Positions 1 through 64,000 of a stretch of 64,000 nucleotides of DNA are shown piece by piece. The stretch covers positions 64,899-128,898 of the forward strand of contig JALOLD010000009.1 of the NCBI GenBank assembly GCA_025456145.1. The letters run 5' to 3'. Made by a program: the position numbers and the translations under genes. Within the stretch, counting starts at the first letter, position 1. Each line of letters opens with the position of its first letter. The notes beneath the pieces are model-generated. The model searched no databases. It was not told the origin of the DNA and saw nothing but the letters and a program-made list of their open reading frames with translations. This DNA comes from Thermoanaerobaculales bacterium. GTDB lineage: Bacteria > Acidobacteriota > Thermoanaerobaculia > Thermoanaerobaculales > Sulfomarinibacteraceae.

Positions 1-1
1 C

Positions 2-781
2 ACCCTGCGCCGGGTCAAGGACCAGGTGCTCGCCGATCTGCCCGAGAAGGTCGAGGACATCCGCTACTGCCGTCTGGTCGGGGTCCAGCGCGAGCTCTAC
101 GAGAGGACCCGCGAGCTCGGCTCGCGGGAGATCGCCGAGCGGCTGCGCGACCCGGCGGGCGAGCTGCCCTACATCCACATCTTCGCCCTGCTGACCCGGC
201 TCAAGCAGGTCTGCGACCACCCGGTGCTGATCGACGACAACCTGTCGTCCGGGTCCCACTCCGGCAAGATCGAGGTCCTCGACCAGATCCTCGACGAGGC
301 CCTCGAGGGGAACTACAGCGCGGTCGTTTTCTCCCAGTACGTCACGATGATCGACTACCTGTCGCAGCACCTCGACCGCCGCCGGATCCCCCACCTCGCG
401 CTCACCGGGTCGACCCGGGATCGCGGCCGCATCATCCGCCGGTTCAACTCCGAGCAGCACGAGCGGGTGCTGCTGGCGAGCCTGCTCGCCGGCGGGGTCG
501 GCATCGACCTCACCGGGGCGTCGGTGGTGATCCACTACGACCGGTGGTGGAACCCGGCCAAGGAGAACCAGGCCACCGACCGGGTCCACCGGATCGGCCA
601 GCGGCGCTTCGTCCAGGTCTTTAAGCTGGTCACCCGCGACACCGTCGAGGAGCGGATCGACGAGCTCATCCGGTCGAAGATCGAGCTCATGGAACGCGTC
701 GTGGCCCCGACCGAGGACGTGCTCCGCGCCTTCGACCGGCGCGAGCTCGCGGGCCTGCTCGGCATCCCCTTCGACGGCTGA
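2..781 (+). CDS. SNF2-family helicase, C-terminal part (5' end outside window)
   Basis: The frame is open to the window edge (TLRRVKDQVL...). It has a helicase C-terminal domain with SNF2 motif VI QATDRVHRIGQ. Stop is TGA 779-781. Confidence 0.85.
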   Translation, partial: TLRRVKDQVLADLPEKVEDIRYCRLVGVQRELYERTRELGSREIAERLRDPAGELPYIHIFALLTRLKQVCDHPVLIDDNLSSGSHSGKIEVLDQILDEALEGNYSAVVFSQYVTMIDYLSQHLDRRRIPHLALTGSTRDRGRIIRRFNSEQHERVLLASLLAGGVGIDLTGASVVIHYDRWWNPAKENQATDRVHRIGQRRFVQVFKLVTRDTVEERIDELIRSKIELMERVVAPTEDVLRAFDRRELAGLLGIPFDG

Positions 782-827
782 GCACCGCCCCGCCGCTCTG
801 TGGTAGGGTGCTCGTGAGAGATCGACG

Positions 828-1028
828 ATGACCCCCGACTACCTCATCTGCCTCGAGTGCGAGAGCCCGATCTACGTCTTCGAGTGGAAGGACGGGCTGG
901 TCAAGGAGGCGATCTGCGAGGTCTGCGGCAACGACGACCCGCAGCAGTTCGCCACCGAGGACGAGTACGAGGACCTCGCCCTCGACCGGCGCTTCGACCA
1001 CGCTCGGTCCCAGTCACCGGAGGAGTAG
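828..1028 (+). CDS. Small zinc-ribbon-like protein (hypothetical)
   Basis: 66-aa ORF with two CxxC pairs (CLEC...CEVC) and an acidic C-terminal tail. Codons are GC3-rich. It lies 46 nt downstream of the helicase stop. Confidence 0.5.
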   Translation: MTPDYLICLECESPIYVFEWKDGLVKEAICEVCGNDDPQQFATEDEYEDLALDRRFDHARSQSPEE

Positions 1029-1039
1029 CCCGGTCGCGC

Positions 1040-3061
1040 ATGGCGAAGCTGAGCTTTCTCTGGCACCTGCACCAGCCGCCATACCGCACCGCCGACGGGG
1101 TGTCGCACGCGCCCTGGGTCGCGGTCCACGCCGGCGGCGCCTACCGGACCCTCGCCGCCGCCATCGCCGAGGCGGACGGCCGCGGCCAGGTCCTCAACAT
1201 CGTCCCGACCCTCGTCGAGCAGCTCGTCGCCTACCGCGACGGACGGGTCCACGACCCGGTGCTCGCCGCCCTGACCACCCCGTCCAACGAGCTGACCGCC
1301 GGCCAGCGCGAGGTGCTCGTCTCGTGGGCCTTCCACGTCACGCCGCGCCAGCTCCAGCGCTACCCCCGCCTCGCCGAGCTCGCGCGCCGCCGCCCGGCGG
1401 GTCGCGGACCGCGGACCGCCGCCTCCTTCGGCCCCGGCGACCTGCGCGACCTCCAGGTGCTCTTCATCCTGGCCCAGGCCGGCGAGCAGGCCTGGCGGGA
1501 CCCCCGGCTCGCCCCGCTCGCCGCGCGCGGACGGGGCTACCTGCCGGCACACCACGAGGCTTCGGCGGGGTGGCTCGAGGCCCAGCCCGGCGAGCTCCTC
1601 GCGCTGTGGCTCGAGCTCGCGGGCCGGCCGGGGGTCGAGGTCTCGACCAGCCCCTACGCCCACCCGATCATGCCCCTGCTCGTCGACACCGGGATCGTCG
1701 TCGACAGCTGGGCGCCCGAGCCCGCCCCGCCCGCCCCGCCCTTCGCCCACCCGGAGGACGCCGCCCTCCAGCTCGAGCGCGGGCTCGAGCTGATGCGCGA
1801 CGCGGGCTTCGCGCCGGTCGGGTGCTGGCCGCCGGAGGGCTCGGTCTCGAGCGCCGCGCTGGCGGTCTACGCCGAGGCCGGCGTCCGCTGGCTGGTCACC
1901 GACGAGGGCGTCCTGGCGAAGAGCCTCGGCCGGAGCCTCCGCGAGGGCGGGCGAGCCGGCGCCGAGCTCTACCGCCCGTGGACCCTGACCGGCCCGAGCC
2001 CGGCCGTCTTCTTCCGCGACCGCGAGCTGTCCGACGCGATCGGCTTCCGCTACGGCCGGTGGGACGACGAGGCGCGGGCCGCCCGGTCGCTCGTCGACGA
2101 CCTGACCGCGATCGGCCGCACCCTGCCCGACGACGCGATCATCGTCCTCGCCCTCGACGGCGAGAACCCGTGGCTCCACTATCCGGACGGCGGCGGCACG
2201 TTCTTACGCGCCCTGATGGAGGGGATCGGCAGCGCCGGCGACGCCCTCCGACCGGCGACCCTGGGCTCGATCGCGGCCGAGACGCGACCGGCCGTCCTCG
2301 ACCGCCTCCACCCGGGATCGTGGATCAACGGCACCTTCGCCACCTGGATCGGACACCCGGAGAAGAGCGCCGCCTGGGCCCTTCTCGGCGAGGTTCGGGA
2401 TGCGATCGCCTCGAGCGGCCGGCCGAGCCCGCCGTCGCTCCTCGCGGCCGAGGCGTCGGACTGGTTCTGGTGGCTCGGCGACGACAACCCGACCGAGCTC
2501 GCCCCGCTGTACGACCTGATCTTCCGCCGCCACCTCGAGGATGCCTGTCACCAGGCGGGAGTGGCGCCGCCAGCCGCCCTGTCGACGCCGCTCAAGACCG
2601 TCTGCCGGCCGGTCAAGGTCCCGCTGGCCCACCGCTGGCGCCCGCCCGAGCTCGACGGCCGGATCACCTCGTACTTCGAGTGGTGCCTCGCGACGCCGGT
2701 CGAGATCGCCGGCGACCAGGCGGTCGACCGGCTCTCGCTGTGGGCCGGGCCCGGCCGCCTCCACCTGCTGATCGAAGGGGCGCAGGAGATGGACCGGGCG
2801 CTCGCCGAGGCGCCGCTTCACCTCCGGCTCGCCCGGTCCGGCGACGCCCCGATCGCCATGACCCTCGACGGGAGCGCCGCTCACGGCGCCGGGATCGACT
2901 GCGCCGTCGACCGGGTCGCCGAGCTGACGATCGCCTGGGACGGGCGCCGGGGATCGCGTCTCGAGCTGGCGCGGGTCGACGGCAGCCTGCTCGGCGGCGC
3001 GGCCCTGCTGCTCGATCCCGAGCCCGTCGACGAACGCTCCGAACCGCCGATCGTGGGGTGA
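1040..3061 (+). CDS. Glycoside hydrolase family 57 protein (alpha-glucan active)
   Basis: ATG at 1040, internal to listed ORF 857..3061 (the upstream part is Arg/Gly junk). GH57-type motifs are FLWHLHQPPY, STSPYAHPIMPLL, CWPPEGSVS and ALDGENPW. Confidence 0.8.
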   Translation: MAKLSFLWHLHQPPYRTADGVSHAPWVAVHAGGAYRTLAAAIAEADGRGQVLNIVPTLVEQLVAYRDGRVHDPVLAALTTPSNELTAGQREVLVSWAFHVTPRQLQRYPRLAELARRRPAGRGPRTAASFGPGDLRDLQVLFILAQAGEQAWRDPRLAPLAARGRGYLPAHHEASAGWLEAQPGELLALWLELAGRPGVEVSTSPYAHPIMPLLVDTGIVVDSWAPEPAPPAPPFAHPEDAALQLERGLELMRDAGFAPVGCWPPEGSVSSAALAVYAEAGVRWLVTDEGVLAKSLGRSLREGGRAGAELYRPWTLTGPSPAVFFRDRELSDAIGFRYGRWDDEARAARSLVDDLTAIGRTLPDDAIIVLALDGENPWLHYPDGGGTFLRALMEGIGSAGDALRPATLGSIAAETRPAVLDRLHPGSWINGTFATWIGHPEKSAAWALLGEVRDAIASSGRPSPPSLLAAEASDWFWWLGDDNPTELAPLYDLIFRRHLEDACHQAGVAPPAALSTPLKTVCRPVKVPLAHRWRPPELDGRITSYFEWCLATPVEIAGDQAVDRLSLWAGPGRLHLLIEGAQEMDRALAEAPLHLRLARSGDAPIAMTLDGSAAHGAGIDCAVDRVAELTIAWDGRRGSRLELARVDGSLLGGAALLLDPEPVDERSEPPIVG

Positions 3062-3064
3062 GAC

Positions 3065-4123
3065 ATGTCCGAGCTTCGCTACTGCCCGATCACGAACCGC
3101 TGGGCGATCATCGCCCCCGAGCGTCGGCTGCGCCCGCTCGAGTTCCTCGTCCCCGGCCCGTCGCGGTCGCCGGCGTCCCCCGAGCTCGACCCGTTCGCGC
3201 CCGGCAACGAGGACCTCACGACGCCCGAGATCTTCTCGCTGCCCGCCCTCGACCCGGCGAAGGGGTCGCGCTGGCAGGTTCGGGTCTTCGCCAACCGGTT
3301 CCCGGCGCTCAGGGTCGAGGGCGAGGTCGTCCGCGAGGGCGTCGGGCTCAACGACTGCGTCAGCGGGGTCGGCGCCCACGAGGTCATCGTCGAGTGCCCC
3401 GAGCCGAGCCGCGAGATGGCCGACCTCTCGGTCGACGAGCTCGTCCAGGTCCTGGTCGCCTGGCGGGCCCGGATCGTCGATCTGCGGCGCGACACCCGGC
3501 TGCGCTACGTGCTGATCTTCAAGAACCGCGGCACCGAGGCCGGGGCCTCGATCGACCACGCCCACTCGCAGCTCATCGCGACCCCGATCATCCCGTCGCT
3601 GGTCGCCCAGGAGCTCAAGTCGGCGCGCGACCACTTCCGGCGCAAGGAGCGCTGTCTGTTCTGCGACCTCATCCAGCAGGAGGTCGAGCTCGGCGCCCGG
3701 GTCGCGATCTCCACCGACAGCCACGTCGCGCTGGCGCCCTACGCCTCGGCACTCCCCTTCGAGACCTGGATCCTGCCGCGGCGCCACGCCCACGACTTCG
3801 CGAGGGCCGACGACGGCGACCTCCGGGGTACCGCGATCGTGCTCCTCGACCTGCTCCGCCGTCTCCGCGGGCTTCTCCAGGACCCGCCCTACAACCTGGT
3901 TCTCCACACCGCGCCGAGCCCCCACCCGCGACCCGGACACCCCGACGACTGGTCGACCATCGAGCACGACTACCACTGGCACCTCGAGCTGGTGCCGCGG
4001 ATCAGCCGCCGGGCCGGCTTCGAGTGGGGATCGGGCTACACCATCAACCCGACCGCGCCCGAGGAGGCCGCCCGCTTCCTGCGCGAGGCCGACCCGGACG
4101 GCGCCGGCCCGAGCTACTCATGA
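3065..4123 (+). CDS. Galactose-1-phosphate uridylyltransferase-like nucleotidyltransferase (HIT superfamily, GalT branch)
   Basis: ATG lies 3 nt after the GH57 stop. It has the HxHxQ motif (DHAHSQLIA) and the N-terminus LRYCPITNRWAIIAPER typical of GalT-like enzymes. Confidence 0.75.
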   Translation: MSELRYCPITNRWAIIAPERRLRPLEFLVPGPSRSPASPELDPFAPGNEDLTTPEIFSLPALDPAKGSRWQVRVFANRFPALRVEGEVVREGVGLNDCVSGVGAHEVIVECPEPSREMADLSVDELVQVLVAWRARIVDLRRDTRLRYVLIFKNRGTEAGASIDHAHSQLIATPIIPSLVAQELKSARDHFRRKERCLFCDLIQQEVELGARVAISTDSHVALAPYASALPFETWILPRRHAHDFARADDGDLRGTAIVLLDLLRRLRGLLQDPPYNLVLHTAPSPHPRPGHPDDWSTIEHDYHWHLELVPRISRRAGFEWGSGYTINPTAPEEAARFLREADPDGAGPSYS

Positions 4124-4798
4124 CCGCGGGGGGAGCTCCTCCTCGGGCAGCTTCTTGAGCAGCGCCCGCAGCGGCGCCGCCTCGGTCCCGCGCAGGGGCA
4201 GCGGCAGCGCGACCATCAGGTAGACCCCGGCCTCGACGCCGTGCAGGTCGAGGCTCTCGATCCAGGTCATCCCCCGGTCGACGAGCGCGCGGTGCGCCTC
4301 GAGCTCCCGGGACTCGTACTCGTCGACCGACGGGGTGTCGATGCCGAGGGTCTCGACGCCGTGGTCGGCGAGCCAGCCGACGAGCTCGGCGGTCACGGCG
4401 GCAAACCCGTCCTCGAACCGGGCGTGGCGCGGGTGGCTGTCGGAGCGCAGCAGCACCTTGGCGGTCCTCGGCGTCCACCCGACCGGCAGGTCCCCGGGCC
4501 GGGCGAGGCGGCAGCCGACGGGCAGCCGGACGACCTCGGCCGGGCCGATGAACCGGCCGATCGGGATCTCGTGCACCGCGACGCCGGCCGCGACGAGGTG
4601 GGTCGGCGCGTCGACGTGGGTGCCGGCGTGGCAGGTCATGGTCACCGAGCTGACCGTCAGATCGTCGATACTCACCGCGTCCAGCGACACCCGGCGGTCG
4701 CCGGGCCACACCGGTGTGTCGGGGCCGAGCGGACGGCTGACGTCGATCCACCCGTCGCCGCCCCACAGCCCAGCCCGGCGGCGATCAGTCTTCGTCAC
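4118..4798 (-). CDS. Cyclase family protein / kynurenine formamidase-like
   Basis: Motifs are WIDVSRPL..PVWPGD and CHAGTHVDAPTH (cyclase PF04199 pattern). The start is set at GTG 4798 because the listed ORF start (4885) runs through the upstream response-regulator gene. Start is uncertain. Confidence 0.7.
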   Translation of the reverse strand: MTKTDRRRAGLWGGDGWIDVSRPLGPDTPVWPGDRRVSLDAVSIDDLTVSSVTMTCHAGTHVDAPTHLVAAGVAVHEIPIGRFIGPAEVVRLPVGCRLARPGDLPVGWTPRTAKVLLRSDSHPRHARFEDGFAAVTAELVGWLADHGVETLGIDTPSVDEYESRELEAHRALVDRGMTWIESLDLHGVEAGVYLMVALPLPLRGTEAAPLRALLKKLPEEELPPRS

Positions 4799-5216
4799 CC
4801 GATCCCTCGAGGGCCTGCACCGACTCGATGTGGCGACGCACCAGGCTGACCAGCGCCCGCTGGTCGGCGATCGGCTTGGCGACATAGTCGTTGGCGCCGG
4901 AGGCGAAGAGCAGCCGCTCGCGGTCGCCCTTCATCGCATGGGCGGTGAGCAGGATGACCGGCAGCCCGACCCCGCCGGGCAGCGCCCGGATCCGGCGGGT
5001 CAGCTCGACGCCGTCGACCTTGGCGCCGCGGACCCGGGTGTCCTTGAGCGAGACATCCATCAACGCGGCGCTGATCGGACGGGTCGCCACGAGCTCGAGG
5101 ATCTCGTCGCCGTCGTCGCTGCAGACCACGTCGAAGCCGCCGAGCCGGTTGAGGATCGTCTCCACGAGCAGGGCGTTGGCGGGGTCGTCCTCAACCACCA
5201 GCACCGTGTCCGCCAT
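4785..5216 (-). CDS. Stand-alone response regulator receiver protein (CheY-like)
   Basis: 143 aa. It has VLVVEDD, an acceptor-Asp region ALMDVSL, LTAH and a conserved Lys (YVAKP). No output domain is present. Confidence 0.9.
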   Translation of the reverse strand: MADTVLVVEDDPANALLVETILNRLGGFDVVCSDDGDEILELVATRPISAALMDVSLKDTRVRGAKVDGVELTRRIRALPGGVGLPVILLTAHAMKGDRERLLFASGANDYVAKPIADQRALVSLVRRHIESVQALEGSGDED

Positions 5217-5251
5217 CTTCGAGCCCTCCGAGTCCCTACCACCCTACCACG

Positions 5252-6916
5252 TCATCGGCGCAGGAAGTCGCTCAGCTCCATGCAGTTGACGAGATCGGCG
5301 GGGGTCGCTCCGGCCCGTCGGACGACCGTGAGCCCCCAGGCGACGTCGTCGAGGCCGTCGACCGAGTGGGCGTCGGGGTTGACCGCCAGTCGGAGACCGC
5401 GGTCGAGGGCCCGCCGTGCCCAGACCGCATCGAGGTCGAGGCGATAGGGGCTGGCATTGACCTCGACCGCGACCCCCTGCGCGGCACAGGCGTCGAGCAC
5501 CCGCTCGAGATCGACCGCATAGCCCGGCCGCGCGAGCAGCAGGCGGCCGGTCGGGTGGCCGAGAACCCGGCAGGCCGGGTGGCGGATCGCCTCGATGATC
5601 CGGGCGGTTTGGGCGTCCTCCGAGAGGCGGAAGGACGAGTGCACCGAGGCGACGACATAGTCGAGGCCGTCGGCGCACCCGTCGGGGAGGTCGAGACGGC
5701 CGTCGGCCAGGATGTCGGCCTCGAGGCCCTTGACGACTCGTAGCCCCGGGCCCGCCCGGTTCCAGGCGTCGGCCCTCGCCCACTGCCGGCGCAGCCTCGT
5801 CGCGTCGACCCCGTGGGCGTAGGTCGCGGCCGGCGAGTGGTCGGCGACCCCGAAGAAGCTCCAGCCCCGCCGCGCCGCGGCCTCCGCCATCTCCTCGAGG
5901 GTCGCCGCGCCGTCGGAGTCGGTGGTGTGGTTGTGGAGGACGCCGCGCAGTTCGTCCAGGCCGACCAGCGCGGGGAGCCGGCCGGACGCCGCGAGCTCGA
6001 TCCAGCGGGCGCCATCGCGCAGCTCGGGCGGGATCCATGCCAGACCCAGCGAGCGCAGAACCGCCGCCTCGTCGCCGGCCGCGAGGAGCGTCCCCTCCGG
6101 TTCGCCGCTCGCGACCCGGGCCTCGAGGGCGGCGACGAACCCCTCGTCACCGGTGGCGCGGATCAGGGCGTCGCCGAACGCCCGGGACGGGGCGAGCCAG
6201 AGCTGAACCGCGAGGCCGCTCTCGGGTCGGCACAGCCACCGGCGGTCGCCGAGCCGCTCGGCTCGACCGACCACCCGAGCCACCGCCTCCCCGTCGTCAG
6301 GGTCCTCGCAGTCGACGACGAAGGCGAGCTCCCCGACCGTCTCGGCGCCGCGCCGCAGCTCGCCGGCCAGCGCGACCGACCGGACGCCGGCGGCCCCCTC
6401 GATCGCCCGGAGGACCGCCTCCGCCTCGGCCCGCGCCTGGGGCAGCAGCCGTCGTTCGCCGGCCGAGCGGTGGAAGACGACCGCCTCGAGGACCGCCGCC
6501 TGGGACGTCGGTCCGAAGCCGGTCAGCTCGACCAGCCGGTTCTCGCGGCAGGCGTACTCGAGCTCGCCGACGGTCTCGACGCCGAGCGTCTGCCACAGCG
6601 CCCGCACCTTCTTCGGCCCGAGCCCGGCCAGCTCGAGCATCTCGCGCACCCCCGGCGGCACCGCGCTCTCGGCCTCGACCAAGGCCGCCGGTCGACGTCC
6701 TGCGGCGAGGTCGCCGAGCACCGCGGCGGTCCCCTTGCCGACCCCGGGCAGCTCGAGCACGCGCCCCGACTCGACCAGCTCGGCGAGGTCGCCGGAAGCC
6801 CGCTCGACCGCCCGCGCCGCCCCCGAGAAGGCGCGGACCCGGTGCGGGTTGGCGCCCTGCACCTCGAGCAGGCGGGCGATGCTCCGCAGCGCGTCGGCGG
6901 CCGATCTGCGATCCAT
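5252..6916 (-). CDS. polX: Family X DNA polymerase / PHP phosphoesterase (PolX), polymerase carboxylates apparently substituted
   Basis: ATG at 6916 (MDRRSAADALR...). It has helix-hairpin-helix motifs (LPGVGKGTA, LAGLGPKKV, LTGFGPTSQ). The C-terminal PHP domain carries LHNHTTDSDG, GVADHS, SVHSS and NPDAHS. Confidence 0.85.
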   Translation of the reverse strand: MDRRSAADALRSIARLLEVQGANPHRVRAFSGAARAVERASGDLAELVESGRVLELPGVGKGTAAVLGDLAAGRRPAALVEAESAVPPGVREMLELAGLGPKKVRALWQTLGVETVGELEYACRENRLVELTGFGPTSQAAVLEAVVFHRSAGERRLLPQARAEAEAVLRAIEGAAGVRSVALAGELRRGAETVGELAFVVDCEDPDDGEAVARVVGRAERLGDRRWLCRPESGLAVQLWLAPSRAFGDALIRATGDEGFVAALEARVASGEPEGTLLAAGDEAAVLRSLGLAWIPPELRDGARWIELAASGRLPALVGLDELRGVLHNHTTDSDGAATLEEMAEAAARRGWSFFGVADHSPAATYAHGVDATRLRRQWARADAWNRAGPGLRVVKGLEADILADGRLDLPDGCADGLDYVVASVHSSFRLSEDAQTARIIEAIRHPACRVLGHPTGRLLLARPGYAVDLERVLDACAAQGVAVEVNASPYRLDLDAVWARRALDRGLRLAVNPDAHSVDGLDDVAWGLTVVRRAGATPADLVNCMELSDFLRR

Positions 6917-6995
6917 CGACAGTCCTTCCGGGGTCCGCCGTCGGCGCCCCGCGCGGCCCCCATCTCCCCTGCCATGATATATTTCTCCCGTTCTG

Positions 6996-8738
6996 ATGGG
7001 CCTTCTGAAGCGCTTCAAGTCGAGCCTCACCTACCCCATCGCGGCGAGCCTGGTGTTGGTGACGGTCGTCCCGGTGGCGCTCGCCGGTTGGTTGTTCGCC
7101 TCCTACAACCGCGAGCACCTGACGACCGTGGAGAAGCTCTACCTCAACCGGCAGGCGGTGAACCTCGCCGGCGAGCTCGACCACTTCTTCACCAGCCGGT
7201 CGACCTTCCTCGACAGCACCGCACGGGCGCTGTCCCTCGCCACCGCCGAGGGCGACCTCCCGGTCGGCCCGTTCCTCGAGGAGATGGCGACACGGTCCGG
7301 GCCGTCCTTCTCCTACCTGCAGGTTCTCGACAGCCAGGGGGAGGGGAGCTTCGTCTACGACCCCGATCTCCAGCCGTCCGAGGTCGAGCTGCTGACCCGG
7401 GTGGTCAGATCGGCCCAGGAGACCATCCGGACGAGCGGGGCGTCGCGTGAGCTGAGGCTCGAGCTCGCGGCTGGGCGGGCGCCGTTCGCGGTGCTCGCCT
7501 ACCCGCTGCGCCCTTCCGTCGGAGAGATCCGGGGCAGCCTCGCCGGCGTCGTCGACTTCGCCGACTTCGAGCGGGGGTTCGGCGACGCCGCCTTCACCGG
7601 GCTCCTGGTCAGTGTCATCGACGAGACCGGCCACGTGCTGCTGAGCTCCGCACCGGCGTTGCGCGGCAGCTCGTTCGCCACCGTTCCGCTGGTCCGCGAC
7701 TTCCTGACCCGGCCGCTCGCCCTGACCTCGACCTACACCAACCCGATGAACCCGGACGTCGGCGAGGTGCTCGGCTCGGCCGCCCCGGCGCCCTCGCTCG
7801 GCTGGGGCGTCGTCCTGGAGCGGCCGACCGCCGTCGCCTTCCTCCCGGTGCAGGTGATGCAGCACCGCACGCTGCTGGTCAGCGCGATCGCCGGTCTGGT
7901 CGCCCTGGGCCTCGGTTTCCTCCTGAGCCGCCGCATGATCAGGCCGATCCAGGAGCTCGCCCACATCTCGAGCGAGATCTCGGAGGGCAAGCTGAGCGTC
8001 CGCTCCGAGGTCGCGGGCCAGGACGAGATCGCCCAGCTCGGCAGCAACTTCAACCAGATGGCCGAGAACATCGAGACGCTGGTTCGCCGGCTCAAGCACG
8101 CCCTCCGTCAGAACCAGGAGCTGTTCCTCGAGACCATCCGGACCCTGGCGGCGGCGATCGACGCCAAGGACCCCTACACCAAGGGTCACTCGGAGCGGGT
8201 CAGCGCCTACTCGATGGCGATCGCCCGCCACCTCGGGTTCGGCTTCGACGACGTCTTCCACGTCCGGATCGCCGCGATCCTCCACGACGTCGGCAAGCTC
8301 GGGATCAAGGACGGCATCCTCAACAAGCCCGGAGGGTTGACCGACGAGGAGTACGAGGTGATGCGCCGCCACCCCGACATCGGGGCGCAGATCATGGCGC
8401 CGATCAGCAAGCTCAAGACCATCATCCCGGGCATCCGCAACCACCACGAGACCTGGGACGGCAACGGCTACCCCGACCGGCTCAAGGGCGAGGAGATCCC
8501 GATGGTGGCGCGGATCATCGGCGTCGCCGACACCTTCGACGCCATGACCACCAACCGGCCCTACCAGAACGCGATGCCGCTCGAGTACGTCACAGCAAAG
8601 ATGCGGGCGATGGCGGGCAGCCGCTTCGACCCGAAGGTCGTCGAGGCGTTCACCGCCGCGGTCGAGGCCGGGGACATCATGCCCCCCGGATCGACCTCGG
8701 ATGGGGCGGAGGTGGCGGCTCGCCAGGAGGTCTCATGA
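6996..8738 (+). CDS. Membrane sensor with HAMP and HD-GYP domains (c-di-GMP phosphodiesterase type)
   Basis: Two TM segments flank a periplasmic region. The HAMP domain carries IRPIQELAHISSEISEG...FNQMAENIE. The HD-GYP domain carries HSERVS, LHDVGK and HHETWDGNGYPDRL. Confidence 0.9.
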   Translation: MGLLKRFKSSLTYPIAASLVLVTVVPVALAGWLFASYNREHLTTVEKLYLNRQAVNLAGELDHFFTSRSTFLDSTARALSLATAEGDLPVGPFLEEMATRSGPSFSYLQVLDSQGEGSFVYDPDLQPSEVELLTRVVRSAQETIRTSGASRELRLELAAGRAPFAVLAYPLRPSVGEIRGSLAGVVDFADFERGFGDAAFTGLLVSVIDETGHVLLSSAPALRGSSFATVPLVRDFLTRPLALTSTYTNPMNPDVGEVLGSAAPAPSLGWGVVLERPTAVAFLPVQVMQHRTLLVSAIAGLVALGLGFLLSRRMIRPIQELAHISSEISEGKLSVRSEVAGQDEIAQLGSNFNQMAENIETLVRRLKHALRQNQELFLETIRTLAAAIDAKDPYTKGHSERVSAYSMAIARHLGFGFDDVFHVRIAAILHDVGKLGIKDGILNKPGGLTDEEYEVMRRHPDIGAQIMAPISKLKTIIPGIRNHHETWDGNGYPDRLKGEEIPMVARIIGVADTFDAMTTNRPYQNAMPLEYVTAKMRAMAGSRFDPKVVEAFTAAVEAGDIMPPGSTSDGAEVAARQEVS

Positions 8739-9514
8739 TTCGTCGCTCGAGCGTCATCGCCACCGCGCTGGTTCTCACCCTCGCCGCGATGCTCGGACCG
8801 GCCGCCGCGGCGTCGCCGAAAAAGGACAAGAAGAAGTCGGTCGACGTGCTCGCAGCGCAGTCGCTGATGCGCCAGGGCTATGTCTTCATGCAGCAGCAGA
8901 GGTTCGAGGAGGCGCTCGAGCTGTTCCACGAGGCCGACCGGACCAACCCGGGCAACGCCACGGTCTTCAACATGATTGGGCTGTGCCATCTGAGCCTCGA
9001 GCAGCCGGAGAAGGCGCTCGAGAACTTCGACCTCGCCCTCCAGCTGATCCCCGGCTTCACCGACGCGCGCAACAACCGCGGGACCACCTACCTCTCCCTC
9101 GGGCAGTACCGGATGGCCGAGGTGGACTTCATCGCCGTGCTTTCGGACTCGACCTACCCACACCGCTGGAAGGTCTTCTACAACCTCGGTGTGACGTACA
9201 TGCGAAGGGGCCAGATCGGCGCCGCGGAGGAGAACTTCAAGAAGGCGATCACCGCGCCGACCCCGGTCTTCGAGGCCTATCTCCGACTCGCCGAGATCGC
9301 TCAGGACCAGGGTCGGACCGACTCTGCGCTCGGGCTGCTCGAGGAGGCGTCCCTCAAGTTCCCCGAGCGGCTCGACGGAATGCTCGCCTACGGCAGGCTG
9401 CTGATCAACGTCGGCCGTCCCGCCGACGCCCGACCCTACCTCGAGGATGTCATCGAGTCGGCGCCGGGATCGGAGCTGGCCGACCAGGCTCGCGAGTTGC
9501 TCGGCCGGACCTGA
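8735..9514 (+). CDS. Secreted TPR-repeat protein
   Basis: ATGA overlap with the upstream stop. It has a signal peptide (VIATALVLTLAAMLGPAAAAS) followed by several TPR-like 34-aa repeats. Confidence 0.75.
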   Translation: MIRRSSVIATALVLTLAAMLGPAAAASPKKDKKKSVDVLAAQSLMRQGYVFMQQQRFEEALELFHEADRTNPGNATVFNMIGLCHLSLEQPEKALENFDLALQLIPGFTDARNNRGTTYLSLGQYRMAEVDFIAVLSDSTYPHRWKVFYNLGVTYMRRGQIGAAEENFKKAITAPTPVFEAYLRLAEIAQDQGRTDSALGLLEEASLKFPERLDGMLAYGRLLINVGRPADARPYLEDVIESAPGSELADQARELLGRT

Positions 9515-9524
9515 GCCGGGGTTC

Positions 9525-9887
9525 ATGCCGTTCAACTACCTGCTGACCAACCTCATGGTCGACGTTCCCGAGGCGATCGGCGTGATCTTCCTCGACGACG
9601 AGGGTGAGACGGTCGACTTCGTCACCCGTCACGGCGAGCCCTTCGACCTCAAGGTCGAAGGCGCATACCACGGCATCTTCACCCGTCGGCTCGGCTCGGC
9701 GTTCGGCACCTCCGGGATGGGCAGCCTCGAGTCGTTCATCGTCGAGGGCACCGAGCTCGCGACGTTGACGCACCTTCTGCCCGCTGGCTACTATGTGGTG
9801 CTCGTGGCGCGCAAGCCGCTCGCCCAGGCGAGGGCACGGCACCATCTGCGGCAGACCGCCACCGCGCTCGCCCGCGAGATCGAGTAG
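9525..9887 (+). CDS. Roadblock/LC7 (MglB-like) domain protein
   Basis: ATG at 9525, internal to ORF 9447..9887. 120 aa. The pattern AIGVIFLDDEGETV ... YYVVLVA is consistent with the Roadblock fold. The family call is tentative. Confidence 0.5.
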   Translation: MPFNYLLTNLMVDVPEAIGVIFLDDEGETVDFVTRHGEPFDLKVEGAYHGIFTRRLGSAFGTSGMGSLESFIVEGTELATLTHLLPAGYYVVLVARKPLAQARARHHLRQTATALAREIE

Positions 9888-9963
9888 CCTGAGGGTCCAG
9901 GTTCGCCGAACGGGCCGCCGACCGTCGCGGGCCCACGGGCTGGCCCCGGGAGTTGAAGACACC

Positions 9964-10890
9964 ATGGCTGGGACATTCCTCAAGAAGCTCAAGCGCGGTC
10001 TGTTCATGACTCACACCGAGTTCATCGAGAAGGTCGGGGAGACCTTCCAACGGACCGGACCCATCGAGCCGCAGCACGTCGACCGCCTCGAGGAGGCGTT
10101 GATCGCCGCCGACGCCGGGGTCGGGCTCGCGACACGGCTCGCCGACGACCTGCGCCGGCAGGTGCGGTCGGGGGCGATCACCAGCGCGGCCGAGCTGCGC
10201 CCGGCGATCCGTCGCACGCTCGTCGAGTTGCTCGACGGCGCCGACAGAGGCGGTCGACCGGCCGGTGGACGGCCCAGGGTGACCCTGGTCGTCGGGGTCA
10301 ACGGCACCGGCAAGACGACCACCGTCGCCAAGATCGCCAAGCGGCGCAAGGAGGCGGGCGTCACGGTAATCCTCGCCGCCGCCGACACCTTCCGCGCAGC
10401 GGCGGTCGACCAGCTCATGGTCTGGGCGAAGAGGGTCGACGTGCCGGTGATCCACCAGCGGGAGGGCGCCGACCCGGCCGCTGTCGTCTTCGACGCGATC
10501 GCCGCCGCGAGGTCCCGCGGAATCGACGAGGTCCTGGTCGACACCGCCGGACGGCTCCACACCCGGGCGAACCTGATGAAGGAGCTCGAAAAGGTGAAGG
10601 GCGTCGCCGCGCGGGAGGTGGCCGGCGCGCCCCACGAGGTCCTGCTCGTGCTCGACGCCACGACCGGCTCCAACGGCATCGCCCAGGCGCAGCAGTTCGG
10701 CGCCACCGCGGGGGTCGACGGCGTCGTTCTGACTAAGCTCGACGGCACCGCCAAGGGCGGGGTCGTGCTGGCGATCGCCGAGACCCTCAAGCTGCCGGTT
10801 CGCTGGGTCGGGGTCGGCGAGGGGATCGACGACCTGCTGCCCTTCGACCGAGAGGAGTTCGTCGACTCGCTGCTCGAGATTGAGGCTTGA
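9964..10890 (+). CDS. ftsY: Signal recognition particle receptor FtsY
   Basis: ATG at 9964 (MAGTFLKKLKRGL). SRP GTPase motifs are GVNGTGKTTT, DTAGR and TKLDGTAKGG. Confidence 0.9.
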   Translation: MAGTFLKKLKRGLFMTHTEFIEKVGETFQRTGPIEPQHVDRLEEALIAADAGVGLATRLADDLRRQVRSGAITSAAELRPAIRRTLVELLDGADRGGRPAGGRPRVTLVVGVNGTGKTTTVAKIAKRRKEAGVTVILAAADTFRAAAVDQLMVWAKRVDVPVIHQREGADPAAVVFDAIAAARSRGIDEVLVDTAGRLHTRANLMKELEKVKGVAAREVAGAPHEVLLVLDATTGSNGIAQAQQFGATAGVDGVVLTKLDGTAKGGVVLAIAETLKLPVRWVGVGEGIDDLLPFDREEFVDSLLEIEA

Positions 10891-11077
10891 CTCCGGCTCC
10901 GATACACTGGACGGACCTTCGGGTCGGGATCACGGAACCTTGGACATTTCGGACCTTGAACAGAACGGACGCAACGCGCGCAACGCCGGCGCGACCGCGG
11001 GCTCGGACCGCCCGCCGGTGCCCGATGTCGGACGGACGCTCGGTCACGCCGGCGTCACCACCGACGACGAGCGCTGG

Positions 11078-12178
11078 ATGAGCCGCGCCCTCGAGCTCGC
11101 CCGGCGGGGCCGCTGCGGCGCCTCGCCCAACCCGATGGTCGGCGCGGTGGTCCTCGACCGCCACGGCCGTCCGGCGGGCGAGGGGTACCACGCCCGGTGC
11201 GGCGGACCGCACGCCGAGATCGTCGCCCTCGCCGAGGCCGGCGAGCGCGCCCGCGGCGGCACCATCTTCGTCACGCTCGAGCCGTGCGCTCACCACGGAC
11301 GCACGCCGCCGTGCGTCGACGCCCTCGTCGCCGCCGGGATCGGTCGGGTGGTGATCGGCATCGCCGACCCCAACCCGGCCGCCGCGGGCGGCGCCGAGCG
11401 GCTCAGGGCCGAGGGCATCGAGGTCGTCGAGGGGGTCGGCTCGGAGAGCGGCCGCGTCCTCAACCGACGCTGGCTCCGCTTCATGCAGGACCGCCGGCCG
11501 TGGGTCAGCGCCAAGGCGGCGGTGTCGCTCGACGGCCGGATCGCGACCCGGACCGGCGAGTCGAAGTGGATCACCGGCGAGGCGGCGCGGACCCGCTCGC
11601 TCGAGCTTCGCGAGGAGCACGACGCGATCCTGGTCGGGGTCGGAACGGTATTGGCCGACGACCCCCGGCTGACCCGCCGGCTCGGGCTCAACCCCGGCGA
11701 CGGTTGGCTGAGGGTCGTGCTCGACTCGAGGCTGCGCACCCCGAGTACGGCGACGATCGTCGTCTCCGACCCCGGGACGACAGTGATCGCCCACACCGCC
11801 GCCGCCGCCCCCGCAGACCGAGAGCGGCTCGCCGCAACCGGGGTCGGGCTGGTCGAGCTGCCGTCCGACGACCGCGGCCGGGTGTCGGTCGGTCACCTCC
11901 TCGACCACCTCGGCGCCCGCGGCGTCGCGGCGTTGCTCGTCGAGGGCGGCGCCGCTGTCCACGGCGCCCTGTTCGACGGCGATCTGGTCGACGAGGTCTA
12001 TTTCTTCGTCGCGCCGATCGTCATCGGCGGTGAGGCGCCGGGCGCGGTGGCCGGGCTCGGGATCGCCGAGCTTGCGAGGGCGCGGCGCTACCTCTTCGAG
12101 GAGGTCGGCCGGCACGACGACGATCTCGAGCTCCACGGGGTGCGCGCGGAGGACGACGGTGTTCACCGGGCTGATTGA
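11078..12178 (+). CDS. ribD: Bifunctional riboflavin biosynthesis deaminase/reductase RibD
   Basis: MSRALELARRG..PNPMVGAVV; deaminase zinc motifs HAE and PCxxxxxxPPC (TLEPCAHHGRTPPC); C-terminal reductase domain. An alternative GTG start exists at 11018. Confidence 0.88.
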   Translation: MSRALELARRGRCGASPNPMVGAVVLDRHGRPAGEGYHARCGGPHAEIVALAEAGERARGGTIFVTLEPCAHHGRTPPCVDALVAAGIGRVVIGIADPNPAAAGGAERLRAEGIEVVEGVGSESGRVLNRRWLRFMQDRRPWVSAKAAVSLDGRIATRTGESKWITGEAARTRSLELREEHDAILVGVGTVLADDPRLTRRLGLNPGDGWLRVVLDSRLRTPSTATIVVSDPGTTVIAHTAAAAPADRERLAATGVGLVELPSDDRGRVSVGHLLDHLGARGVAALLVEGGAAVHGALFDGDLVDEVYFFVAPIVIGGEAPGAVAGLGIAELARARRYLFEEVGRHDDDLELHGVRAEDDGVHRAD

Positions 12179-12812
12179 GACCCTCGGCACGGTGCGCCGG
12201 CTCGCCCGGACCGGCGGCGGCGCCCGCCTCGAGGTCGAGGCCACCTGGCCCGACGGCGAGCCGCCGCGGCCCGGCGACAGCGTCGCGGTCAACGGCGCCT
12301 GCCTGACCGCGGTGGACCCGTCGTCGCGCTCCTTTGCCGCCGACCTGTCGCCCGAGACCCTCTCGCGGACCCTGCTCGGCGAGCTTCGCCCCTCCGCCCG
12401 GCTCAACCTCGAGCGCGCGCTGCGCCTCGGCGACCGGCTCGGCGGCCACATCGTCCAGGGCCATGTCGACGCTCCGGTTCGATTGCTCGCGGTGCGTCCC
12501 GAGGGCGAGTTCCAGCGCTGGCGCCTCGAGCTGCCCCGGAGCGCCGCCCGAGAGGTCGCCGGCAAGGGCAGTGTCGCCCTCGACGGGGTGTCGCTGACCG
12601 TCTCGGCGGTCGGCGACGGCTGGTTCGAGGTGGCGCTGATCCCGGCGACCCTCGCCGCGACGACCCTCGGCGGGCTCGCCGCCGGCGCCCGGCTCCACCT
12701 CGAGACCGACATTCTCGCCAAGTACGTCGCCCGGCGGCTCAGCGGCGGCCCGGAGGCGCCCACCGCCGGCCGGTCCTCCCTCGAGGCCCTGTTCGGAGGC
12801 GGCGGTGCGTAG
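12159..12812 (+). CDS. ribE: Riboflavin synthase (alpha chain)
   Basis: GTG at 12159 gives the canonical N-terminus VFTGLIETLG. Two lumazine-binding repeats are present (SVAVNGACLT / SVALDGVSLT). It overlaps the ribD end by 20 nt. Confidence 0.85.
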   Translation: MFTGLIETLGTVRRLARTGGGARLEVEATWPDGEPPRPGDSVAVNGACLTAVDPSSRSFAADLSPETLSRTLLGELRPSARLNLERALRLGDRLGGHIVQGHVDAPVRLLAVRPEGEFQRWRLELPRSAAREVAGKGSVALDGVSLTVSAVGDGWFEVALIPATLAATTLGGLAAGARLHLETDILAKYVARRLSGGPEAPTAGRSSLEALFGGGGA

Positions 12813-13788
12813 AATCGAGCCGGCCTACCCCGACCTCTTCCCCTTCACCCATGTCCAGCGACCGGGCTATCTGCCGGGCGCCAAGGTGAGCCTCGACCCG
12901 GTCAGGCTCGGCGTCGTCTGGGAGGACGCGCCGCGCCGCATCCTCCCCGCCGAGGCCACGATCCCCAGGGAGGCGGTCCGGGCGGTGTCCTTCGCGCGGG
13001 TCGCGTGCGAGCGCCGGGACGTCCTGCGGCTCGTGCTCGAGCGCGGCGGCTCCGTCCTTGTCGTCCTCGACGACCCCTCGATCACCCCGTCCGAGATCGG
13101 TCTCGACGGGGCCCCCGGCGATCAGCGGGTCAGCGCGCTGCTTCCGGTCCTGCCCTTCCCGCTGTCGGACGGTCTGAGGATCCCCGAGGCCTGGAAGAGC
13201 TGGCGCTGGGGCGCCGTCCTCGGGCTCTTCCCCTTCCCCGGCGCCGAGGCCGAGGTCGAGCGGCGGATCAAGCAGCTCAAGCGCGAGGGCGCCCGTTTCG
13301 CGGTCGCCGCACCCCTGCTCCTGACCCCGAAGGACCGCCATCGGATCCTCGACGGCTGCGACGGCACCGCGGTCGCCGACGAGCTCGAGAACTCGCTCTT
13401 CCACGCCGACGTCAGCCGCGGCCTGCACGCCCTCGAGCGCCGGGCCGGGGTGACCCTGCACGAGGTCGGGATGGACCCGTTCATCCCGTTCATGGTGCCC
13501 CAGGGCTACGAGCCGAACGCGGTGCGTACCGCCGCCATCCTCCGGCTCTGGGCGCGACGCATCGACCAGAGCCACGAGGAGTCGTCCTGGGGATGGAGGC
13601 TGCGCCGCGCGGCGACCGCCCTCGAGCAGCTGCCCAACGACCCGGCGGTGCTCGCGATGGAGGACAACCTGCGGATCGTTCCCGGCTTCGACCCGTGGGT
13701 CGAGAGCTTCACCCGGGCGGTGTGGTATGGCGGCGAGCCGGTCGACTCGGCATGGGCGCGGTGGACCGGCGAGAACGGCGCGTCCTGA
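12805..13788 (+). CDS. Hypothetical protein (no family recognised)
   Basis: 327-aa ORF with strong GC3 bias. The GTG start overlaps the ribE stop. It sits between the rib genes and dodecin. Confidence 0.6.
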   Translation: MRRIEPAYPDLFPFTHVQRPGYLPGAKVSLDPVRLGVVWEDAPRRILPAEATIPREAVRAVSFARVACERRDVLRLVLERGGSVLVVLDDPSITPSEIGLDGAPGDQRVSALLPVLPFPLSDGLRIPEAWKSWRWGAVLGLFPFPGAEAEVERRIKQLKREGARFAVAAPLLLTPKDRHRILDGCDGTAVADELENSLFHADVSRGLHALERRAGVTLHEVGMDPFIPFMVPQGYEPNAVRTAAILRLWARRIDQSHEESSWGWRLRRAATALEQLPNDPAVLAMEDNLRIVPGFDPWVESFTRAVWYGGEPVDSAWARWTGENGAS

Positions 13789-13906
13789 GCTGGCGCCCGG
13801 GCGGGGTCCCGCGCGACCCCGGCGCCATGAGGCGCCGGACTCGGGAAGGCGCTCACCGCGTTTTCTGTTACCACCACCGCAGCGAGCACCGATCGAGGAG
13901 GACACG

Positions 13907-14113
13907 ATGAGCGAGAAGGTCTACAAGAAGATCAAGGTCACCGGATGCTCGACCGCGAGCTACGAAAAGGCGATCGAGACGGCGGTCCACAAGGCGGCCG
14001 AGAGCCTGCGCGGGCTCTCCTGGTTCGAGGTCACCGAGCTCCGCGGCGGGATCGGCGCCGAAGGCGCCATCGAGTTCCAGGCCACCCTCGACGTCGCCTT
14101 CAAGGTCGACTGA
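13907..14113 (+). CDS. Dodecin-family flavin-binding protein
   Basis: ATG at 13907 preceded by GAGGAGGA. The 68-aa sequence MSEKVYKKIKVTG.S..S.E.A...A...A......W.EV matches the dodecin pattern. Confidence 0.85.
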   Translation: MSEKVYKKIKVTGCSTASYEKAIETAVHKAAESLRGLSWFEVTELRGGIGAEGAIEFQATLDVAFKVD

Positions 14114-14179
14114 CCGGGATCGGCCGACCGACACCTTGCGCCGCGACACCGCCTGCGGTACTATCCTGCTCCCTGATGT

Positions 14180-14255
14180 GGGGCCGTAGCTCAGCTGGGA
14201 GAGCGCAGCGTTCGCAATGCTGAAGTCGTGGGTTCGATCCCCATCGGCTCCACCA
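14180..14255 (+). tRNA. tRNA-Ala (anticodon CGC), CCA encoded
   Basis: Cloverleaf read by hand. Acceptor stem is GGGGCCG/CGGCTCC with the G3:U70 Ala identity pair. Anticodon loop is TTCGCAA. T-arm is GTGGG-TTCGATC-CCCAT. Terminal ACCA is present. Confidence 0.95.
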
Positions 14256-14275
14256 ACAACCTCGAGTTCGAAGCC

Positions 14276-14302
14276 GCCGCCCTCCGGGGCGGCTGTCTTT
14301 TT
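14276..14302 (+). terminator. Rho-independent terminator after tRNA-Ala
   Basis: Stem GCCGCCC / GGGCGGC with loop TCCG, followed by TGTCTTTTT. Confidence 0.6.
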
Positions 14303-14445
14303 CGGCGCTCGATCGACGGGGATCCGGTGACGCACCGCCGTCTCGGTCACCCTGGAGGTCCCGCTTCGCAATCCGTCCGGCCCTATCGACGGCGCCGGCG
14401 GTCGCGCTCCCCGTTCGAGCCTCGCGTCTACAATGGGCCGCGCCG

Positions 14446-15405
14446 ATGACCGTCTTCACCGCCACCGCCTCGGCGACCCTGATCGCGATCCTCAAGGTCT
14501 TTCTCGTCGGGCTGCTCGCCGGGGCGTTGGTGCGGCGTGGCGTGCTCACCGACGCCATGGTCACCGCGCTGACCGAGGCGACGATCATCTTCTTCCTCCC
14601 CTGCCTGATCCTCGACAAGACGATCAGCAACCTGTCGCCGTCGACCTTCCCGCTCTGGTGGACCCTGCCCCTGGCGAGCGCCGCCATGGCCGGCGTCGGG
14701 CTCGCGCTGGCCGCGCTGGTCTTCGCCGGCGACCTCGCCGGCAAGCGCAGCATGCTGGCGATCGCGAGCATGCAGAACGCGGGCTACCTGGTGCTGCCGG
14801 TCGGCGCCGCCCTCTACCCCGGACAGTTCGACGACTTCGCCCTCTACGTGTCGCTCTTCATCCTCGGCTTCAACCCGATCCTGTGGAGCGTCGGCAAGCT
14901 CCTCGCCACCGATGGCCGGGGGACGGGGTCGAGCTGGCGTGGGCTGATCACGCCGCCGCTGGTCGCCTGCCTGACCGCCGTCGGCCTCGTCCTCAGTGGT
15001 CTCAGCCGGTGGATCCCCCAGCCGGTGCTCGAGACCGCCGAGCTGATCGGCCAGGGGGCCGTCCCGGTCGCGACCGTCGCCCTCGGCGCCCTGCTCGGTG
15101 GGATCAGCCTCGAGCTCCGACCCCACCTCGCGGACGCGGCGCGGGTCCTGGTCGTCAAGTACGGGCTGCTGCCGGCGGTGACCGTCGCGGTGCTACACCT
15201 CGCCGATCTCGGCTCCCGCGACCCGCTGCTCGCCCGCTTCCTGGTCCTCGAGGCCGCGTCGGCGCCCGCGGTGGCGCTCATCCTCCAGGTCCGGGCCTAC
15301 GGCGGCGACGAGCCCAAGGTCGGCACGGTCATGCTCGTCAGCTACCTCTTCTGTCTGGTCAGCCTGCCGTTCTGGCTCGCGGTCTGGGAGTTGGTCGCGA
15401 GCTGA
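14446..15405 (+). CDS. AEC (auxin efflux carrier) family permease
   Basis: 319 aa with about 10 hydrophobic segments. The N-terminus (ATLIAILKVFLVGLLAGALVRRGVL) is typical of membrane-transport family PF03547. Confidence 0.85.
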   Translation: MTVFTATASATLIAILKVFLVGLLAGALVRRGVLTDAMVTALTEATIIFFLPCLILDKTISNLSPSTFPLWWTLPLASAAMAGVGLALAALVFAGDLAGKRSMLAIASMQNAGYLVLPVGAALYPGQFDDFALYVSLFILGFNPILWSVGKLLATDGRGTGSSWRGLITPPLVACLTAVGLVLSGLSRWIPQPVLETAELIGQGAVPVATVALGALLGGISLELRPHLADAARVLVVKYGLLPAVTVAVLHLADLGSRDPLLARFLVLEAASAPAVALILQVRAYGGDEPKVGTVMLVSYLFCLVSLPFWLAVWELVAS

Positions 15406-15606
15406 GCCGACGACGACCGGGAAGACCGCCCACCGACCATAAAGCGCCGTGAACCTCCAACGCCTCGGGCCCCCGGCGCGGCGGCGGTTGCCAGGCGCGG
15501 CGGGATGTCCTAAGCTCGTTGCGCTGCGCACCGATCGCCACCGACGGTGACGCCGGCGATCCGAGGGCTCACGACAGGCGGACTTGATCCAGGGGACAGG
15601 TACCGG

Positions 15607-16314
15607 ATGACCACACCCACCTATGGCCTGGTCGGCCGCGGCCGGGCCGCGACCCACCTGAGGCGCTATCTCGAGCTCGAGGGACGCCGCGTCATCGGCT
15701 GGCGCCGCGGAGACGCGGCCGGCCCCGAGGCCGCGCTGACCGCCGCCGACGTCGTCCTCCTGGCGATCAGCGACGACGCCCTGTCGCCCTTTCTGGCCGC
15801 CCATCCTCGCCTCGCCGCCCGGCCGGTCGTCCACCTTTCGGGCAGCCTGGTCGTCGACGGCGCCCACGGGCTCCACCCCCTCATGACCTTCGGCCCCGAG
15901 CCCTACGACCTCCCGACCTACCGCTCGATCCCGTTCGTCGGGGAGGTCGGCGGCGCCGCCTTCGCCGAGGTCTTCCCGGGCCTGCCCAACCCGTCGTTCG
16001 TCATCGCCCCCGAGCTCAAGCCCCTCTACCACGCGCTGTGCGTCCTCGCCGGGAACTTCAGCACGCTGCTCTGGGCGAAGGCGATGGACGGCTTCGAGAC
16101 CCGGCTCGGCCTGCCCGGCGAGGCGTTGCGGCCGTTTCTCGAGCGGACCGCCGCCAACACCCTCGAGCACCGGGCGGCGGCGCTCACCGGGTCGCTGGCC
16201 CGGGGCGACGAGGGGACCGTCCGGCGCGACCTCGCCGCCCTCGCCGGCGACCCCTACCACGAGGTCTACCTCGCTTTTGCCGACGCCCACCGGGCCGGGG
16301 AGGTGCGCTCATGA
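15607..16314 (+). CDS. Rossmann-fold DUF2520-type oxidoreductase, candidate ketopantoate reductase (PanG-like)
   Basis: ATG at 15607. It has an N-terminal dinucleotide-binding GxGxxA motif (GLVGRGRAA) and a C-terminal DUF2520-like region (PLYHALCVLAGNF). An ATGA overlap couples it to panB. Confidence 0.65.
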   Translation: MTTPTYGLVGRGRAATHLRRYLELEGRRVIGWRRGDAAGPEAALTAADVVLLAISDDALSPFLAAHPRLAARPVVHLSGSLVVDGAHGLHPLMTFGPEPYDLPTYRSIPFVGEVGGAAFAEVFPGLPNPSFVIAPELKPLYHALCVLAGNFSTLLWAKAMDGFETRLGLPGEALRPFLERTAANTLEHRAAALTGSLARGDEGTVRRDLAALAGDPYHEVYLAFADAHRAGEVRS

Positions 16315-17099
16315 TCGTCTCCGACTTCGCCGCGCGCAAACGCGACGGCGTGCCGATCTCCATGGTCACCTGCTACGACGCCTGGAGCGCGGCGCTCATC
16401 GCCCAGACCGGGATCGACTGCGTGCTGGTCGGCGACAGCCTGGCGATGGTCGTCTACGGCCACGACACGACCCTGCCCGCCGACGTCGCGACGATGGCCG
16501 CCCACACTGCGGCGGTGCGGCGCGGAGCGCCCGACGCCTTCATCATCGGCGACCTGCCCTTCCTGTCGTACCGGCGCGGTCTCGGTGAGGCGGTCGACGC
16601 CGCCGGCGATCTGATGCGGGCCGGCGCCCAGGCGGTCAAGCTCGAGGGCGCGGCGGGCAACCTCGAGACCGTCCGCCACCTCGTCGAGTCGGGGGTGCCG
16701 GTCATCGGCCACCTCGGTCTGACGCCCCAGTCGGTCCACCGGCTCGGCGGCTTCCGGGTGCAGGCGCGGGACGACGCGGCGGCGGCGCGGCTGCTCGACG
16801 ACGCCCGCGATCTCGAGCGCGCGGGCTGCTTCGCCCTGGTCCTCGAGGCGGTCCCCTCCGCGGTCGCCGCCCAGGTCACCGCGGCCCTCGCCATCCCGAC
16901 CATCGGGATCGGCGCGGGCAGCCGGGTCGACGGCCAGGTTCTGGTGCTCCAGGACCTGCTCGGGGTCACGACCGCCTTCCGCCCGCGCTTTGTCCGGACC
17001 TGGCTCGACGGTGCGACGCTGATCCGCGAAGCCCTCGACGCCTACCACCGGGACGTCGTCGCCGGGACCTTTCCGGACGACCGGGAGAGCTACTCATGA
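16311..17099 (+). CDS. panB: 3-methyl-2-oxobutanoate hydroxymethyltransferase
   Basis: ATG at 16311. MVTCYDAWSA, VLVGDSLAMVVYGH, KLEG and IGHLGLTPQS are characteristic PanB motifs. Confidence 0.92.
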   Translation: MIVSDFAARKRDGVPISMVTCYDAWSAALIAQTGIDCVLVGDSLAMVVYGHDTTLPADVATMAAHTAAVRRGAPDAFIIGDLPFLSYRRGLGEAVDAAGDLMRAGAQAVKLEGAAGNLETVRHLVESGVPVIGHLGLTPQSVHRLGGFRVQARDDAAAARLLDDARDLERAGCFALVLEAVPSAVAAQVTAALAIPTIGIGAGSRVDGQVLVLQDLLGVTTAFRPRFVRTWLDGATLIREALDAYHRDVVAGTFPDDRESYS

Positions 17100-17860
17100 T
17101 CGAGCTCGTCGAGGACCTCGATCGGGCCCGCGGGCGGATGGCGGAGCTGCGCCGGGCCGGGCTCTCGATCGGCTTCGTCCCGACCATGGGGGCGCTCCAT
17201 GACGGCCACCTCAGCCTCATCCGCCGGGCGCGGGCGGAGTGCGACCGGGCGGTGGTCTCGATCTTCGTCAACCCGACCCAGTACGACGACCCGGCCGATC
17301 TCGAGCGCTACCCTCGGACCCTCGCCGCCGATCTCGAGAAGGCCGAGGCCGCCGGCGCCGATCTCGTCATCCACCCCGACGCCGGCGCGCTCTACCGCGA
17401 CGGCTACCGCTACCGGGTCCACGAGACCGAGGCGAGCCGCGAGCTCGAGGGGGCCCACCGCGCCGGCCACTTCGACGGCGTGCTCACCGTGGTGCTCAAG
17501 CTGCTCAACATCGTCGGCGCCGACCGCGCCTACTTCGGCGAGAAGGACTGGCAGCAGCTCGAGCTGGTCCGCGGCATGGCGGCCGCCTTCTTCCTGGGTA
17601 CTCAGATCGTCGCCTGCCCGACCGTGCGCGAGCCCGACGGCCTGGCGATGAGCTCGCGGAACATCCATCTGACCCCGGCCGAGCGGGCCCTCGCGCCGGA
17701 GCTTTACCGCATCCTGGCGAGCGGCGCCGAGCCCGCCGAGATCGCCCGCCGGCTCGCCACGGCCGGCTTCGGGGTCGACTATGTCGAGCGGCGCGGCGCC
17801 CGGCTGCTCGCCGCGGTCCGGCTCGGAAAGGTGAGGTTGATCGACAATGTCGAAGCTTGA
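17096..17860 (+). CDS. panC: Pantoate--beta-alanine ligase
   Basis: 4-nt overlap with panB. Motifs are GFVPTMGALHDGHLSL, IFVNPTQY and FGEKDWQQ. Confidence 0.92.
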   Translation: MIELVEDLDRARGRMAELRRAGLSIGFVPTMGALHDGHLSLIRRARAECDRAVVSIFVNPTQYDDPADLERYPRTLAADLEKAEAAGADLVIHPDAGALYRDGYRYRVHETEASRELEGAHRAGHFDGVLTVVLKLLNIVGADRAYFGEKDWQQLELVRGMAAAFFLGTQIVACPTVREPDGLAMSSRNIHLTPAERALAPELYRILASGAEPAEIARRLATAGFGVDYVERRGARLLAAVRLGKVRLIDNVEA

Positions 17861-18395
17861 GGGACGCTCCATCGTGCTCCAGGTGACCGGCTCGATCGCG
17901 GCCTTCAAGGCCGCGGCGCTGGCCTCGCTGCTCGTCGATGCCGGCGCCGGGGTCCAGGTCGTGGTCAGCGACGGCGCCCGCCGCTTCATCGGCGACGCCA
18001 CCTTCGAGGGGCTGACCGGACGGCCGGTGCTCTCCGATCTCTTCGAGCGCGGCCGCGCCCATGACCACATCCGGCTCGCCGAGACCGCCGACCTGCTGCT
18101 GCTCTACCCGGCCACCGCCAACCACGTCGCCCGGCTGCGCGCCGGCGCCGCCGACGACCTCATCGGCTGCCTCTTCCTGGCCAACAACTTCCGCAGGCCC
18201 TACTGGATCGCGCCGGCGATGAACTCCAACATGCTCGCCCACCCGGCGGTGGCCGAGGCGCTCACCGTCCTCGAGGGCTGGGGCTGCCGGATCCTGCCGA
18301 CCGGCGAGGGCCGGCTCGCCTGCGGGGCGGTCGGCTACGGCCGGTTGCTCGAGCCCGAGCGGGTCCTCGAGCTGATCGTCGAGGCGCTGGCATGA
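17847..18395 (+). CDS. coaC: Phosphopantothenoylcysteine decarboxylase (flavoprotein domain only)
   Basis: 182 aa. GSIAAFKAA and PAMNSNM motifs match the CoaC half of Dfp. It is a separate ORF from the CoaB half. Confidence 0.8.
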   Translation: MSKLEGRSIVLQVTGSIAAFKAAALASLLVDAGAGVQVVVSDGARRFIGDATFEGLTGRPVLSDLFERGRAHDHIRLAETADLLLLYPATANHVARLRAGAADDLIGCLFLANNFRRPYWIAPAMNSNMLAHPAVAEALTVLEGWGCRILPTGEGRLACGAVGYGRLLEPERVLELIVEALA

Positions 18396-19084
18396 GGGTC
18401 CTGATCACCGCCGGCGGCACCGCCGAGCCGGTCGACGGCGTGCGCTGCCTGACCAATGTCTCGACCGGGACCACCGGCGGCGTGCTGGCGCGGCGTTTCG
18501 CCGAGCGCGGCGCCGAGGTCGTGCTGCTCCATGCCGAGCGGGCGCGGATCGACGCCCTCGGGGTCGAGCGGGAGACCTTCGGGACCTTCGACGAGCTCGC
18601 CGAGGCGCTCGAGCGACGGCTCTCGGGCAGCGACTTCGACGCGGTGATCCACCTCGCCGCGGTGTCGGACTACCGGGTCGCCGCGGTCGAGGTCGACGGC
18701 CGGCCGGCGCCCCGCCCGGGTGAGGGCAAGATCCCGAGTGGTCGCGACGTGGTGATCCGCCTCGCCCCGACCCCCAAGCTGGTCGACCGGATCAGGGGCT
18801 GGTCGCGCAACCCAGCGGTTCGGGTGGTCGCCTTCAAGCTGACCGACGACGAGGACCCCGCGGCCCGCGAAACCCAGGTCCGGGCGCTCCTCGCCCGCGG
18901 CGTCGCCGACCTCGTCGTCCACAACGACCTCCGAGACATCGGGGTCGACACTCACCGCTGCGAGATCTGGCGGATCGACAGACCGATCCGGAGCACCGAC
19001 ACCAGGTCGGAGCTCGCCGACGCGCTCTTCGAGCTGCTCGGCGGCCCGCCCGACGCCCGACCCGATCCCCGTCATCGGAGCTGA
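18392..19084 (+). CDS. coaB: Phosphopantothenate--cysteine ligase (CoaB domain only)
   Basis: 4-nt overlap with coaC. ITAGGTAEPVDGVRCLTNVSTG and AAVSDY are characteristic of the CoaB domain. Confidence 0.8.
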   Translation: MRVLITAGGTAEPVDGVRCLTNVSTGTTGGVLARRFAERGAEVVLLHAERARIDALGVERETFGTFDELAEALERRLSGSDFDAVIHLAAVSDYRVAAVEVDGRPAPRPGEGKIPSGRDVVIRLAPTPKLVDRIRGWSRNPAVRVVAFKLTDDEDPAARETQVRALLARGVADLVVHNDLRDIGVDTHRCEIWRIDRPIRSTDTRSELADALFELLGGPPDARPDPRHRS

Positions 19085-19087
19085 CCC

Positions 19088-19441
19088 ATGATGATCGAGA
19101 TGCTCAAGTCCAAGATCCACCGCGCCACCGTCACCGGCGCCGAGCTCGACTATGTCGGCTCGGTCGCCATCGACCCAGCGCTGTGCGCCGCCGCCGGGCT
19201 GCGCGAGTTCGAGAAGGTCGACGTCCTCGACATCACCAACGGCGCCCGTCTGACCACCTATGTCATCCTCGGCGCCCCGGGCGAGGTCTGCGTCAACGGC
19301 GCCGCCGCCCGGCTCGTCCACCCCGGCGACCGGGTGATCATCGTCGCCTACGCCCAGCTCGACGAGGGCGAGGCCGAGACCTTTCGGCCCAAGGTCGTCG
19401 TGCTCGACGAGCGCAACGTCATCGTCGAGCGGCGCGGCTGA
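19088..19441 (+). CDS. panD: Aspartate 1-decarboxylase proenzyme
   Basis: 117 aa. MLKSKIHRATVT, and the self-processing site YVGS. Confidence 0.92.
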   Translation: MMIEMLKSKIHRATVTGAELDYVGSVAIDPALCAAAGLREFEKVDVLDITNGARLTTYVILGAPGEVCVNGAAARLVHPGDRVIIVAYAQLDEGEAETFRPKVVVLDERNVIVERRG

Positions 19442-19500
19442 GCGCTTCCCGGGCACCCCGGATCGCGCTACAATCACGGCGCGAATCAAGGAGGACCACC

Positions 19501-20079
19501 ATGAGAAAGCTGCTGTTCGCCCTGCTGGTCTGCGTCGTCGCTCTGACCGTCGCCTTTCCGGTCGTGTCGGCGGCCGAGGAAAAGGAGTCCGAGGTGCTCG
19601 ACCGCGCCGCCAAGCGCGCCAAGATCGACGAGGTCGCCGACGAGACCCTCCAGAGGCTGTTTGCCGAGAACGCCAACGCCAAGGCGCTCTACGACGCGTC
19701 GATGGGCTGGGCGGTGTTCGACAACCACAAGGTCGCCTTCGGGCTCTCGGCCGGCGGCGGCCGTGGGGTCGCGGTCGAGAAAGCGAACGGCCAGCGCTTC
19801 TACATGAAGATGGGGACCGGCGGCGTCGGTCTCGGCCTCGGGGTCAACAAGTACCAGGTGGTCTTCTTCTTCCAGGACGAGGCCACCGCCAAGAGCTTCA
19901 TCGAGAAGGGCTGGCAGGCCGACGCCGGCGCCACCGCGGCGGCCGGCAAGGAGGCCGCCGACGCCAAGACCAACTTCGTCAACGGCCTCGCCATTTACCA
20001 GCTCACCGAGAAGGGCCTGATGCTCAATGCCGACGTGGCGGGCACCAAGTACTGGCTCGACGACGAGCTCAACGAGTAG
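19501..20079 (+). CDS. Secreted SYLF/Ysc84-like (DUF500) lipid-binding domain protein
   Basis: ATG at 19501. It has a signal peptide (LLFALLVCVVALTVAFPVVSA) and Gly-rich repeats GLSAGGGRGVAV / GTGGVGLGLGV typical of the SYLF domain. Confidence 0.7.
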   Translation: MRKLLFALLVCVVALTVAFPVVSAAEEKESEVLDRAAKRAKIDEVADETLQRLFAENANAKALYDASMGWAVFDNHKVAFGLSAGGGRGVAVEKANGQRFYMKMGTGGVGLGLGVNKYQVVFFFQDEATAKSFIEKGWQADAGATAAAGKEAADAKTNFVNGLAIYQLTEKGLMLNADVAGTKYWLDDELNE

Positions 20080-20246
20080 GACGGGAATCCGGTCTGCGCC
20101 GCCGGCGTTTCCCTCGAGGCGGCGGGCGGTGCGGTGCTACGGACCGTTGCCGGCACGCCGGGACGATTGACTGTGGTACCATCCCGGGGTCGATTTCACG
20201 GTCCGGGGTCGATAACCAACAAGCGAACGCAAACTGGAGGTAGGAG

Positions 20247-20951
20247 ATGTCGATGAAGAGGAACCTGATCGTGGCACTGGTGGCGGTGGTCGTCCTGGGC
20301 GCCGGCGTGGCCGCGGCCCAGACCACCTACGAGGTCAAGCAGGGCACCGTCCTGCACACCTACGGCACGCACCTCGTGGTCAAGATGGCCGACGGGACCG
20401 TCAAGGACTTCGACGTGCCGGCGGACTTCACGTTCGATGTCGACGGCCAGAAGCTCACCGTCGACCAGCTCAAGCCGGGCACCATGCTCACCTCGACCGT
20501 GGCCTACAAAACGGTCCAGCACGAGGTCAAGACCACCGAGGTGCGCAACGCCACAATCGTCCAGCGCAAGGGCCAGACCGTGATCTTCCGCAACGAGGAC
20601 GGTAGGCTCCAGATGATCACCGGGATCCCCGAGGGCTTCACGCTGTTCCGCGACGGCGTGCCGGTGCCGATCGAGGCCCTCGCCGGTGGCGACAGGGTGA
20701 CCGCCCAAATCGTCCACACCGACATCAAAGAGGTGACCGAGCGGGACATCGAGGTCGCCGGCGCCGCCCCGGCGGCCCCCGCGCCGAAGCCCGCGCCGAA
20801 GGCGGCCCCGGCGCCGGCCCCGGCGCCCGCGCCCGCGCCCGCGCCCGCGCCGGAGCTCCCCAAGACCGGCAGCTCGCTGCCGCTCGCCGGCCTCGCCGGC
20901 CTGCTCGCGCTGGCCGCGGGTCTCGGGATCGCCGTCCTGCGCCGCTTCTGA
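20247..20951 (+). CDS. Secreted protein with Pro/Ala-rich stalk and C-terminal LPXTG-type sorting signal
   Basis: It has a signal peptide and a PA-repeat linker. The motif LPKTG (nt 20856-20870) is followed by a hydrophobic segment and the basic tail RRF. Confidence 0.75.
   Translation: MSMKRNLIVALVAVVVLGAGVAAAQTTYEVKQGTVLHTYGTHLVVKMADGTVKDFDVPADFTFDVDGQKLTVDQLKPGTMLTSTVAYKTVQHEVKTTEVRNATIVQRKGQTVIFRNEDGRLQMITGIPEGFTLFRDGVPVPIEALAGGDRVTAQIVHTDIKEVTERDIEVAGAAPAAPAPKPAPKAAPAPAPAPAPAPAPAPELPKTGSSLPLAGLAGLLALAAGLGIAVLRRF
20823..20851 (+). repeat. Hexanucleotide tandem repeat (GCGCCC) about 4.8 copies, coding for (AP)n
   Basis: Read directly: gcgccc gcgccc gcgccc gcgccc gcgcc, inside the PA linker of CDS 20247..20951. 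Confidence 0.8.
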
Positions 20952-20974
20952 GCGCACCCGGGTCAACCCGACCG

Positions 20975-21006
20975 AGCGCCACCGGGGAACCGGTGGCGCT
21001 TTTTTC
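20975..21006 (+). terminator. Rho-independent terminator
   Basis: Perfect 11-bp stem AGCGCCACCGG / CCGGTGGCGCT, loop GGAA, then TTTTTT. Confidence 0.85.
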
Positions 21007-21116
21007 ATCCCGCCGGCCGGATCTTGTCGGTCACGAGAGGTGGCCGCGATAAAATGCCTCCACCAGGCGACCCCGCCGGGGCGCCGGAATCCGCCCGAGC
21101 TTCTGGAGGACCACCC

Positions 21117-22001
21117 ATGAGGTTTGAGATCGCCCGACTCCGCCAGCCCGCCCTCGCGCTGACCGTCGCCGCCCTCGCGCTCCTCGTCGGATCGCCGGCC
21201 GGAGCCCAGGAGATCGCCCACTCGCAGTTCTTCCCGATCCTCGCCCGCACCGCCGGCGCCGGCGGCACCCAGTGGGTCACCGACCTGACGATCCACAACC
21301 TGACCGACTCGACGCTCCAGGTCGGGTGCCAGTTCCTCGAGGCCGACAAGGCCAACATCTTCAACCCGAGCTTCCCGACCCGCTTCACCCTGGCGCCGCG
21401 CGAAACCAAGATCTACACCGACGTCCTCAACACCCTGTTCGGCCACACCACCGACATCAAGGGCGCGGTGCTGGTCACCGTCGACCCCTCGCTGATCGGC
21501 GGCAACCCCGAGGGCGCCGAGGTCCTCGCCACCACCCGGACCTACAACGTCGGCGACCCGGCCGGAACCTTCGGCCAGACCGTGCCCGCCCTGAGCCGGA
21601 CGATCAACGCGTCGGCCACCACCTCGGTGGTCACCGGCTGCGTCAACAGCGCGCGCTTCCGCTCCAACCTCGGGATCATGAACATGTCCCTGCTCACCTC
21701 GCTCCGGGTCAACTACCGGGTCCTCGACGCCTCGGGAGACACCGTCGCCGAGGGGATGAAGACCCTCAACCCCGCCTCGGTCAGCCAGTGGTCGTTCCAG
21801 CAGCTCGGGGTGCCGAAGCAGGACGGACCGCTGACCGTCGAGCTGTGGATGCACCCCGACGACGTCCTGCCCGACCCGTGCGCCACCAACTTCCCGAACA
21901 TGTTCATCGCCTATGTCTCGAAGGTCGACGGCAACCCCGACGGCACCGGCGACGCCGAGTTCATCTACGCCGCGCCCAACGACCCCTACTCCTGCCAGTA
22001 G
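21117..22001 (+). CDS. Secreted hypothetical protein
   Basis: ATG at 21117 preceded by GGAGGA. It has a signal peptide (ALALTVAALALLVGSPAGAQE). No family was recognised. Confidence 0.7.
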   Translation: MRFEIARLRQPALALTVAALALLVGSPAGAQEIAHSQFFPILARTAGAGGTQWVTDLTIHNLTDSTLQVGCQFLEADKANIFNPSFPTRFTLAPRETKIYTDVLNTLFGHTTDIKGAVLVTVDPSLIGGNPEGAEVLATTRTYNVGDPAGTFGQTVPALSRTINASATTSVVTGCVNSARFRSNLGIMNMSLLTSLRVNYRVLDASGDTVAEGMKTLNPASVSQWSFQQLGVPKQDGPLTVELWMHPDDVLPDPCATNFPNMFIAYVSKVDGNPDGTGDAEFIYAAPNDPYSCQ

Positions 22002-22055
22002 AGGCCGGTGGGGTCATCGGGGGTGACCGCCGGGCCCGCGATCCGCGGCCCCCTC

Positions 22056-22859
22056 TCAGCGCACGGCGGTGAGCGCCGTCTCGGCCTCGGCGAGCCACGC
22101 CGCGGCCTCGGGGTCGGCGCTACGGGCTCTCGCCAGGGCGACGCCCCGCTCGAGCGCCCGGCGGGCGCCCTCGCGGTCGCCGGTCTCGAGCAGCGCCTCG
22201 CCGAGCACGAGCTGGTTCGGCGGGTGGTCCGGGAAGGCCGCGACCGCCGCCCGGGCGTGCTCGAGGCCGAGCTCGGGGTCGCCGGGCCCGGTCGGCCAGC
22301 CCGGCGCGCGCAGCAGCACCAGCGCGAGCACCCGATGGCCTCCGGCGGCGTCGAGGTCCGGCGCGGCGGCGATGACCTCCTCGAGCAGCTCGACCATGAC
22401 CTCGAGCCCGTCGACTGCGGTCGAGGACCGCTCGCGCGCCTGCTGGCCGACCGCCAGGGCCAGGCGATAGCGGCACTCCGGGCTCGCCGGGTGGGCCTCC
22501 AGGCAGAGCTGGCCGATCTGCACCCCCTCGACGACGAGCTCGCGCCGGCGGTCGGCATCGGGCTCGTCCTCGACCAGCCGGGCGGTGGCCCGGGCGGCGC
22601 CGAGAAAGGCCCCGACCGGCGGCGGCTCGGCCCCGGCCGCTTCGAGGAAGAGCCTGCGCGCCCGCTCGACCGACGCCGGGTCCCGCGCCGCGGCGAGCTC
22701 CTCCTCGGCCTCGGCGAGCAGGGCCTCGGCAGAGGAGATCGCAACCGGCCGGCCCGTCCCGACGCCGATCTCGGCCAGCGGCGGCGGCGGCTTCAGAGCG
22801 GTGGTGCAACCGGCCACCATCGCGAGGCCCGAGAGAGCCGCGAGCCCGAGGCGCCTCAA
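22056..22859 (-). CDS. Lipoprotein with helical/TPR-like repeats (hypothetical)
   Basis: A TTG start at 22859 yields LRRLGLAALSGLAMVAGC, which contains a lipobox. The stop of the upstream gene overlaps this start. Confidence 0.6.
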   Translation of the reverse strand: MRRLGLAALSGLAMVAGCTTALKPPPPLAEIGVGTGRPVAISSAEALLAEAEEELAAARDPASVERARRLFLEAAGAEPPPVGAFLGAARATARLVEDEPDADRRRELVVEGVQIGQLCLEAHPASPECRYRLALAVGQQARERSSTAVDGLEVMVELLEEVIAAAPDLDAAGGHRVLALVLLRAPGWPTGPGDPELGLEHARAAVAAFPDHPPNQLVLGEALLETGDREGARRALERGVALARARSADPEAAAWLAEAETALTAVR

Positions 22860-23740
22860 TCCGCGGCCCCGGCGAAGGCCGCCTCGGCTGCGGCGAGGGC
22901 GGCCCGGTCGACCGGCTCGAAGCGGTCGATCCGGACCCCGGCCAGGGCGCCGGCCGCATCGGGACGCCCGCCGAGCGCGGCCAGGGCGGCGACCGCCGCC
23001 GTCCGGCGGGTCGGGTCGCCCCGGCCGTCGACCGAGCAGAGGACCGAGACCGGCAGCGGCGCCGAGCGGTGGACCACCGCGAGGTCGGAGGCGAACGGCA
23101 GCTCGGGCAGGGCCGCCGCCTGCTCGCCGTCGAGCAGCACCGCGACCGGCTCGCCGCGCGCCGCCCGGCGCAGCGACGACAGCACCGCCCCCGAGAAGGT
23201 GATCGCGACACCGTCGGGCAGCGCGCCCCAGCCGGCGAGCGCCGGCCCCCGGACGAAGGGCTCGGAGTGGCCGGCCAGGCTGACCAGGCTCCAGCCCGCG
23301 AGGTCGGCGGGCCGCGACACCTTGCCGGCAGCGGCCACCAGGACCCACGGCTCGAGGGGCTCGCGGCCGACCGGCACGGCGAGGAGCTCGGGCTCGAGCC
23401 CGAGCTGCTCGCGGTGCTCGAGGAAGAACGGCAGGGTCACCAGCGCGAGGCCGGCGTCGGCCTCGCCGAGGCGCGCCACGCCGCCCTCCTCGGTCTCGAA
23501 GTACACCGCCCTGAAATCGTCCCGACCCCATCCGGCGGCGACGGCCGCAGCGCTCGCCAGACCGTCCATCGCGGGCTGGGCCTCGCCGGTCGAGCCCGGG
23601 TACCCGGGGGCGCAGACGACCAGGGTCAGGGGGTCGGCGCCGGCGAGGCCGGCAAGGGCGAGGCAGGCGACGAGGCACGCCGGGCCCAGGAGCCCTCGGC
23701 AACCGGAGGAAGATCGGGCAGCTAGGGTGAGCAGCGACAT
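22856..23740 (-). CDS. Secreted hypothetical protein, possibly periplasmic solute-binding-like
   Basis: 294 aa with a signal peptide ending AGLAGA/DP. The alternating beta-alpha pattern suggests a periplasmic-binding fold. The functional call is weak. Confidence 0.55.
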   Translation of the reverse strand: MSLLTLAARSSSGCRGLLGPACLVACLALAGLAGADPLTLVVCAPGYPGSTGEAQPAMDGLASAAAVAAGWGRDDFRAVYFETEEGGVARLGEADAGLALVTLPFFLEHREQLGLEPELLAVPVGREPLEPWVLVAAAGKVSRPADLAGWSLVSLAGHSEPFVRGPALAGWGALPDGVAITFSGAVLSSLRRAARGEPVAVLLDGEQAAALPELPFASDLAVVHRSAPLPVSVLCSVDGRGDPTRRTAAVAALAALGGRPDAAGALAGVRIDRFEPVDRAALAAAEAAFAGAAD

Positions 23741-23754
23741 GGAGGCATCATACC

Positions 23755-26127
23755 GTGGCCCTGGTTGACCGCTCGATCGAGGTGCGGCTCGAGCCGCTCT
23801 TCGCCGCCATCGTCCGGCGGCGCTGGTGGATCGTCGCGTTCTACCTGGTGGCGCTCCCGGCGGCGGCCCGGCTCGCCCTCGACATCCCCCGCGACAACTC
23901 GATCGAAAGGATGGTGGTCGCGTCGGACCCCGATGTCGCCGCGTCGCGCGAGTTCGAGGCCGTCTTCCCCGAGCGCGACACCGTGCTCCTGGTCCTCGAG
24001 ACCGCCGACCCCTTCGGCGCCGCCGCCCTGGCCGAGCTCGAGCGGGTCGAGACCGAGCTCGGCGCGGTCGACGGCCTCGGCGCCTACTCGCTCGCCACCG
24101 TCTGGCGTCGCGCCCGGCCCGGCGCCGGCTCGCCGGCCGACGACCCGGACGGGGTGCGAGGGGTGGTCGCAGGGACCGAGTTCTTCCGCCGCCAGGGCCT
24201 GGTCGGCGACGGCTTCCTGTCGGTCGTCCTCGCCCTCGACGCCCCGGACGCCGCCACCCGCGACCGGCTGCTCGCCGAGATCGAACGGGTCGCCGGGGGG
24301 ATCTCCGGGCACGGCGGCGCCGTTACCAACGTCCGGCGGGTCGGCCGGCCGTGGGTCGAGGCCTGGCTCGAGCGCGAGACCTCGGTAGAGAGCCAGACCT
24401 ACTTCCCGCTGCTCGGCGGCTTCGTCGTCGCCCTGGTCCTCGGGCTCTACCGCTCGTGGCGGGCGCTCGCCGCCATCCTCCTCTCGCTCGCCGCGGCGGT
24501 GCTGCTCGGGATGGCCTTCGCGGGCGCGGTCGGGCTCGGCTTCACGATCGTCTCGGCGCTGGTGCCGTTGACGCTGATGGTCACCGCCACCGCGAGCCTG
24601 GTCTACCTCCACTCCCGTTTCGTCGACCAGCCCGACGGGCTCGATCTCGAGAGCCACCGAGCCCGCGCCCTGGCCAACAAGCTCGTCGCCGTCACCGCCT
24701 CGGTCTTCGCCGCGGCGGTCGGCTTCGCCGCCCTGACGGTGTCCGAGATCCGGCCGATCCGCGATCTCGGGCTGTGGACCGCGGGTGGCCTGCTGCTCGG
24801 CTGGGTGGTGTGCTTCACCCTCTACCCGGCGCTGCAGACCATCTTCCGCGCCCCGACCCGGCGCGAACGCCGGGTGGCCGGGACCTGGGTGGTCCGCGCC
24901 GCCGAGGTGCTGCCGCGCTGGTCCTTCCGCTGGCGGTGGCCGCTCGTGGTCGCCGCGTCGGCGCTCGCCGTCGCCGGTCTGGCGGCGCTGCTCGGCGTGC
25001 CTGGGCTGCTGCCCGGAATGGAGCTCGAGACCGACGCCCTGGCCTATATCGACCCCGACGAGCCGGTGGCCCGGGACACCCGGTACTTCGAGGAGACGGT
25101 GCTCGGCCTGCAGTCGGCCAAGATCTGGATCACCACGCCCGAGCTCGGCGTCGTCGATCCCGGGGTGCTCGGCGCCCTCGACCGGCTGACCGTCGCCCTC
25201 GAGGGACAGCCGGCGGTCGGCTCGGTGGTCGGGCTGCCGTCGATCCTGCGCCTGCGCCGCCACCTCGCCGGGCTCGACGAGGCCCTCCCGAGCGACCGCC
25301 CCGCCCTCGAGCGGGTCGCCGCCGAGCTCGAGCAGCTCCTGCTCACCGAGCCGTCACTCGCCCAGTGGGTCGACCTCGGAAGCCTCGCCTCGACCTATCT
25401 GACGGTGACCACCGCGGCGGGCTCGGAGCACCGGATGAGCGACCTCACGGCGGCCGTCGAGAGCGCCTGGGCCGAGGTCGCGGCGGCCGACCCCGGGCTC
25501 GCCTCCTGCACCTACCGGCTGACCGGCAGCGGGGTGCTCCAGGCGACGATCGCCGGCCACCTCGTGCCGACCCTGGTCGAGAGCTTCGCCATCACCTTCA
25601 CGATCATCTTCGTCACCTTCGTGCTGGTCTTCCGCTCCGGCCCGGCGCGGCTCAACGCGATGGTGCCGTCGCTGTTCGCGATCCTCGTCACCTTTCTGGT
25701 CATGCGGCTGACCGGGATCCCGCTCAACATCGCGACGATCCTCATCGCCACCACCGTGCTCGGGGTCACCGAGAACGACCAGATCCACTTCTTCTACCAC
25801 TTCCTCGAGCGGCGCAACGGCGGCTCGACCGAGGCCGCCCTGGGTCATGCGATCCGCGTCGCCGGTCACGCCATCCTGTTCGCCACGGTCATCAACGCCG
25901 GCGGCTTCCTCGCCCTGGCCCTTTCCGACCTGCCGCCGATGCGCCAGTTCGGGATCGTCACCGCGTTGGCCTTCGCCCTCGCCATGCTCGCCGACTTCAC
26001 CGCCCTGCCGGCCGCGCTGTGGATCCTCTTCCGCGAGCGTCCGACCGCCGGGTCCCCTCCCCAGGGGGACGACGCTGGGCCGGGGTCCGGAGACGGGGGC
26101 CCGGGCTTGCGCGGACCGTTACAATGA
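23755..26127 (+). CDS. RND-superfamily exporter of the MMPL/HpnN type
   Basis: 790 aa. It has two 6-TM bundles, each preceded by a large loop. It starts at a GTG 14 bp from the divergent gene. Confidence 0.85.
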   Translation: MALVDRSIEVRLEPLFAAIVRRRWWIVAFYLVALPAAARLALDIPRDNSIERMVVASDPDVAASREFEAVFPERDTVLLVLETADPFGAAALAELERVETELGAVDGLGAYSLATVWRRARPGAGSPADDPDGVRGVVAGTEFFRRQGLVGDGFLSVVLALDAPDAATRDRLLAEIERVAGGISGHGGAVTNVRRVGRPWVEAWLERETSVESQTYFPLLGGFVVALVLGLYRSWRALAAILLSLAAAVLLGMAFAGAVGLGFTIVSALVPLTLMVTATASLVYLHSRFVDQPDGLDLESHRARALANKLVAVTASVFAAAVGFAALTVSEIRPIRDLGLWTAGGLLLGWVVCFTLYPALQTIFRAPTRRERRVAGTWVVRAAEVLPRWSFRWRWPLVVAASALAVAGLAALLGVPGLLPGMELETDALAYIDPDEPVARDTRYFEETVLGLQSAKIWITTPELGVVDPGVLGALDRLTVALEGQPAVGSVVGLPSILRLRRHLAGLDEALPSDRPALERVAAELEQLLLTEPSLAQWVDLGSLASTYLTVTTAAGSEHRMSDLTAAVESAWAEVAAADPGLASCTYRLTGSGVLQATIAGHLVPTLVESFAITFTIIFVTFVLVFRSGPARLNAMVPSLFAILVTFLVMRLTGIPLNIATILIATTVLGVTENDQIHFFYHFLERRNGGSTEAALGHAIRVAGHAILFATVINAGGFLALALSDLPPMRQFGIVTALAFALAMLADFTALPAALWILFRERPTAGSPPQGDDAGPGSGDGGPGLRGPLQ

Positions 26128-26161
26128 GGGCGGCACGAGGACGACACGGGAGGGGGCGCCG

Positions 26162-28588
26162 GTGGGTCTGAGGCACCAGACGGTTCGGCTCGCGGTCATC
26201 GCGGTGGTGGCGGCGGCCGCCCTCCTGCCGCCGTCCGCGGCCGCCCAGGAGACCGGCGAGGTCAACGGCACCGCGGTCGACCAGAACGGGCTCGGCCTGC
26301 CCGGGGTCACGGTCGCCGCGGTCGGCCCGACCACCCGGGCGGTCCTCAGCGGGCTCGAGGGCCGCTACCGCATCGTCGGTCTGCCCGCCGGCAGCTACCG
26401 GGTCACCGCGACGATGCCGGGCTTCGCCACCATCGAGGACGTGCTCGACATCGCCGCGGGCGCCGCGGTCGAGCTCGACTTCCGGCTCCAGCCGGCCTTC
26501 GAGGACACCGTCGTCGTCTCGGCATCGCGCACCCCGGTGCTGCTCGAGGACGCTCCGACGACGATCAGCGTGGTCGGCCGCGACATCATCGAGACCCGGC
26601 CGGCGAGCAACATCGGCGATCTGCTGCGCGAGGTCCCGGGGGCCAACGTCGTCCAGTCGTCGGCGCGCGACGTCAACGTCGCAACCCGCGGCCCGGCGGC
26701 GTTCCTCACCGGGTCGCAGCTCGCCCTGATCGACGGCCGCCCGCTCTACTTCGACTTCTTCAACGTCATCTTCTGGGACCTCGCCTCGGTGCAGAACAAC
26801 GACATCGAGCAGATCGAGGTGGTGCGCGGTCCGGCCTCGGCGATGTGGGGCGCCAACGCCGCGACCGGGGTGGTCAACATGGTGACCCGCGCACCGCGCG
26901 ACTCCCAGGGCCTCGAGCTCGCGGTCACCGGCGGGCTGATGAGCCGGTCGAGCGAGGCCGGCGGCACCGGCGGGCTGGGCAGCCTCAACGTCCGCTGGGC
27001 CGACGCGCCGAGCGACCGTCTGGCCTACCGGATCTCGGCCGGGGTCTCGGCGAGCGACCCCTACCAGCGGCCGACCGGGATGATCCCCGAGGTCTCGACC
27101 CCGATCGAGCCCGCGGTCACGGTCGGCGGCGGCAGCTACGAGGACGTCCCCTACGACAACAACGGCACCCTCCAGCCCAAGATCGACGTCCGGGTCGACC
27201 AGGAGCTCGAGGACGAGGGAAGGCTCCTCTACGCCGCCGGCGTCGCCTTTACCGAGGGCATCATCCAGACCCCGATCGGCCCCTTCGACGCCGAGCGCGG
27301 CACCAACCTCGCCTACGCCCAGGTCGCCTACAACCGCGGCGGCTTCCACTCGCAGCTCTTCGCCAACTACCTCCAGGGCAAGGCGCCGAGCCTGATCTCC
27401 CTCGACGCCGAGGGCAACCCGCTGCGCATCGACTTCACCAACGGCGTCTACGACCTCGACCTCGGCTGGGGCGACCTGTTCTGGGGCAGCCACCTGTGGT
27501 CGTTCGGCGGCAACATCCGCGCCAACACCTTCGACCTGTCGATCGCCCCCGATGCCGAGGACCGGCTCCAGGCGGGGGTCTACGTCCAGGACGAAATGAG
27601 GCTCGGCGCCTTCCAGCTCGCCCTCGCGGCGCGCGCCGACTACTTCTCGAACCTCGACGACCTCAACTTCTCGCCGCGCGCCGCGCTGATCTGGACGCCG
27701 GTCGCCGGCCACTCCTTCAAGGCCTCGTACGCCCGCGCCTTCCGCGCGCCCTCGGCGATCGAGAACTCGCTCGAGCTGTCGATCATCGGCGGCTACTTCC
27801 CGGTCAGCGAGTTCGACCCGCGGCTCGAGGAGGACTTCCCTCTCGTCGTCAACACCTACGGCAACCCGGATCTCGAGGCCGAGACCATCGAGTCCCTCGA
27901 GCTCGGTTACGCCGCGGTTCTCAACGGCGGCCGGACCCGGCTCGAGCTCAACGCCTATGTCAGCGAGGTCCACGACATGATCTCGACCTCGCCGTCGAAG
28001 GAGGCGCTCATCGAGGCCGGGGTCGACCCCTACTACACCTCCGCCAACCCACCCCCCGGCTGGCCGCTCAACCCGATCGTCATCGACTTCCTGGCCCAGC
28101 TCGGCATCCGGCTCCCGTCGAACGTGATGGCCCTCAACATCGGGTCGATGCGCGACACCGGGGTCGAGGTCTCGGCGAGCCACCTCTTCCGCAGCGGTCT
28201 CGCCGTGTTCGCCAACTACTCCTACCAGAAGCTGCCCGAGCCGCTCGACCCGGTCGGCGACCCCGACCGGCCGCCATCCGACACCGTCCACACCCCGCCG
28301 AGAAACCGCTACAACCTCGGTCTGAGCTACAACGGCCCGGTCTGGCTCGGCAATGTCACCGTCAACCACGCCGACGAGGCCTTCTTCGCCCAGGGCCTGC
28401 AGCCCTTCTACTACGGCTACGGCGACGACTACACGCTGGTCAGCCTGAGCGCCGGCCGGCGCTGGAGGGCGGGCCGGCTGACCACTAACCTCAAGGTGCT
28501 CAACCTCCTCGACGACCCGGTCAAGCAGCATGTCTTCGGCGACGTGCTGCGCCGCACCGTGATGGTCGAGGCGCTGCTCCGCTTCTGA
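26162..28588 (+). CDS. TonB-dependent outer-membrane receptor with N-terminal carboxypeptidase-regulatory-like domain
   Basis: GTG at 26162. Components are a signal peptide, a CarboxypepD_reg-like domain (GRYRIVGLPAGSYRVTATMPGF), a plug (DAPTTISVVGRDIIE) and a long beta-barrel ending in Phe (ALLRF). Confidence 0.9.
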   Translation: MGLRHQTVRLAVIAVVAAAALLPPSAAAQETGEVNGTAVDQNGLGLPGVTVAAVGPTTRAVLSGLEGRYRIVGLPAGSYRVTATMPGFATIEDVLDIAAGAAVELDFRLQPAFEDTVVVSASRTPVLLEDAPTTISVVGRDIIETRPASNIGDLLREVPGANVVQSSARDVNVATRGPAAFLTGSQLALIDGRPLYFDFFNVIFWDLASVQNNDIEQIEVVRGPASAMWGANAATGVVNMVTRAPRDSQGLELAVTGGLMSRSSEAGGTGGLGSLNVRWADAPSDRLAYRISAGVSASDPYQRPTGMIPEVSTPIEPAVTVGGGSYEDVPYDNNGTLQPKIDVRVDQELEDEGRLLYAAGVAFTEGIIQTPIGPFDAERGTNLAYAQVAYNRGGFHSQLFANYLQGKAPSLISLDAEGNPLRIDFTNGVYDLDLGWGDLFWGSHLWSFGGNIRANTFDLSIAPDAEDRLQAGVYVQDEMRLGAFQLALAARADYFSNLDDLNFSPRAALIWTPVAGHSFKASYARAFRAPSAIENSLELSIIGGYFPVSEFDPRLEEDFPLVVNTYGNPDLEAETIESLELGYAAVLNGGRTRLELNAYVSEVHDMISTSPSKEALIEAGVDPYYTSANPPPGWPLNPIVIDFLAQLGIRLPSNVMALNIGSMRDTGVEVSASHLFRSGLAVFANYSYQKLPEPLDPVGDPDRPPSDTVHTPPRNRYNLGLSYNGPVWLGNVTVNHADEAFFAQGLQPFYYGYGDDYTLVSLSAGRRWRAGRLTTNLKVLNLLDDPVKQHVFGDVLRRTVMVEALLRF

Positions 28589-28604
28589 GACCGGAGGGCT
28601 CGCG

Positions 28605-29765
28605 GTGACGGCGTCGCACCCGGACCGCAAACGAACCCGTCGTCGGGACGCGGCGCTGGCGATCGGCTGCCTGCTCATCGCCTCGTGCGCCTCGCGCACC
28701 CATTTCCCGTATGACCCCGGCTCGGCGACCGCGTTCCGCCCGGCCGGGCTCGAGATCGACCCGCCGCGGCAGCCGGTCGCGATCACCAGCCGGCTGGTCG
28801 ACACCGACCGTCGCTACGAGCGCCACCGTCTCGGCTTCCCCTCGGCCGGCGACAACGGCCAGCCGGACGGGATGGTCGCGGTCGACTACCATCGCAGCCG
28901 GCTGCCCGGCCGCCACCCGGTGGTCGTCGTCCTGCCGATCTGGGGCCGCCACGTCTATCCGTCCAACGCGATTACCCGCACCCTCCGCAAGCGCTCGGAC
29001 GGGGCGGTCCACGTGCTCAACGTCCTCGGGCCCGATCTCCTGGTCGACTGGGAAGGGCTCGCCGCCGCCGCCGCCGCGGGCGATCCCGACGCCTTCCTCG
29101 CCACCCTCGCCGAGGGGGTGGCCCACGAGCGGACGATCATCACCGATGTCCGTCGGCTCGTCGACTGGGCCTCGGCGCGACCCGAGGTCGACTCGAGCGC
29201 GATCGGCGTCGTCGGCTTCAGCCAGAGCGCCATCGTGGCGCCGGTGGTCGCCGCCCTCGACCCGCGGATCGGCGCCCTCGTCGCGGTCATGGGCGGCGCC
29301 GAGCCGCACCTGGTGCTCGCCCACTGCGAAGGCGGCCGGGTCGAGGAGATGCGCTCCCGGGCCGCGGCGGCCTTCGGCTGGGACAGCGAGGAGCTGGCGG
29401 CCCGGCTCGAGCCGGTCTTCGCGCCGATCGACGCCGCGAGGTACTCGGGCCTGGTCGACCCGGAACGCGTGCTGATCATCGAGGCCGGCGCCGACGGCTG
29501 CATCCCGGAGCGCTCGCGCGACGCGCTGTGGCGGGCGATGGGCCGGCCCGAGCGCTGGGTGATCGGGACGACGCACAAGATGGCCTTCCTCGCGATGACG
29601 CCGGTCAACGGCAACTGGCTCCAGCAGCGGATCTGGGAGTTCCTCGCCGAGCGGTTGCTCGCCCCGGAGGACGCGGGCGCTCCGCACGACCTCCGGGCGG
29701 CATCGACGACCGCCGAGGGCGATCGGAACCGGACCCGGCGGGGCGAGGCGCCGCGGAAGGACTGA
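28605..29765 (+). CDS. Lipoprotein alpha/beta-hydrolase (dienelactone-hydrolase-like)
   Basis: It has a lipobox (LLIASC) and a nucleophile elbow (VVGFSQSA). Candidate Asp (EAGADG) and His (GTTHK) residues complete a triad. Confidence 0.65.
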   Translation: MTASHPDRKRTRRRDAALAIGCLLIASCASRTHFPYDPGSATAFRPAGLEIDPPRQPVAITSRLVDTDRRYERHRLGFPSAGDNGQPDGMVAVDYHRSRLPGRHPVVVVLPIWGRHVYPSNAITRTLRKRSDGAVHVLNVLGPDLLVDWEGLAAAAAAGDPDAFLATLAEGVAHERTIITDVRRLVDWASARPEVDSSAIGVVGFSQSAIVAPVVAALDPRIGALVAVMGGAEPHLVLAHCEGGRVEEMRSRAAAAFGWDSEELAARLEPVFAPIDAARYSGLVDPERVLIIEAGADGCIPERSRDALWRAMGRPERWVIGTTHKMAFLAMTPVNGNWLQQRIWEFLAERLLAPEDAGAPHDLRAASTTAEGDRNRTRRGEAPRKD

Positions 29766-29871
29766 CCGGCGGACCCAGGCCCGGCTCGCCGGACTCGGGT
29801 GGGCCGTATGCGCCGATGTGGTGGTCGGGTTCCCGGTGCGGACAACCGCTTCGTGGAAGCTCGCCGCGTGG

Positions 29872-30423
29872 TCAGAGTGCCGCGAGGTCGGCAGCGAGCT
29901 CGGCGGCGATCGCCTCCATCGCGCGCGACAGCCCGACCACCACCGCCTCGGGCAGCCCGCCCTCGGCCGGCCGGGTCACGTCGTAGGTCCGCTCGAGCAA
30001 CGGCGCCTCGGCACGACCGGCCCCGGCATCGCGGACGACGATCGCCAGGGACACTCGCGCCGATGGACCGCTCTCGCCGTCGACCTGGCCGAAGGCGAGC
30101 ACCCGGCCGCCGATCACCAGCTCCGCGCCGCCGGCCGCGGTCGCGCCGAGCTCGGCGGCGAGCTTGGCCCGGACCTGGTCGCCGACGCTCGAGACCCAGC
30201 GGTCGGTGGCGTAATGCTCGACCCGGGTCGGCGAGGCCTCGACGAGGATCTCGCTGCGGTCGAGGGCCTCGGTCGGGACGAAGCGCTCGACCCGGACCCT
30301 GCGGTCGACCTGCGCCGCGCCGGCCGGCCGCAGGTCGAGGGTGTAGGTGCGGACGTCGGGGGTCGAGGCGCAGGCGCCGAGGAGCAGCATCAGCAGCGGC
30401 ACGACGGTCGGTCGTTTCGTCAT
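29872..30423 (-). CDS. ABC-transport auxiliary lipoprotein (PqiC/YmbA-like)
   Basis: It has a lipobox (LLLGAC). 183 aa. It has a 4-nt overlap with the MlaD-like gene. The pattern (Y.L....) is typical of PF03886. Confidence 0.8.
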   Translation of the reverse strand: MTKRPTVVPLLMLLLGACASTPDVRTYTLDLRPAGAAQVDRRVRVERFVPTEALDRSEILVEASPTRVEHYATDRWVSSVGDQVRAKLAAELGATAAGGAELVIGGRVLAFGQVDGESGPSARVSLAIVVRDAGAGRAEAPLLERTYDVTRPAEGGLPEAVVVGLSRAMEAIAAELAADLAAL

Positions 30424-31448
30424 TTCCCTCCTCCTTCGCGACCCCGCGGCGTCGCGCCGTAGACCAGCGAGCCGGGCTGGTCGGCGAGCGTCTGCGACAG
30501 CGTCCTGAGGTTGCGGGTCGTCGCCTCGAGGTTGCGCAGGATCAGCTCGAGGGTCGGCCGCTGCTCGTCGAGCAGCCCGGCGGTGTCGCCGCCGAGCCGC
30601 TCGAGGTGCTCGAGGGTCCGCTCGAGCGACGCCGAGAGCTCGTCGATCCGCCGGGCGGCGGTCTCGGTCAGCTCCGCGAGGTTGCCGACGGTCTCGCGGA
30701 GCGGCTCGCGGTTCTCCTCGACGGCGGCGTTGAGGTTGGCGAGGAGCTCGGCGGCGGCCGCCTCGAGCTCGGCGAGCCGCGCGATCACCGCGGCCAGCTC
30801 GGCACGGTTGTCGGCGATCGTCGCGTCGAGGGTGGTCGCCGCCGAGGTCCCGGCGTCGAGGGTCCGCTCGAGCGCCGCGGTCACCGCCGCGAGGTCGACC
30901 ATCTCCTCGCCGGTCGTCGCGGCCTCGGCGCGCGCCCGGTCGACGCCGAGCAGCGCGATGACGCCGTCCAGGGTGGTCTCGAGCCGCGTGACGACGCCCT
31001 CGAGGTCGGGGACGTCGAACAGCCCGCCATCGGTCGTCACCGAGGCGATGCGATCGCCCGAGACGTGGAGCGCGGCCTCGGCGCTCCCGGTCGAGATCTC
31101 GAGGTGCTTGCCGGTGGTCAGGCTGACCTGCTCGATGCTCGCGACGCTGTCGTGGTTCACCGGGACGTCGGCCGGCACCTCGGCGACCACCCGGATGCGC
31201 GACCGGTCGTCGGGGTCGGTCCCGATCTCGACGACCTTCCCCGACTTGACCCCGCCGAACCGCACCTCGGCGCCGAGGTTGAGCCCGTTGATCCTCGTGA
31301 AGTCGGCGATGAAACGGTTGGGCTCGCCGGCCCCCGAGCCGCAGCCGCGGATGGCGGCGACGAAGCCGATGAGCACGACCAGGCTGGCAAGCACCATGAC
31401 GCCGGCCCTGATCTCGGTCGCGGTGAAGCTGCGTTGATCAGCTGGCAT
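30420..31448 (-). CDS. mlaD: MlaD-like MCE-domain protein with long C-terminal helical extension
   Basis: ATG at 31448 preceded by AAGGTGGAG. Components are an N-terminal TM, a single MCE domain (FTRINGLNLGAEVRFGGVKSGKV) and about 200 aa of Ala/Leu/Glu-rich helix. Confidence 0.85.
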   Translation of the reverse strand: MPADQRSFTATEIRAGVMVLASLVVLIGFVAAIRGCGSGAGEPNRFIADFTRINGLNLGAEVRFGGVKSGKVVEIGTDPDDRSRIRVVAEVPADVPVNHDSVASIEQVSLTTGKHLEISTGSAEAALHVSGDRIASVTTDGGLFDVPDLEGVVTRLETTLDGVIALLGVDRARAEAATTGEEMVDLAAVTAALERTLDAGTSAATTLDATIADNRAELAAVIARLAELEAAAAELLANLNAAVEENREPLRETVGNLAELTETAARRIDELSASLERTLEHLERLGGDTAGLLDEQRPTLELILRNLEATTRNLRTLSQTLADQPGSLVYGATPRGREGGGK

Positions 31449-31459
31449 GGTCTCCACCT

Positions 31460-32263
31460 TCAGTCGACGGCGGTGAGCGATCTCGCCCACTCGGTCTCGT
31501 CGGCGTCGGACTCGGCCGGTCGGCGGGTGAGGAAGTCCCGGATGTAGGGGTCGTCCGAGCCCTCGAGCTCGGCCAGGGTCCCGATCCCGGCGACCCGGCC
31601 CCGGTGCAGCATGCAGACCCGGTCGGCGATCAGCCTGACGCTCTCCATCTCGTGGGTGACCACCACGCTGGTCAGGCTGAAGGTCGACCGTAGGTTGCGG
31701 ATGAGCTCGTCGATCCCGGCCGCGACGATCGGGTCGAGCCCGGCCGAGGGCTCGTCGTAGAAGATGATCTCCGGGTCCATCGCCATCGCCCGGGCGATGC
31801 CGGCTCGCTTGCGCATGCCGCCGCTGAGCTCGGACGGCAGGAGCTCCCCGGCGCCGCCGAGCCCGACCAGCTCAAGCTTGATCCGGGTCATGATGTCGAT
31901 CGTCGACTCTTCGAGCCGGGTGTGCTCGCGCAGCGGCAGGGCGACGTTGTCGGCCACCGACAGCGAGCCGAGCAGCGCCGCCCCCTGGAAGCACATCCCG
32001 ATCTTGCGTCGGATCTCCATCTGCTGCTCGTCGGACATCGCGGTGAGGTTCTGGCCGTGGATCGCGATCCTCCCCGACCGCGGCCGCATCAACCCGACCA
32101 GGGTGCGCAGCAGGGTCGTCTTGCCCGAGCCGCTGCCGCCCAGAATGACGAAGATCTCGCCCGGCCGGACCGAGAAGCTGACCCGGTCGAGCACGACCTT
32201 GTCGCCGTACGCGACGACCAGGTCCTCGACCTCGATGGCGTGCCGATCCTCTTTCATGGTCAC
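31460..32263 (-). CDS. mlaF: MlaF-like ABC transporter ATP-binding protein
   Basis: Walker A GGSGSGKTT, signature LSGGMRKR and Walker B IIFYDEP. Confidence 0.9.
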   Translation of the reverse strand: MTMKEDRHAIEVEDLVVAYGDKVVLDRVSFSVRPGEIFVILGGSGSGKTTLLRTLVGLMRPRSGRIAIHGQNLTAMSDEQQMEIRRKIGMCFQGAALLGSLSVADNVALPLREHTRLEESTIDIMTRIKLELVGLGGAGELLPSELSGGMRKRAGIARAMAMDPEIIFYDEPSAGLDPIVAAGIDELIRNLRSTFSLTSVVVTHEMESVRLIADRVCMLHRGRVAGIGTLAELEGSDDPYIRDFLTRRPAESDADETEWARSLTAVD

Positions 32264-33051
32264 AGGTAGTAGAACAGAACGGTGAAAACCAGGTCAACGA
32301 CGATGATCAGGAAGATCGCCACGACCACCGACGCGGTGGTCTCGCGGCCGACCCCCTCGGCGCCGCCGTCGACCCGGAAGCCGCGGTAGACCCCGACCAG
32401 GCAGATGACGAGGCCGAAGAATAGGCTCTTGACCATCCCCGTGACCAGATCCTTCTCGACGATCGCGCCGGTGGTCTGCGCGAGGTAGATCTCGGGCTCG
32501 ACCCCGACGACGAGGACCGACGACACCCAGCCGCCCACGATCATGATGAGCATCGCGATGACGGTGACCGAGGGGACGGCGGTGGCCATCGCCAGCAGCT
32601 TCGGCGCCGCGAGGTACTTGACCGGGTGGACGCCCATGACGGTGAGGGCGTCGAGCTCCTCGTTGACCTTCATCGTGCCGATCTCGGCGGTGATCGCCGA
32701 GCCGCAGCGGCCGGCGATCAGGATGGCGGTCATCAACGGCGCGAGCTCGCGCAGCGCCGACACCGCGACGAGATCGGCGATGAAGCGGTTCGCCCCCCAC
32801 CGGTCGAGGGTGTAGGAGGCCTGGAGGGCGATGATGACGCCGATCAGGAAGCAGATCATCCCGACGATCGGCAGCGAGCGGACGCCGTACTCGACGAAGT
32901 GCTCGACCGCCGAGCGCCAGCGGAAGCCGCGCCCCTTGAGCGGCGCGACCGTCAGCCAGTACACGGTCTCGACGATCAGGACCGAGACCCCGAGGACGGC
33001 GCCGAGCTGGCGCAGCGCCCAGCGGCCGAGCCGTCCGACGACGACGATCAC
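32260..33051 (-). CDS. mlaE: MlaE-like ABC transporter permease
   Basis: 263 aa with 5-6 TM segments. It has the MlaE family pattern (EIGTMKVNEELDAL). A GTGA overlap couples it to the upstream STAS gene. Confidence 0.9.
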   Translation of the reverse strand: MIVVVGRLGRWALRQLGAVLGVSVLIVETVYWLTVAPLKGRGFRWRSAVEHFVEYGVRSLPIVGMICFLIGVIIALQASYTLDRWGANRFIADLVAVSALRELAPLMTAILIAGRCGSAITAEIGTMKVNEELDALTVMGVHPVKYLAAPKLLAMATAVPSVTVIAMLIMIVGGWVSSVLVVGVEPEIYLAQTTGAIVEKDLVTGMVKSLFFGLVICLVGVYRGFRVDGGAEGVGRETTASVVVAIFLIIVVDLVFTVLFYYL

Positions 33052-33359
33052 CGCTCGGGCCTCACCTCGAAGACGCTGTCGAGGCGGGCGAGCTCGAGGA
33101 CCTTGAGCACCGCCGGGGACGGCGCCACCAGGGCAAAGGCCTTGTCGTGCTCCTTGGCGCTGCGCAGCCCCTCGACCAGGGTCGCGACGCCCGAGGAGTC
33201 CATGTAGCTCACCCCGCCGAGATCGACGCCCACCGCGCCTTTCGCCCGGGGCACCGCGGCGAGCACCGCCTTGCGGAGCTCGGGCGAGCTGTAGAGGTCG
33301 ACGTCGCCGGTGACGACGACCCGCGTCTCGTCGGCGGTCACGAAGGTCTCAACCTTCAC
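33048..33359 (-). CDS. STAS-domain protein (anti-sigma antagonist / MlaB-like)
   Basis: 103 aa. The conserved motif VDLGGVSYMDSSGVATLVE includes the phosphorylatable Ser position of SpoIIAA/RsbV. Confidence 0.85.
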   Translation of the reverse strand: MKVETFVTADETRVVVTGDVDLYSSPELRKAVLAAVPRAKGAVGVDLGGVSYMDSSGVATLVEGLRSAKEHDKAFALVAPSPAVLKVLELARLDSVFEVRPER

Positions 33360-33362
33360 CGT

Positions 33363-33803
33363 TCACCTCGCCGCGCCTCCCCTCCGGAGCCTCATGGTGA
33401 CACAATTGCCACGGGTCGTGCCAGGGCAGAAGCGGACCTCGTCGAAGACCTCGTAGATCAGCTTGACCCCGAGCCCGCCCGGCGTCACCTCGTCGGCGGC
33501 GGGTCTGCTCAGCGGCCGGTACTCGGCGCACTCGGCCGGGCACGGGATCCCCTGGTCGCTCACCGTGATCTCGACCCATTCGTCGGTCCGCGACAGGACC
33601 AGCTCGACCCGGCCGTCGGCGCGACCCCGGTAGGCGTGGCGGATCGCGTTCGAGCACGCCTCGTCGACCGCGAGGACGATCTCCGACCGCCGTTCCGGGA
33701 CGAGATGGAGGACCTCGAGCCAGGTCTGGAGCACGCCCCGGATCAGCCCGAGCAGCTGCGGATCCGAGCTCACCACGAGACGGACGTCGTCCGGCTCAGC
33801 CAT
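33363..33803 (-). CDS. RsbW/SpoIIAB-like serine protein kinase (HATPase_c)
   Basis: 146 aa. It has an N-box (EACSNAIRHAY), a G1-like motif (VSDQG) and a G2-like motif (PGGLGVKLI). Confidence 0.8.
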   Translation of the reverse strand: MAEPDDVRLVVSSDPQLLGLIRGVLQTWLEVLHLVPERRSEIVLAVDEACSNAIRHAYRGRADGRVELVLSRTDEWVEITVSDQGIPCPAECAEYRPLSRPAADEVTPGGLGVKLIYEVFDEVRFCPGTTRGNCVTMRLRRGGAAR

Positions 33804-35472
33804 CGCCCGACCCGTTGAGCTTGAAGGCGATCATGGTGCAGTCGTCGTGGGGGGTGCGCGGGCTGCAGAAGGCGTCGACGTCGGCGAGCACCGCCTCGAC
33901 GAGCTCGTTCGGCGAGACCCCCGGCCGGCCGAGCGCCAGCTTCTCGAGCCCGGCCAGCCCGTACTCTTCGTCGGCGCCCCCACCGTTGGCGCCTCGCCTC
34001 GCCTCGACGATGCCGTCGGTGTAGAGGAGCAGGGTCTCGCCGGGCGCGACCGTCGTCTCCTCGTCGCTCCAGTCGGCGTCCTCGAGGATGCCGAGGGGCG
34101 GCCCCGACGCCGGCAGACAGCTCGCCACCCGCCCCGGGGCGATGCGCAGCACCGGGTGGTGGCCGGCGTTGGCCGCCATGACGTGCCCGGTGCGGAGGTT
34201 GAGCGCGACCAGCGCCACGGTGCAGAAGGTCCCGCGCCGGCTGCGCGCGACCATCCGCCGGTTGAGCCGCCGGAGGACCTCGGCGGTCGACTCGGCGCCG
34301 GTCGCGCAGAGCCGGAACTCGGCGAGCAGCAGGGCCATGGTGAGGGCCGCCGGCACGCCCTTGCCGCTGACGTCGCCGATGAGCAGGCCGACGTGGTCGG
34401 CGTCGAGCCTGGCGAAGTCGTAGAAGTCGCCGCCGACGACCCTGGCCGGACGGGTCAGGCCGAAGACCTCGAAACGCCGGTCGTCGGTCGGCCAGTCCCC
34501 GACCAGGAAGCTCTCCTGGATGGTCCAGGCGGCCTCGATGTCCTGGTCGACGCGCTGCTTGGCGAGCAGGCTCTCGTGGACCCGCGCGTTGTCGAGGGCC
34601 AGGCCGGCGCTGTTGCCGGCCGCCGCGGCGAGCAGCATGTCGTCCTCGGTGTAGTCGCGGTCGGCGAGATCGGTGTCGATGTAGAGGATGCCAAGGATCT
34701 CGCTCCGGGTCCGAATCGGGACGCACAGGATCGAGGTCAGCCGGAGCGCCGCGATGCTCGCGCTGCTGTCGATGTCGTCGTCGGACCGCGCCGATCGGTA
34801 GAGGACGCTTTCGCCGCCCTCGAGCACCTGGCGGGCGACGCTGCCGCTGATCGCGATCCGGTCGAGCCCGACCCGGCTCGCGACGCCGTCCTGGATCGTG
34901 TGGACGAGACCACACACCGCGCACGGCCGCAGCTCGAAACCCTCGCCGGCGAAGAGCACCGCGCCGCGCTGGGCGTGGACCGCCCGGATCGTCGTCGAGA
35001 GGATGCTGTCGACGAGCTCGCAGGCCTCGAAGGTCGTGGCGAGCGAGTTCATCAGGGTGTAGGCGGCCTCGAGCAGCTCCTTCGGCCGCGAGGTCGGCGG
35101 CGCGCTCGACCGGCCCAGCTCGTCGACCACGGTCTGGAGAAAGACCGTCTTGGGGACCGGCGCCGGCTCGGCCGCCGCCTCGAGCACGAAGCGCAGCGAC
35201 GTCGCGCCGATCCGGATGTCGTCGCCGTCGGCCAGCCGGCAGCTCTCGATCGGTTCGCCGTTGACCAGCGTGCCGTTGCTGCTGCCCAGGTCGCGGCAGC
35301 GCCAGACCCCGTTGTCGCGGAAGATCCGGAGGTGGCGACGCGACGCCGCGAGATCCCTGATCACCAGGTCGCAGCCCTCCCCGCGGCCGACCACCAGGGA
35401 CGACCCGACCGGGGTCCGACGGCCTTCCTGGCCGCTCCCGGCGACGATGAACGCTCGATCCGTGATCGACAT
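33796..35472 (-). CDS. FHA-GAF-PP2C (SpoIIE/RsbU-type) serine phosphatase
   Basis: ATG at 35472. The FHA domain carries VVGRGEGCDLVI..SRRH..LGSSNGTLVNG. A central GAF-like region follows. The PP2C domain carries VGGDFYDF and DVSGKGVPAAL. Confidence 0.85.
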   Translation of the reverse strand: MSITDRAFIVAGSGQEGRRTPVGSSLVVGRGEGCDLVIRDLAASRRHLRIFRDNGVWRCRDLGSSNGTLVNGEPIESCRLADGDDIRIGATSLRFVLEAAAEPAPVPKTVFLQTVVDELGRSSAPPTSRPKELLEAAYTLMNSLATTFEACELVDSILSTTIRAVHAQRGAVLFAGEGFELRPCAVCGLVHTIQDGVASRVGLDRIAISGSVARQVLEGGESVLYRSARSDDDIDSSASIAALRLTSILCVPIRTRSEILGILYIDTDLADRDYTEDDMLLAAAAGNSAGLALDNARVHESLLAKQRVDQDIEAAWTIQESFLVGDWPTDDRRFEVFGLTRPARVVGGDFYDFARLDADHVGLLIGDVSGKGVPAALTMALLLAEFRLCATGAESTAEVLRRLNRRMVARSRRGTFCTVALVALNLRTGHVMAANAGHHPVLRIAPGRVASCLPASGPPLGILEDADWSDEETTVAPGETLLLYTDGIVEARRGANGGGADEEYGLAGLEKLALGRPGVSPNELVEAVLADVDAFCSPRTPHDDCTMIAFKLNGSGDG

Positions 35473-35621
35473 GGTTGATCCGACTCTACCGACGCTACCG
35501 TGCCCGGCCGCACGGCGCAAGCGGCAGACCCGGACCGGGCGCGGCCGGTTCTCCGCTACAATGCTCTCGGACGCCTCGAAACCGACCCCGAAGACGCAAC
35601 CGGACCGACGGGAGGTCGATC

Positions 35622-36008
35622 GTGACGAGACTGGGAGCTGACCGCGGGCGCTGGGCCGCGCTGGTTCTGGTCGCGGTCGTCGCCGCGGCCGGCTGCGACT
35701 CGGTCGAGCTGACGATCGGCGTCGAGCCCGGCCCCGGCGGCGCCCTCGTCGTCGCCAATGCCAACGACCGGGAGTGGCATGACGCCCGGCTCCTCGTCGA
35801 GGCGGTCGAGAGCGACAACAGCACCACGGTGTGCGACGACCGGACGGTCGAGCGGTGGCCGCCCCGCGGCACCGTGACGGTGCCGGCCTGCGGGGCCAAG
35901 ATCCGCCTGACCCTGACCACCGGCGGCGAGACCGCCCGCTTCGCCTGGGCCAACGGCACGCTCTACCGTCGATTCGGCCGCAAGGAGGTGCCGGTCGGAA
36001 GCTCTTAG
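35622..36008 (+). CDS. Small lipoprotein (hypothetical)
   Basis: GTG at 35622 preceded by GGGAGG. It has a lipobox (VAAAGC). 128 aa. Confidence 0.6.
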   Translation: MTRLGADRGRWAALVLVAVVAAAGCDSVELTIGVEPGPGGALVVANANDREWHDARLLVEAVESDNSTTVCDDRTVERWPPRGTVTVPACGAKIRLTLTTGGETARFAWANGTLYRRFGRKEVPVGSS

Positions 36009-36081
36009 TGATCAGTTTTTAGTTCTTAGTTTTTGTAGATATCGCTGAGATCTGGAATCGGGAGCTCGCTTAGGCTGGGAG

Positions 36082-36462
36082 GTGATGATGAACCGGATGC
36101 TCGGAGTGGCGGCGCTCGCGCTCGTCGTCGTCGTGGCCGGCTGCGGCGGGCCGCAGATCCTGACCGAGAAGCGGATGGTCGAGTGGGGGCCGATCCTCAA
36201 CATCTACATGGGCACCAACATCCAGGGGGGGAACTCCTTCCCCGAGACCCTAGACGAGATGCCGCCCGACCTCACCGCCGACCTCAAGCGGACCGACGGC
36301 TGGGGCAACCCCCTGCTCTACCGGCTCCTCCGGATCGACAAGTACAACCTGATCTCGGCCGGTCCGGACGGCGAGTTCGGCAACGCCGACGACATCGTGC
36401 TCGAGAACGGCGCCTTCTACGACGCCGCCAAGATCTACGCCGCAAGCCCGCTCAAGCGCTGA
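36082..36462 (+). CDS. Lipoprotein with type II secretion GspG-like C-terminal (pseudopilin globular) domain
   Basis: It has a lipobox (VVVAGC). DGWGNPLLY...ISAGPDGEFGNADDI resembles the T2SSG domain, but no prepilin (GFTLIE-type) leader is present. Confidence 0.6.
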   Translation: MMMNRMLGVAALALVVVVAGCGGPQILTEKRMVEWGPILNIYMGTNIQGGNSFPETLDEMPPDLTADLKRTDGWGNPLLYRLLRIDKYNLISAGPDGEFGNADDIVLENGAFYDAAKIYAASPLKR

Positions 36463-37881
36463 TCACTCGGCGGTCAGCTCGGCCGCCAGCGCCGGGTCGA
36501 GATCGGGCCTCGCGAGGGCGAGGGAGGCGAAGGGCGCCGGCTGCCCGAGCCGCCTCGCCAGACGGGCGAGGCGGACCAGCAGGCCCTCGGGGGTCGCGCG
36601 GTCGACCCGGCCGGCGAGCCAGACCAGGGTGGACTCGACATCGCCCTCGAGGCCCTCGTCCATCAGCAGCTCGGCGGCCCGGGTCGCCGTCCGCAGGTCG
36701 ACGCCGGCCTCGGGGGCGGAGCGGATCAGCTCGGCCCAGACGTGGGCGAGCAGCCCGGTCTCGCCGGCCCGCACCGCCGCCGTCACCGCCGGCAGCACCG
36801 AGGGCAGGGCGCGCTCCGGGGTCCCCGCGGCGAGCGCGGTGTTCCACAGCGCGGCCGCCGCCTCGGCGTCGCCCGGCCGCCGCCCCAGCAGGGCCTCGAG
36901 CCCGCGCATCGCCTCCTCGCGGCGGCCACGCCGTGCGAGGTCGAGCAGCGCCTCGACCTCGCCGGCGTCGTGCACCGTCTCGGCCCGCTCCACGGCCGGC
37001 TCGACGAACCTCTCCTCGAGACCGAGCCGCACCACGACCAGGGCGGCGACGACCCCGAAGACGAAGCCTCCGACATGGGCGATGAAGCCGATGTCGCCGA
37101 GATCGGCGATGCTGAAGAAGGCCCACAGCCCCATCGCGAAGGCGAGCTCGCCGAGCGCCCACAGCCCGAGCATCAGCCCGGCCGGCGCCGAGAAGGTGCC
37201 GTGGTACATGCGCACCATCCAGACGAAGTAGACAAAGGTGATGCGACTCCTCCGATAGCGCACCGCGAAGGCGCCCATCACCCCGGCGACCGCTCCCGAG
37301 GCCCCGATCAGCGGCTCGGCGAGGTTCGGGTAGCGGGCGACGAAGACCAGCGCCGCCACCACCCCGGCGAGCAGGTAGAAGGCCGCGAAGAGCGGCCGGC
37401 CCCAGGCGTCCTCGACTGCCGGCCCGACCAGGTAGAAGAAGAGCAGGTTGCCGAGCAGGTGGAGCAGCCCGGCGTGGACGAAGAGGTGGGTGACCAGCGA
37501 GGTCGCGCGGATCTCGGTCGGGACGAGCCCCCAGCGCCAGAAGGGCAGCCGGTCGCGGGCCTCGTAGAAGCCCGCGACGAGGCGGTCGAGCTCGGCCTGC
37601 TGGCTCGCGATCCGGGCAGGGTCCGCGGGCGGCGCCGGCGACGAGTCGCGGCTCTGGCGAAGCGAGGTGTAGACATAGCCCTTGAGCCGCGGGTCGAGCT
37701 CGAGCCAGGGGTGGTCGAGGAAGTACTCGACCGCGCGGATTTCGGCGTCGACGATCGCTCTCGGGTCGCCGGGGGCGATCAGGGTCGCGAGGTAGACGAC
37801 GACGCACAGCCCGATGATCCCGAGGCTGACCCAGGGCATCCGCCGGACAGTCGACTGGTCGGTTCCAATCGGCAGCAGCAT
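36463..37881 (-). CDS. Rhomboid-family intramembrane serine protease with C-terminal helical-repeat domain
   Basis: The rhomboid core carries HLFVHAGLLHLLGNLLF, the catalytic GASGAVAGVMGA and the downstream His (AHVGGF). The C-terminal ~190 aa are Ala/Leu-rich TPR-like repeats. Confidence 0.85.
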   Translation of the reverse strand: MLLPIGTDQSTVRRMPWVSLGIIGLCVVVYLATLIAPGDPRAIVDAEIRAVEYFLDHPWLELDPRLKGYVYTSLRQSRDSSPAPPADPARIASQQAELDRLVAGFYEARDRLPFWRWGLVPTEIRATSLVTHLFVHAGLLHLLGNLLFFYLVGPAVEDAWGRPLFAAFYLLAGVVAALVFVARYPNLAEPLIGASGAVAGVMGAFAVRYRRSRITFVYFVWMVRMYHGTFSAPAGLMLGLWALGELAFAMGLWAFFSIADLGDIGFIAHVGGFVFGVVAALVVVRLGLEERFVEPAVERAETVHDAGEVEALLDLARRGRREEAMRGLEALLGRRPGDAEAAAALWNTALAAGTPERALPSVLPAVTAAVRAGETGLLAHVWAELIRSAPEAGVDLRTATRAAELLMDEGLEGDVESTLVWLAGRVDRATPEGLLVRLARLARRLGQPAPFASLALARPDLDPALAAELTAE

Positions 37882-38158
37882 CGGTCATCTCACCGGGCCG
37901 TCGGTCGCGAGCCCGGAGACCGGGACCCGGGTGCGGCGCCGGCGGCGGCGCCGAGTCTGCCAGCCCATGTCGATCCTCCAGCGGTCGGCGTGCTCGTCGC
38001 GATGATCCCACATCCGCCCGGTCGACGACGATCCCTCGGGCAGAGAACCCCCATCTTTCCGCCAACCGATCCCCACAGCTCCTTCACCACTTCGCTCCCC
38101 GGTGCGCCGACGTTCGAGGCAGAGCCCCGAACGACGCGACGAACGAAGGGAGCGCGCC

Positions 38159-39445
38159 ATGATCAGAACCGCCACCACCTTGATGTCGTGTGCGATCACC
38201 ACGATGGTCGCCGTCGCCCCGGCGCCAAGCGCCGCCCAGGTCCCGTCCTCTTCCGGCGGCCACCCGGTGCTCGTCCTCCAGGTCGGCGACATCGTCCCCG
38301 GCGCCCGTGACCGGTCCGTCGTCACCCTGTCGGGACCCGAGAGCGCCGGCGGCGACCATGTCGGTTTCGCCCTCGTTCTCAGCGGCGGCGAGGGCGCACT
38401 GTGGGTCGGGCATCCCGACGGACGGCCCGAGCGGCTGATCCTGTCCCGTTCGGTCGGCGCGAGCTGGTTCTACACGAACCGCTTCGGAGTCGCCGCCGAG
38501 CCCCCCTGGGGCACCGCCGACGGCGCCGACCTGCCCTTCGCCGTCAAGGCGCGGATGAGCGACGGCCGAAGGACCATCCTCACCGGCTGGGGCCTTGCCC
38601 AGGTGATCGGCGCCGGCGCTCCCGGGCTGCCCGCGGGCGCCACGGTCAGCGATGTCCGGCGTCTGTCGATGCTGCTCGACGGCGAGGCCGCCTGGGTCGC
38701 CAGCTGGTCGGCCCAGGGCCGGACGGGCACCGCGCTCTACCATCGCTCCGCCGGGCCCAAGGCCGAGGCCGACCTGCTGCTGATCACCGGCGACCCCGCC
38801 TGCGGCGCCGTCCTCGGCGAACTGAGGAACTTCCGGGTCGCCCCGAACCGTCGCCGCGGTCAGGCCGTCGAGCTGATCACCGACCAGGGTCCTCGGGACG
38901 CGCTGCTTCTCGACGGCGAGTGCCCGCTGGCCGTCGGCCGGCCCCTGCCGGGCGGCGCCGAGACGCCGACCGAGATCCTCTTCTTCGACGTGAACAGCGC
39001 GGGCCGGGTGCTGCTCGGGGCGATCACCGACGCGCCGTCGAACCGCAACGCGGTGTTCGTCCTCGACGGACGGGTGGTGATGCGCGAGGGCGAGGTGATC
39101 GACGGCGTCCACCTCGCGCCGAGCTCCGCCCAGCCCAACCAGGCGCGGCTCGACGACCTCGGCCGGGCGGTGACGCTGTGGGCCGGCCCGCCGACCTCGC
39201 GGTACACGATCTTCTACACCCCGGATGTCGACGACTTCGCCAGCACGCGCGCGCTGGTCACCGAGGGCGCATCCCTCGACCTCAACGGCGACGGGTCCCC
39301 GGACGCGACCCTCGAGGAGTTCCGCTTCTTCCCCGACAGCGGCCCGACCTTCAGCCTCGGCGAGACCGGGATCCACATCGCGGTCAAGCTCCGCTATCCG
39401 GGCTCGCCCCAGACCATCGACGCGGTGATCTTCCAGCCCTTCTGA
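38159..39445 (+). CDS. Secreted hypothetical protein
   Basis: ATG at 38159. It has a signal peptide (TTMVAVAPAPSAAQ). 428 aa. One DLNGDGSPD motif is present. No family was recognised. Confidence 0.65.
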   Translation: MIRTATTLMSCAITTMVAVAPAPSAAQVPSSSGGHPVLVLQVGDIVPGARDRSVVTLSGPESAGGDHVGFALVLSGGEGALWVGHPDGRPERLILSRSVGASWFYTNRFGVAAEPPWGTADGADLPFAVKARMSDGRRTILTGWGLAQVIGAGAPGLPAGATVSDVRRLSMLLDGEAAWVASWSAQGRTGTALYHRSAGPKAEADLLLITGDPACGAVLGELRNFRVAPNRRRGQAVELITDQGPRDALLLDGECPLAVGRPLPGGAETPTEILFFDVNSAGRVLLGAITDAPSNRNAVFVLDGRVVMREGEVIDGVHLAPSSAQPNQARLDDLGRAVTLWAGPPTSRYTIFYTPDVDDFASTRALVTEGASLDLNGDGSPDATLEEFRFFPDSGPTFSLGETGIHIAVKLRYPGSPQTIDAVIFQPF

Positions 39446-39568
39446 CGAGATCGGTACGGGGCGCCGGGCTCGGCGAGCCGGCGGCGGGTCGTCCCCTCCC
39501 GACCCCCCGGCCGGCCGCCGGGTCCGGCGCTCGTTCGCCGGTCCCCAGTGGGTCGTGCCCCCGCCCCT

Positions 39569-41863
39569 TCAACGGGCCTGCGGTACCGCGACCTGGGGGT
39601 AGATGAGCACCCGATCGTGCACGACGAGCGCGAGATCCTGCAGGCCGTCGTTCGTCAGGTCCGCGACGACAATCTCCCGCGGCTGGTGGACGGAGCCCTG
39701 CTGGCCCTCGTAGTGGAGGTCGACCTCGAAGACAGTGAAGTGGAGCAGGCTCGTCCACAGGTCGTTGTCGCCGGGGCGCAGGATCTCGACCACGTGGGAG
39801 TCTCGGGAGTCCATGGCCAGCACCTCGAAGATCCCGTCGCCGTCCAGATCGCCCACGTCGATGCCCCGGTACTCCACCCCCGTGAGGTCGCACTCCCAGG
39901 CCGACGTCGGCCGCAGGACGGTCTCGCTCAGCCCAACTGGGATCCAGACGAAGCGATCGCTTCCGAACAGGACGAGGTCGTCGGTGCCCGAGCCGTCCAG
40001 GTCGACGGCCGCGGCTTCGGCGAGATCCACCGATGGCAGCTCGAAACTGCCGCGAAAGCCCCACCCTGCGGTCCGGCGCTGGGTAACCGAGTGTCCCCGG
40101 CCCTTGTCCGGTTCGAGCAACACGACCGTCGGATCGCCCGCGGCGCCGACGAGAACCGCTGCGGCAATCCGGGCGTCGGCGGACCGGGCGTTGAGCTGGG
40201 CCACGATCTCGAGCTCACCGGTGCTCCCGACCCGCAGCGCGCGGGCGAAGCCGGCGTTGGCGACGATCAGCTCGCGACGACCGTCGCCGTCGATGTCGGC
40301 GAGCGAGACCGCCGACGGCTTCACGTCGGCCAACGACGACCGCCCGAAGCCCGACTCCTGCACGGCCTCGGTCAAGGTGCCGTTGCCGTCGTTCAGCAGC
40401 AGGCGGAGGTCGCCGTGATCGACGAACAGGACGAGGTCGGGACGACCGTCCTGGTCGAGGTCCGCGACCCGCAGGGCGGCGGGGTCGTGGTCCAGGTCGC
40501 CGACCTCCACCCGGGTGCCGTCCTGCCAGTCCGAGGCGCCACTGAGCAGGAACAGTCGCCGCTCGCGCTTCTCGGTGGAGGCGTAGACCAGGTCGACGCG
40601 GCCGTCCCCGTCGAAGTCCGCGGCGGCGACCGCCTCCGGCCTGCCCTCGACGGAGATGACCGCGGGAAGCTCGAGCTGCCCGTCCTCCCTCAGCCGGGTC
40701 CACGCGAGGGTCTGCTCCTTGGGGCTCGCCATGATCAGCTCGTCCCGCCCGTCGCCGTCACGGTCGACGGCGACGAGGGACCGGATCCCGGTGAGGGACG
40801 GGAACGCCTCGGCGGCGGAGAAGATCCCGCTCCGGACCTGGCGGAACACCCAGATTCTGGCGTCGCGAGGGTCGGCGACGGCGAGGTCGAGCAGACCGTT
40901 CCGGTCGAGGTCGGCGAGGGTGGCGGCCGCCGTCGCCTTGCCGTCGCTGGGGTAGGCGAACACCCGCGGCCGGGCGTCGCCGACGGGCGTCTGCTCTCGA
41001 TCGTCAAAGACGAGGCCCAGCCGCTCGAGCTGACCGGTGTTGTCCTGGATGCGGACGAAGTCGGCGCCGCGGCCGGAGGCGGCGGGGATCGGTCGAACGA
41101 TGCCTCTCGTGGCGCCGATGCGGTAGGTCAGCTCGGGTCCGAAGGCGCCGGCGCCGAGGCCGGGTCGCACGCGAATCGATCCCTCGTCGCCGGTGGCCTG
41201 GTACGACAGGTCCGCAAGGCCGTCGCCGTCGACGTCGACCGTGTTGAGGCCGAAGCACTCTCCCGGAAGCCGGTGGGCAACCGGCTCGCCGAGCTCGCCG
41301 TCGTCGGCCTGGAGGAGGACCAGCAGCTCGAGCTTCGTGAGGACGACGAGGTCGCTGCGGCCGTCACTGTTCAGGTCGACGGCATCGACCGTGCTGCCGT
41401 AGGTCGCCGGTTCGTCGATGTCGAATCGCCGCGACCGGTCGAACTCGCCCCTGCGGTCCTGGTAGCGGATGGAAAGCCCCTCGATGCTGTTGGTGAAGGC
41501 CAGGTCGGTGCGCCCGTCGTGGTCGAAGTCGCCGAGCGCGAGCTCGTACATGCGGCTGCCCGTGGCGACGGTCCGCAGCTGGAAACGGGCGTCCTCGAGG
41601 ACCGGCTTCCACCGGTCGAGGCCGGCCGGCCGCCGCTCGGCGGCGGGTGCCCCGGCTGGTCGCTGGATCAGCACGTCGATCCGAGCGTGGTCGTTGTTGA
41701 GCAGGGCGAGGTCGGTGCGGCCGTCGCCGTCGATGTCCGCGGCGGCCAACGATCCCGAGTTCCACCCGGTCGTGATGACCTCCGGGCCTTCGAGCTCGAG
41801 GGATGACGCCGTGCCGTGGGCCGCGAGCACGCACGCGAGGAGGAGTGTGCAAGCCGATCGCAT
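39569..41863 (-). CDS. Secreted FG-GAP/VCBS-repeat protein
   Basis: ATG at 41863. It has a signal peptide (ACTLLLACVLAAHG). More than 10 repeats of the D.DGDG..DL type are present (DIDGDGRTDL, DFDHDGRTDL, DLNSDGRSDL...). Confidence 0.8.
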   Translation of the reverse strand: MRSACTLLLACVLAAHGTASSLELEGPEVITTGWNSGSLAAADIDGDGRTDLALLNNDHARIDVLIQRPAGAPAAERRPAGLDRWKPVLEDARFQLRTVATGSRMYELALGDFDHDGRTDLAFTNSIEGLSIRYQDRRGEFDRSRRFDIDEPATYGSTVDAVDLNSDGRSDLVVLTKLELLVLLQADDGELGEPVAHRLPGECFGLNTVDVDGDGLADLSYQATGDEGSIRVRPGLGAGAFGPELTYRIGATRGIVRPIPAASGRGADFVRIQDNTGQLERLGLVFDDREQTPVGDARPRVFAYPSDGKATAAATLADLDRNGLLDLAVADPRDARIWVFRQVRSGIFSAAEAFPSLTGIRSLVAVDRDGDGRDELIMASPKEQTLAWTRLREDGQLELPAVISVEGRPEAVAAADFDGDGRVDLVYASTEKRERRLFLLSGASDWQDGTRVEVGDLDHDPAALRVADLDQDGRPDLVLFVDHGDLRLLLNDGNGTLTEAVQESGFGRSSLADVKPSAVSLADIDGDGRRELIVANAGFARALRVGSTGELEIVAQLNARSADARIAAAVLVGAAGDPTVVLLEPDKGRGHSVTQRRTAGWGFRGSFELPSVDLAEAAAVDLDGSGTDDLVLFGSDRFVWIPVGLSETVLRPTSAWECDLTGVEYRGIDVGDLDGDGIFEVLAMDSRDSHVVEILRPGDNDLWTSLLHFTVFEVDLHYEGQQGSVHQPREIVVADLTNDGLQDLALVVHDRVLIYPQVAVPQAR

Positions 41864-41880
41864 CCGCCGGTCGTCCACGC

Positions 41881-43716
41881 CTACTCCGAGGCCGCCGGCA
41901 GCGTCCAGGTACGGAAGACCAGGCTCCGGTCGTCCTTCCACGCTCCGGTGACCGCGGACGAGAAGTAGCGACCGATGACGTCGGCATCGGGCACGGCCTC
42001 GGGGTCGCAGATCCCGAAGGTCGAGCCCTCGCCGTCGTCGAGGTCGATCTTCGGGAAGGCCGCGATGATCGGGAACAGCACCCCACCGAAGGCCGCGAGG
42101 TTCAGGACCTGAATCACCGAGGAACCTCGGGGCAGGACCGCCATCGCTGCCTGGACCCACGGTTGCTGCCACACCGCTTCCCCCCTCCCGGAGTAGGCGA
42201 GCAGAGCGTCCTCGAGGGTCACCAGCGAGCCCATGGAGACCAGAAGGTGGCGGTCGGTGACGACGTAGGCCAGCTGGTTTTCGGAACCCCCTTCCGCGGT
42301 TTGCGCCACGGAGGGGGTGTAGATCGTCTGCCCGGCGAACTCCCGGGTCGAGAACAGGTCGGAGCCGCGGCCGGCGATGGACTTCAGGTTCTCGATGGCG
42401 TTTTCGATCCCGCCGCGTTGCCGGATGCCCAGGACGAAGACCTGGTCCTGGGTCAGCTCGAGCTCGTCGGCGCTGCCGCCGGACACCCCGTGGTAGTTCT
42501 GGATCGTGATGAGCTCGCCGTCCAGGTTGTCGAGGAGATCGCGCTTGAGGTCGAGCTCGACGCCCGCCTGCTTGGCGGTGGCCTGGAGCTGCATCGCCGC
42601 CAGGGCCATCAGGGAGGGGTTGATGCCGTTGACGATCTCGACCACGGCCGACCAGGACGCGGCGACGTCGAACCTCGAGGTCGAGAAGGCGTCGCTTCCG
42701 GCTGGGATGAACGACGGGCGCGGAGCCTCCCCGGGGCCGTAGGCGAGGAGCTTGACCAGGCCGGTGTTCTCGGTGTAGGTCACTCCGATGGACGCTGTGG
42801 CGATCTCTCCCTGCTGCTCGCTGGTCACGAAGACCGCCTGCAACGCCTCGACCCCCAGCGCCTCGACCAGGGCTGCCGGGTCGAATGGGAAGAGGCTCTC
42901 GGTCTGCTCCGCCTCAGCCGCTGCGAACGCGACCAGGTCCGCGATGACGGGAGTCCAGGCATCCATGTCCAGGAAGACCCAGGAGTCGGCGCCGCGGACG
43001 TACCTCGCGACCGTGGCGAAGCTGTCGCCGTCATCCAGAGGGCGATCGACTCCGCCGTCGAGAATGCCGGCGACGACCCTCTCGAGAGTCCCGACCGGGT
43101 AGGCGTCCACCAGCACACCGTCCACGATCGCCCAGCCGGTCTCCATGGTGACCTCGTCACCCTCGAGGACCGTTTCCAGATGGAGGTCGACGCCGCGGAA
43201 CTCCCGGGTCTCGTAACGGACCGCCTCGCCGATGTCGTTCGCCTCGTTTACCGCCTCGTCCGCCAACCTCGCCTCCTGCTCGAGGAGAACGGCCTCGAGG
43301 GCGGGGCCGTTGTCGCCGACGGCTGCCAAGAGTGCGATCGAAAAGTCGGCGTCCTGCTCGCCCGGAGTGAGGTCAAGCTCGAAGGCGTCGACGAAGACGA
43401 CGAGCTGGCCGGTGAACATGGCGGCGATCTCGTCGATGGTGCGGCCGGTCTCCTGCCGCACGAGATCGTCCCACCGGTCGATTCGGATCTCCTCCCGCAG
43501 TGGTGCGAAGAACGCCTTGACCTGCGGGTCGTTCCAGAGCTTAGCGGTGGGCGAGCCCCGCCACGCCGCCAGGGTCGTCGGCACGTCGGCGACGGCGAAG
43601 ACCAGCGGCGAGCCGGAAGGGACCACGTCGGTCAGGCTCTCGACGGCGGCCTCGAGCGCCGGGGAGGCGACCAGCACGACGACAAGGGTGAACAGGATTG
43701 GGAGTCTCACGGTCAT
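41881..43716 (-). CDS. Secreted hypothetical protein (DUF3352-like)
   Basis: ATG at 43716 in an ATGA overlap with the protease stop. It has a signal peptide (LPILFTLVVVLVASPALEA). 611 aa. The family call is tentative. Confidence 0.65.
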   Translation of the reverse strand: MTVRLPILFTLVVVLVASPALEAAVESLTDVVPSGSPLVFAVADVPTTLAAWRGSPTAKLWNDPQVKAFFAPLREEIRIDRWDDLVRQETGRTIDEIAAMFTGQLVVFVDAFELDLTPGEQDADFSIALLAAVGDNGPALEAVLLEQEARLADEAVNEANDIGEAVRYETREFRGVDLHLETVLEGDEVTMETGWAIVDGVLVDAYPVGTLERVVAGILDGGVDRPLDDGDSFATVARYVRGADSWVFLDMDAWTPVIADLVAFAAAEAEQTESLFPFDPAALVEALGVEALQAVFVTSEQQGEIATASIGVTYTENTGLVKLLAYGPGEAPRPSFIPAGSDAFSTSRFDVAASWSAVVEIVNGINPSLMALAAMQLQATAKQAGVELDLKRDLLDNLDGELITIQNYHGVSGGSADELELTQDQVFVLGIRQRGGIENAIENLKSIAGRGSDLFSTREFAGQTIYTPSVAQTAEGGSENQLAYVVTDRHLLVSMGSLVTLEDALLAYSGRGEAVWQQPWVQAAMAVLPRGSSVIQVLNLAAFGGVLFPIIAAFPKIDLDDGEGSTFGICDPEAVPDADVIGRYFSSAVTGAWKDDRSLVFRTWTLPAASE

Positions 43717-44654
43717 TCGTCCCTCTCGGTGGAACCCGAGGTGTGTCGGGGCGGGCTGAGATACCGGAAGCCCGCGTTGGGGTGCCGAGGATCGAAGGCG
43801 AAGGCGTCGCGGTTTCGGAGGAACTCCTTGAGGGTGCTGACCCTGATGGCGAAGCCCAGACCTTCGATGCCGACGTCGTTCACCTTGAGCTGGTTGACTC
43901 CGACGACCTCGCCGCGCAGGTTGAACAAGGGCCCGCCCGAGTTCCCGGGGTTGACCTCGGCGGTGGTTTGGATGAGCAGCCGGCCCCCGGCGAGCCGGTC
44001 GGTGAGACTGATGATCCCCTCGGACACCGAGCGGTCGAGACCGAGGGGCGAGCCGACGGCGAACACGGGCTGCCCCTGGTGCAGGGTGTCGACGTCGCCG
44101 AGGGGAGCCGTTGCGAAGTCGTGGCCGCCGCCGTCCTCGATCTTGAGCAGGGCGAGATCCACCCATGGGTCGAGGGCGACGATCCGGACGTGCTCGAAGT
44201 GGATCTGCTCGAGCTCGTGCTCGGTCCGCCGGTAAAGGGTGATCGAGATCTGGTGCTCGCCGGAGATCACGTGCTGGTTGGTCACCACGTACCCCGACGG
44301 GTGGATGACGAATCCCGAGCCCAGCCCGATCGGCGTCCGGACCTGCACCACCGCCTCGCCGCAGCGCTCGATGTTTTCCTCGACGCTGAGCTCGGGGCGT
44401 CCTGGCTCCGTGCGGTAGAGATCCGGGCTCTTGGTCGCCGGGATCTCGGCCGCTTCGGTCTCGACGATCCGATCGACGGCGTTTCTGGGGATCTCGAGCA
44501 CACGGTAGCCCAGGTCGACCACGACAGTGTCCGCTTTCTCGAGCAGGATCTCGCCGGTCACCGAGCCACCGCCGTGCAGGTGGACCGTCTGCGACGCCTG
44601 TGCAGGGCTGCAAGTGGTGAGGATGACGGCCGCGATTGCAGTCGGGCTCTTCAT
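43713..44654 (-). CDS. Secreted trypsin-like serine protease (S1C/DegP catalytic domain, no PDZ seen)
   Basis: Catalytic triad context is VVTNQHV (His), DLALLKI (Asp) and GNSGGPLF (Ser). An N-terminal signal peptide is present. Confidence 0.85.
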   Translation of the reverse strand: MKSPTAIAAVILTTCSPAQASQTVHLHGGGSVTGEILLEKADTVVVDLGYRVLEIPRNAVDRIVETEAAEIPATKSPDLYRTEPGRPELSVEENIERCGEAVVQVRTPIGLGSGFVIHPSGYVVTNQHVISGEHQISITLYRRTEHELEQIHFEHVRIVALDPWVDLALLKIEDGGGHDFATAPLGDVDTLHQGQPVFAVGSPLGLDRSVSEGIISLTDRLAGGRLLIQTTAEVNPGNSGGPLFNLRGEVVGVNQLKVNDVGIEGLGFAIRVSTLKEFLRNRDAFAFDPRHPNAGFRYLSPPRHTSGSTERDE

Positions 44655-45175
44655 GCTTCGGCTGATTTCCCCTGATGCGCTGCGTTGGCACGAGGCGCGC
44701 CCACCGATCCAGTGTACCCGATCGTTCAGACCGGTCTTTTCGATCGTTCCCTCTGCGCTCCACCGCCCGTCGGGGCGTTTCCCTCGGAGGTGATCGTCGT
44801 CCGATGCCGCGACCGAAGGCGATCGACGGGCCCATTGTCAGCGGGACGAATTCGAAAGCAGGATCCGATCGAAGCTGAGCCGATTGGTCGGGGCCGCTTC
44901 AGATCGGGCGGGCAGTCCGCCTGCACCGTCGTGGCGCCGCTCGCCAGGCCGATCACGATCAGGGTCAACATCCGTACCTTCGGAACAGGCTGTCGTAACC
45001 GGCGTCGGGAAGACCGGGGCGGTTACCCGTCCCGGTCTTCCCGAAGCCCGATCTCTCACACCAGAACGATCGCGATCTCGTTGGGCCTGGCACTCGATGC
45101 GCCGGATGTACCGAACGTGCGCCGGATACGCCGAACGCGCGGACCACCCCAGCATCACGGAGTGACTCCCGACCA

Positions 45176-45245
45176 GGCGCCGGCCATCGACGACCGGGTG
45201 GTGGACGGTCGAGACCACGGTCCCCGCGACGCGACCGATCTTCAC
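45176..45245 (-). pseudogene. 5' fragment of a BMC-P (EutN/CcmL) gene, duplicate of the start of CDS 46448..46720
   Basis: GTG at 45245 followed by KIGRVAGTVVSTVHHPVVDGRRL, nearly identical to MKIGRVAGTVVSTVHHPVVDGRRL of the intact gene. Similarity is lost after about 23 codons. About 89% nucleotide identity over 83 bp (45176-45258 vs 46651-46733), counted by hand. Confidence 0.65.
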
Positions 45246-45301
45246 CGAGCCGCCTCCCGGCGGCCCGGCGAGCACGGCCGGACGGCCGGAACCGTGCTCG
45301 C

Positions 45302-46426
45302 TCACTTGGACCTCGACGCGCCGAGCACTCGGGCCACACGGCGGAACGGCAGGCGCAGCGGCACGGGGAGGCGACGGCTCCAGGGCAGTCCCCCCGAGGC
45401 GATCCGATCGGGCAGCACCTCGAAGAGCAGCCTCGCCCAACGTTCCACGATGGTGTCGACCGAGAACTCCCCCGCCCGACGCGCGCCGTTGGCGACCATT
45501 CGGGCGTAGAGCTCCGGATCATCGCGGAGTCGGCGCAGCGCTGCCAGCGCGTCGGCGGTGCCGCACACCTCGAAGTAGTCTTCCTCGCCCCGGCGGATCT
45601 CACGGCAGGCGTAGTCGACGCCGATGATCGCGGGCACCCGGGCGTACCACGCGTTGATCAGCTTGCTGGCGGGCTTGGCGAAGCGGAGCCGCCGCTCGTC
45701 CGGTCGGACCGCCACCACGACGTCGAGGTCGCTGTAGTCCTCCCAGCCGACGGCCGGGATCCTCGGCGTCTCCCGACTCCGCGCCATCCGGGGCACCCAC
45801 TCGAGGCCGAGATCGGCGACGGCGGAGCGCCAGCCGTCGCGTCGGAAGGCAGGGTGGAGGTTCTCGACCAGCCCCATGTAGCCGACCCGCCGGACCGTCG
45901 ACCCCCGCCCGGGGTCGCGAGCTCGGATGCCCGGCTGCGGCCAGTGGGGCACGAAGAAGCGCCGGCGGTCGTCGGCGAAACGGCCATTCTGCAGCACCTC
46001 GAAGTCGGCCAACAGGGGCGCGCTGTTGTCGGCCCTGGTCGCGACGAAGACCAGATCGGACCGCGCCGGGACCAGGCCCGCGAGCGCGTGCTTGTGCTTC
46101 GCGTGAAACACGACGATGCCCCGCTCCGGTGGCCGACCGACGAGCTCGACGGGATAGCCCGCCGCTCGCAGCCGAGCGTAGGTCTGGCCGATCCACGTCC
46201 GCTCGCCGCTGCTGAAGGCTGCAGGCTCGCGGTCGGGGTCGAGGTCCTTCAACTCGTCGAGGTCTGGCTCGTCGGCCAGAAAGAAGCGGACCGGCTCGCG
46301 AGCCTCCCCCTCTCCGAGCACGCCGGAGCGTTCACTGCCGGTGCGTGGGGTGGCGTCGTGCACGATGGACGATTCTAGCGAAACCTCGACCCGTCCGTCC
46401 CGGCCCGGACCGCGGCGAAGCAGCAC
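45302..46426 (-). CDS. Hypothetical protein with glycosyltransferase (GT-B) like C-terminal half
   Basis: 374-aa ORF with high GC3. The C-terminal pattern KPASKLINAWYARVPAII...EEDYFEV...DPELYARM...FSVDTIVERW resembles GT1/GT4 C-terminal domains. Start is uncertain (GTG 46426 is listed). Confidence 0.5.
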   Translation of the reverse strand: MLLRRGPGRDGRVEVSLESSIVHDATPRTGSERSGVLGEGEAREPVRFFLADEPDLDELKDLDPDREPAAFSSGERTWIGQTYARLRAAGYPVELVGRPPERGIVVFHAKHKHALAGLVPARSDLVFVATRADNSAPLLADFEVLQNGRFADDRRRFFVPHWPQPGIRARDPGRGSTVRRVGYMGLVENLHPAFRRDGWRSAVADLGLEWVPRMARSRETPRIPAVGWEDYSDLDVVVAVRPDERRLRFAKPASKLINAWYARVPAIIGVDYACREIRRGEEDYFEVCGTADALAALRRLRDDPELYARMVANGARRAGEFSVDTIVERWARLLFEVLPDRIASGGLPWSRRLPVPLRLPFRRVARVLGASRSK

Positions 46427-46447
46427 GCGAGCACGATGCCCGCGAGC

Positions 46448-46720
46448 TCAGCCGTTCAGGCTCACCGCGTCGACGATGCCGACGATCACCGAGCGGATCG
46501 GCGCGGCGGGCTCGTTGAGGACCTGGCGGGCGCCGGTGCCCTCGTCGAGCACGAGCACGGTCTCGCCGGCCCCGGCGTCGACCGCGTCGACCGCGATGAG
46601 GTAACGCCCGGTCGGCTCGAGATCGAGGCCGAGCAGGTCGACGAGGAGCAGGCGTCGGCCGTCGACCACCGGGTGGTGGACAGTCGAGACCACGGTCCCC
46701 GCGACGCGGCCGATCTTCAC
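46448..46720 (-). CDS. BMC vertex protein BMC-P (EutN/CcmL/PduN family), copy 3
   Basis: 90 aa. MKIGRVAGTVVST..HPVVDGRRLLLV....G....AVD.V.AG.GE.VLV matches the BMC-P family pattern. A GTGA overlap couples it to the upstream gene. Confidence 0.9.
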   Translation of the reverse strand: MKIGRVAGTVVSTVHHPVVDGRRLLLVDLLGLDLEPTGRYLIAVDAVDAGAGETVLVLDEGTGARQVLNEPAAPIRSVIVGIVDAVSLNG

Positions 46721-46992
46721 GGCGCCGCCTCGTGGAGCTGGTCGACGATCCCGACCACCGCGTGGTCGACCGGGACGAAGGTCTCTTGCAGGGCGAGCGC
46801 CGCCTCGCGGCTCGCGACGAAGTAGACGAGCTCGCCCGGTCCGGCCATCGCGACCGCGTCGGCCGCGACCACCGCATCGCCCGCCGGCTCGAGCCGCCGG
46901 TCGAGAGGCTGGAGGACGAGCAGCCGCACGCCCTCGAGACCGGGCGTCACGGTCGAGGCGACGACGGTGCCGATCACCCGTGCCAGGTGCAT
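46717..46992 (-). CDS. BMC vertex protein BMC-P, copy 2
   Basis: 91 aa. MHLARVIGTVVASTVTPGLEGVRLLVLQPLD...AADAVAMAGPGELVYF matches the BMC-P pattern. Confidence 0.9.
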   Translation of the reverse strand: MHLARVIGTVVASTVTPGLEGVRLLVLQPLDRRLEPAGDAVVAADAVAMAGPGELVYFVASREAALALQETFVPVDHAVVGIVDQLHEAAP

Positions 46993-47594
46993 CAGGCCTC
47001 CCCCGCGGTGAGCCGCGCCCGGAACTCGGGGCTCGCTGTGAGGTTGGCGAGCATCTCGTCGTGGAACTGCGGGATCACCACGCTCGCGACGAGCCGGTCG
47101 GCCGGCTCGACCGAAGCGGCGGCCAGCTCGACCGCGGCCTCGACCTCGGCGAGCGGTCCGGAGAGCACGCAGTAGGCCTTGCCGCCGAGGTCGTCGGCGA
47201 GGCGGATCTCGACCAGGCTGACCTCGGCCCCCTTGAGGCCGTGGTCGGCGGCGCGGATCGTCGCCGCCGCGGTGCTCGTCTCGACCACCCCGAGCGCCTC
47301 GCCCGAGGCGGCGCCGCGGCGGCCGAGCAGGGCCTGCACGACGTCGGGGTGGACCGCGGGCAGGTAGACCTCGTCGAGGAGGGCCGCTCGACCGGTCTCG
47401 AGCCCGGCCTGGTAGGCCTCCTCGACGCAGGCGACATCGCCCGCCACGAGCACCAGGAAGCGTCCCGGGTGGACGGTACCGGCGCGGACCACCGCGACCG
47501 GCGCCCGCTTGACCATGGCATCGCCGGCCAGCACCCCGATCGCGATCGAGCCGAGCTCGAGCAGCGCCAGCGCCGGCTGGTCGGCGAGGCTCAC
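46992..47594 (-). CDS. Tandem-domain shell protein BMC-T (single-layer PduT/HO-T1-like)
   Basis: GTG at 47594 in a GTGA overlap with the AldDH stop. 200 aa with two BMC domains (ALALLELGSIAIGVLAGDAMVKRAPV... and ALGVVETSTAAATIRAADHGLKGAEV...). Confidence 0.85.
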   Translation of the reverse strand: MSLADQPALALLELGSIAIGVLAGDAMVKRAPVAVVRAGTVHPGRFLVLVAGDVACVEEAYQAGLETGRAALLDEVYLPAVHPDVVQALLGRRGAASGEALGVVETSTAAATIRAADHGLKGAEVSLVEIRLADDLGGKAYCVLSGPLAEVEAAVELAAASVEPADRLVASVVIPQFHDEMLANLTASPEFRARLTAGEA

Positions 47595-49027
47595 ACGATC
47601 CTCAGACCGCCGGCGATCGCCAGGCGGCGCTCGCGCGACAGGCTGCGCGGCCGGGTCAGGCCCTCGCCGGTCGGGCTGGCGATCGAGAACGAGGTGAAGC
47701 CCTCGCCGCCGTCGCCGAGGCCGGCCAGGGTCGCGGCGTTGGCGACGAAGATGCTGACGTCGATCAGCCGCGCCATCCGGGTGATCGTGTCGACGTTGCG
47801 GCTGAAGATCGACGCGGTGTGGCCGAAGCCGTGCTCGGCCTGGACCGCGAGCGAGATCGCGCGGTCGACGTCGGGGACCCGGGCGACCGGCATCACCGGC
47901 ATCATCTGCTCGGTCCACACCAGGCTGTGCTCGACCGGCACGTCGGCGAGGACCAGCCGGACGTGGTCGGCGTTGGCGATCCCGATCGCGCCGAGGATCG
48001 CACCGGCGTCGCGGCCGATCCACTCGGGGTTGATCTTGCCGGGCGTGCCGTCGTGCCGCGACTCCCGGAAGATCAGCCGCTCGAGCCGAGTCAGCTCGTG
48101 GGCCGCGAGCAGGTGGCCGCCGGCGCCGCGCATCGCCTCGAGCAGCCGGTCGGCCACCGAGGCGACGACGAAGACCTCCTTCTCGTCGGTGCAGATGAGG
48201 TTGTTGTCGAAGGACGCGCCGCGGACGATCTCGCGCCCGGCGAGCTCGAGATCGGCGGTCTCATCGACGACCACCGGCGGGTTGCCCGGCCCGGCGAGGA
48301 TCGCCCGCTTGCCGCTCTTCCGCGCCTCCGCCACCACCCCCGGACCGCCGGTGACGAGCAGGATCCGGACGCCGGGGTGGCGCATCAGCGCCTGGGCGCT
48401 GGCGATCGTCGGCTCGGCGACGCAGCACACCAGGCTCGCGGGGCCGCCGGCCTCGACGATCGCCCGGTCGATCAGCCGGACCGCGTGGGCCGACACCCGC
48501 GCGGCGTTGGGGTGGCAGTTGAAGACCAGGGCGTTGCCGGCCGACACCCCGGCGATCGTGTTGTTGATGATCGTCGCGGTCGGGTTGGTGGTCGGGGTGA
48601 TGGCGCCGATGACGCCGAAGGGCGCGGGCTCGGTGAGGGTCAGCCCGCGGTCGCCGGTCCAGGTCTCGGGCTCGAGGTCCTCGGGTCCGGGGGTCTTGTC
48701 GGTGACCAGCAGGTTCTTCTTGACCTTGTCCTCGGCCCGGCCGAGACCGGTCTCGGCCTGCGCCATCTCGGCGAGCGATCGGGCGTGCTCGCGCATCACC
48801 GCGCGGATGCGCTCGACGATCCGGCGGCGGGCGTCGAGGCCCTGGGCGCGATACGCCAGGTACGCCGTTCGCGCCGCCTCGACCGCCTGGTCGACGGTGT
48901 CGTGGACGCCGCCCCCGGTCGCCGCCGGCGGCGCGGGCGCCGGGGGTCGGCCGCGGTCGCCGTCCCCGATCCTGCGCCGCACCCGGGCGACGATCGCCTG
49001 GATCTCGGTGTCGGTGATGGTCTTCAT
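47591..49027 (-). CDS. CoA-acylating aldehyde dehydrogenase (PduP/EutE type) with N-terminal encapsulation-peptide-like helix
   Basis: 478 aa. The catalytic Cys context is SFDNNLICTDEKEV. The N-terminus TDTEIQAIVARVRRRI is followed by a Gly/Pro linker before the ALDH core. Confidence 0.9.
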   Translation of the reverse strand: MKTITDTEIQAIVARVRRRIGDGDRGRPPAPAPPAATGGGVHDTVDQAVEAARTAYLAYRAQGLDARRRIVERIRAVMREHARSLAEMAQAETGLGRAEDKVKKNLLVTDKTPGPEDLEPETWTGDRGLTLTEPAPFGVIGAITPTTNPTATIINNTIAGVSAGNALVFNCHPNAARVSAHAVRLIDRAIVEAGGPASLVCCVAEPTIASAQALMRHPGVRILLVTGGPGVVAEARKSGKRAILAGPGNPPVVVDETADLELAGREIVRGASFDNNLICTDEKEVFVVASVADRLLEAMRGAGGHLLAAHELTRLERLIFRESRHDGTPGKINPEWIGRDAGAILGAIGIANADHVRLVLADVPVEHSLVWTEQMMPVMPVARVPDVDRAISLAVQAEHGFGHTASIFSRNVDTITRMARLIDVSIFVANAATLAGLGDGGEGFTSFSIASPTGEGLTRPRSLSRERRLAIAGGLRIV

Positions 49028-49053
49028 TCAGGCACTCCGGGTTGCGTTCGTGG

Positions 49054-49107
49054 GGGTGCCAGGCACACACCTTCGTTCGCGGCGAACAAAGTTGGAGCCA
49101 GGCACCC
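49054..49107. repeat. Intercistronic hairpin, paralogue of the 49791..49883 element
   Basis: Basal arms are GGGTGCCAGGC (49054-64) and GCCAGGCACCC (49097-107), with one central mismatch. Inner arms are CTTCGTTCGC / GCGAACAAAG. The element ends 26 nt upstream of the AldDH ATG on the coding strand. Confidence 0.7.
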
Positions 49108-49142
49108 GCTCCGACGCCCGCATCGGCCTTCCCGTCCGGAGG

Positions 49143-49457
49143 TCAACTGGCCCACTCGGAGTCGGCGGGGGTCTTGCGGTAGCGGACCTCGCCGCCGATC
49201 TCCCAGCTGTCGACGATCGCCATGACCACCGCGTCGCATGGCCGGTCGCGGGTCGCCTCGGTCTGCCGGGCCGACGAGCCGGCCGCCCAGAGCACGACAT
49301 CGCCCTCGCCCGCGCCGACGCTGTCGATCGCGACGACATGGCCCGAGGTCTCGCCGCCCGCGAGGTCGAGCTGGCGGACGAGCAGGAAGGTCTGGCCGAC
49401 GAGCCCCTCGTCCTTGCGGCTCGCGACCAGCGTGCCGACGACCCTCCCGAGGAGCAT
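49143..49457 (-). CDS. BMC vertex protein BMC-P, copy 1
   Basis: 104 aa. [31 protein letters not shown]...[14 protein letters not shown]. The TGATG junction shares one nucleotide with the BMC-H stop. Confidence 0.85.
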
Positions 49458-49765
49458 CAGGCCTTCCGCTTGGCCGCCGGCGCCGGCTCGCTGCGACCGA
49501 GGGGCAGCACCGCGTCGATGTTGCCGTGCGGCCGGGCGATGACGTGGGTCGACACCACCTCGCCGACGTTCTGGGCGGCGCGGACGCCCGCTTCGACCGC
49601 AGCCTTGACCGCCGCGACATCGCCCCGAACGACCGCCGTCACATAGCCGCCGCCGGTCTTCTCGTAGGACACCAGCTCGACCTTGGCGGCCTTGACCATG
49701 GCGTCCGACGCCTCGACCATCGCCGCGAACCCTCTCGTCTCGATCATCCCCAACGCTTCAGCCAT
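49457..49765 (-). CDS. Hexameric shell protein BMC-H (PduA/CcmK type)
   Basis: [58 protein letters not shown] is a canonical single BMC domain. Confidence 0.95.
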
Positions 49766-49790
49766 TGCATGCTCCTTTCGCGTCCTCGGG

Positions 49791-49883
49791 GGTGCCAGGC
49801 TTTAGAATCTTGGGAAGTTGTAGGTTCGCATTGCCGACTCGATCGCACCACCGCAACTTCCCAAGATTCTAAAGCCTGGCACC
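49791..49883. repeat. Perfect 30-nt-arm inverted repeat (hairpin) between BMC-T and BMC-H genes
   Basis: Left arm GGTGCCAGGCTTTAGAATCTTGGGAAGTTG (49791-49820). Right arm is its exact reverse complement (49854-49883). The loop is 33 nt. The arms are conspicuously less GC-rich than the surroundings. Confidence 0.95.
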
Positions 49884-49899
49884 CTGGTCTTCCGTTCTT

Positions 49900-50526
49900 T
49901 CAATCTCCTTCGCGTCCGGTGACCGATTCGATGGCGGCGACCGCCGCCTGCCAGCCGACGTCGATGTCCTTCTCCTCGCCGCCGAGATAGACCCGGCCCA
50001 TCGAGCCGAACGCCCGCACCTCGAGGATGTTGATCTCCGCCGCCTTCTCGGCCTGGTTGGCGGCGAGCGCCGCGTAGGCCGCCGGCTCGACCTCCATCAC
50101 GTACATCGTCTGCCCGGGCACGATCATGTGACCGTGCCGCATCCGGTTGATGAGCTGAACCTGGTGGTCGTCGAGGTGGCGGATGACCTGGCTCGAGAGG
50201 ATCTTCGGCTTGCGCCGGGCGCCCTCGTCGAGGCCGAGCTCCGCGAGGATCGCCGCCCCCGCGGCGCGGGTCTCGGCCTGGTTCTCCGAGTGGACCTCGA
50301 GCAGCCCGTAGAAGCGCTCGACGACCTGCATCCCGGGCCGCACCCGGGTCGCCTTGAGGGCGACGTCGGTGAGCCGGTTGATCTCGATCCCAGGCGAGAT
50401 CTCGACCCACAGCGAGGCGTCTCCGGCGAGCGGCAGAAAGCCCTGGGCGACGGTCCCGAGAAAGGCCGCGTACTGGGGCTGCAGGTTGTCGAGGAAGACG
50501 TACGATCGAAGGTCAATACGACTCAC
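49900..50526 (-). CDS. Permuted tandem-domain shell protein BMC-T (CcmP/CsoS1D double-stacking type)
   Basis: 208 aa. From memory, [46 protein letters not shown] and [19 protein letters not shown] closely parallel carboxysomal CcmP. GTG start. Confidence 0.85.
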
Positions 50527-51343
50527 CGGAACCTCCTTCGTCGCCGGTCACGATCTTGATCCCGGCCGACGCGCCGATGCGGCTCGCACCGGCCCTGATC
50601 ATGGCCCGCGCCTCGCCGGCGGTGTGGATCCCGCCGGCCGCCTTGACGCCCATCTTCTCGCCCACCGTCTCGCGCATCAGCGCGACGTCGAACACCGTCG
50701 CCCCGCCCGGGCCGAACCCGGTCGAGGTCTTGACGAAGTCGGCGCGGGCCAGCTGGGCGAGGCGGCATGCGACGACCTTCTCCTCGTCGCTCAGATAGGC
50801 CGCCTCGATGATCACCTTGTTGAGCGCCCCGACCTCGCGGCAGGCGTCGGAGACGCCGGCGATGTCGCGCCGCACCAGCTCGTGGTCGCCGCCCTTGAGC
50901 GCGCCGATGTTGATCACCATGTCGATCTCGCGCGCCCCGTCGCGCAGCGCCCGCCGCGCCTCCATCGCCTTGATCTCGGGCAGGCTCGCCCCGAGCGGAA
51001 AGCCGACCACCGAGGCGACGGTCACCCGGGCGCCGCGCAGCCGGCGGGCCGCCCGCGCGACCCACACCGGGTTGATGCAGACCGCCGCGAAGTGGAAGTC
51101 GGCGGCCTCGTCGCACAGCGTGTCGATGTCGGCCGGAGTCGCGTTCGGCCTGAGCAGGGTGTGGTCGATGTACTCGGCGAGCCCGGCCGGCACCTCGGCG
51201 GCGGCGCCGCTGTAGCCGAGCCGGACCGCGCCGTTGGCGACCGCCTCGCTCGCGTTGTCGAGCCCGCCCCCGGTCTCGGCGGCGGCGAGCACCGCCAGCA
51301 CCTGCCGCGTGATCTCCTCGATCAGCTCGCTACGATCGATCAT
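50513..51343 (-). CDS. deoC: Deoxyribose-phosphate aldolase (DeoC) with N-terminal encapsulation-peptide-like extension
   Basis: ATG at 51343 in an ATGA overlap with the rpiB stop. The core carries IDHTLLRP and the Schiff-base Lys context FVKTSTGF. The N-terminus [18 protein letters not shown] plus a ~35-aa Gly/Ala linker precedes the core. Confidence 0.9.
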
Positions 51344-51891
51344 CCGCCCTCTCCCGCTGGGCCCGCCGACGCGTAGCACCGCTCGACGGCGGTGATCTTC
51401 GCCACCCGGGCGGCGTGGCGCCCCGGTCCCCACTCGGTGGCCAGCCACTCGTCGACGATCCCACGCGCCAGGGCCTCGCCGATCAGCCCGGCGCCCAGGG
51501 TGAGGACGTTGGCGTGGTTGTGCTCACGGCTGTTGCGCGCCGTCGACAGGTCATAGCACAGCGCCGCCCGGACCCCGGGCACCTTGTTGGCGACCATCGC
51601 CGACCCGATTCCCGCGCCGTCGACGACGATCCCCCACCGGCACTCGCCCGCCGCGACCAGACGCGCGACGGCGTGGGCGAAGTCCGGGTAGTCCACCGCC
51701 TCGGTGCTCGAGGTTCCGCAGTCGCGCACCTCGCGGCCCCGGCTCCTGAGGTGCTCGAGGAGGAGCTCCTTGAGCCGGAAGCCGCCGTGGTCGGCGCCGA
51801 TCGCGATCGCCTCGCGGCTCGGGCCGTTGCCCGCGAGCACCTCGTCGACCACCTGCGCCACGACCCGCCGCACCTCCTGCTCGGTGGTCAC
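51340..51891 (-). CDS. rpiB: Ribose-5-phosphate isomerase B / sugar-phosphate isomerase (RpiB/LacAB) with N-terminal encapsulation-peptide-like extension
   Basis: GTG at 51891, 13 nt after the TetR stop. The core carries IAIGADHGG, GIVVDGAGIGSAMVANK and NANVLTLG. The N-terminal extension is TTEQEVRRVVAQVVDEVLAG. Confidence 0.85.
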   Translation of the reverse strand: MTTEQEVRRVVAQVVDEVLAGNGPSREAIAIGADHGGFRLKELLLEHLRSRGREVRDCGTSSTEAVDYPDFAHAVARLVAAGECRWGIVVDGAGIGSAMVANKVPGVRAALCYDLSTARNSREHNHANVLTLGAGLIGEALARGIVDEWLATEWGPGRHAARVAKITAVERCYASAGPAGEGG

Positions 51892-51904
51892 GACCGCCCC
51901 CCGA

Positions 51905-52531
51905 TCACCAGGCCCGCCAGTCGGCGCCGGCCCCGGATCCCCGGTGGATGACCGGCGCCGCGACCGGGGCGCCCCCGGCCAGACCGAGCCACCTCTCGAG
52001 CTGGATCGCACAGAGCTCCACCGGCGCCGGGTCGCCCCCGGCGCGGGCCATCACCGCGGCGCCCTCGAGCGCGCCGACCACGAGCTCGGCGAGCTCGCGA
52101 TGGCCGGTGGGCTCGAGCCAGCCCGCGACCCGGTCGACCAGGCTTCGGTAGATGCCGCCGACCCGGTCGCGGGCCGGCGCCCGCTCCGCTCCGAGCTCGG
52201 TGACCAGGGCGCCGACCGGCAGACCGAAGCCGGGGGCGCCGGGTCGAGCGTGCTCGCGGTAGGCCGCCGCCAGCCCGGCGACCCGCCGACCCGGGTCGTC
52301 GGTCGAGGCCTCGACCACGGCGAGAACCTCGTCGTCGACCATCTCGCCGACGCTCTCGAGGACCGCGAGCAGCAGATCGTCCTTGGTCGGGAAGAAGTGG
52401 TAGAAGCTGCCGCTGGTCGCCCCGGCCCGCTCGATGATGAGGCTGACCCCGGTGTCGGCGTAGCCCTGCCGCCAGAAGAGCTCGCCGGCGGTTCGGACCA
52501 GCCGCTCCCGGGTCGTCGTTCGCCTCACCAC
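51905..52531 (-). CDS. TetR/AcrR-family transcriptional regulator (first gene of the BMC operon)
   Basis: GTG start preceded by GGAGG. The HTH region is RTAGELFWRQGYADTGVSLIIERAGATSGSFYHFF. Confidence 0.9.
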   Translation of the reverse strand: MVRRTTTRERLVRTAGELFWRQGYADTGVSLIIERAGATSGSFYHFFPTKDDLLLAVLESVGEMVDDEVLAVVEASTDDPGRRVAGLAAAYREHARPGAPGFGLPVGALVTELGAERAPARDRVGGIYRSLVDRVAGWLEPTGHRELAELVVGALEGAAVMARAGGDPAPVELCAIQLERWLGLAGGAPVAAPVIHRGSGAGADWRAW

Positions 52532-52565
52532 GCTACCTCCGCTCGAGCCGTCGGGAACAGAGTAA

Positions 52566-52579
52566 ATAGAACGTTCTAT
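52566..52579. promoter_or_regulatory. 14-bp perfect palindrome ATAGAACGTTCTAT, candidate TetR operator
   Basis: Read directly. It lies 35 nt upstream of the TetR start, in an AT-richer patch. Confidence 0.5.
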
Positions 52580-52656
52580 CTAATTCCATCATAGGTCCGG
52601 GAAAACCATCTGTCAAGCGCTCACCCGGGCTCGCAGGCTCTGCGACAAGAGGAGAC

Positions 52657-52668
52657 GTTCTAGAGAAC
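52657..52668. promoter_or_regulatory. Second inverted repeat GTTCT-AG-AGAAC sharing the same half-site
   Basis: Read directly. It has the same AGAAC/GTTCT half-sites as 52566-52579 in the opposite arrangement, about 90 bp further upstream. Confidence 0.35.
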
Positions 52669-52844
52669 TCAATCTACATTCGATCGGAGGCACGACCGTG
52701 CCCCCACCGTCCGACCGTCCCGACCCGGTCCCGATCTGAGGGGCGCGAGCGCCTTCCCGGCGCCGCGGGATCGAGGGATCGAGGGTGGAATCTCGACGCG
52801 ATCGAGCGACAGGACCGGCGGTCCCGGCGATCCAGGGGGCCCCG

Positions 52845-53771
52845 TCAGCCGACCGCCTCGAGCACGTACCGCACCGCTGTGACCAGGATGACCAGGCAGA
52901 GCATGATCTTGATCGCCCGCGCCGGGACGTGCTTCTGGACGCGGGCGCCGCAGTACATCCCGGCCGCGCCGCCGAGCCCGAAGAGCAGACCGAGCAGCCA
53001 GTCGGGCCCGACTCCGAGCCAGCTGTAGAAGGCGACCCCGGCGACCGAGGTGACGAGGGTGCCGAGGAGGGCCGCCCCGGCGACCGTGTAGACCGGCAGG
53101 CCGAAGACCGAGACGAAGAAGGGCGCCATGATCGCGCCGCCGCCGATGCCGTAGATCCCACCCGCGATGCCGACCGCGAAGGCGAGGGCAAAGATCCCGA
53201 GGGTCGGGAAGGCGAAGGACTCGCCGTAGAACTCGTACTCGATCCGCGCCGGGCTGACCCGGGTGACCCGAACCGCGGGCAGGAGCTCGCCCCCCTCCTC
53301 GGCGAGCCGTCGGCGCGCCGACGCGAGCTGCTGGAACCGCTCCTCGGCCGAGCGCGCGGCGACGCCGCGCCTGCTTCTGCCGAGTAGGTCGGCGGCCATC
53401 CGGACGCCGATGTAGAGCAGCACCCCGGCGGCGAAGAGCTTGAAGCTGCGCGGGTCGGGGAGGACCCGGACCCGGATCACGGCGCCGATCAGCACCCCGG
53501 GCAGCGTGGCGGCGACCACGACCCAGGCGAGCGGCCACACCATCCGCCCCTCGCGGACGTACCGCCAGACCCCGCTCGGGATCGCGACGACGTTGAACAG
53601 GTGGTTGGTGGCGCTCACCGACGGCGCGGCGTAGCCGAGCACGCTGACCTGGAAGGGCAGCAGCAGGAAGGCCCCGGAGACCCCGCCCATCGAGGTGAAG
53701 AACGAGATGACGAAGGCCACGAGGGGCGGGATCCACGCTGCGACCGTGACACCGGACACCTCGAACTCCAC
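52845..53771 (-). CDS. TauE/SafE (DUF81) family anion permease
   Basis: GTG at 53771 preceded by GAGGAG. 308 aa. Two halves each carry GMGGVSGAF / GIGGGAIMAPF-type motifs. Confidence 0.85.
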   Translation of the reverse strand: MEFEVSGVTVAAWIPPLVAFVISFFTSMGGVSGAFLLLPFQVSVLGYAAPSVSATNHLFNVVAIPSGVWRYVREGRMVWPLAWVVVAATLPGVLIGAVIRVRVLPDPRSFKLFAAGVLLYIGVRMAADLLGRSRRGVAARSAEERFQQLASARRRLAEEGGELLPAVRVTRVSPARIEYEFYGESFAFPTLGIFALAFAVGIAGGIYGIGGGAIMAPFFVSVFGLPVYTVAGAALLGTLVTSVAGVAFYSWLGVGPDWLLGLLFGLGGAAGMYCGARVQKHVPARAIKIMLCLVILVTAVRYVLEAVG

Positions 53772-53782
53772 GGTTGGCTCCT

Positions 53783-56089
53783 CTAGCTCGGACCGCCGAG
53801 GGCCCGCTCGAGCTCGGCCGTGAGGTCGCGGCCGAGGGGGTTGTCGGGGTGGGCGGCGGTCATCCTCCGGGCCACCACGAGGGCAGCCTGGAGATCGCCG
53901 GTTCGTGCGTAGTGATCCGCCAGGGCGAGGAGGGCGTCGAGGCTGGTGGGATCGAGCTCGACCGCCCGTCGCAGCGCCGTCCCGGCATCCTCGATCCGGC
54001 CCACCGCCTGGAGCGCGAGACCGAGGTTGTAGTGGGCGCGCACCCAATCCGGCTCGAGCTCGACCGTGCGCTCGAGGAGGGCCACCGCCTCGTCGACCCG
54101 GCCCATCTCGGCGAGCAGCAGGCCGAGGGAGTAGGTCGCCTGCCCGTCCTCCGGCTGGGCGTCGAGGACCTCCCGGAGCAGGACCTCCGCCTCGTCGTTG
54201 CGGCCGAGCGAGCTGAGCAGCACCGCCAGGTTCATCTTGGCCGGGATGAACAGGCCGTCGACCTCGAGGGCCGCGCGGTACATCTCGACCGCCCGCTCGC
54301 TGTCCCCGAGCCGGGCGGCGAGGTTGCCGAGATTGTGGCCGGCGAAGGCGAAGTCCATAGAGGCGAGCATGTCGGCCTCGTGCTCGGCGACGACCTCGGC
54401 GAGCCGGTCGCGCTGGTAGGGCCGCAGCAGCCCGTCGGGCGCCCCGGCGAGCCGGCTCGCGGCGAGCGTGCGAACCCCTCGCACCGGGTCGAAGAGCAGC
54501 GGCGCGAGCTTCTCGACGAGCTGCTCGGCGGTCATCCCCGGCAGGCCCTCGACCGCGGCCCGACGGATGATCGGCTCGGGGTCGGCGAGGGCGAGGTCGA
54601 AGAGGGCGCCGACCTCGGCGTCCGGGTCGTAGCCCCCGAGCAGGCTGATCGCGGTCGCGCGGACGATCGCCGGATACAGGGGGTCGCCGGCGAGCCGGAT
54701 CAAGGGCTCGCGCGCCTCGGGCGAGCCGGCGCGGCCGCCCGCGATAACTGTGCCGTAGTGGGGCTTGCGCGCTCTGCCATACCAGGCCTCGTGCTCGGCG
54801 ATCTGCCAGTCGAGGCTCTTGTCGGCGTGGCAGCCGGTCTGGCCGCAGGCGTTGGGGACCCCGATCGACCGGGTCAGATCGGGCCGCGGCACCCGGAAGC
54901 TGTGATCCGCCCGCCAGTCGACGACCATGAAGGGCCGCTCGGGCATGTGGCAGGAGACGCAGCGCGCCCCCGCCGACGGCTTCCCATCGACGACCTTCTT
55001 GTGGAAGTGGTGGTCGGGGCTGTCATAGGTGTCGAGCCGATGGCACTGGCCGCACAGCTCGTTGCCCTCGGCCCGGAGCTCGAGGCTGTGGACGTCGTGG
55101 CAGTCCGAGCAGCGGACGTCGTTCGCGTACATCTTGCTCTGGAGGAAGGAGCCGTAGACATAGACCTCGTCGAGGATCTGGCCGTCCGGGTGGTACAGCC
55201 CTTCGTCGAGCAGCGCCGGCACCAGCCGGTCGAGGAGCTCGTGGCTGCTGTGGCTGAAGTCGCCGAGCTCGGAGCGGCGCGAGTGACAGGGGGCGCACAG
55301 CTCGACCTGCTCCCGCGAGGTGATGCCGCTCGTCTGGACCACCAGCCCGTCGCCATCGCCGACCGGCCGGGCCATCGGCGGCAGCTCCGCCCAGGCGACG
55401 TGGGCCGAGCCCGGGCCGTGGCAGGCCTCGCAGCTGACGTCGATCTCCGACCAGGTCGTCGAGAAGCTCCGGCTCGCGAAGTCGTAGCCCTTGACCAGGT
55501 TGGTCGAGTGGCACTCGGCACACATCCCGTTCCAGTTCTGGGCGTTGCGGGTCCAGTGGAGCCAGTCGTCGGGCGGGATGTCGCGATCCGGGTAGAGGTG
55601 GAACCACTCGCCGCGGACCGAGTCCCAGGCGATGCTCAGGGCCTGCAGCCGGCCGCCCGGAAAGGGCACCAGGTACTGCTGGAGCGGGTCGTGGCCGAAG
55701 GTGTAGGCGATCTCGAAGTCCCCCATCTCGCCGTCGGGACCCTCGGTGCGGACGAAGAAGCCGCCGTCTCGTCGGAAGAAGAGGCTGGTGATCCCGCGGT
55801 GGACAAAGGTCGCGTCGGCGAAGTCGCCGAGCACCGTCTCCTCGGTGGCCTCGGCCATCGCCAGGTCGTGGTCCGAGCCGGCCCAGGCCTCGGCGGCAGC
55901 GGCGTGGCAGCCCGCACAGCGCTCCCGGCCGACGAAGACCGGCGGGGCGACCGGCCCTGCGGCGCCTCGGCCCACGGGCTCGATCACCAGCGACAGGGGC
56001 ACCGCGACGACGATCACCGCGGTCGAGACGGCGCCCAGGAGCTTCCACGGGCGGAGGAGGTCGCCGGCGCCCCCCGGCGCCGCGGTCAT
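53783..56089 (-). CDS. Membrane-anchored multihaem cytochrome c (7 CxxCH + 1 CxxxxCH) fused to HEAT/TPR repeats
   Basis: ATG at 56089 in an ATGA overlap with the upstream stop. It has an N-terminal TM. Haem motifs are CAGCH, CAECH, CEACH, CAPCH, CSDCH, CGQCH, CVSCH and CGQTGCH. The C-terminal ~330 aa are helical repeats. Confidence 0.85.
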   Translation of the reverse strand: MTAAPGGAGDLLRPWKLLGAVSTAVIVVAVPLSLVIEPVGRGAAGPVAPPVFVGRERCAGCHAAAAEAWAGSDHDLAMAEATEETVLGDFADATFVHRGITSLFFRRDGGFFVRTEGPDGEMGDFEIAYTFGHDPLQQYLVPFPGGRLQALSIAWDSVRGEWFHLYPDRDIPPDDWLHWTRNAQNWNGMCAECHSTNLVKGYDFASRSFSTTWSEIDVSCEACHGPGSAHVAWAELPPMARPVGDGDGLVVQTSGITSREQVELCAPCHSRRSELGDFSHSSHELLDRLVPALLDEGLYHPDGQILDEVYVYGSFLQSKMYANDVRCSDCHDVHSLELRAEGNELCGQCHRLDTYDSPDHHFHKKVVDGKPSAGARCVSCHMPERPFMVVDWRADHSFRVPRPDLTRSIGVPNACGQTGCHADKSLDWQIAEHEAWYGRARKPHYGTVIAGGRAGSPEAREPLIRLAGDPLYPAIVRATAISLLGGYDPDAEVGALFDLALADPEPIIRRAAVEGLPGMTAEQLVEKLAPLLFDPVRGVRTLAASRLAGAPDGLLRPYQRDRLAEVVAEHEADMLASMDFAFAGHNLGNLAARLGDSERAVEMYRAALEVDGLFIPAKMNLAVLLSSLGRNDEAEVLLREVLDAQPEDGQATYSLGLLLAEMGRVDEAVALLERTVELEPDWVRAHYNLGLALQAVGRIEDAGTALRRAVELDPTSLDALLALADHYARTGDLQAALVVARRMTAAHPDNPLGRDLTAELERALGGPS

Positions 56090-57864
56090 GGTCGGACCAC
56101 CTGGGACGGCTCGAAGGAGGCGCGGCGCACCGTCGTACCCGAGTCGACCTTGACCACCCCGTTCTCGATCCGCACCGGGTGGAGGTCGAGGGCGCGCGGC
56201 GCCGGCGGGCTGACGACCCGGCCGAGGAGGTCGAAGGACGAGGCGTGGCACGGGCAGACGAAGCGCCCCTCCTCCGCGACCCACGGGACGGTGCAGCCGA
56301 GGTGGGTGCAGCTCCGCGACAGGGCGAGGAAGCCCCCGTCCTCGGTGCACGCCAGGTAGAACCGGCCGGCCGGGAACGCGGTCACCGTCCCGGCCTCGAA
56401 GCTCTCCACCGGCCCGGCGACCACGATCGTGTCGTCGTCCGGCGCGGCGCGGCGGCGCAGCGGGCCGAGGATCGCGCCGGCGACCCAGGCCCCCTCGAGG
56501 ACGGCGAGGCCGCCTAGCCACAGCCAGAGCCGCCCGAGGAAGCCGCGCCGGGTCGGCGCCGCGTCGTCGTCCGGGCGCTCGCTCATCCGCCGCTCTCCCA
56601 GGGCCAGACCAGCGAAGCGGGCTCGGAGCACCGCCACGAAGAGCGCGATGGCTGCCACCGCCAGCGCCGGCGCGACCAGGCCGGCCGCCACGCCCGCGGG
56701 CTCGGATGCGGTCGGGCCGAGCTCGTCGAGCACGATCAGCAGCGGCGTCGCGACGAGACCGAACACGACCGCGGCGAGACCGGTCCGCCGCCCGACCGCC
56801 GACATCATCCACACCCCGTCGACGCCCTCGCGGAAGGGGAGGTAGGGCAGCAACGACGCGAGGAGGATCGCCGCGACGGGTACGACCACCACCGCGACCA
56901 CCGGGTGGACGTGGAGCAGCAGCTCCTGGAAGCCGAGGAAGTACCATGGCGCCTTGGCCGGGTTGGGGCTCATGCCGGGGTTGGCCTGGGCGCCGAGCGG
57001 CGCGCTGACGAGGACCGACATCACGACCACCAGCGCGATCAGCGTGCAGGCGACCGCGACCTCCCGGATGAGCAGATTCGGCACGAAGAGCACGGTCTCC
57101 GACGGAGCGTCGACGACCTCGCCCGCGGCCCTCGGGACGACCACCCCCCGGGCCTTGCGGACCCTCCAGAAGTGCAACGCCATGGCGGCGATGAGCAGCG
57201 CCGGCACGACCGTCGTGTGGATCGTGTAGAAGCCGATCAGGGTCGCCGACGAGATCTCGGGCCCGCCCCGGGCGAGGCGCTGGAGCCCCTCGCCGATCCA
57301 CGGCACATAGGCCAGCATCCCGGTCGAGATCGTGATCGCCCAGTAGGACAGCTGGTCCCAGGGCAGCAGGTAGCCGGTGAAGTTCGAGACCAGGACGAGC
57401 AGCAGCAGCCCGAGACCGACCACCCAGTTGAGCTGACGCGGCGGGTGGTAGCCGCCGCTGAGAAACACCCTCAGGAGGTGGAGGCAGACCACCGCGATGA
57501 CCAGGTTGGCGCTCCAGTGGTGGACGGCGCGCACCAGCCGGCCAAAGGGCACCTCGTTCTCGAGGGCAACGACCGAGGCATAGGCCGTGTCGGGCGACGG
57601 CTGGTAGACGAACATCATGAGGGCGCCGGTGGCGAAGAGCAGCAGCACGAGCACCAGCGACATCCCGCCCAGCCCGAAGGTGTGGGTGAAGCGCATGGTG
57701 GCCGCCGGAACCTGGGTCGGGCGGAGGTGGAGCACCAGGGTGTTCAGAACGATCCGGCGCCGGTCGCGGTCGGTGATCGGGAGGATCGGCCCGCCGCCCA
57801 CCGAGCGCCGGATGCGCCGGAGGATCCCGCCCTGCTGCTCGTCCCGATCCGGCTCGGCCACCAC
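56086..57864 (-). CDS. Cytochrome b (b6 + subunit IV-like, 8 TM) fused in frame to a Rieske [2Fe-2S] domain
   Basis: Haem-ligand His pairs are HHWSANLVIAVVCLH and HTTVVPALLIAAMALH (b6-type spacing). The Qo-loop motif is APWY. The C-terminal part has a Tat-like TRRGFLG, a TM and the Rieske boxes CTHLGC / CPCH. The start (GTG 57864 or 57861) is uncertain. Confidence 0.8.
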   Translation of the reverse strand: MVAEPDRDEQQGGILRRIRRSVGGGPILPITDRDRRRIVLNTLVLHLRPTQVPAATMRFTHTFGLGGMSLVLVLLLFATGALMMFVYQPSPDTAYASVVALENEVPFGRLVRAVHHWSANLVIAVVCLHLLRVFLSGGYHPPRQLNWVVGLGLLLLVLVSNFTGYLLPWDQLSYWAITISTGMLAYVPWIGEGLQRLARGGPEISSATLIGFYTIHTTVVPALLIAAMALHFWRVRKARGVVVPRAAGEVVDAPSETVLFVPNLLIREVAVACTLIALVVVMSVLVSAPLGAQANPGMSPNPAKAPWYFLGFQELLLHVHPVVAVVVVPVAAILLASLLPYLPFREGVDGVWMMSAVGRRTGLAAVVFGLVATPLLIVLDELGPTASEPAGVAAGLVAPALAVAAIALFVAVLRARFAGLALGERRMSERPDDDAAPTRRGFLGRLWLWLGGLAVLEGAWVAGAILGPLRRRAAPDDDTIVVAGPVESFEAGTVTAFPAGRFYLACTEDGGFLALSRSCTHLGCTVPWVAEEGRFVCPCHASSFDLLGRVVSPPAPRALDLHPVRIENGVVKVDSGTTVRRASFEPSQVVRP

Positions 57865-58143
57865 ACCCCCCCTGGAGCGGACCGACCCATGATACCCGGA
57901 CGCGGAGGGGAGCCCGGCGTTCCCCGGTTCGACCCGAGAGCCGACGACGCCGCCGGCGCCCGTGCGGTCAGCCGACACCGCCCCAAGATCCAGCCGCGAG
58001 CCGATCACCTCTGCCTCGCCGTCGCCGTTCCTGCCGCTGGCCCGATGGCTGCCCCGCGATCATGGAGGGGCTCACTAAATGAAATGTTGTCTCAATATTA
58101 ATAACAGAGTTTGCCTAGAATGATTCCTGATCGGAGGATCTCG

Positions 58144-59592
58144 ATGAGGTATGTCTGCTCGGTCTGCGCCTGGGTCTTCGACGAGGAGTCCGAGGGTCTG
58201 GGCTGGGCCGATCTGCCCGACGACTGGACCTGCCCGATCTGCACGGCCGACCGGAGCTTCTTCGAGAAGGAGGGAGGAGCCGGCGCAGCGGCGCCGCCCA
58301 CCGCCCCAACCCACGGGGACGCCACGACCGAAGCGGGCGATCTCGCGAGCTATCTCGCGAGCTGGCGGAGGGAGAGCCACCCGATCGAGGAGGACCTCGC
58401 CACGATCCAGGAGATGGCGATCACCGGCCGCACCGTCCTCGACCCGATGCGGACGACGAAGCCGGTGCCCTCCTGGGACGAGATCCTGATCTGCGGCGCC
58501 CAGCTCGCCACCCTGCCGCTCAACGCGGACGAGCCGGTCTCGACCGCGACGGTCATCGGGCCGAAGGCCGCGACGCCGCTCGTCATCGACACCCCGGTGT
58601 ACGTCAGCCACATGTCCTTCGGCGCGCTGTCGCGCGAGGTCAAGATCGCGCTGGCCCGCGGCAGCGCCGCGGTGGGCACCGCGATGTGCTCGGGCGAGGG
58701 CGGCATTCTGCCCGAGAGTCTCGCGGCCGCCCACCGGTACATCTTCGAGGTCATCCCCAACCGCTACTCGCTGACCGATCACAACCTCCGGGCGGTCGAC
58801 GCGGTCGAGATCAAGATCGGCCAGTCAGCCAAGCCCGGGCTCGGCGGCCACCTGCCGGGCGACAAGGTCACCGCCGAGATCGCCGCGATCCGCGGCTTCC
58901 CGCCCGGCGTCGACATCACCAGCCCGTCGCGCTTCCCCGACATTCGCGACGCCGACGAGCTCCGCGCCAAGATCGACTGGTTGCGCCAGGCCACCGGCGG
59001 CAAGCCGGTCGGCGTCAAGCTCGCCGCCGGCCGGATCGAGGCCGACCTCGCCGTCGCCTTGGCGGCCGGGCCCGACTTCGTCACCATCGACGGCCGGCCG
59101 GGCGCCACCGGGGCCGCGCCCAAGGTGGTCAAGGACGCCGCCGCGATCCCGACGATCTACGCTCTCGCCCGGGCCCGGCGGTTCCTCGACGATCACGGCG
59201 CCGACGGCGTGTCCCTCGTCGTCACCGGCGGCCTCCGGACCTCGTCGGACGTCGCCAAGGCCCTCGCCATGGGCGCCGACGCCGTTGCCCTTGCCTCCGC
59301 GGCTCTGATGGCGGCCGGCTGCCAGCACTATCGGATCTGCCACACCGGCCGCTGCCCGGTGGGTGTCGCCACCCAGGATCCGGAGCTGCGTGCGCGCCTC
59401 GATGTCGAGCGCTCGGCGCGGCGGGTGGCGAACTACCTCGGCGCCCTGACCCGGGAGCTCGGCGACTTCGCCCGCCTCACGGGCCGCGACGACGTCCATT
59501 CGCTGAGCCCGAGCGACCTCCGGACCACCAGCCCGGAGATCGCGAGATACACCCCGATCGCCCACGTCGGCGAGCCCGAAGCAACCTCGTGA
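58144..59592 (+). CDS. Rubredoxin fused to glutamate-synthase-like FMN/Fe-S domain protein
   Basis: ATG at 58144 preceded by GGAGGA. The rubredoxin domain carries CSVC...CPIC. The GltB-domain-2-like core carries MSFGALS, GQSAKPGLGGHLPG and DGRPGATGAAP. The Cys cluster is CQHYRICHTGRCPVG. Confidence 0.85.
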   Translation: MRYVCSVCAWVFDEESEGLGWADLPDDWTCPICTADRSFFEKEGGAGAAAPPTAPTHGDATTEAGDLASYLASWRRESHPIEEDLATIQEMAITGRTVLDPMRTTKPVPSWDEILICGAQLATLPLNADEPVSTATVIGPKAATPLVIDTPVYVSHMSFGALSREVKIALARGSAAVGTAMCSGEGGILPESLAAAHRYIFEVIPNRYSLTDHNLRAVDAVEIKIGQSAKPGLGGHLPGDKVTAEIAAIRGFPPGVDITSPSRFPDIRDADELRAKIDWLRQATGGKPVGVKLAAGRIEADLAVALAAGPDFVTIDGRPGATGAAPKVVKDAAAIPTIYALARARRFLDDHGADGVSLVVTGGLRTSSDVAKALAMGADAVALASAALMAAGCQHYRICHTGRCPVGVATQDPELRARLDVERSARRVANYLGALTRELGDFARLTGRDDVHSLSPSDLRTTSPEIARYTPIAHVGEPEATS

Positions 59593-59615
59593 ACACATTG
59601 AAGGAGGACCCGACC

Positions 59616-60134
59616 GTGTCGCAGACCCGCGAGAACCTGATGGCCGCGTTCGCCGGCGAGAGCCAGGCGCGCAACATGTACACCTACTTCGCCCAGGTCG
59701 CCCACAAGGAGGGCTACCACTACATTGCGAAGATCTTCGAGGAAACCGCCTTGAACGAGATGCGGCATGCCAAGGACGAGTTCGTGCTCGCCGGCAAGCT
59801 CGGCGACACCGCGGCGAACCTCGAGGCGGCGATCGGCGGCGAGGACCACGAGACGACCTCGATGTACCCCGAGTTCGCCGACCAGGCCGAGGCCGAGGGC
59901 AACAAGGACGCCGCGATCCTCTTTCGGATGATCGCGAAGGTCGAGGCCGAGCACCGCGACCGCTACCGCCGGCTACTCGAGATGGTGAAGGGCGGCACGG
60001 TCTTCAAACGCGATCGGCCGATCCGCTGGCGCTGCGGGGTCTGCGGCTACATCCACGAGGGGACCGAGCCGCCGGGGAAGTGCCCGTGCTGCAAGCACTC
60101 GCGCGAGCACTTCGAGCCCGAGGGCGAGCTCTGA
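59616..60134 (+). CDS. rbr: Rubrerythrin
   Basis: GTG at 59616 preceded by AAGGAGGA. Diiron four-helix motifs are ESQARNMY, EMRH and EAEH. The C-terminal rubredoxin-like domain carries CGVCG...CPCC. Confidence 0.9.
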   Translation: MSQTRENLMAAFAGESQARNMYTYFAQVAHKEGYHYIAKIFEETALNEMRHAKDEFVLAGKLGDTAANLEAAIGGEDHETTSMYPEFADQAEAEGNKDAAILFRMIAKVEAEHRDRYRRLLEMVKGGTVFKRDRPIRWRCGVCGYIHEGTEPPGKCPCCKHSREHFEPEGEL

Positions 60135-60158
60135 GCCGGACCGCCACCGCAACGGGGG

Positions 60159-60186
60159 CGCCCGCCGGCACGGTCGCCGGCGGGCG
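60159..60186 (+). terminator. GC-rich hairpin after rubrerythrin (terminator-like, weak T tract)
   Basis: Perfect 11-bp stem CGCCCGCCGGC / GCCGGCGGGCG with loop ACGGTC, followed only by TT. Confidence 0.45.
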
Positions 60187-60420
60187 TTGCTCGCGTCGCA
60201 GGGTGGTCAGGGCACGACGGAGGACCAGGCAGCGGTCGTACCGTCGGGGCCGCCGTGCCGGTGGAAGAGCTCGGACGCGATTTCATGATCGAGCCAGAGA
60301 TCGCGGAAGTCACTTCTCTCAATCAATCTACTCCGGAATCATCCCTGTATGACTTCGATGCTCCGAGCTCGCATCTCGGGATGGTACATAATCGGCCCAG
60401 AGCCACGAGGACTGGAGCCC

Positions 60421-62640
60421 ATGACCCGCATCACCCGCCGCATCGCCACCATCGCGCTCGCCACTCTGGTCGTCCCTCTCGCCGCGGCCCAGGAGATCGC
60501 GACCCAGCCCGCCCCCGAGCCCAAGCTCGTGCTCGTGCTCTCCGGGGGCGGCGCCCGGGGAACCGCCCACGTCGGCGTGATCCGGGCCCTCGAGGAGCTC
60601 CGGATCGCCCCCGATCTGATCGTCGGCACCAGCATGGGATCGATCGTCGGCGGGCTCTACGCCGCCGGCTGGTCGCCCGACGAGATGGAGGAGCTGCTCG
60701 CCGCGACCGACTGGAACGAGGTCTTCAGCGACGAGGCCCCGCGCGCCGACAAGACCTACCGCCGCAAGCAGGACGACCGGCCGGTCCTGATCCAGACCCG
60801 GGTCCACTTCAAGGGTTGGAGGCCCTACCTGCCGCCCGGGATCCTCGGCGGTCAGAATCTCGAGCTCCTGATGGACGCGCTGCAGGCCGAGTCGACGGCC
60901 GCGGTCGACCTCGAGGACCTCAACATCCCGTTCCGCGCCGTCGCCGCCGACCTCGGCAGCGGAGAAGCGGTGGTGCTCCGCAACACCAGCCTCGCCACCG
61001 CGATGCGCGCCTCGATGTCGATCGCCGGCGTCTTCGCGCCGGTCGAGCTCGACGGCCGCCGGCTGGTCGACGGCGCCGCGGTCGCCAACCTGCCGATCGG
61101 GGTCGCGCGCGACCTCGGCGCAACCACGATCATCGCGGTCGACATCTCGACGCCCCTCGACCCCGACGACGACGACCCGAGCGACCTCTTCTCGATCATC
61201 AACCGCAACAACTCGGTCCTCGCCGCCGCCAACCGCGACCGCGACCTCCGTCTGCTCGGCGCCGGCGACGTGCTGATCCAGCCCGACCTCGGCGACATCA
61301 CGTTTGCCGACTTCTCGCGCTCGCTCGAGGCGGTGGCGAGCGGCGTCGCGGCCACCCGGGCGAAAGCCGGCGAGCTCGCGCGGTACTCCCTCGACGACGA
61401 CGCCTGGCAGGACTTCCTCACCCGCCAGCGGCGCCGGCCGCACGGACCGATCGAGATCGACCGGGTGCGGATCGACAACGGCGCGCCGATCGACGACGCG
61501 ATCGTCCGCCGCGCCCTGTCGGTCGACCCGCCGGCGACCTTCGACTCGGCCGCACTGAGTGGCGAGCTGATCCGGCTCCGCGCGCTGCGCTACTTCGGCG
61601 TCATGAGCTTCGATCTCGAGGGTGAGGAGGGCAACCGCGAGCTCGTCGTCACGACCCCGCCGCCGCCCTACGGCCGCGGCTCGGTCCAGCTCGGGATCGG
61701 CTTTCAGGACGACTTCGAGGGCAACACCGGCTACACGGTGACCGCCCGCCACCAGGTGCTGCCGGTCAACCGGCGCGGCGGCGAGTGGCAGAACGTCGTC
61801 CAGCTCGGGACCGTCGGCATCCTCGACAGTCAGTTCTACCAGCCTCTCGACAGCGCGATGCGCTGGTTCGTCGAGCCGTCGGCGGGCTTCCGCCGCGAGC
61901 TCGCCGACCTCTGGATCGACGGGACGCCGGTCGTCGAGTACGAGATCGAGAGCCTCGAGGCCCGGCTCGCCGCCGGCAGGGTGCTCGGCCGCTGGGGCGA
62001 GCTCCGCGCCACCGCCTACACCGCCGACTACCGCGCCACCCCGAAGCTCGGCAGCCCGATCTTTCCCCCCGACGAAGAGCGTCGCGGCGGAGTCCGGGTC
62101 GACTTCCACGTCGACACCGTCGACCAGGTCGCTTTCCCGACCCGCGGCTTCGAGGTCAGCGCGACGTACCAACGGTCGTCGTCGGCACTCGGCGCGGAGA
62201 GCCCGACCGATCTCGCCGCCGTCCGGGTCGCCTCCTCCTTCAGCCTCGGGCGCATCGTCGTCAACCCGTACCTCGAGTACGGAGAGAACTTCGAGCCGAC
62301 CTTCGACTACCTCAACCTGTTCAAGCTGGGCGGTCTCGGACGGCTGTCCGGGCTCGGCGACAACGAGCTGCTCGGAGAGAAGCTCGCCCTCGGCCGGATC
62401 GTCGGCCGGTACCGGCTCACCGGCTTCCGGCTGGCCGGCTTCAGCGTCCGGGTCTACGCCGGTCTCAGCCTCGAGGCGGGGAACGTCTTCGCCGCCGACG
62501 AGTCGATCACCGGCTCGAGCCTGCGCACCGCCTGGGGCGCCTTCATCGGCGCCGACACGCCGCTCGGGCCGCTCTACCTCGGCTATGGACGGACCGACGA
62601 CCGCGACCGGATCTACCTGGCGATCGGCGACCGGTTCTGA
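60421..62640 (+). CDS. Patatin-like phospholipase fused to POTRA/Omp85 beta-barrel (PlpD-type, type Vd secretion)
   Basis: ATG at 60421. It has a signal peptide. The patatin domain carries SGGGARG, GTSMG (GxSxG) and DGAA. The C-terminal beta-barrel ends in Phe (AIGDRF). Confidence 0.85.
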   Translation: MTRITRRIATIALATLVVPLAAAQEIATQPAPEPKLVLVLSGGGARGTAHVGVIRALEELRIAPDLIVGTSMGSIVGGLYAAGWSPDEMEELLAATDWNEVFSDEAPRADKTYRRKQDDRPVLIQTRVHFKGWRPYLPPGILGGQNLELLMDALQAESTAAVDLEDLNIPFRAVAADLGSGEAVVLRNTSLATAMRASMSIAGVFAPVELDGRRLVDGAAVANLPIGVARDLGATTIIAVDISTPLDPDDDDPSDLFSIINRNNSVLAAANRDRDLRLLGAGDVLIQPDLGDITFADFSRSLEAVASGVAATRAKAGELARYSLDDDAWQDFLTRQRRRPHGPIEIDRVRIDNGAPIDDAIVRRALSVDPPATFDSAALSGELIRLRALRYFGVMSFDLEGEEGNRELVVTTPPPPYGRGSVQLGIGFQDDFEGNTGYTVTARHQVLPVNRRGGEWQNVVQLGTVGILDSQFYQPLDSAMRWFVEPSAGFRRELADLWIDGTPVVEYEIESLEARLAAGRVLGRWGELRATAYTADYRATPKLGSPIFPPDEERRGGVRVDFHVDTVDQVAFPTRGFEVSATYQRSSSALGAESPTDLAAVRVASSFSLGRIVVNPYLEYGENFEPTFDYLNLFKLGGLGRLSGLGDNELLGEKLALGRIVGRYRLTGFRLAGFSVRVYAGLSLEAGNVFAADESITGSSLRTAWGAFIGADTPLGPLYLGYGRTDDRDRIYLAIGDRF

Positions 62641-62997
62641 TCACGGACCTTTCAGGCTCTTCAGCATCACCAAGAGCCACTTCGCCGGCGATGGCGCGCG
62701 CACCGCGTGGGGTACGTCGGCCGGCATGAGAATCGCCTCGCCGGCGCCGAGCGTGTGCTCCTCGCCGGCGATCGAGACCACCAGAGCGCCGTCGAGCAGG
62801 TGGACCAGCGCGTCGAACGGCGCGCTGTGCTCGGCCAGCGCCTGGCCGGTGTCGAAGGCGAAGGCGGTGACGTTGCCGCCGTCGGTCCGCATCAGGGTCC
62901 GGCTGACGATTGCGCCCGGCGCCACCTCGACGACGGCGGCCATCCGCTGAACGCTCGATGGCTGCAAGGCGCCCGTGGGGTTGTCGGTGGTTCTCAT
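62641..62997 (-). CDS. Cupin-domain protein
   Basis: ATG at 62997 preceded by GAGGAGG. 118 aa. Cupin motifs are AEHSAPFDALVHLLDG and PADVPHAV. Confidence 0.8.
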   Translation of the reverse strand: MRTTDNPTGALQPSSVQRMAAVVEVAPGAIVSRTLMRTDGGNVTAFAFDTGQALAEHSAPFDALVHLLDGALVVSIAGEEHTLGAGEAILMPADVPHAVRAPSPAKWLLVMLKSLKGP

Positions 62998-63125
62998 CTC
63001 GACCTCCTCATCCGCTTCCGAGCCAGGGTAACGCAGAGGGCTCTCGAGGTCGTTGACGCCGGTCAAGAACGGTAACCCACGTATACTGCGAGGAGGCGAG
63101 GACCGACGGAACGCCGAGGCAAGAG

Positions 63126-64000
63126 GTGGTCACCGAGATCGACAACCCCGAGCACGACGGCCCGAGCGGGACCTGTCCGGTCACCGGCCTGCCGGTGGTC
63201 CGCCGTCCCGAGTGGACCAATGTCGAGGCCGACTCCGGGTATCTGGTCACCGTCGAGGTCATCGGCGGTCGAATCCTGCGCAGCCGCCCCCGGGGGTTCG
63301 CCACGGGGACCGGCGTCGAGCGGGTCAACGAACTCCACCGGCGAGCGGCGGCCTCGGCGATCGTCCCGGGCGGGCCGTACGTCCATATCGCCGACTACTC
63401 GGCGTTCAAGGGCGCCTCCGCGGAGGCCCGGCGGCTCTTCGCCGACGACCTGCGCGAGCGGGAGGGCCTCGCAGCCGTCATCTTCCACGACGCCTCGCCG
63501 TTCTTCAGCCTCGCCATCCGGCTCGGCCGCCACCTCTACCGCCTCCACATGCCGGTCGAGATCGCCGTCGACGAGGCCGGCGCGCTGCGGCGGGCGATCG
63601 AGATTCTCGAGGAGGAGGGGATCGGCGGGCTGCCCGAGATCGGCGGGGCGCCCCAGTCACCACCACCCGAGACCGGGACGCTCGAGCTCGACCACTACCG
63701 GGTCTCGTACCAGATCGTCGACGGACACATCGTCCACGGCCGCTCGTTCGGCCTGCTCGGCGTCAAGGAGATGGAGCGCCATCTCGAGCTCGAGTCGATG
63801 GTGCTGATGTCGATCGACGCGCGCAAGGGGGACCCGGTCTTCGTCGTCGACCTCTCCGGTCTCGACGGCGTGACGGCGGCCGCCCGCAGGCTCTATGTCG
63901 CGAGCCTGCGCAGCCGGCAGCGGATCCACCCGGTGGCGCTCTATGTCTGCTACGGCGTCAACCAGGTGATCCGGAACGCGATCAACATCTCGCGACCCTT
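63126..64000 (+). CDS. Hypothetical protein with two tandem STAS-like modules (3' end outside window)
   Basis: This frame is not in the supplied ORF track because it runs off the window. It is open from 63057 and the first start is GTG 63126. GC3 bias is strong. It has an internal duplication (…ADYSAFKGASAEARRLF… vs …VDLSGLDGVTAAARRLY…). Confidence 0.6.
   Translation, partial: MVTEIDNPEHDGPSGTCPVTGLPVVRRPEWTNVEADSGYLVTVEVIGGRILRSRPRGFATGTGVERVNELHRRAAASAIVPGGPYVHIADYSAFKGASAEARRLFADDLREREGLAAVIFHDASPFFSLAIRLGRHLYRLHMPVEIAVDEAGALRRAIEILEEEGIGGLPEIGGAPQSPPPETGTLELDHYRVSYQIVDGHIVHGRSFGLLGVKEMERHLELESMVLMSIDARKGDPVFVVDLSGLDGVTAAARRLYVASLRSRQRIHPVALYVCYGVNQVIRNAINISRP

Follow-up and report, generated by a model that had tools for sequence, protein, structure and literature searches.

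In the Escherichia coli MlaFEDB transporter, the association of MlaF and its ATPase activity both depend on MlaB (PMC7367683; PMC5016091). Thr52 of MlaB sits in the middle of its interface with MlaF; binding is weaker with T52E and ATPase activity is lost with T52A (PMC7367683; PMC5016091), and the MlaF handshake residues Y261/L265/L266 dock at the MlaF-MlaB interface (Kolich 2020, PMC7367683). Phosphoregulation of MlaB was hypothesised in two eLife papers, neither of which names a kinase (Thong 2016, PMC5016091; Kolich 2020, PMC7367683). In the Brucella Mpc transporter, a STAS domain is instead fused to the MlaE permease as MpcE (Lannoy 2025, PMC12436622). Among partner switches, Anabaena HenR/STAS acts on a glycosyltransferase, a STAS-to-enzyme output without a sigma factor (PMC13555669), Pseudomonas SiaABCD acts on the diguanylate cyclase SiaD (PMC8457831), and Vibrio fischeri SypE/SypA is a partner-switch-like module with a non-sigma output (PMC10120452).

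Operon architecture

The operon at 29872-35472 of the window (the whole 64-kb stretch of DNA analysed) comprises seven confirmed minus-strand ORFs in the order FHA-GAF-PP2C phosphatase, RsbW-like kinase, RsbV-like STAS protein, MlaE, MlaF, long MlaD and PqiC-like lipoprotein, all with coding-type composition (GC3 0.90-0.97, GC2 0.41-0.54).

33796..35472, minus strand: FHA-GAF-PP2C (SpoIIE-type) serine phosphatase, 558 aa (Pfam)
about 35206-35394, minus strand: FHA domain, residues 27-89 (Pfam)
about 34588-35019, minus strand: GAF domain, residues 152-295 (Pfam)
about 33817-34401, minus strand: SpoIIE/PP2C domain, residues 358-552 (Pfam)
33363..33803, minus strand: RsbW/SpoIIAB-like GHKL serine kinase, 146 aa (Pfam HATPase_c_2, E 7e-28)
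33048..33359, minus strand: single-domain STAS protein, 103 aa, predicted to be the switch subunit and the counterpart of MlaB (STAS_2, TIGR00377)
33168..33206, minus strand: STAS signature Y52-M-D-S55-S-G-V-A-T-L-V-E-G64 (STAS alignment)
32260..33051, minus strand: MlaE-family permease, 263 aa (Pfam MlaE, E 4e-74)
31460..32263, minus strand: MlaF-family ABC ATPase, 267 aa (Pfam ABC_tran; MlaF is the best NCBIfam match)
31463..31525, minus strand: MlaF C-terminal extension, E-W259-A-R-S-L263-T (alignment with E. coli MlaF)
30420..31448, minus strand: long MlaD-like MCE protein, 342 aa (Pfam MlaD, residues 58-135; TIGR00996)
29872..30423, minus strand: PqiC/MpcA-like auxiliary lipoprotein, 183 aa (Pfam ABC_trans_aux, DUF330/PqiC family, E 4e-11)

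The phosphatase and kinase genes overlap by 8 nt, followed by a 3-nt gap between the kinase and STAS genes and a 4-nt GTGA overlap in which TGA is the STAS stop and GTG the MlaE start. MlaE and MlaF overlap by 4 nt, an 11-nt gap separates MlaF from the MlaD start (ATG 31448), and the MlaD and PqiC-like genes overlap by 4 nt. Homologue alignments begin at residue 1 for both the MlaD start and the phosphatase start (ATG 35472). The preliminary description of this DNA had read the same seven-gene operon and six junctions, which re-examination of the ORFs matches exactly; gene order, junctions and Pfam domains likewise agree with its placement of the kinase and FHA-GAF phosphatase directly upstream of the STAS gene. 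Both the overlap of the STAS gene with the MlaE start and the retained DSSG motif that it described are also confirmed, the latter within VSYMDSSGVATL (Ser55 codon, 33195-33197).

An Mpc-type transporter

The permease matches TIGR00056 at 237 bits (cut-off, 212). MlaF proteins of A. baumannii, P. aeruginosa and E. coli are the top PDB matches of the ATPase, which scores 214.6 bits against NCBIfam MlaF, under the 441-bit equivalog cut-off. When MlaF of the window and 54 MlaF proteins of related loci are aligned with E. coli MlaF, W259/L263 of the C-terminal extension fall at the handshake residues, and the aromatic-x3-Leu motif is kept. The MlaD-like protein is built of an N-terminal TM helix, a single MCE domain and C-terminal helices of about 200 aa, with residues 193-347 matching positions 375-531 of the 542-position PqiB model (NCBIfam, E 3e-8). 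The auxiliary lipoprotein carries the lipobox LLGAC, as read from its translation.

This is an Mpc-type transporter, an Mla-Pqi chimera with a long MlaD needle and a PqiC-like lipoprotein and without MlaC or MlaA. It shares with Brucella abortus MpcEFDA an MlaE-type permease, an MlaF-type ATPase and a PqiC-like lipoprotein, without MlaC (PMC12436622), together with an MlaD of about 330-340 aa bearing a helical needle and a permease-associated STAS module. Brucella MpcE carries its STAS domain as an N-terminal fusion, whereas the STAS protein here is free-standing and translationally coupled to mlaE; the four mpc operon genes include no named kinase or phosphatase (PMC12436622), in contrast to the kinase and PP2C encoded here. 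As in E. coli MlaFEDB, mlaF and mlaE are accompanied by a gene for a small cytoplasmic STAS protein, a Ser/Thr residue stands at the start of α2 (Thr52 in E. coli, Ser55 here), and the C-terminal extension of MlaF bears an aromatic/Leu handshake motif. Three differences set the two apart: this STAS protein belongs to the RsbV/SpoIIAA type and is encoded upstream of mlaE, whereas E. coli MlaB is last in its operon; a dedicated kinase and PP2C are present, both absent from the E. coli system; and the long MlaD and PqiC-like lipoprotein replace MlaC and MlaA.

The Mpc-type layout therefore indicates that the role is probably trans-envelope lipid transport in general, not specifically outer-membrane asymmetry. 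The output first proposed, outer-membrane lipid homeostasis, needs correction on this point.

STAS protein, kinase and phosphatase

The STAS protein matches STAS_2 (E 3e-19) and the anti-sigma antagonist model TIGR00377 (71.8 bits; cut-off, 53.45). Its AF2 model (pLDDT 96) has the topology β1-β2-α1-β3-α2-β4-α3-β5, and the best Foldseek matches are RsbV, TM1442 and SpoIIAA (TM 0.84-0.88), including RsbV of the RsbV/RsbW complex at TM 0.88; MlaB (TM 0.66-0.76) ranks only from position 28. A phmmer search of the PDB (E<=1) returns no MlaB, and the score against the MlaB model NF033618 is 17.6 bits, below the 90-bit cut-off. By sequence, the protein is of the anti-sigma-antagonist type and no orthologue of MlaB. 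S55, G57 and A59 are invariant in 62/62 STAS sequences and E63 is conserved in 61/62, the stretch from Y52 to G64 being nearly invariant across phyla. The signature is present in 112 of the best 150 representatives clustered at 50% identity, and no fusion of this STAS subfamily to MlaE occurs among those 150. Ser55, which corresponds in position to Thr52 of E. coli MlaB, is the predicted phospho-acceptor.

RsbW (6m36) and SpoIIAB are the nearest solved structures to the kinase, whose N-box (E48/N52/H56), G1 (D83xG85) and G2 (GGLG) are invariant among 24 homologues. The phosphatase retains, on inspection of its translation, the FHA pThr-binding residues (GR, SxxH, NG) and the PP2C metal motifs (GDVSGKG, YTDG, DDCT). 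The three proteins belong to the same families as the Bacillus subtilis RsbU/RsbP-RsbV-RsbW-SigB and SpoIIE-SpoIIAA-SpoIIAB-SigF switches, with which the locus shares closely packed genes, the DSSG phospho-serine and a sensor domain at the N-terminus of the PP2C.

The STAS protein could alternatively be a constitutive, structural MlaB-like subunit, with the kinase and phosphatase acting on another substrate or the kinase serving as a pseudo-kinase partner. E. coli MlaB functions without a known kinase, and conservation of Ser55 is not diagnostic alone, because Thr52 as such is needed for ATPase activity without known phosphorylation. The invariant kinase boxes, the RsbV-type STAS fold with its invariant DSSG and the co-encoding of a PP2C in most related loci nevertheless make this very improbable, and no second STAS or other candidate substrate was found in the operon.

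The GAF-PP2C architecture is present in 10/10 linked phosphatases scanned (Pfam), whereas FHA occurs only in an Acidobacteriota, Hydrogenedentota and Nitrospirales clade; in the remaining lineages, the sensor domain is REC or HDOD, or the phosphatase gene lies away from the cluster. Inputs vary across loci (FHA-GAF, GAF, REC, HDOD, a GAF-PP2C-kinase fusion or no adjacent phosphatase) around a constant core. GAF-PP2C is the common phosphatase form and FHA a lineage-specific addition; the FHA and GAF domains initially described are both found by Pfam in this operon, but the pair does not extend to the linked loci in general.

Conservation of the linkage to mlaE and mlaF

We sampled the reference-genome loci of the 80 closest relatives of the kinase, 72 of them informative and 8 uninformative. 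mlaE lies within 5 kb in 61 of the 72 (about 85%), a repetition that places the adjacency far above chance. Both STAS and MlaE lie within 5 kb at 59 of the 80 loci, and at 2 more MlaE is present and the contig ends ahead of the STAS position. The linked loci carry about 12 phylum-level labels: Acidobacteriota, Hydrogenedentota, Nitrospirota, Cytophagia, KSB1, Calditrichota, Desulfobacterota, Verrucomicrobiota, Auribacterota, Tectomicrobia, Nitrospinota and Xanthomonadales-type Gammaproteobacteria. In a STAS-first sample, MlaE is found in 3/3 contigs long enough to judge (L086, L088, L090), L088 being a canonical MlaF-E-D-C operon. The survey of co-occurrence near mlaE suggested in the preliminary description thus finds the linkage conserved, contrary to the non-conserved adjacency that it had named as part of a possible refutation.

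The linkage is kept in three distinct gene arrangements. At collinear loci, the nearest in-frame candidate for the mlaE start typically lies -17, -4, -1 or <30 nt from the STAS stop. In Desulfobacula-type loci (L024, L034, L044, L053, L085), mlaF-mlaE-STAS diverges from PP2C-kinase, and in L023 STAS-mlaE-mlaF precedes PP2C-kinase; in such split clusters the STAS gene remains with mlaFE, not with the kinase. One locus, L020, has the triad without an adjacent mlaE.

An ordinary sigma partner switch is an unlikely reading, in which the sigma factor would be encoded elsewhere and the mla-type genes merely co-transcribed or part of its envelope regulon. By sequence and fold, STAS and kinase are typical anti-anti-sigma and anti-sigma proteins, and the source annotations name them RsbV and RsbW. 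Against it, the mlaE adjacency persists despite rearrangement, STAS stops and mlaE starts frequently overlap, and orphan kinase relatives without mlaE also lack STAS. The absence of an adjacent sigma factor, as claimed at the outset, is borne out by Pfam on ten flanking genes and by tblastn of the 64-kb window; tblastn also returns none within 10 kb at any of the 80 related loci. The tblastn searches used three queries (SigB, SigF and RpoE) and spanned the window and the 10-kb flanks of the related loci, a range that would miss a distantly encoded sigma factor. Unlike in the B. subtilis switches, no sigma factor is nearby, and the neighbour that is conserved is an ABC lipid transporter; the predicted output is therefore post-translational.

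The transporter may alternatively take the place of the sigma factor: the kinase would bind and inhibit MlaF or MlaE, unphosphorylated STAS would sequester the kinase and relieve inhibition, and phosphorylated STAS would free it to block transport. This follows the logic of a canonical partner switch, agrees with the kinase's proximity to RsbW and SpoIIAB, and fits the tight linkage of the kinase gene to mlaEF, which in most loci equals that of STAS. Kinase and phosphatase are fused in Xanthomonadales-type loci, so the kinase is a dedicated module component. We nonetheless regard direct inhibition by the kinase as improbable, given that split clusters retain STAS beside mlaFE, that a STAS domain is the MlaF/MlaE-bound subunit of known Mla and Mpc systems, and that MlaF keeps the C-terminal motif for docking at the MlaB interface.

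Proposed phospho-switch

The recurrence of the pairing over about a dozen phyla suggests an MlaB-like subunit switched by serine phosphorylation. We consider it fairly likely that the operon encodes an Mpc-like lipid ABC transporter under phospho-control, with a dedicated kinase and phosphatase acting on its cytoplasmic STAS subunit. Against this stand the anti-sigma-antagonist type of the STAS protein, the lack of a STAS-MlaE fusion among the best 150 representatives and the triad without adjacent mlaE at L020. Unphosphorylated STAS would bind the MlaF ATPase through its α2 helix face, in the manner of E. coli MlaB, and would stabilise or activate the MlaF2E2 complex. The RsbW-like kinase would dock on the same STAS face and phosphorylate Ser55, releasing STAS from MlaF and shutting down transport, which GAF-PP2C would restore by dephosphorylating STAS. 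In this lineage, the FHA domain of the phosphatase may read phospho-threonine signals. The switch would thus control lipid transport post-translationally and would not act on transcription. We infer Ser55 phosphorylation, STAS-MlaF binding and its phospho-sensitivity, the sign of the effect on transport and a signal sensed by GAF. The lipid transporter as output, already advanced in the preliminary description, gains support from the conserved linkage, from STAS staying with mlaFE and from the sigma searches within 10 kb.

Like HenR, SiaABCD and SypE/SypA, the proposed switch would place a phosphorylatable STAS or STAS-like protein under a PP2C and a kinase to act on an enzyme or machine; their described targets include no ABC transporter or lipid-transport system. 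No description of this kinase/phosphatase-STAS-transporter wiring was found in the literature. The wiring had been presented as undescribed; a phospho-regulated MlaB was proposed earlier (Thong 2016, Kolich 2020), whereas a dedicated kinase and phosphatase for an MlaB-like STAS protein appear to be the new element. If the proposed switch is correct, it would realise, with a dedicated kinase and phosphatase, the kind of phosphoregulation already proposed for E. coli MlaB, where no kinase has been found.

Operon organization and gene products

The operon at 29872-35472 comprises seven minus-strand genes. The preliminary description had claimed a tightly packed unit with a particular domain make-up (FHA-GAF-PP2C phosphatase, kinase, STAS protein, MlaE, MlaF, MlaD and PqiC-like protein), a STAS stop codon overlapping the mlaE start and a retained STAS motif, and all four points hold. 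Successive junctions measure -8, +3, -4 (GTGA), -4, +11 and -4 nt; Pfam and NCBIfam models match every domain; the STAS-mlaE overlap is present at the window locus; and the STAS protein carries YMDSSGVATL, with Ser55 at the acceptor position. Within a window of 72% GC, all seven ORFs reach a GC3 of 0.90-0.97, indicating strong coding composition, and homologue alignments begin at residue 1 for the ATG start codons at 35472 (PP2C gene) and 31448 (mlaD). The STAS protein shares 100% identity with an NCBI entry from a Thermoanaerobaculales (Acidobacteriota) MAG.

Products of the operon 29872-35472, minus strand, in gene order
PP2C phosphatase: FHA, GAF and SpoIIE/PP2C domains, 558 aa (Pfam; SpoIIE E 4e-47)
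RsbW-like kinase: 146 aa (HATPase_c_2 E 7e-28)
STAS protein: 103 aa, a separate ORF with its own stop codon (STAS_2 and TIGR00377)
MlaE permease: 263 aa (Pfam MlaE; TIGR00056 above cut-off)
MlaF-like ABC ATPase: 267 aa (ABC_tran)
MlaD: 342 aa; residues 193-347 match PqiB model positions 375-531 of 542
PqiC-like lipoprotein: last gene, with a lipobox (ABC_trans_aux, DUF330/PqiC family)

The signalling proteins keep intact catalytic and ligand motifs in translation: the phosphatase retains its PP2C motifs (GDVSGKG, YTDG and DDCT) and FHA motifs (GR, SxxH and NG), and the N, G1 and G2 boxes of the kinase, whose closest PDB match is RsbW (6m36), are intact and invariant among homologues. The window holds neither second copies of the seven genes nor a Hanks kinase.

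The flanks encode an MMPL/RND-like protein, a TonB-dependent receptor, an alpha/beta-hydrolase, two small unassigned ORFs, a rhomboid protease, an FG-GAP protein and a trypsin-like protease.

Flanking features
23731-26127, plus strand: MMPL/RND-like gene, head-to-tail with the receptor gene
25847-28588, plus strand: TonB-dependent receptor with a CarboxypepD_reg N-terminus
28605-29765: alpha/beta-hydrolase, convergent on the operon end
35475-36008, plus strand: 177-aa ORF divergent from the operon, GC3 0.94, no Pfam match
36082-36462, plus strand: 126-aa ORF with coding-type GC3 and an N-terminal hydrophobic segment, no Pfam match

The receptor and MMPL/RND-like ORFs apparently overlap by ~280 nt, and the true receptor start probably lies further downstream. 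The 126-aa ORF has a C-terminal stretch reading DGWGNPLLY...GPDG and may resemble type II secretion pseudopilins. The 5' end of the 177-aa ORF lies 3 nt from the PP2C start, so the operon promoter must overlap that ORF or its upstream region. A promoter and terminator scan of 29400-36200 returned no match, a scan that is uninformative at this GC content in an acidobacterial genome.

The STAS protein combines anti-sigma-antagonist and MlaB features

By sequence, the STAS protein is assigned to the anti-sigma-antagonist type. It scores 71.8 bits against TIGR00377 (cut-off 53.45), and its PDB sequence matches are TM1442, RsbV and SpoIIAA; a phmmer search of the PDB returned no MlaB at E<=1. Unlike MlaB, the STAS subunit of E. 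coli MlaFEDB, it falls outside the MlaB equivalog NF033618, scoring 17.6 bits against a 90-bit cut-off. Its AF2 model (pLDDT 96) adopts a b1-b2-a1-b3-a2-b4-a3-b5 topology with no helix past b5, and its top Foldseek match is the RsbV chain of the RsbV/RsbW complex (TM 0.88), with RsbV, TM1442 and SpoIIAA spanning TM 0.84-0.88 and MlaB chains at rank 28 and lower (TM 0.66-0.76). The best Pfam match is STAS_2, a family that includes MlaB-like and MlaE-fused domains (Thong 2016, PMC5016091).

Ser55, which lies within DSSG, is invariant together with Gly57 and Ala59 in all 62 Mla-linked STAS sequences, and Y52, D54, S56, T60, V62 and E63 are nearly so. As in MlaB, a Ser/Thr occupies the acceptor position: Ser55 aligns with E. 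coli MlaB Thr52, in an MlaB sequence whose numbering agrees with PMC7367683. Searching 1.84 billion cluster representatives with a profile yielded 41,316 matches. Of the best 150, which represent 50%-identity clusters, 112 carry the signature DSSG[VIL]A.[LFMI][VI]E, defining a large STAS family. None of these best 150 has the length of a STAS-MlaE fusion, so evidence for fusion consists of the published statements on Mpc, the Mla-Pqi chimeric transporter of Brucella, and on Pfam only; the 54 collinear loci are likewise free of fusions. A tblastn search of plasmids with the STAS protein recovered only generic actinobacterial and Firmicute STAS genes, and contigs with an exact match to the window protein are all <2 kb.

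The kinase-STAS pair is linked to mlaE across phyla

An alignment of 24 kinase homologues (46-90% identity) was used to retrieve the 80 best kinase relatives, each with 10 kb on either side, from reference contigs limited to one genome per species, and the loci were typed by tblastn with the seven window proteins and tallied. Kinase, STAS and MlaE lie within 5 kb in 59 of the 80 loci, and two more combine kinase and MlaE on a contig that stops before the STAS position. Eight contigs are too short to judge, one locus carries the triad of phosphatase, kinase and STAS without mlaE, and ten carry the kinase alone, seven of them from Chthoniobacterales or Verrucomicrobiae MAGs. Co-occurrence near mlaE, proposed for survey in the preliminary description, is thus conserved, with kinase-MlaE linkage in 61 of 72 informative loci among the 80 best kinase relatives. 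Linked record titles span Acidobacteriota, Hydrogenedentota, Nitrospirota, Cytophagia, KSB1, Calditrichota, Desulfobacterota, Verrucomicrobiia, Auribacterota, Tectomicrobia, Nitrospinota and Xanthomonadales-type Gammaproteobacteria. Sampling from the STAS side, with five diverse representatives of the profile search, placed MlaE in all three long-enough contigs (L086, L088 and L090) and the kinase in four of five. That the kinase is a generic anti-sigma factor and a chance neighbour of mla was ruled out, the adjacency being too conserved.

The Chthoniobacterales kinase-only loci were dismissed as counter-examples, forming a separate orphan subfamily near ruvB without STAS. The seven Chthoniobacterales/Verrucomicrobiae MAG loci (L047, L056, L061, L066, L074, L079 and L081) encode related HATPase_c_2 kinases of ~135 aa, and no STAS, PP2C or mla gene was detected within them. 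In L056, the locus examined with Pfam, the kinase gene sits between an AraC-type regulator and ruvB/xseA with no STAS gene. The sole clear exception to linkage is a Hydrogenedentes UBA6118 locus (L020:1640-7190), in which genes for a PilZ-domain protein and an amidase come after those for FHA-GAF-PP2C, kinase and STAS, with no mlaE within 9 kb.

Gene order ties the STAS protein to the transporter

The commonest order is (PP2C)-kinase-STAS-mlaE-mlaF-mlaD-(pqiC-like). Counted from the STAS stop, the closest in-frame candidate for the mlaE start typically lies at -17, -4 or -1 nt, or after a gap of <30 nt. Rearranged loci keep STAS beside the transporter: Desulfobacula-type loci form two divergent operons, mlaF-mlaE-STAS facing PP2C-kinase, and one locus (L023) reads STAS-mlaE-mlaF followed by PP2C-kinase. 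This retention with mlaFE in split clusters is the behaviour expected from a transporter subunit and argues against mere co-transcription. By genomic context, the STAS protein behaves like MlaB, its gene sharing one operon with mlaF and mlaE in the window and STAS-mlaE linkage recurring in 59 loci.

In one STAS-first locus (L088:1944-11687, GCA_039187085.1), kinase-STAS converges on a canonical short-MlaD operon (MlaF-E-D-MlaC), which shows that Mpc-type transporters are not the only ones associated with the switch. This locus is flanked by REC-PP2C and hybrid histidine kinase genes on one side and by a Hanks kinase gene (Pkinase and FGE-sulfatase) on the other.

Phosphatase inputs vary around an invariant core

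A GAF-PP2C architecture is common to the ten Mla-linked phosphatases that were scanned, which come from different phylum-level groups. Among them, an FHA domain is added only in Acidobacteriota, Hydrogenedentota and the Nitrospirales group, and one (L043) has a zinc ribbon as well. The L090 phosphatase is HDOD-PP2C. A Lysobacteraceae MAG (L073:8642-10375) encodes a 577-aa GAF-PP2C-HATPase_c_2 fusion upstream of STAS-mlaE-mlaF-mlaD, a predicted single-chain writer/eraser for the STAS protein; the same phosphatase-kinase fusion probably occurs at L062:8189-10372 and L077:2266-4392.

Six operons begin with the kinase: L025 and L029 (Cytophagia), L028, L035 and L078 (Acidobacteriota/Terriglobia) and L083 (Nitrospinota). 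Each reads kinase-STAS-mlaE-mlaF-mlaD with no adjacent phosphatase, and the upstream neighbours are unrelated (polA, DUF5107-TPR, an MprF-like gene and a TRAP transporter). The phosphatase must then be either missing or encoded at another site. With inputs variable and the phosphatase sometimes missing, the invariant core is kinase, STAS and MlaEF. A kinase that inhibits the transporter directly remains a rival, less likely reading.

An Mpc-like transporter with a conserved MlaF extension

An MlaE permease, an MlaF-type ATPase and an MCE-domain protein occur together in the operon, the composition of an Mla/MCE transporter. The best PDB matches of the ATPase are MlaF proteins. In linked loci, MlaF carries a C-terminal extension, D-[YW]-x-x-[SD]-L-[LTV], whose aromatic-x3-Leu motif aligns with E. 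coli MlaF Y261/L265/L266, residues that form a required "handshake" (Kolich 2020, PMC7367683). The Desulfobacterota MlaF C-terminus, DGPIP..F..D.NYLDELL, is near the E. coli sequence DGPVPFRYPAGDYHADLL.

Brucella MpcEFDA comprises a STAS-MlaE fusion, MpcF, a 331-aa needle-forming MpcD and a PqiC-like MpcA, without MlaC (Lannoy 2025, PMC12436622). The window operon resembles Mpc in its long MlaD with a PqiB-like helical C-terminus, its terminal PqiC-like lipoprotein and its lack of MlaC and MlaA, but its STAS protein is separate, whereas that of Mpc is fused to the permease N-terminus.

No sigma factor was detected near the proposed switch

In partner switches, the second partner of the kinase is a cognate sigma factor, usually encoded alongside it. 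The operon shares with the RsbU-RsbV-RsbW and SpoIIE-SpoIIAA-SpoIIAB switches a STAS protein with a DSxG Ser at the alpha-2 start, an RsbW/SpoIIAB-family GHKL serine kinase and a PPM/PP2C phosphatase with an N-terminal sensor domain. Unlike in those switches, no cognate sigma factor was detected nearby, either in the 64 kb window or in the flanks of 80 loci. The claimed absence of an adjacent sigma or anti-sigma target stands, Pfam finding no such domain in ten flanking genes; in tblastn with SigB, SigF and RpoE, a search of limited sensitivity, neither the 64 kb window nor any of the 80 loci gave a match. That the switch really acts on a sigma factor encoded elsewhere remains a less likely alternative, in accord with the usual partnership of such kinases and set against the conserved mlaE linkage.

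Discussion

Assembly of MlaFE depends on MlaB, and the T52A substitution eliminates ATPase activity (Thong 2016, PMC5016091). Thr52 is central in the MlaF-MlaB interface and T52E weakens binding; MlaB phosphoregulation was called "one particularly intriguing possibility", with no kinase known (Kolich 2020, PMC7367683). A purely structural STAS subunit remains a competing but improbable explanation, in keeping with an E. coli MlaB that works without a known kinase and set against an invariant Ser55 beside a co-encoded kinase. We lean, with modest confidence, towards the STAS protein as an MlaF-binding subunit, switched off by the kinase and on by the PP2C. Unphosphorylated STAS would bind MlaF via its alpha-2 face and help the MlaF2E2-MlaD6-lipoprotein bridge to assemble or to hydrolyse ATP. 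Competing for the same face, the kinase would phosphorylate Ser55 and so detach STAS, and the GAF(-FHA)-PP2C would reverse this on ligand or phospho-threonine signals. A broader proposition, which we regard as evenly balanced, is that lipid transport across the envelope is gated by a widespread, phylum-spanning phospho-switch that responds to a ligand of the conserved GAF domain. An RsbV-type STAS would alternate between kinase and MlaF, turning an MCE/Mla-type ABC transporter on and off post-translationally; as part of the same proposition, some lineages would add phospho-threonine, two-component or HDOD inputs.

Every part of the operon belongs to a known family; the wiring is unusual, well conserved and apparently undescribed. 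MCE operon neighbours in Casali and Riley 2007 and Isom 2017 include STAS, Tol, VacJ and DUF330, with kinase and PP2C absent from these lists. Consistent with the earlier claim of novelty, full-text literature searches returned no paper tying a partner-switch kinase or phosphatase to Mla.

The regulation of bulk lipid traffic between the two bacterial membranes is largely unexplained. What MlaB does has been posed explicitly as a question since 2016, and two structural and biochemical studies proposed Thr52 phosphorylation without having a kinase. In this operon family, a kinase, a phosphatase and a phosphorylatable STAS are encoded together beside mlaFE in many phyla, so that hypothesis can be tested directly on a defined set of proteins. 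If the broader proposition is correct, these would be a natural kinase/phosphatase pair for MlaB phosphorylation and the transporter would be the first ABC transporter shown as a partner-switch output, extending partner switching from transcription to direct ABC transporter control and indicating a conserved GAF-sensed signal for envelope lipid homeostasis.

Follow-up and report, generated by a model that had tools for sequence, protein, structure and literature searches.

The window analysed here, a 64-kb stretch of DNA from a Thermoanaerobaculales (Acidobacteriota) MAG, carries a bacterial microcompartment (BMC) locus whose minus-strand genes encode, in order, a TetR-family regulator, an RpiB-like (RPI-like) protein, a DeoC aldolase (DERA), BMC-Tdp, BMC-H, a BMC-P, an aldehyde dehydrogenase (AldDH), BMC-Ts, two further BMC-P proteins and a GT-B-fold protein (Table 1). 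Gene identities were assigned with Pfam and NCBIfam profiles and PDB sequence searches, and these matches confirmed every gene of the initial annotation, together with the order and the strand (for the last gene, see below).

Table 1 Genes and other sequence features of the locus, numbered from the first letter of the window
Feature	Coordinates	Strand	Basis
Sigma-70-like promoter upstream of TetR gene	52588..52616	-	TTGACA-17-TATGAT; 11/12 consensus positions
AT-rich palindrome, halves TAGATAGAAC and GTTCTATTTA, putative TetR operator	52563..52582	.	just 3' of -10 box
TetR-family regulator, first operon gene	51905..52531	-	PF00440 E 6e-14; TetR_C_13_2 E 3e-7
RpiB-like protein, 183 aa	51340..51891	-	PF02502 E 2e-52
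DERA, 276 aa, N-terminal extension ~55 aa	50513..51343	-	PF01791 E 8e-17; TIGR00126 equivalog
BMC-Tdp, CcmP-like double-permuted tandem BMC-domain trimer	49900..50526	-	CcmP 4HT5/5LSR E 1e-86
Intercistronic palindromic hairpin, BMC-Tdp/BMC-H spacer	49791..49883	-	31-bp perfect stem
BMC-H, hexameric main shell protein	49457..49765	-	PF00936 E 1e-30
BMC-P1, vertex pentamer	49143..49457	-	PF03319 E 3e-26, full profile
Degenerate copy of palindromic hairpin, BMC-P1/AldDH spacer	49055..49106	-	shared termini GGTGCC(A/T)GG, CC(A/T)GGCACC
CoA-acylating AldDH (EutE/PduP type), 478 aa	47591..49027	-	NF011927
BMC-Ts, PduT-like tandem BMC-domain trimer	46992..47594	-	two BMC domains; PduT 3N79 E 2e-32
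BMC-P2	46717..46992	-	PF03319 E 1e-22
BMC-P3	46448..46720	-	PF03319 E 2e-24
GT-B-fold glycosyltransferase-like gene	45302..46426	-	AlphaFold model and Foldseek
'Scar', copy of ribosome-binding site and first 25 codons of BMC-P3, 86 nt	45171..45256	-	direct repeat
Strong hairpin downstream of scar, possible operon terminator	45001..45048	-	22-nt arms, 91% complementary

Among the shell genes, BMC-H and the BMC-P genes matched PF00936 and PF03319, respectively, whereas BMC-Tdp reached just 22 bits with the Pfam BMC profile but matched CcmP (4HT5) strongly, over residues 4-206. BMC-Tdp also resembles the HO BMC-T (5V74/5V76, about E 1e-70) and CsoS1D (E 3e-54), and its CcmP-aligned Glu-Arg pair is kept in all relatives. 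The edge motifs KAAK and ARPH of BMC-H occur in 71 of 72 relatives, and BMC-P1 shares 35-48% identity with the other two BMC-P proteins. In BMC-Ts, His stands where PduT has Cys38 (TVHPGRF versus TISPGKF in the C38S crystal form), with no pore cysteine; relatives have His or Gln there. In an assembled shell, BMC-H hexamers would form the facets and the three distinct BMC-P pentamers would cap the vertices, together with the PduT-like BMC-Ts, which lacks the Fe-S-binding pore cysteine, and stacked, gated trimers of the CcmP-like BMC-Tdp.

Two of the enzymes score far above their family cut-offs: DERA with 266 bits against 117 for TIGR00126 (NCBIfam), and AldDH with 599 bits against 403 for NF011927, covering profile positions 2-465 of 465. 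PDB DERAs align (E 6e-75) from query residue 55 onwards, and the motifs DMVIN, VKTSTGF and GVKAAGG are present in all relatives. AldDH contains the catalytic-Cys motif NNLICTDEK, the Cys itself being conserved. All three enzymes carry N-terminal amphipathic helices that are conserved across relatives, one in DERA, EQEVRRVVAQVVDEVL in the RpiB-like protein and, in AldDH, an encapsulation-peptide (EP)-like helix, TEIQAIVARVRRRI, followed by a Pro/Ala linker. These helices suggest that the enzymes are packaged as cargo.

The order RPI-DERA-Tdp-H-P-AldDH-Ts-P-P is kept in all of the 80 best related loci, labelled Acidobacteriota, Actinomycetota, Chloroflexota, Myxococcota-type and Verrucomicrobiota, and BMC-P3 closes the cassette in each. 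Each of the nine core genes can be aligned with its counterparts in relatives over the full length and without frameshifts. In the published catalogue, SPU3 loci encode AldDH, PF01791 and PF02502 enzymes only, with N-terminal EPs on AldDH and DERA, and Acidobacteria are among the listed phyla (Sutter et al. 2021, Supplementary Data 2); the shell is made of a single BMC-H, three BMC-P, a Tdp resembling CcmP and a Ts that has no pore cysteine and is not accompanied by PduS, and BMC-P colour clades are also part of the definition (Sutter et al. 2021). In enzymes, EP-like helices, shell-protein classes and phylum, our locus matches feature for feature: the same three enzymes with RPI upstream of DERA, AldDH and DERA both with EP-like helices, a single BMC-H, three BMC-P (two adjacent), a CcmP-like BMC-Tdp, a BMC-Ts without PduS or pore cysteine, neither PTAC nor alcohol dehydrogenase (AlcDH), and occurrence in Acidobacteria (Sutter et al. 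2021; Dwyer et al. 2024). We read the locus as an intact SPU3-type BMC (metabolosome) operon, with a probability of roughly 0.8, and the fit of its enzyme and shell set to SPU3 bears out the earlier assignment to the SPU class. It is an ordinary new example of SPU3, not an oddity. The accompanying statement that no SPU member had been characterised experimentally is outdated, as DERA and RPI of SPU6 have been purified and assayed (Dwyer, Sutter and Kerfeld 2024, PMC11585597) and self-assembly of an SPU-type shell was reported in a 2025 preprint (PMC12747264).

The organelle most likely serves in the breakdown of deoxyribose, the sugar of DNA; its substrate, like encapsulation and shell assembly, is deduced from sequence. 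The chemistry predicted at the outset is that of the published SPU model. Judging from that model and the enzyme families, deoxyribose-5-phosphate would enter the shell and be split by DERA into glyceraldehyde-3-phosphate and acetaldehyde, and the shell would retain the acetaldehyde, which is volatile and toxic, for oxidation to acetyl-CoA, a step that uses CoA and NAD+ and yields NADH. Genes for deoxyribose-5-phosphate supply were not found nearby, which counts against the reading as an SPU3 organelle.

As in Pdu and Eut systems, the aldehyde released by a signature enzyme would be turned into an acyl-CoA by an encapsulated acylating AldDH, within a BMC-H/BMC-T/BMC-P shell and with EP-like helices on the enzymes. 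Unlike those systems, the locus has a carboxysome-like gated BMC-Tdp, a PduT-like trimer without the Fe-S-binding cysteine, and neither phosphotransacylase (PTAC) nor alcohol dehydrogenase, and therefore no private recycling of CoA or NAD+. Pfam scans of about 70 ORFs across the whole 64-kb window detected no PduL, alcohol dehydrogenase (Fe-ADH), PduS, TPI, kinase, mutase or nucleoside transporter, and a sample of ten ORFs flanking the cassette of close relatives likewise contained no PduL, ADH, PduS or TPI. The initial annotation was thus right that PduL and Adh, as well as a kinase, mutase or transporter for the substrate, are absent, but not that the lack of PduL and Adh is unusual: absence of PTAC and AlcDH is type-defining, shared by every catalogued SPU3 locus, and no anomaly (Sutter 2021). 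Finding pduL or adh beyond the scar, proposed as a sign of an ordinary SPU locus, does not discriminate, as neither lies there and the locus is ordinary all the same.

Elsewhere in the class, almost all SPU1, SPU4 and SPU7 loci encode PTAC, an alcohol dehydrogenase is limited to some of the SPU2, SPU4 and SPU6 loci, and BMC-Tdp is typical of loci without PTAC (Dwyer 2024, PMC11585597). Because neither enzyme is encoded here, the large gated pore of BMC-Tdp is the most likely route by which CoA/acetyl-CoA and NAD+/NADH would pass the shell, in line with a published hypothesis. A cofactor-self-sufficient organelle of the Pdu/Eut kind would instead depend on a satellite locus beyond the window for an encapsulated PTAC and an NAD+ recycler (AlcDH or PduS-type). 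The window covers 64 kb of the genome, PTAC, AlcDH or PduS are present in some SPU subtypes, and split or satellite loci exist; such enzymes are not, however, listed for SPU3, for which satellites are uncommon (Sutter 2021 catalogue), and none turned up in the window or in the ORFs sampled beside the relatives' cassettes. With a BMC-Ts lacking the pore cysteine that accompanies PduS and a BMC-Tdp of the sort typical where PTAC is absent, we consider this arrangement quite improbable.

Two other systems are close to the SPU3-type locus. SPU6 of Chloroflexi (Dwyer et al. 2024) shares the signature DERA with an N-terminal extension, an RPI-like partner without the catalytic cysteine, the absence of PTAC and the presence of BMC-Tdp, but its AldDH has a C-terminal EP, rather than an N-terminal EP-like helix, and sits on a different branch in the AldDH tree, its Tdp is of the 'blue' clade rather than CcmP-like, and it has a EutQ-like small protein, for which we found no gene here. 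The HO BMC (Haliangium ochraceum), the structural model shell, has the similar BMC-T noted above, a BMC-P triplet and an AldDH with an N-terminal EP, and also lacks PTAC; its main loci are without the DERA and RPI that both stand in the operon here, and a PF01791 enzyme is found elsewhere in only some HO BMC genomes.

The proposed role of the RpiB-like protein as a pentose-phosphate isomerase is doubtful because the catalytic Cys and Thr of RpiB are both missing. In the alignment (gene limits taken from gene calls of sibling MAGs), VVDGAGIGS stands against VICGTGLGIS of RpiB 3PH3/3HE8, such that Asp-Gly-Ala-Gly replaces the catalytic Cys-Gly-Thr-Gly, as in 59 of 60 cassette-linked homologues, and Thr68, the second catalytic residue, is replaced by Ala. 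This loss agrees with the behaviour of SPU6 RPI, which has little or no R5P isomerase activity and forms a complex with DERA (Dwyer 2024, PMC11585597). Instead of isomerising ribose-5-phosphate, the protein most likely serves as a packaging partner that binds DERA, or else its activity has changed. Homologues nevertheless retain the D-H, H-N and R-H-x-x-R substrate-binding motifs, and a role that is purely structural would not readily account for how strictly the Asp and the sugar-phosphate-binding residues are conserved. It is conceivable, if rather unlikely, that the protein works as an isomerase, with Asp serving as the base, and that the organelle would then handle another sugar phosphate, or a further one, ahead of DERA (a pentose, deoxypentulose or tetrose phosphate). 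A protein that was no more than a scaffold would not be expected to retain Asp-Gly-Ala-Gly and the binding motifs to this degree, the RpiB of M. tuberculosis functions with a carboxylate as its base (cited in Dwyer 2024, PMC11585597) and the score of 150 bits exceeds the rpiB equivalog cut-off of 138.65 (NCBIfam). Set against these points are the weak or absent activity of the SPU6 homologue, the transketolase needed to link R5P to DERA (Dwyer 2024, PMC11585597) and the additional replacement of Thr68.

The gene past BMC-P3 had no Pfam, NCBIfam or PDB sequence match, but its earlier label as GT-like holds at the fold level: the AlphaFold model (pLDDT 86.7; residues 1-33 low-confidence) matches only GT-B/GT4 glycosyltransferases, with SenB, BshA, MshA, HepE and TreT as top Foldseek hits. 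The scar noted beyond it is a real repeat, 91% identical to positions 46646-46731 (the BMC-P3 5' end and ribosome-binding site), with six of seven coding differences synonymous, and nearer to its own BMC-P3 than to any relative's P3. A Logan assembly reproduces it (100% identity), two sibling MAGs have an exact copy, and the arrangement is stable in three MAGs, the siblings being 99.9% identical over 14 kb. Both the gene and the scar are absent from all of the 80 best related loci, and about 8.5 kb of lineage-specific DNA lies between the cassette and its ancestral neighbour, a rhomboid gene. The GT-B gene and BMC-P fragment, initially taken as part of the locus, are a later, lineage-specific insertion (the ~8.5-kb block) and not part of the organelle; SPU3 as described lacks such an appendage. 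A truncated BMC-P copy, a foreign gene and a cassette split from its rhomboid neighbour might also mark the disrupted end of a decaying, non-functional operon, yet neither TetR nor any of the nine core genes is truncated, catalytic and shell motifs are conserved, a complete BMC-P3 precedes the insertion and the arrangement is shared by three near-identical MAGs, making decay highly unlikely.

It is likewise very unlikely that this lineage has recruited the GT-B-like protein to the organelle, for instance as a modifier of a substrate or of a shell protein. The gene shares the strand of BMC-P3 and begins 21 nt past it, the gap contains no terminator-like site, and a hairpin follows the stop codon of the gene; against recruitment, it is missing from the related loci, its homologues lie in unrelated, non-BMC contexts beside Peptidase_M23, Rce1-like and Branch genes, and no EP-like N-terminal helix is evident, although that part of the model is of low confidence. 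The hairpin downstream of the scar (-45.6 kcal/mol, z -6.3) is without a T-tract and may act as a terminator.

At the other end, the regulator is the first gene of the operon, as originally proposed, and its stop codon lies 13 nt before the RPI-like start. The promoter is the sole promoter-like site in 44500-53000, and relatives have an equal layout 5' of TetR. The palindrome consists of two inverted 10-nt arms that are 90% complementary and have no spacer between them, and its core, TAGAACGTTCTA, is kept at the equal position in six related loci (L001, L002, L004, L005, L007 and L013). Among the 80 best related loci, TetR orthologues (37-56% identity) occupy the equivalent position only in Thermoanaerobaculales/Acidobacteriota relatives; the regulator and conserved operator-like palindrome, confined to Thermoanaerobaculales relatives, go unmentioned in the SPU3 description. 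A single promoter would drive the whole operon, the palindrome, which overlaps the transcription start, would probably be bound by TetR as its operator, and some ligand of TetR would relieve repression.

Further small details are new here: besides the conserved promoter with its TetR-operator-like palindrome and the invariant Asp-Gly-Ala-Gly of the RpiB-like protein, palindromic hairpins bracket BMC-H and BMC-P1, a feature that sets the locus apart from SPU3 as described. The hairpin of the BMC-Tdp/BMC-H spacer folds at -70 kcal/mol (z -8.6) and the whole BMC-P1/AldDH spacer at -58 kcal/mol (z -2.8). In L001 and L005, elements with the termini or arms of the former occur in the BMC-Tdp/BMC-H spacer or the one after it. 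Elements of this kind also lie outside BMC loci, in L108 and L110.

The locus holds the full gene series listed in the initial annotation, which runs along the minus strand from a TetR regulator through an RpiB-like protein (RPI), a DeoC aldolase (DERA), a CcmP-like shell protein (BMC-Tdp), BMC-H, BMC-P1, a CoA-acylating aldehyde dehydrogenase (AldDH), a PduT-like shell protein (BMC-Ts), BMC-P2 and BMC-P3 to a glycosyltransferase (GT)-like gene. The shell and enzyme genes do match Pfam HMMs: a search returned TetR_N, LacAB_rpiB (E = 2e-52), DeoC (E = 8e-17), BMC (E = 1e-30), Aldedh (E = 5e-42) and, in three genes, EutN_CcmL (PF03319; E = 1e-22 to 3e-26), and a further protein consists of two BMC domains. 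The AldDH and the DERA (PF01791) sit amid six shell genes. The aldolase belongs to the NCBIfam deoC equivalog TIGR00126 (266 bits, cut-off 117) and the dehydrogenase to the EutE/PduP-type subfamily NF011927 (599 bits, cut-off 403). Gene limits are the same as those called in two sibling MAGs (RPI 183 aa, DERA 276 aa, BMC-Ts 200 aa), and TetR and all nine core genes align essentially end to end with relatives. The deposited record places the window's proteins (G+C content of the window ~72%) in a Thermoanaerobaculales MAG, with Acidobacteriota as host, and annotates the AldDH as "aldehyde dehydrogenase EutE".

Coordinates of features in and around the BMC locus; positions are those of the window unless a related locus (L001, L005) or a metagenome contig without BMC genes (L108, L110) is named.
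Feature	Position	Strand	Detail
Glutamate-synthase-like ORF	58105-59592
ARAGORN tRNA-Arg(tcg) call	58983-59076	-	94 nt
TauE/SafE permease, multihaem cytochrome c fused to HEAT and TPR repeats, cytochrome b/Rieske fusion	52845-58008	-
Second palindrome copy	~52656-52677		weaker
Sigma-70-like promoter	52616-52588		TTGACA-17-TATGAT
Palindrome at transcription start	52563-52582		TAGATAGAACGTTCTAnTT; core TAGAAC-GTTCTA
TetR to GT-like gene series	52531 to 45302	-
BMC-Tdp	49900-50526	-	208 aa
Hairpin, Tdp/H spacer	49791-49883	-	perfect, 31 bp; -70 kcal/mol, z -8.6
Hairpin, P1/AldDH spacer	49055-49106	-	degenerate copy, same termini
BMC-Ts	46992-47594	-	tandem-domain
P3 segment matching the fragment	46646-46731
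P3 fragment	45171-45256		86 nt
Segment identical to Logan contig	44521-47702		100% identity
Interval between BMC-P3 and rhomboid	~38000-46430		~8.5 kb
Pantothenate/CoA biosynthesis cluster and riboflavin cluster	~16300-19441; ~10733-13788
Hairpins in L001	9140-9237; 9890-9987
Hairpin in L005	9924-9987
Element with the same termini or arm in L108	3765-3844; ~1236-1266
Element with the same termini or arm in L110	~210-331

The BMC-Tdp gene product scores just 22 bits against the Pfam BMC model, and its best match in the PDB is beta-carboxysomal CcmP (E = 1e-86, nearly full length), followed by HO BMC-T and CsoS1D (E = 3e-54). Because of this near-full-length structure match we read it as a double-permuted BMC-Tdp, its CcmP-like designation coming from the ranking of PDB sequence matches. 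It retains a Glu-Arg pair aligned with the pair of CcmP, which we take to be the pore gate of that protein. BMC-Ts matches PduT (E = 2e-32) and has His at the position of PduT Cys38, where relatives have His or Gln, and thus has no pore cysteine; the window contains no PduS homologue. The one single-domain PF00936 gene carries K-A-A-K and A-R-P-H motifs and is of the standard BMC-H type as judged by the motifs quoted in the Sutter 2021 catalogue. The three BMC-P proteins share 35-48% mutual identity; P1 adjoins BMC-H, and P2 and P3 overlap by 4 nt.

A Pfam scan of ~70 ORFs, jointly spanning the coding frames across all 64 kb of the window, found no PduL-type phosphotransacylase (PTAC), Pta, iron alcohol dehydrogenase, PduS, triosephosphate isomerase or class II aldolase, with zero matches to PF06130, PF01515, PF00465, PF01512 and PF00121. 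The same ORFs yielded no pentose kinase, phosphopentomutase, nucleoside phosphorylase or obvious nucleoside transporter, and the window does not hold the complete Pdu/Eut-type core of encapsulated PTAC and alcohol dehydrogenase (AlcDH) for recycling CoA and NAD+. The initial annotation had stated that the locus lacks PduL and alcohol dehydrogenase, and this holds for the window.

The lack of PTAC and AlcDH is expected of a known type of locus. The catalogue of Sutter et al. 2021 (PMC8217296) divides sugar-phosphate-utilisation (SPU) loci into seven subtypes. It gives SPU3, catalogued in 31 genomes, an enzyme set of aldehyde dehydrogenase, PF01791 and PF02502 (Supplementary Data 2), with encapsulation peptides (EPs) at the N-termini of the first two and Acidobacteria among the phyla listed. 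Nearly every SPU1, SPU4 and SPU7 locus has PTAC, and only some SPU2, SPU4 and SPU6 loci have AlcDH (per-subtype counts from the main text of Dwyer, Sutter and Kerfeld 2024, PMC11585597, and Supplementary Data 2 of Sutter 2021), and PTAC-less loci typically encode a BMC-Tdp, the proposed exit for acetyl-CoA (PMC11585597). The features that the initial annotation considered unusual therefore define a catalogued subtype. The window's locus has the SPU3 enzyme set and, within the 64 kb, no PTAC, AlcDH or PduS; like SPU3 it has N-terminal EP-like helices on AldDH and DERA, as predicted from sequence, a CcmP-like Tdp, a Ts without pore cysteine or PduS, one BMC-H and three BMC-P genes. We assign it to SPU3 with a probability of about 90%.

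Other BMC types fit less well. SPU6 loci have a C-terminal EP on the AldDH and a EutQ-like small protein; here the AldDH reaches the end of the NF011927 profile without a C-terminal extension, its helix is N-terminal, the locus has no EutQ-like ORF, and the host is an acidobacteriote, whereas SPU6 is restricted to Chloroflexi. SPU2 brings a fourth, green-clade BMC-P and a Ts that usually has a pore cysteine, sometimes with PduS. It is ruled out by the count of three intact BMC-P genes, by the extra fragment, which copies P3 and not P1, and by the His in the Ts pore. An HO-type BMC is ruled out by DERA and RPI, which the operon includes and HO main loci do not. The view that no member of the SPU class has been characterised experimentally no longer holds: purified SPU6 proteins comprised an active DERA and an RPI with little or no R5P isomerase activity, and a DERA-RPI complex was shown (PMC11585597); an SPU-type shell from Hodarchaeales is reported to self-assemble (2025 preprint, PMC12747264). 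SPU3 loci themselves are not known to have been studied.

A scan of GTDB species representatives with the AldDH gave at least 537 confirmed relatives. The order RPI-DERA-Tdp-H-P-AldDH-Ts-P-P was found in all 80 of the best loci inspected, which are labelled Thermoanaerobaculales/Acidobacteriota, Acidimicrobiia and other Actinomycetota, Chloroflexota, Polyangiaceae/Chondromyces and Verrucomicrobiota; SPU3 is evidently much commoner than the 31 catalogued genomes. The closest among the matches listed were Thermoanaerobaculales and Holophagae MAGs (AldDH identity 77-81%), and among the best 80 of at least 537 an upstream TetR was confined to the window's clade (Thermoanaerobaculales/Acidobacteriota). 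Of ten ORFs next to the cassette that were sampled in five close relatives, none was a PTAC or AlcDH and all were unrelated to BMCs (GWxTD, rhomboid, TPR, histidine kinase, MscS, AcrB, subtilase, a weak Aldedh, and two without a match).

The motifs of DERA, including EIDMVIN and GVKAAGG, align with solved DERAs and are kept throughout the relatives, and by motif alignment the class I catalytic set (Schiff-base Lys, second Lys and proton-relay Asp) is present. We take these residues to be E. coli D102, K167 and K201, an assignment that draws in part on Dwyer 2024. AldDH has the catalytic-cysteine motif NNLICTDEK, and DERA has an N-terminal extension of ~55 aa relative to PDB DERAs. Conserved amphipathic N-terminal helices (hydrophobic moments 0.60-0.66; TEIQAIVARVRRRI in AldDH), followed by variable linkers, occur on DERA, RPI and AldDH, a pattern that is the expected signature of EPs and makes the three helices putative EPs. 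Many Actinomycetota, Chloroflexota and Myxococcota-type relatives (L015-L019, L022, L023, L025, L031, L033, L034, L036, L037 and L040-L046) have a Cys-rich insert, roughly C-x2-C-x-G-x-C-A-A-x-C, that follows the EP-like helix and precedes the DERA fold. The insert may be a site for metal or Fe-S cluster binding; it is absent from the window's clade.

RPI is named RpiB-like on the basis of its RpiB fold and HMM membership. It retains the D-H, H-N and R-H-x-x-R motifs and has Asp-Gly-Ala-Gly aligned with Cys-Gly-Thr-Gly of 3PH3 and 3HE8, and so is without Cys66 and Thr68 (E. coli numbering). This change fits the result for the SPU6 RPI in Dwyer 2024, and its strict conservation (59 of 60 homologues) suggests retained ligand binding or altered catalysis. 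The published SPU model is the best explanation of the locus as a whole: DERA would release acetaldehyde inside the shell, AldDH would turn it into acetyl-CoA, and acetyl-CoA and cofactors would presumably cross via the BMC-Tdp pore. We hold these mechanistic details, which are read from sequence, with lower confidence than the SPU3 assignment.

The region has a single strong sigma-70-like site. It is directly followed by an AT-rich palindrome, of which a second, weaker copy is often present on the upstream side of the -35 box, as in the window. The same promoter-palindrome layout upstream of TetR is found in six related loci (L001, L002, L004, L005, L007 and L013), making the palindrome a candidate TetR operator for SPU3 loci of Thermoanaerobaculales. 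Only 13 nt separate the TetR stop from the RPI gene, and we infer that the operon is autoregulated and derepressed by ligand.

Two intercistronic hairpins with the termini GGTGCC(A/T)GG and CC(A/T)GGCACC bracket the BMC-H and BMC-P1 genes. L001 has two near-identical hairpins in the same two spacers, with an inner stem different from the window's, and L005 has one in the second spacer, with arms that match the window's first hairpin. Inner stems are completely different between genomes and homogeneous within one. In other close relatives those spacers contain unrelated hairpins or AT-rich heptamer repeats, and distant SPU3 loci have almost no spacer there. The Tdp/H spacers of L004, L005, L007, L013 and L014, from genomes of 63-68% G+C, contain AT-rich tandem repeats of 7-8 nt (GAATTTT, GGATTTT, GAATTTC).

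A metagenome scan for GGTGCCAGG-N50-80-CCTGGCACC returned at least 120 stretches with a heterogeneous mix of palindromes and no BMC genes among them, so the terminal 9-mer is not diagnostic. The window's 31-nt arm recurs in two of these contigs (L108 and L110), in non-BMC contexts, one of which bears an IS110-family transposase; this recurrence argues for a dispersed palindromic repeat and against a BMC-specific RNA. The hairpins may be a dispersed REP/MITE-like repeat, and we speculate that their position around BMC-H and BMC-P1 tunes mRNA processing or stability. Reading the CTGGCAC at the 3' end of both hairpins as part of a sigma-54 promoter is ruled out, as the window, L001 and L005 all lack a GC or TTGC element at the -12 spacing. 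Rfam gave sub-threshold miRNA-type matches that reflect the hairpins and no family that fits, and a literature search for the motif GTACGGTGCCAGG found nothing.

A broader reading would combine an SPU3 compartment without a private cofactor pool, a functional RpiB-like sugar-phosphate binder and, in the window's lineage, expression set by TetR and the hairpins; we consider it unlikely that all three parts hold together. CoA/acetyl-CoA and NAD+/NADH may shuttle through a gated CcmP-like BMC-Tdp, as already proposed in print. The RpiB-like protein may be no dead scaffold but an enzyme whose specificity has changed or a packaging factor that responds to a ligand, and a TetR switch with hairpins that tune shell-to-enzyme stoichiometry may operate in the window's lineage, both parts resting on conservation patterns in the compared loci. 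Operation of a metabolosome without PTAC and AlcDH poses a genuine question, already recognised for SPU2, SPU3, SPU5 and SPU6 and not specific to this locus. As one more well-preserved SPU3 locus, that of the Thermoanaerobaculales MAG has practical rather than conceptual value: its compact nine-gene cassette, with a single promoter, a candidate TetR operator and clear EP-like helices, is a convenient candidate for heterologous reconstitution, and the TetR regulator offers a route to the natural inducer. What novelty remains comes from the candidate operator, the hairpins and the invariant Asp-Gly-Ala-Gly variant.

Upstream of the operon lie genes for a TauE permease, a multihaem cytochrome-TPR protein and a cytochrome b/Rieske protein, and downstream those for an S1 protease, an FG-GAP protein, a rhomboid protein, SpoIIE and Mla proteins. 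The three upstream genes have the same order in L001 and L004, and L005 and L002 keep parts of it within the stretches compared. Pantothenate/CoA biosynthesis genes ~27 kb from the BMC operon (ketopantoate hydroxymethyltransferase, pantoate-beta-alanine ligase, aspartate decarboxylase, and CoaC-like and CoaB-like domains in different frames) and a riboflavin cluster (RibD, lumazine-binding riboflavin synthase) have no evident link to the BMC. The length of the tRNA-Arg call and its position within the glutamate-synthase-like ORF suggest a false positive.

Three related loci (L004, L005 and L006) have the window's flanks on both sides of the cassette, in the shared order cytochrome b/Rieske, multihaem-TPR, TauE, cassette, rhomboid, small ORF, SpoIIE, HATPase anti-sigma-like, STAS, MlaE, ABC and MlaD. 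BMC-P3 is ~280 nt from the rhomboid start in L006; in the window the interval contains the GT-like gene, the P3 fragment, the S1 protease, a 611-aa protein, the FG-GAP protein and a 480-aa ORF. All of these apart from the fragment are missing from L004, L005 and L006, and the 480-aa ORF adjoins P3 in L002. For the GT-like gene, no match below E = 0.36 came from Pfam, NCBIfam, phmmer or a search of the PDB with a 32-sequence profile. Only a fold search resolved it: an AlphaFold model from the 32-sequence alignment (pLDDT 86.7, pTM 0.84) matches only GT-B/GT4 glycosyltransferases, giving a predicted GT-B type. The family is common in Acidobacteriota in non-BMC contexts and is absent from the best 80 of at least 537 related loci.

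The fragment is a 91% identical copy of the P3 ribosome-binding site and the 25 codons that follow it from the start (8 of 86 nt differ). A horizontally acquired BMC-P is ruled out as its source by this 91% identity to the resident P3 versus at most 76% to that of any relative. An assembly artefact is ruled out by the independently assembled Logan contig, and mis-assembly is also contradicted by the exact fragment in two sibling MAGs. Because six of the seven coding differences from P3 are synonymous, the fragment evidently belonged to a functional gene while most of the divergence arose; this bias and its closeness to the resident P3 point to descent, within the lineage, from a once-functional paralogue or allele.

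Follow-up and report, generated by a model that had tools for sequence, protein, structure and literature searches.

A 104-bp deletion private to one Thermoanaerobaculales assembly places cytochrome b and Rieske genes in a single open reading frame

Cytochrome b and the Rieske protein are separate chains in every solved complex of the b6f/bc1 group (those compared here were 7r0w, 1vf5, 1zrt, and 6kls). Natural fusions of subunit IV to cytochrome c and of cytochrome b to cytochrome c exist, and the actinobacterial Rieske protein QcrA is an evolved and conserved polytopic protein with three helices, inserted by Sec together with Tat. In Geobacter sulfurreducens, the extHIJKLMNOPQS genes encode a Rieske protein (ExtO), a split cytochrome b of 23 kDa (ExtP), and a 17-kDa membrane subunit (ExtQ), each as a separate gene (PMC5877670). 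In Rhodobacter bc1, cytochrome b has been fused to cytochrome b by engineering, and covalent tethering through a cytoplasmic linker was tolerated (PMC4330944).

We analyzed a window of 64,000 nucleotides from a Thermoanaerobaculales metagenome-assembled genome (MAG), in which a stop-free open reading frame (ORF) at 56086..58008 on the minus strand, where all features described below also lie, covers both cytochrome b and Rieske. The predicted product has 640 aa from the first GTG at 58008, 592 aa from a start at 57864, and 591 aa from the start assigned by PGAP at 57861. The same frame matches the Pfam families Cytochrome_B (E 5.9e-43), Cytochrom_B_N_2 (8.2e-36), and Rieske (4.3e-09), in agreement with the original prediction that the two proteins share a single stop-free frame. 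The length of this frame is weak evidence, because the window has a G+C content of 71.7% and contains 23 runs of 640 or more codons without a stop; we count the observation as real because both halves show homology in frame. GenBank annotates the fused product as one protein, MCU0303650.1 (591 aa; 'cytochrome b N-terminal domain-containing protein [Thermoanaerobaculales bacterium]'), encoded on a 155,884-bp contig. The identical product appears among public proteins at 591 aa (P0124, which is MCU0303650.1) and at 640 aa (P0127), and these sole fused sequences on record both come from one contig.

The cytochrome b part (56615..57861) comprises helices A–H, in which a core resembling b6 is joined by a region resembling subunit IV and by helix H. 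Several features proposed for it at the outset were confirmed, including the b6-type 13/14 spacing of the haem-ligand histidine pairs (H163/H177 and H264/H279 on helices B and D, in the 640-aa numbering), the Qo-loop motif APWY (residue 353, same numbering), and a count of eight transmembrane (TM) helices, which we recovered as eight hydrophobic segments plus one Rieske anchor. P306, W307, and Y308 of the PEWY-type Qo motif in the ef loop were invariant in a 24-sequence alignment. Helices A–H are the counterpart of the canonical core of bc1 cytochrome b, and PDB bc1 chains align up to query residue ~402-404; this match, together with the nine-span topology that the Rieske anchor restores, counts against describing the protein as damaged.

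The Rieske [2Fe-2S] part (56086..56586, 166 aa) is a separate gene in sister assemblies (P0121). It is a full Rieske protein with a twin-arginine anchor, as had been claimed: the motif TRRGFLG (56533..56553; RRGFLG at residue 487 of the 640-aa numbering) precedes an anchor helix at ~56467-56532, the two forming a putative Tat signal-anchor, and the cluster-binding boxes CTHLGC (residue 567) and CPCH (residue 585) lie within 56245..56310. The locus thus carries the two histidine pairs, the PEWY-type motif, and the Rieske boxes with twin-arginine signal-anchor by which a bc-type complex is recognized. The separation of cytochrome b and Rieske into two polypeptides, also characteristic of such complexes, is absent from the window, where they form one ORF, whereas it is found in six sister assemblies and in 77 of 77 complete cytochrome b frames from the 80 species loci.

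Alignment of the window to JAOQHZ010000013.1 (GCA_025490995.1), in which cytochrome b and the 166-aa Rieske gene are separate with a 4-nt overlap, gave 99.95% identity on both flanks of a 104-bp gap, with a 3-bp overlap representing microhomology. The junction falls at this CGC microhomology (56612..56614), where other assemblies have 104 bp encoding a ninth TM helix, (A)PMEETVQAVAVLLVVALVVLTLTGVWFRGEGMAL, and in the deletion allele it reads CGCTTCGC joined directly to TGGTCTGG. The identical 104 bp were present in seven contigs of six other assemblies from the same population, 99.85–100% identical to the window (GCA_025490995.1, GCA_025490975.1, and the JGI metagenomes 3300037458, 3300037524, 3300037408, and 3300037461); a second contig from 3300037461 begins inside the 104-bp segment. 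Scanning with 30 nt of the junction gave no match in metagenome contigs or in genome contigs, where the species is absent among representatives and the best match was 72%. In the intact allele, cytochrome b has 460 aa and nine TM helices, and its TGA overlaps the ATG of the 166-aa Rieske gene. Because 104 = 3 × 34 + 2, loss of this segment brought cytochrome b into frame with Rieske. The inference that two genes overlapping at ATGA had been joined through a frame change was therefore borne out by the intact sisters; the evolved or novel architecture also proposed in the original prediction was not, as an indel restoring the ATGA overlap is precisely what six sister assemblies carry at 99.85–100% identity.

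In the mechanism that we propose, deletion between two CGC triplets would remove the ninth-helix codons of cytochrome b, the resulting frame shift would bypass the TGA that normally terminates cytochrome b inside the ATGA overlap, and ribosomes that begin at cytochrome b would read AGLALGERR and continue through the Rieske start codon. What is left of the 3' end of cytochrome b (56587..56611) is read as (A)GLALGERR in the Rieske frame and as VWPWESGG followed by TGA in the intact allele. In the ATGA at 56583..56586, the native Rieske ATG (56586-56584) overlaps the TGA (56585-56583) that formerly ended cytochrome b, and GGGAGAG at 56593..56599, which lies within the codons for the conserved W-E in the tail of cytochrome b, is the native Rieske Shine-Dalgarno sequence. 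The latter is indeed upstream of the in-frame ATG at 56586 (56599-56593), as first described, with a spacing of six bases and not nine. The Tat motif, Shine-Dalgarno sequence, and ATG had been considered relict, but they are base for base the native Rieske start of the intact alleles. As Rieske keeps its own Shine-Dalgarno sequence and ATG, free Rieske protein could arise beside a read-through product, cytb(delta-helix-9)-Rieske. A motif scan of the window found no second Rieske or multihaem gene that might compensate.

The helix encoded by the missing 104 bp was present in all of the 44 homologues shown from an alignment of 120 sequences, and residues E423, Q426, T440, G443, F446, R447, G448, G450, and M451 within it were invariant among 24 sequences with identities down to 56%. 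An AlphaFold2 model of the intact homologue P0002, calculated from the 24-sequence alignment, was of low confidence (pLDDT 61, pTM 0.45), and the sole feature used from it, nine long helices, agrees with hydropathy. The cytochrome b part of the fused frame is incomplete, as the conserved ninth helix of the family is missing. The formal symmetry of indels would also allow an ancestral fusion, from which the other assemblies would have gained the two-gene form through insertion of 104 bp. This history is refuted, and we give it virtually no credence: the helix encoded by the 104 bp is conserved across several phyla, in relatives with 83%, 72%, and as little as ~55% identity, and all of them have a stop between the genes.

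Other fusions were sought in several sets of sequences. The Rieske domain was absent from the 120 best database cytochrome b homologues (394-546 aa). The 80 species-representative loci yielded 77 complete cytochrome b frames, all of them unfused, and the more distant relatives L002 and L003 were likewise unfused. In ~70 species loci, Rieske and a multihaem gene lie downstream of cytochrome b, and all three relative frames of Rieske occur among them. Judged from these sequences, a putative cytochrome b–Rieske fusion family does not recur across independent genomes or lineages. Because the deletion occurs in only one MAG, and six sisters and 80 related species have the two-gene state, the fused ORF is a one-off lesion or an assembly error rather than a new type of respiratory protein, and an evolved fusion architecture is excluded whether the deletion is a real allele or an assembly error.

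A real allele might still produce a working single chain, tolerated or favoured, in which the Rieske anchor replaces helix 9 and Tat export proceeds from an internal motif. The topology would be kept, since after eight helices the junction is cytoplasmic and the ninth span is supplied by the Rieske anchor, an arrangement that was put forward originally and that hydropathy supports as workable. The fused frame retains the canonical eight helices of the core together with the Qo motif, the ligands of the haems, and the Rieske cluster boxes, and actinobacterial Rieske proteins are a precedent for internal Tat-dependent insertion after Sec-inserted helices. We nevertheless consider a functional fusion improbable: it would be a singleton among seven near-identical assemblies and 77 unfused frames from related species, with L002 and L003 also unfused; the helix that it lacks is among the best-conserved parts of the protein; literature searches for a natural cytochrome b–Rieske fusion found no precedent, returning only engineered b–b and b6/subunit-IV fusions; and the surroundings of the junction are unchanged since the event, giving no sign of adaptation. 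Even less probable is the combination of a genuine segregating allele in the natural population with a functional single chain, which would be the first natural tether of bc-type catalytic subunits, caught at its origin.

We lean towards a real deletion that arose very recently and was captured by a single assembly, in preference to assembler error, and towards an effect that damages rather than improves the enzyme. The deletion in the sequence, its restriction to this assembly, the conservation of the helix that it removes, and the two-gene state elsewhere are observed directly; both the physical existence of a molecule carrying the deletion and its functional consequence are what we infer from the comparisons described here. 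Loss of the 104 bp during assembly, bin refinement, or polishing of a genome that truly has two genes is a serious possibility, held with less conviction. It is favored by the intact sequence in seven contigs of six independent assemblies of the same population, by strain heterogeneity at the locus (a SNP cluster at 56459-56515, with JGI contigs that break and overlap exactly here), by the window haplotype being a mosaic of alleles from other assemblies, and by the removal of invariant residues from a core respiratory subunit. However, the breakpoints offer only 3 bp of microhomology and no repeat that, given the expected behaviour of assemblers, would be long enough for k-mer graph collapse, and the remaining contig is clean over 20.7 kb, a span in which comparison with the sister assemblies revealed no further indel of >1 bp. 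Every variant allele of the window was also present in some sister assembly over the 13.4 kb compared, which leaves the deletion as the sole difference private to this assembly in that interval.

Two further readings were considered and set aside. Repeat-mediated assembly collapse was rejected because the breakpoints share only the 3-bp microhomology, which is also too short for collapse of a de Bruijn graph to be a likely cause; a 10-bp repeat (TGGCGCTGGT), read by eye, occurs within the deleted segment and at its right edge and does not coincide with the left breakpoint. The idea that the window reproduces the public record with noise or alterations was ruled out, as the four coding differences from L001 are all synonymous third-position changes and the variant alleles all occur in other assemblies. 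All four JGI assemblies, apparently from one sample series, show the intact allele only, an observation that counts against a physically real deletion allele.

The region opens an ordinary, conserved operon whose genes specify, in order, a nine-helix cytochrome b, a Rieske protein with a Tat anchor, a multihaem cytochrome c, and TauE; the predicted complex is a member of the Rieske/cytochrome b superfamily that acts as a quinol:cytochrome c oxidoreductase. The third gene (53783..56089) specifies a 768-aa membrane-anchored multihaem cytochrome c with seven CXXCH motifs, one CX4CH motif, and HEAT and TPR repeats, and its start overlaps the Rieske stop (ATGA). The fourth (52845..53771), for a 308-aa membrane protein of the TauE/SafE family, is found only in the closest relatives. 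The module of nine-TM cytochrome b, Rieske, and multihaem cytochrome c is widespread and may merit study by itself. MCU0303650.1 is best treated as the probable product of a frameshift or lesion and not as a new domain architecture, and similar 'fusions' in high-GC MAGs should be checked against sister assemblies. If functional, a natural single chain would bear on the mobile Rieske head, the domain-swapped anchor, and Sec/Tat cooperation, but the evidence points to a singleton deletion.

Among known systems, the best PDB matches were cytochrome b6 (E 2.6e-46) and, for Rieske, the corresponding subunit of b6f (E 2.1e-15). The locus shares with b6f and bc1 the 13/14 histidine spacing, APWY as a PEWY-like motif, the CTHLGC/CPCH boxes, and the twin-arginine signal-anchor. 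It differs in that the native cytochrome b is a long form that extends b6 and subunit IV by two helices to a total of nine TM, in that cytochrome b precedes Rieske rather than following it, and in that the predicted electron acceptor is a HEAT/TPR cytochrome with eight haem motifs. With respect to b6f alone, one gene here covers both the four-helix b6 and the three-helix subunit IV that b6f splits, and the CxGG cysteine of haem cn is absent, the corresponding motif being FGLGG. The best NCBIfam matches were cytb_ExtP (270.4 bits, E 1e-80) and memb_ExtQ (E 5e-10); the former score is below the curated cut-off of 290, so the protein is not an NF040969 cytb_ExtP equivalog. Like ExtO/ExtP/ExtQ (Cbc6) of G. 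sulfurreducens, the locus encodes a Rieske/cytochrome b core beside multihaem cytochromes c, whereas here the b and subunit-IV-like parts form one gene and Rieske follows it. Neither the Rhodobacter b–b fusions nor the natural b–c fusions link cytochrome b to the mobile Rieske subunit, and the junction described here differs from both in stemming from an unselected deletion that also removed a conserved helix. QcrA resembles the predicted read-through product in having an internal twin-arginine motif after TM helices; in contrast to QcrA, the arrangement here is accidental and eight helices precede the motif.

A 640-codon ORF without a stop on the minus strand (56086..58008) encodes both cytochrome b and a Rieske protein, as the original prediction held. 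With 71.7% G+C, the window contains 23 stretches of 640 or more codons without a stop, so the length of the ORF is by itself no evidence for a fusion; the evidence is in-frame homology. Pfam places a Cytochrome_B domain at residues 107–285 (E 5.9e-43), a Cytochrom_B_N_2 domain (E 8.2e-36), and a Rieske domain at residues 550–607 (E 4.3e-09) in this one frame. Its top NCBIfam matches are cytb_ExtP, cytochrome b6, ExtQ, and the b6f Rieske subunit, with a cytb_ExtP score (270.4 bits) below the cut-off of 290. Every motif predicted was found, namely the cytochrome b His pairs H163/H177 and H264/H279, APWY at residue 353, RRGFLG at residue 487, CTHLGC at residue 567, and CPCH at residue 585 of the 640-aa ORF. 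Hydropathy analysis of cytochrome b gave 8 hydrophobic spans, after which comes the Rieske anchor; the topological argument that the anchor could still export its cluster domain was correct. The 58008 start adds 49 residues (57862-58008, minus strand) without counterpart in homologues; as cytochrome b homologues start near MAEPD/MADQD, the PGAP start at 57861 is more credible. A G run upstream of this probable start differs in length by 1 bp at 57872 in two sister assemblies with the intact allele.

The best 120 homologues of the fused protein are 394–546 aa long, and all lack a Rieske domain. The first of them, P0001, is 100% identical with only 71% query coverage and is encoded on JAOQHZ010000013.1 (GCA_025490995.1), where cytochrome b ends in ...RARFAAPMEETVQAVAVLLVVALVVLTLTGVWFRGEGMALVWPWESGG before its stop and Rieske is a gene of its own (166 aa), overlapping the cytochrome b end by 4 nt. 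By BLASTN, the window is collinear with this contig at 99.95% identity and lacks 104 bp, with the flanking blocks sharing three bases, CGC, at 56612-56614. Because 104 = 3 × 34 + 2, the loss puts cytochrome b in frame with Rieske: what was VWPWESGG-TGA now reads (A)GLALGERR, and translation then passes the Rieske ATG. A microhomology-flanked 104-bp deletion therefore created the fused ORF, bearing out the proposed origin from two overlapping genes by frame change. The same deletion means that the Shine-Dalgarno GGGAGAG (56599-56593), the Rieske ATG in frame with the fused ORF (56586-56584), the out-of-frame TGA overlapping it (56585-56583; all minus strand), and the twin-arginine motif are not relicts, as had been suggested, but the unaltered native start of the Rieske gene. 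Within the cytochrome b tail, GGGAG falls on the conserved W-E codons, and relatives with 83% and 72% identity have it too.

The missing 104 bp code for transmembrane helix 9 in this family of cytochromes b. This helix reads xPxEExxQAxVxLLxxxxxVLTxTGVWFRGE in all 44 homologues displayed from the 120-sequence alignment and is visibly better conserved there than the preceding helix H. Residues E423, Q426, T440, G443, F446, R447, G448, G450, and M451 are invariant in 24 sequences, down to 56% identity. An AlphaFold2 model of an intact homologue has nine long helices, at low overall confidence (pLDDT 61) that is highest for helices G–I. The alignment of PDB bc1 cytochromes b stops at helix H; helix 9 is therefore particular to this family and extends the canonical eight-helix core.

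The deletion is confined to one assembly. The fused product is represented in public protein clusters by P0127 (640 aa) and P0124 (591 aa; MCU0303650.1, 'cytochrome b N-terminal domain-containing protein [Thermoanaerobaculales bacterium]'). Both come from one 155,884-bp contig, evidently that of the window, and their cluster also includes cytochromes b of the intact form (460/461 aa) and Rieske proteins encoded separately (166 aa). The identical 104 bp are present in GCA_025490975.1 and in JGI metagenomes 3300037458, 3300037524, 3300037408, and 3300037461, with flanks 99.85–100% identical to the window; a second 3300037461 contig begins within the segment. In a seven-way alignment, the deletion is the sole private difference of the window in 13.4 kb, and each of its SNP alleles is common to some other assembly. 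The 20.7 kb compared show no further indel above 1 bp, and the four coding differences from a near-identical intact locus are all synonymous third-position changes. We therefore regard the window as a natural strain-level variant and reject the idea that it is a noisy copy.

On balance we lean towards a genuine recent allele, probably a lesion. An assembly artefact is a less likely but quite possible explanation: six other assemblies disagree with the window, including all four JGI assemblies, apparently from the same sample series, and the site lies within a strain-heterogeneity patch where JGI contigs break, but 3 bp of microhomology should be too short to collapse a k-mer graph and the rest of the contig is clean. 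Strain variants cluster at 56459-56515, where the JGI 3300037524 haplotype has four within a 57-bp part of the Rieske signal-anchor, two of them reading as non-synonymous (V29A and L43R); the JGI 3300037461 contigs break and overlap here. Should the allele be real, its product would be a cytochrome b without helix 9 extended by the Rieske protein, and the cell could probably also make free Rieske protein from the retained start. That this product is a new, working fusion seems very improbable, viable as its topology is.

Eighty loci emerged when a single genome of each species was scanned; they belong to Acidobacteriota, Gemmatimonadota, Latescibacterota, Planctomycetota, Myxococcota, Desulfobacterota, Bacteroidota, Krumholzibacteriota, and other phyla. 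In all 77 with a complete cytochrome b frame, as in two more distant relatives (L002 and L003), a stop precedes any Rieske motif. Rieske boxes lie 245–1257 nt downstream (mostly 245–800 nt) in all three relative frames (72 loci, motif scan). By tBLASTN, Rieske is found in 72 of the 80 loci, and the 768-aa multihaem protein has a homologue in 70; the gene order is invariably cytochrome b–Rieske–multihaem c. The conserved state is two separate genes, often translationally coupled, and the fusion is not ancestral. In another MAG, at L041 (CAVONV010000032.1, match 4001-5372), the homologous cytochrome b frame is interrupted (stop-to-stop ORF of only 378 aa against a match over residues 7–458), probably by a frameshift in that assembly. 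Nine-helix cytochrome b, Rieske protein, and multihaem cytochrome c form a three-gene module (53783-57861, minus strand) kept in 70 of the 80 species-representative genomes across many phyla; the one in the window combines 8 haem motifs with HEAT and TPR repeats in its multihaem protein.

Divergent from this operon are a rubredoxin domain fused to a glutamate-synthase-like FMN protein (58111-59592, plus strand) and, as the next gene, rubrerythrin; relatives of 83% and 72% identity share the neighbourhood of this pair. On the operon's other side, directly downstream of the TetR gene that comes after it, lies a bacterial microcompartment locus (about 45300-51900, minus strand) encoding RpiB, DeoC, a CsoS1D_N-type shell protein, aldehyde dehydrogenase, two BMC-domain proteins, and three EutN/CcmL proteins (Pfam, L089/L090).

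Full-text literature searches found no natural cytochrome b–Rieske fusion, so the earlier statement that none had been described stands. The novelty claimed for this one is not supported, given a deletion confined to one assembly and no fusion among 77 complete frames, and the locus supplies no such precedent. Judged by sequence, the system would work like a Rieske/cytochrome b quinol oxidase. The closest solved relatives of its proteins are b6f subunits, which in b6f are always separate chains. The closest named family is Geobacter ExtO/P/Q, in which Rieske, split cytochrome b, and membrane subunit follow in that order as separate genes (PMC5877670); the window cytochrome b is related to ExtP/ExtQ but falls under the ExtP cut-off, and the module order, cytochrome b before Rieske, reverses the classical one.
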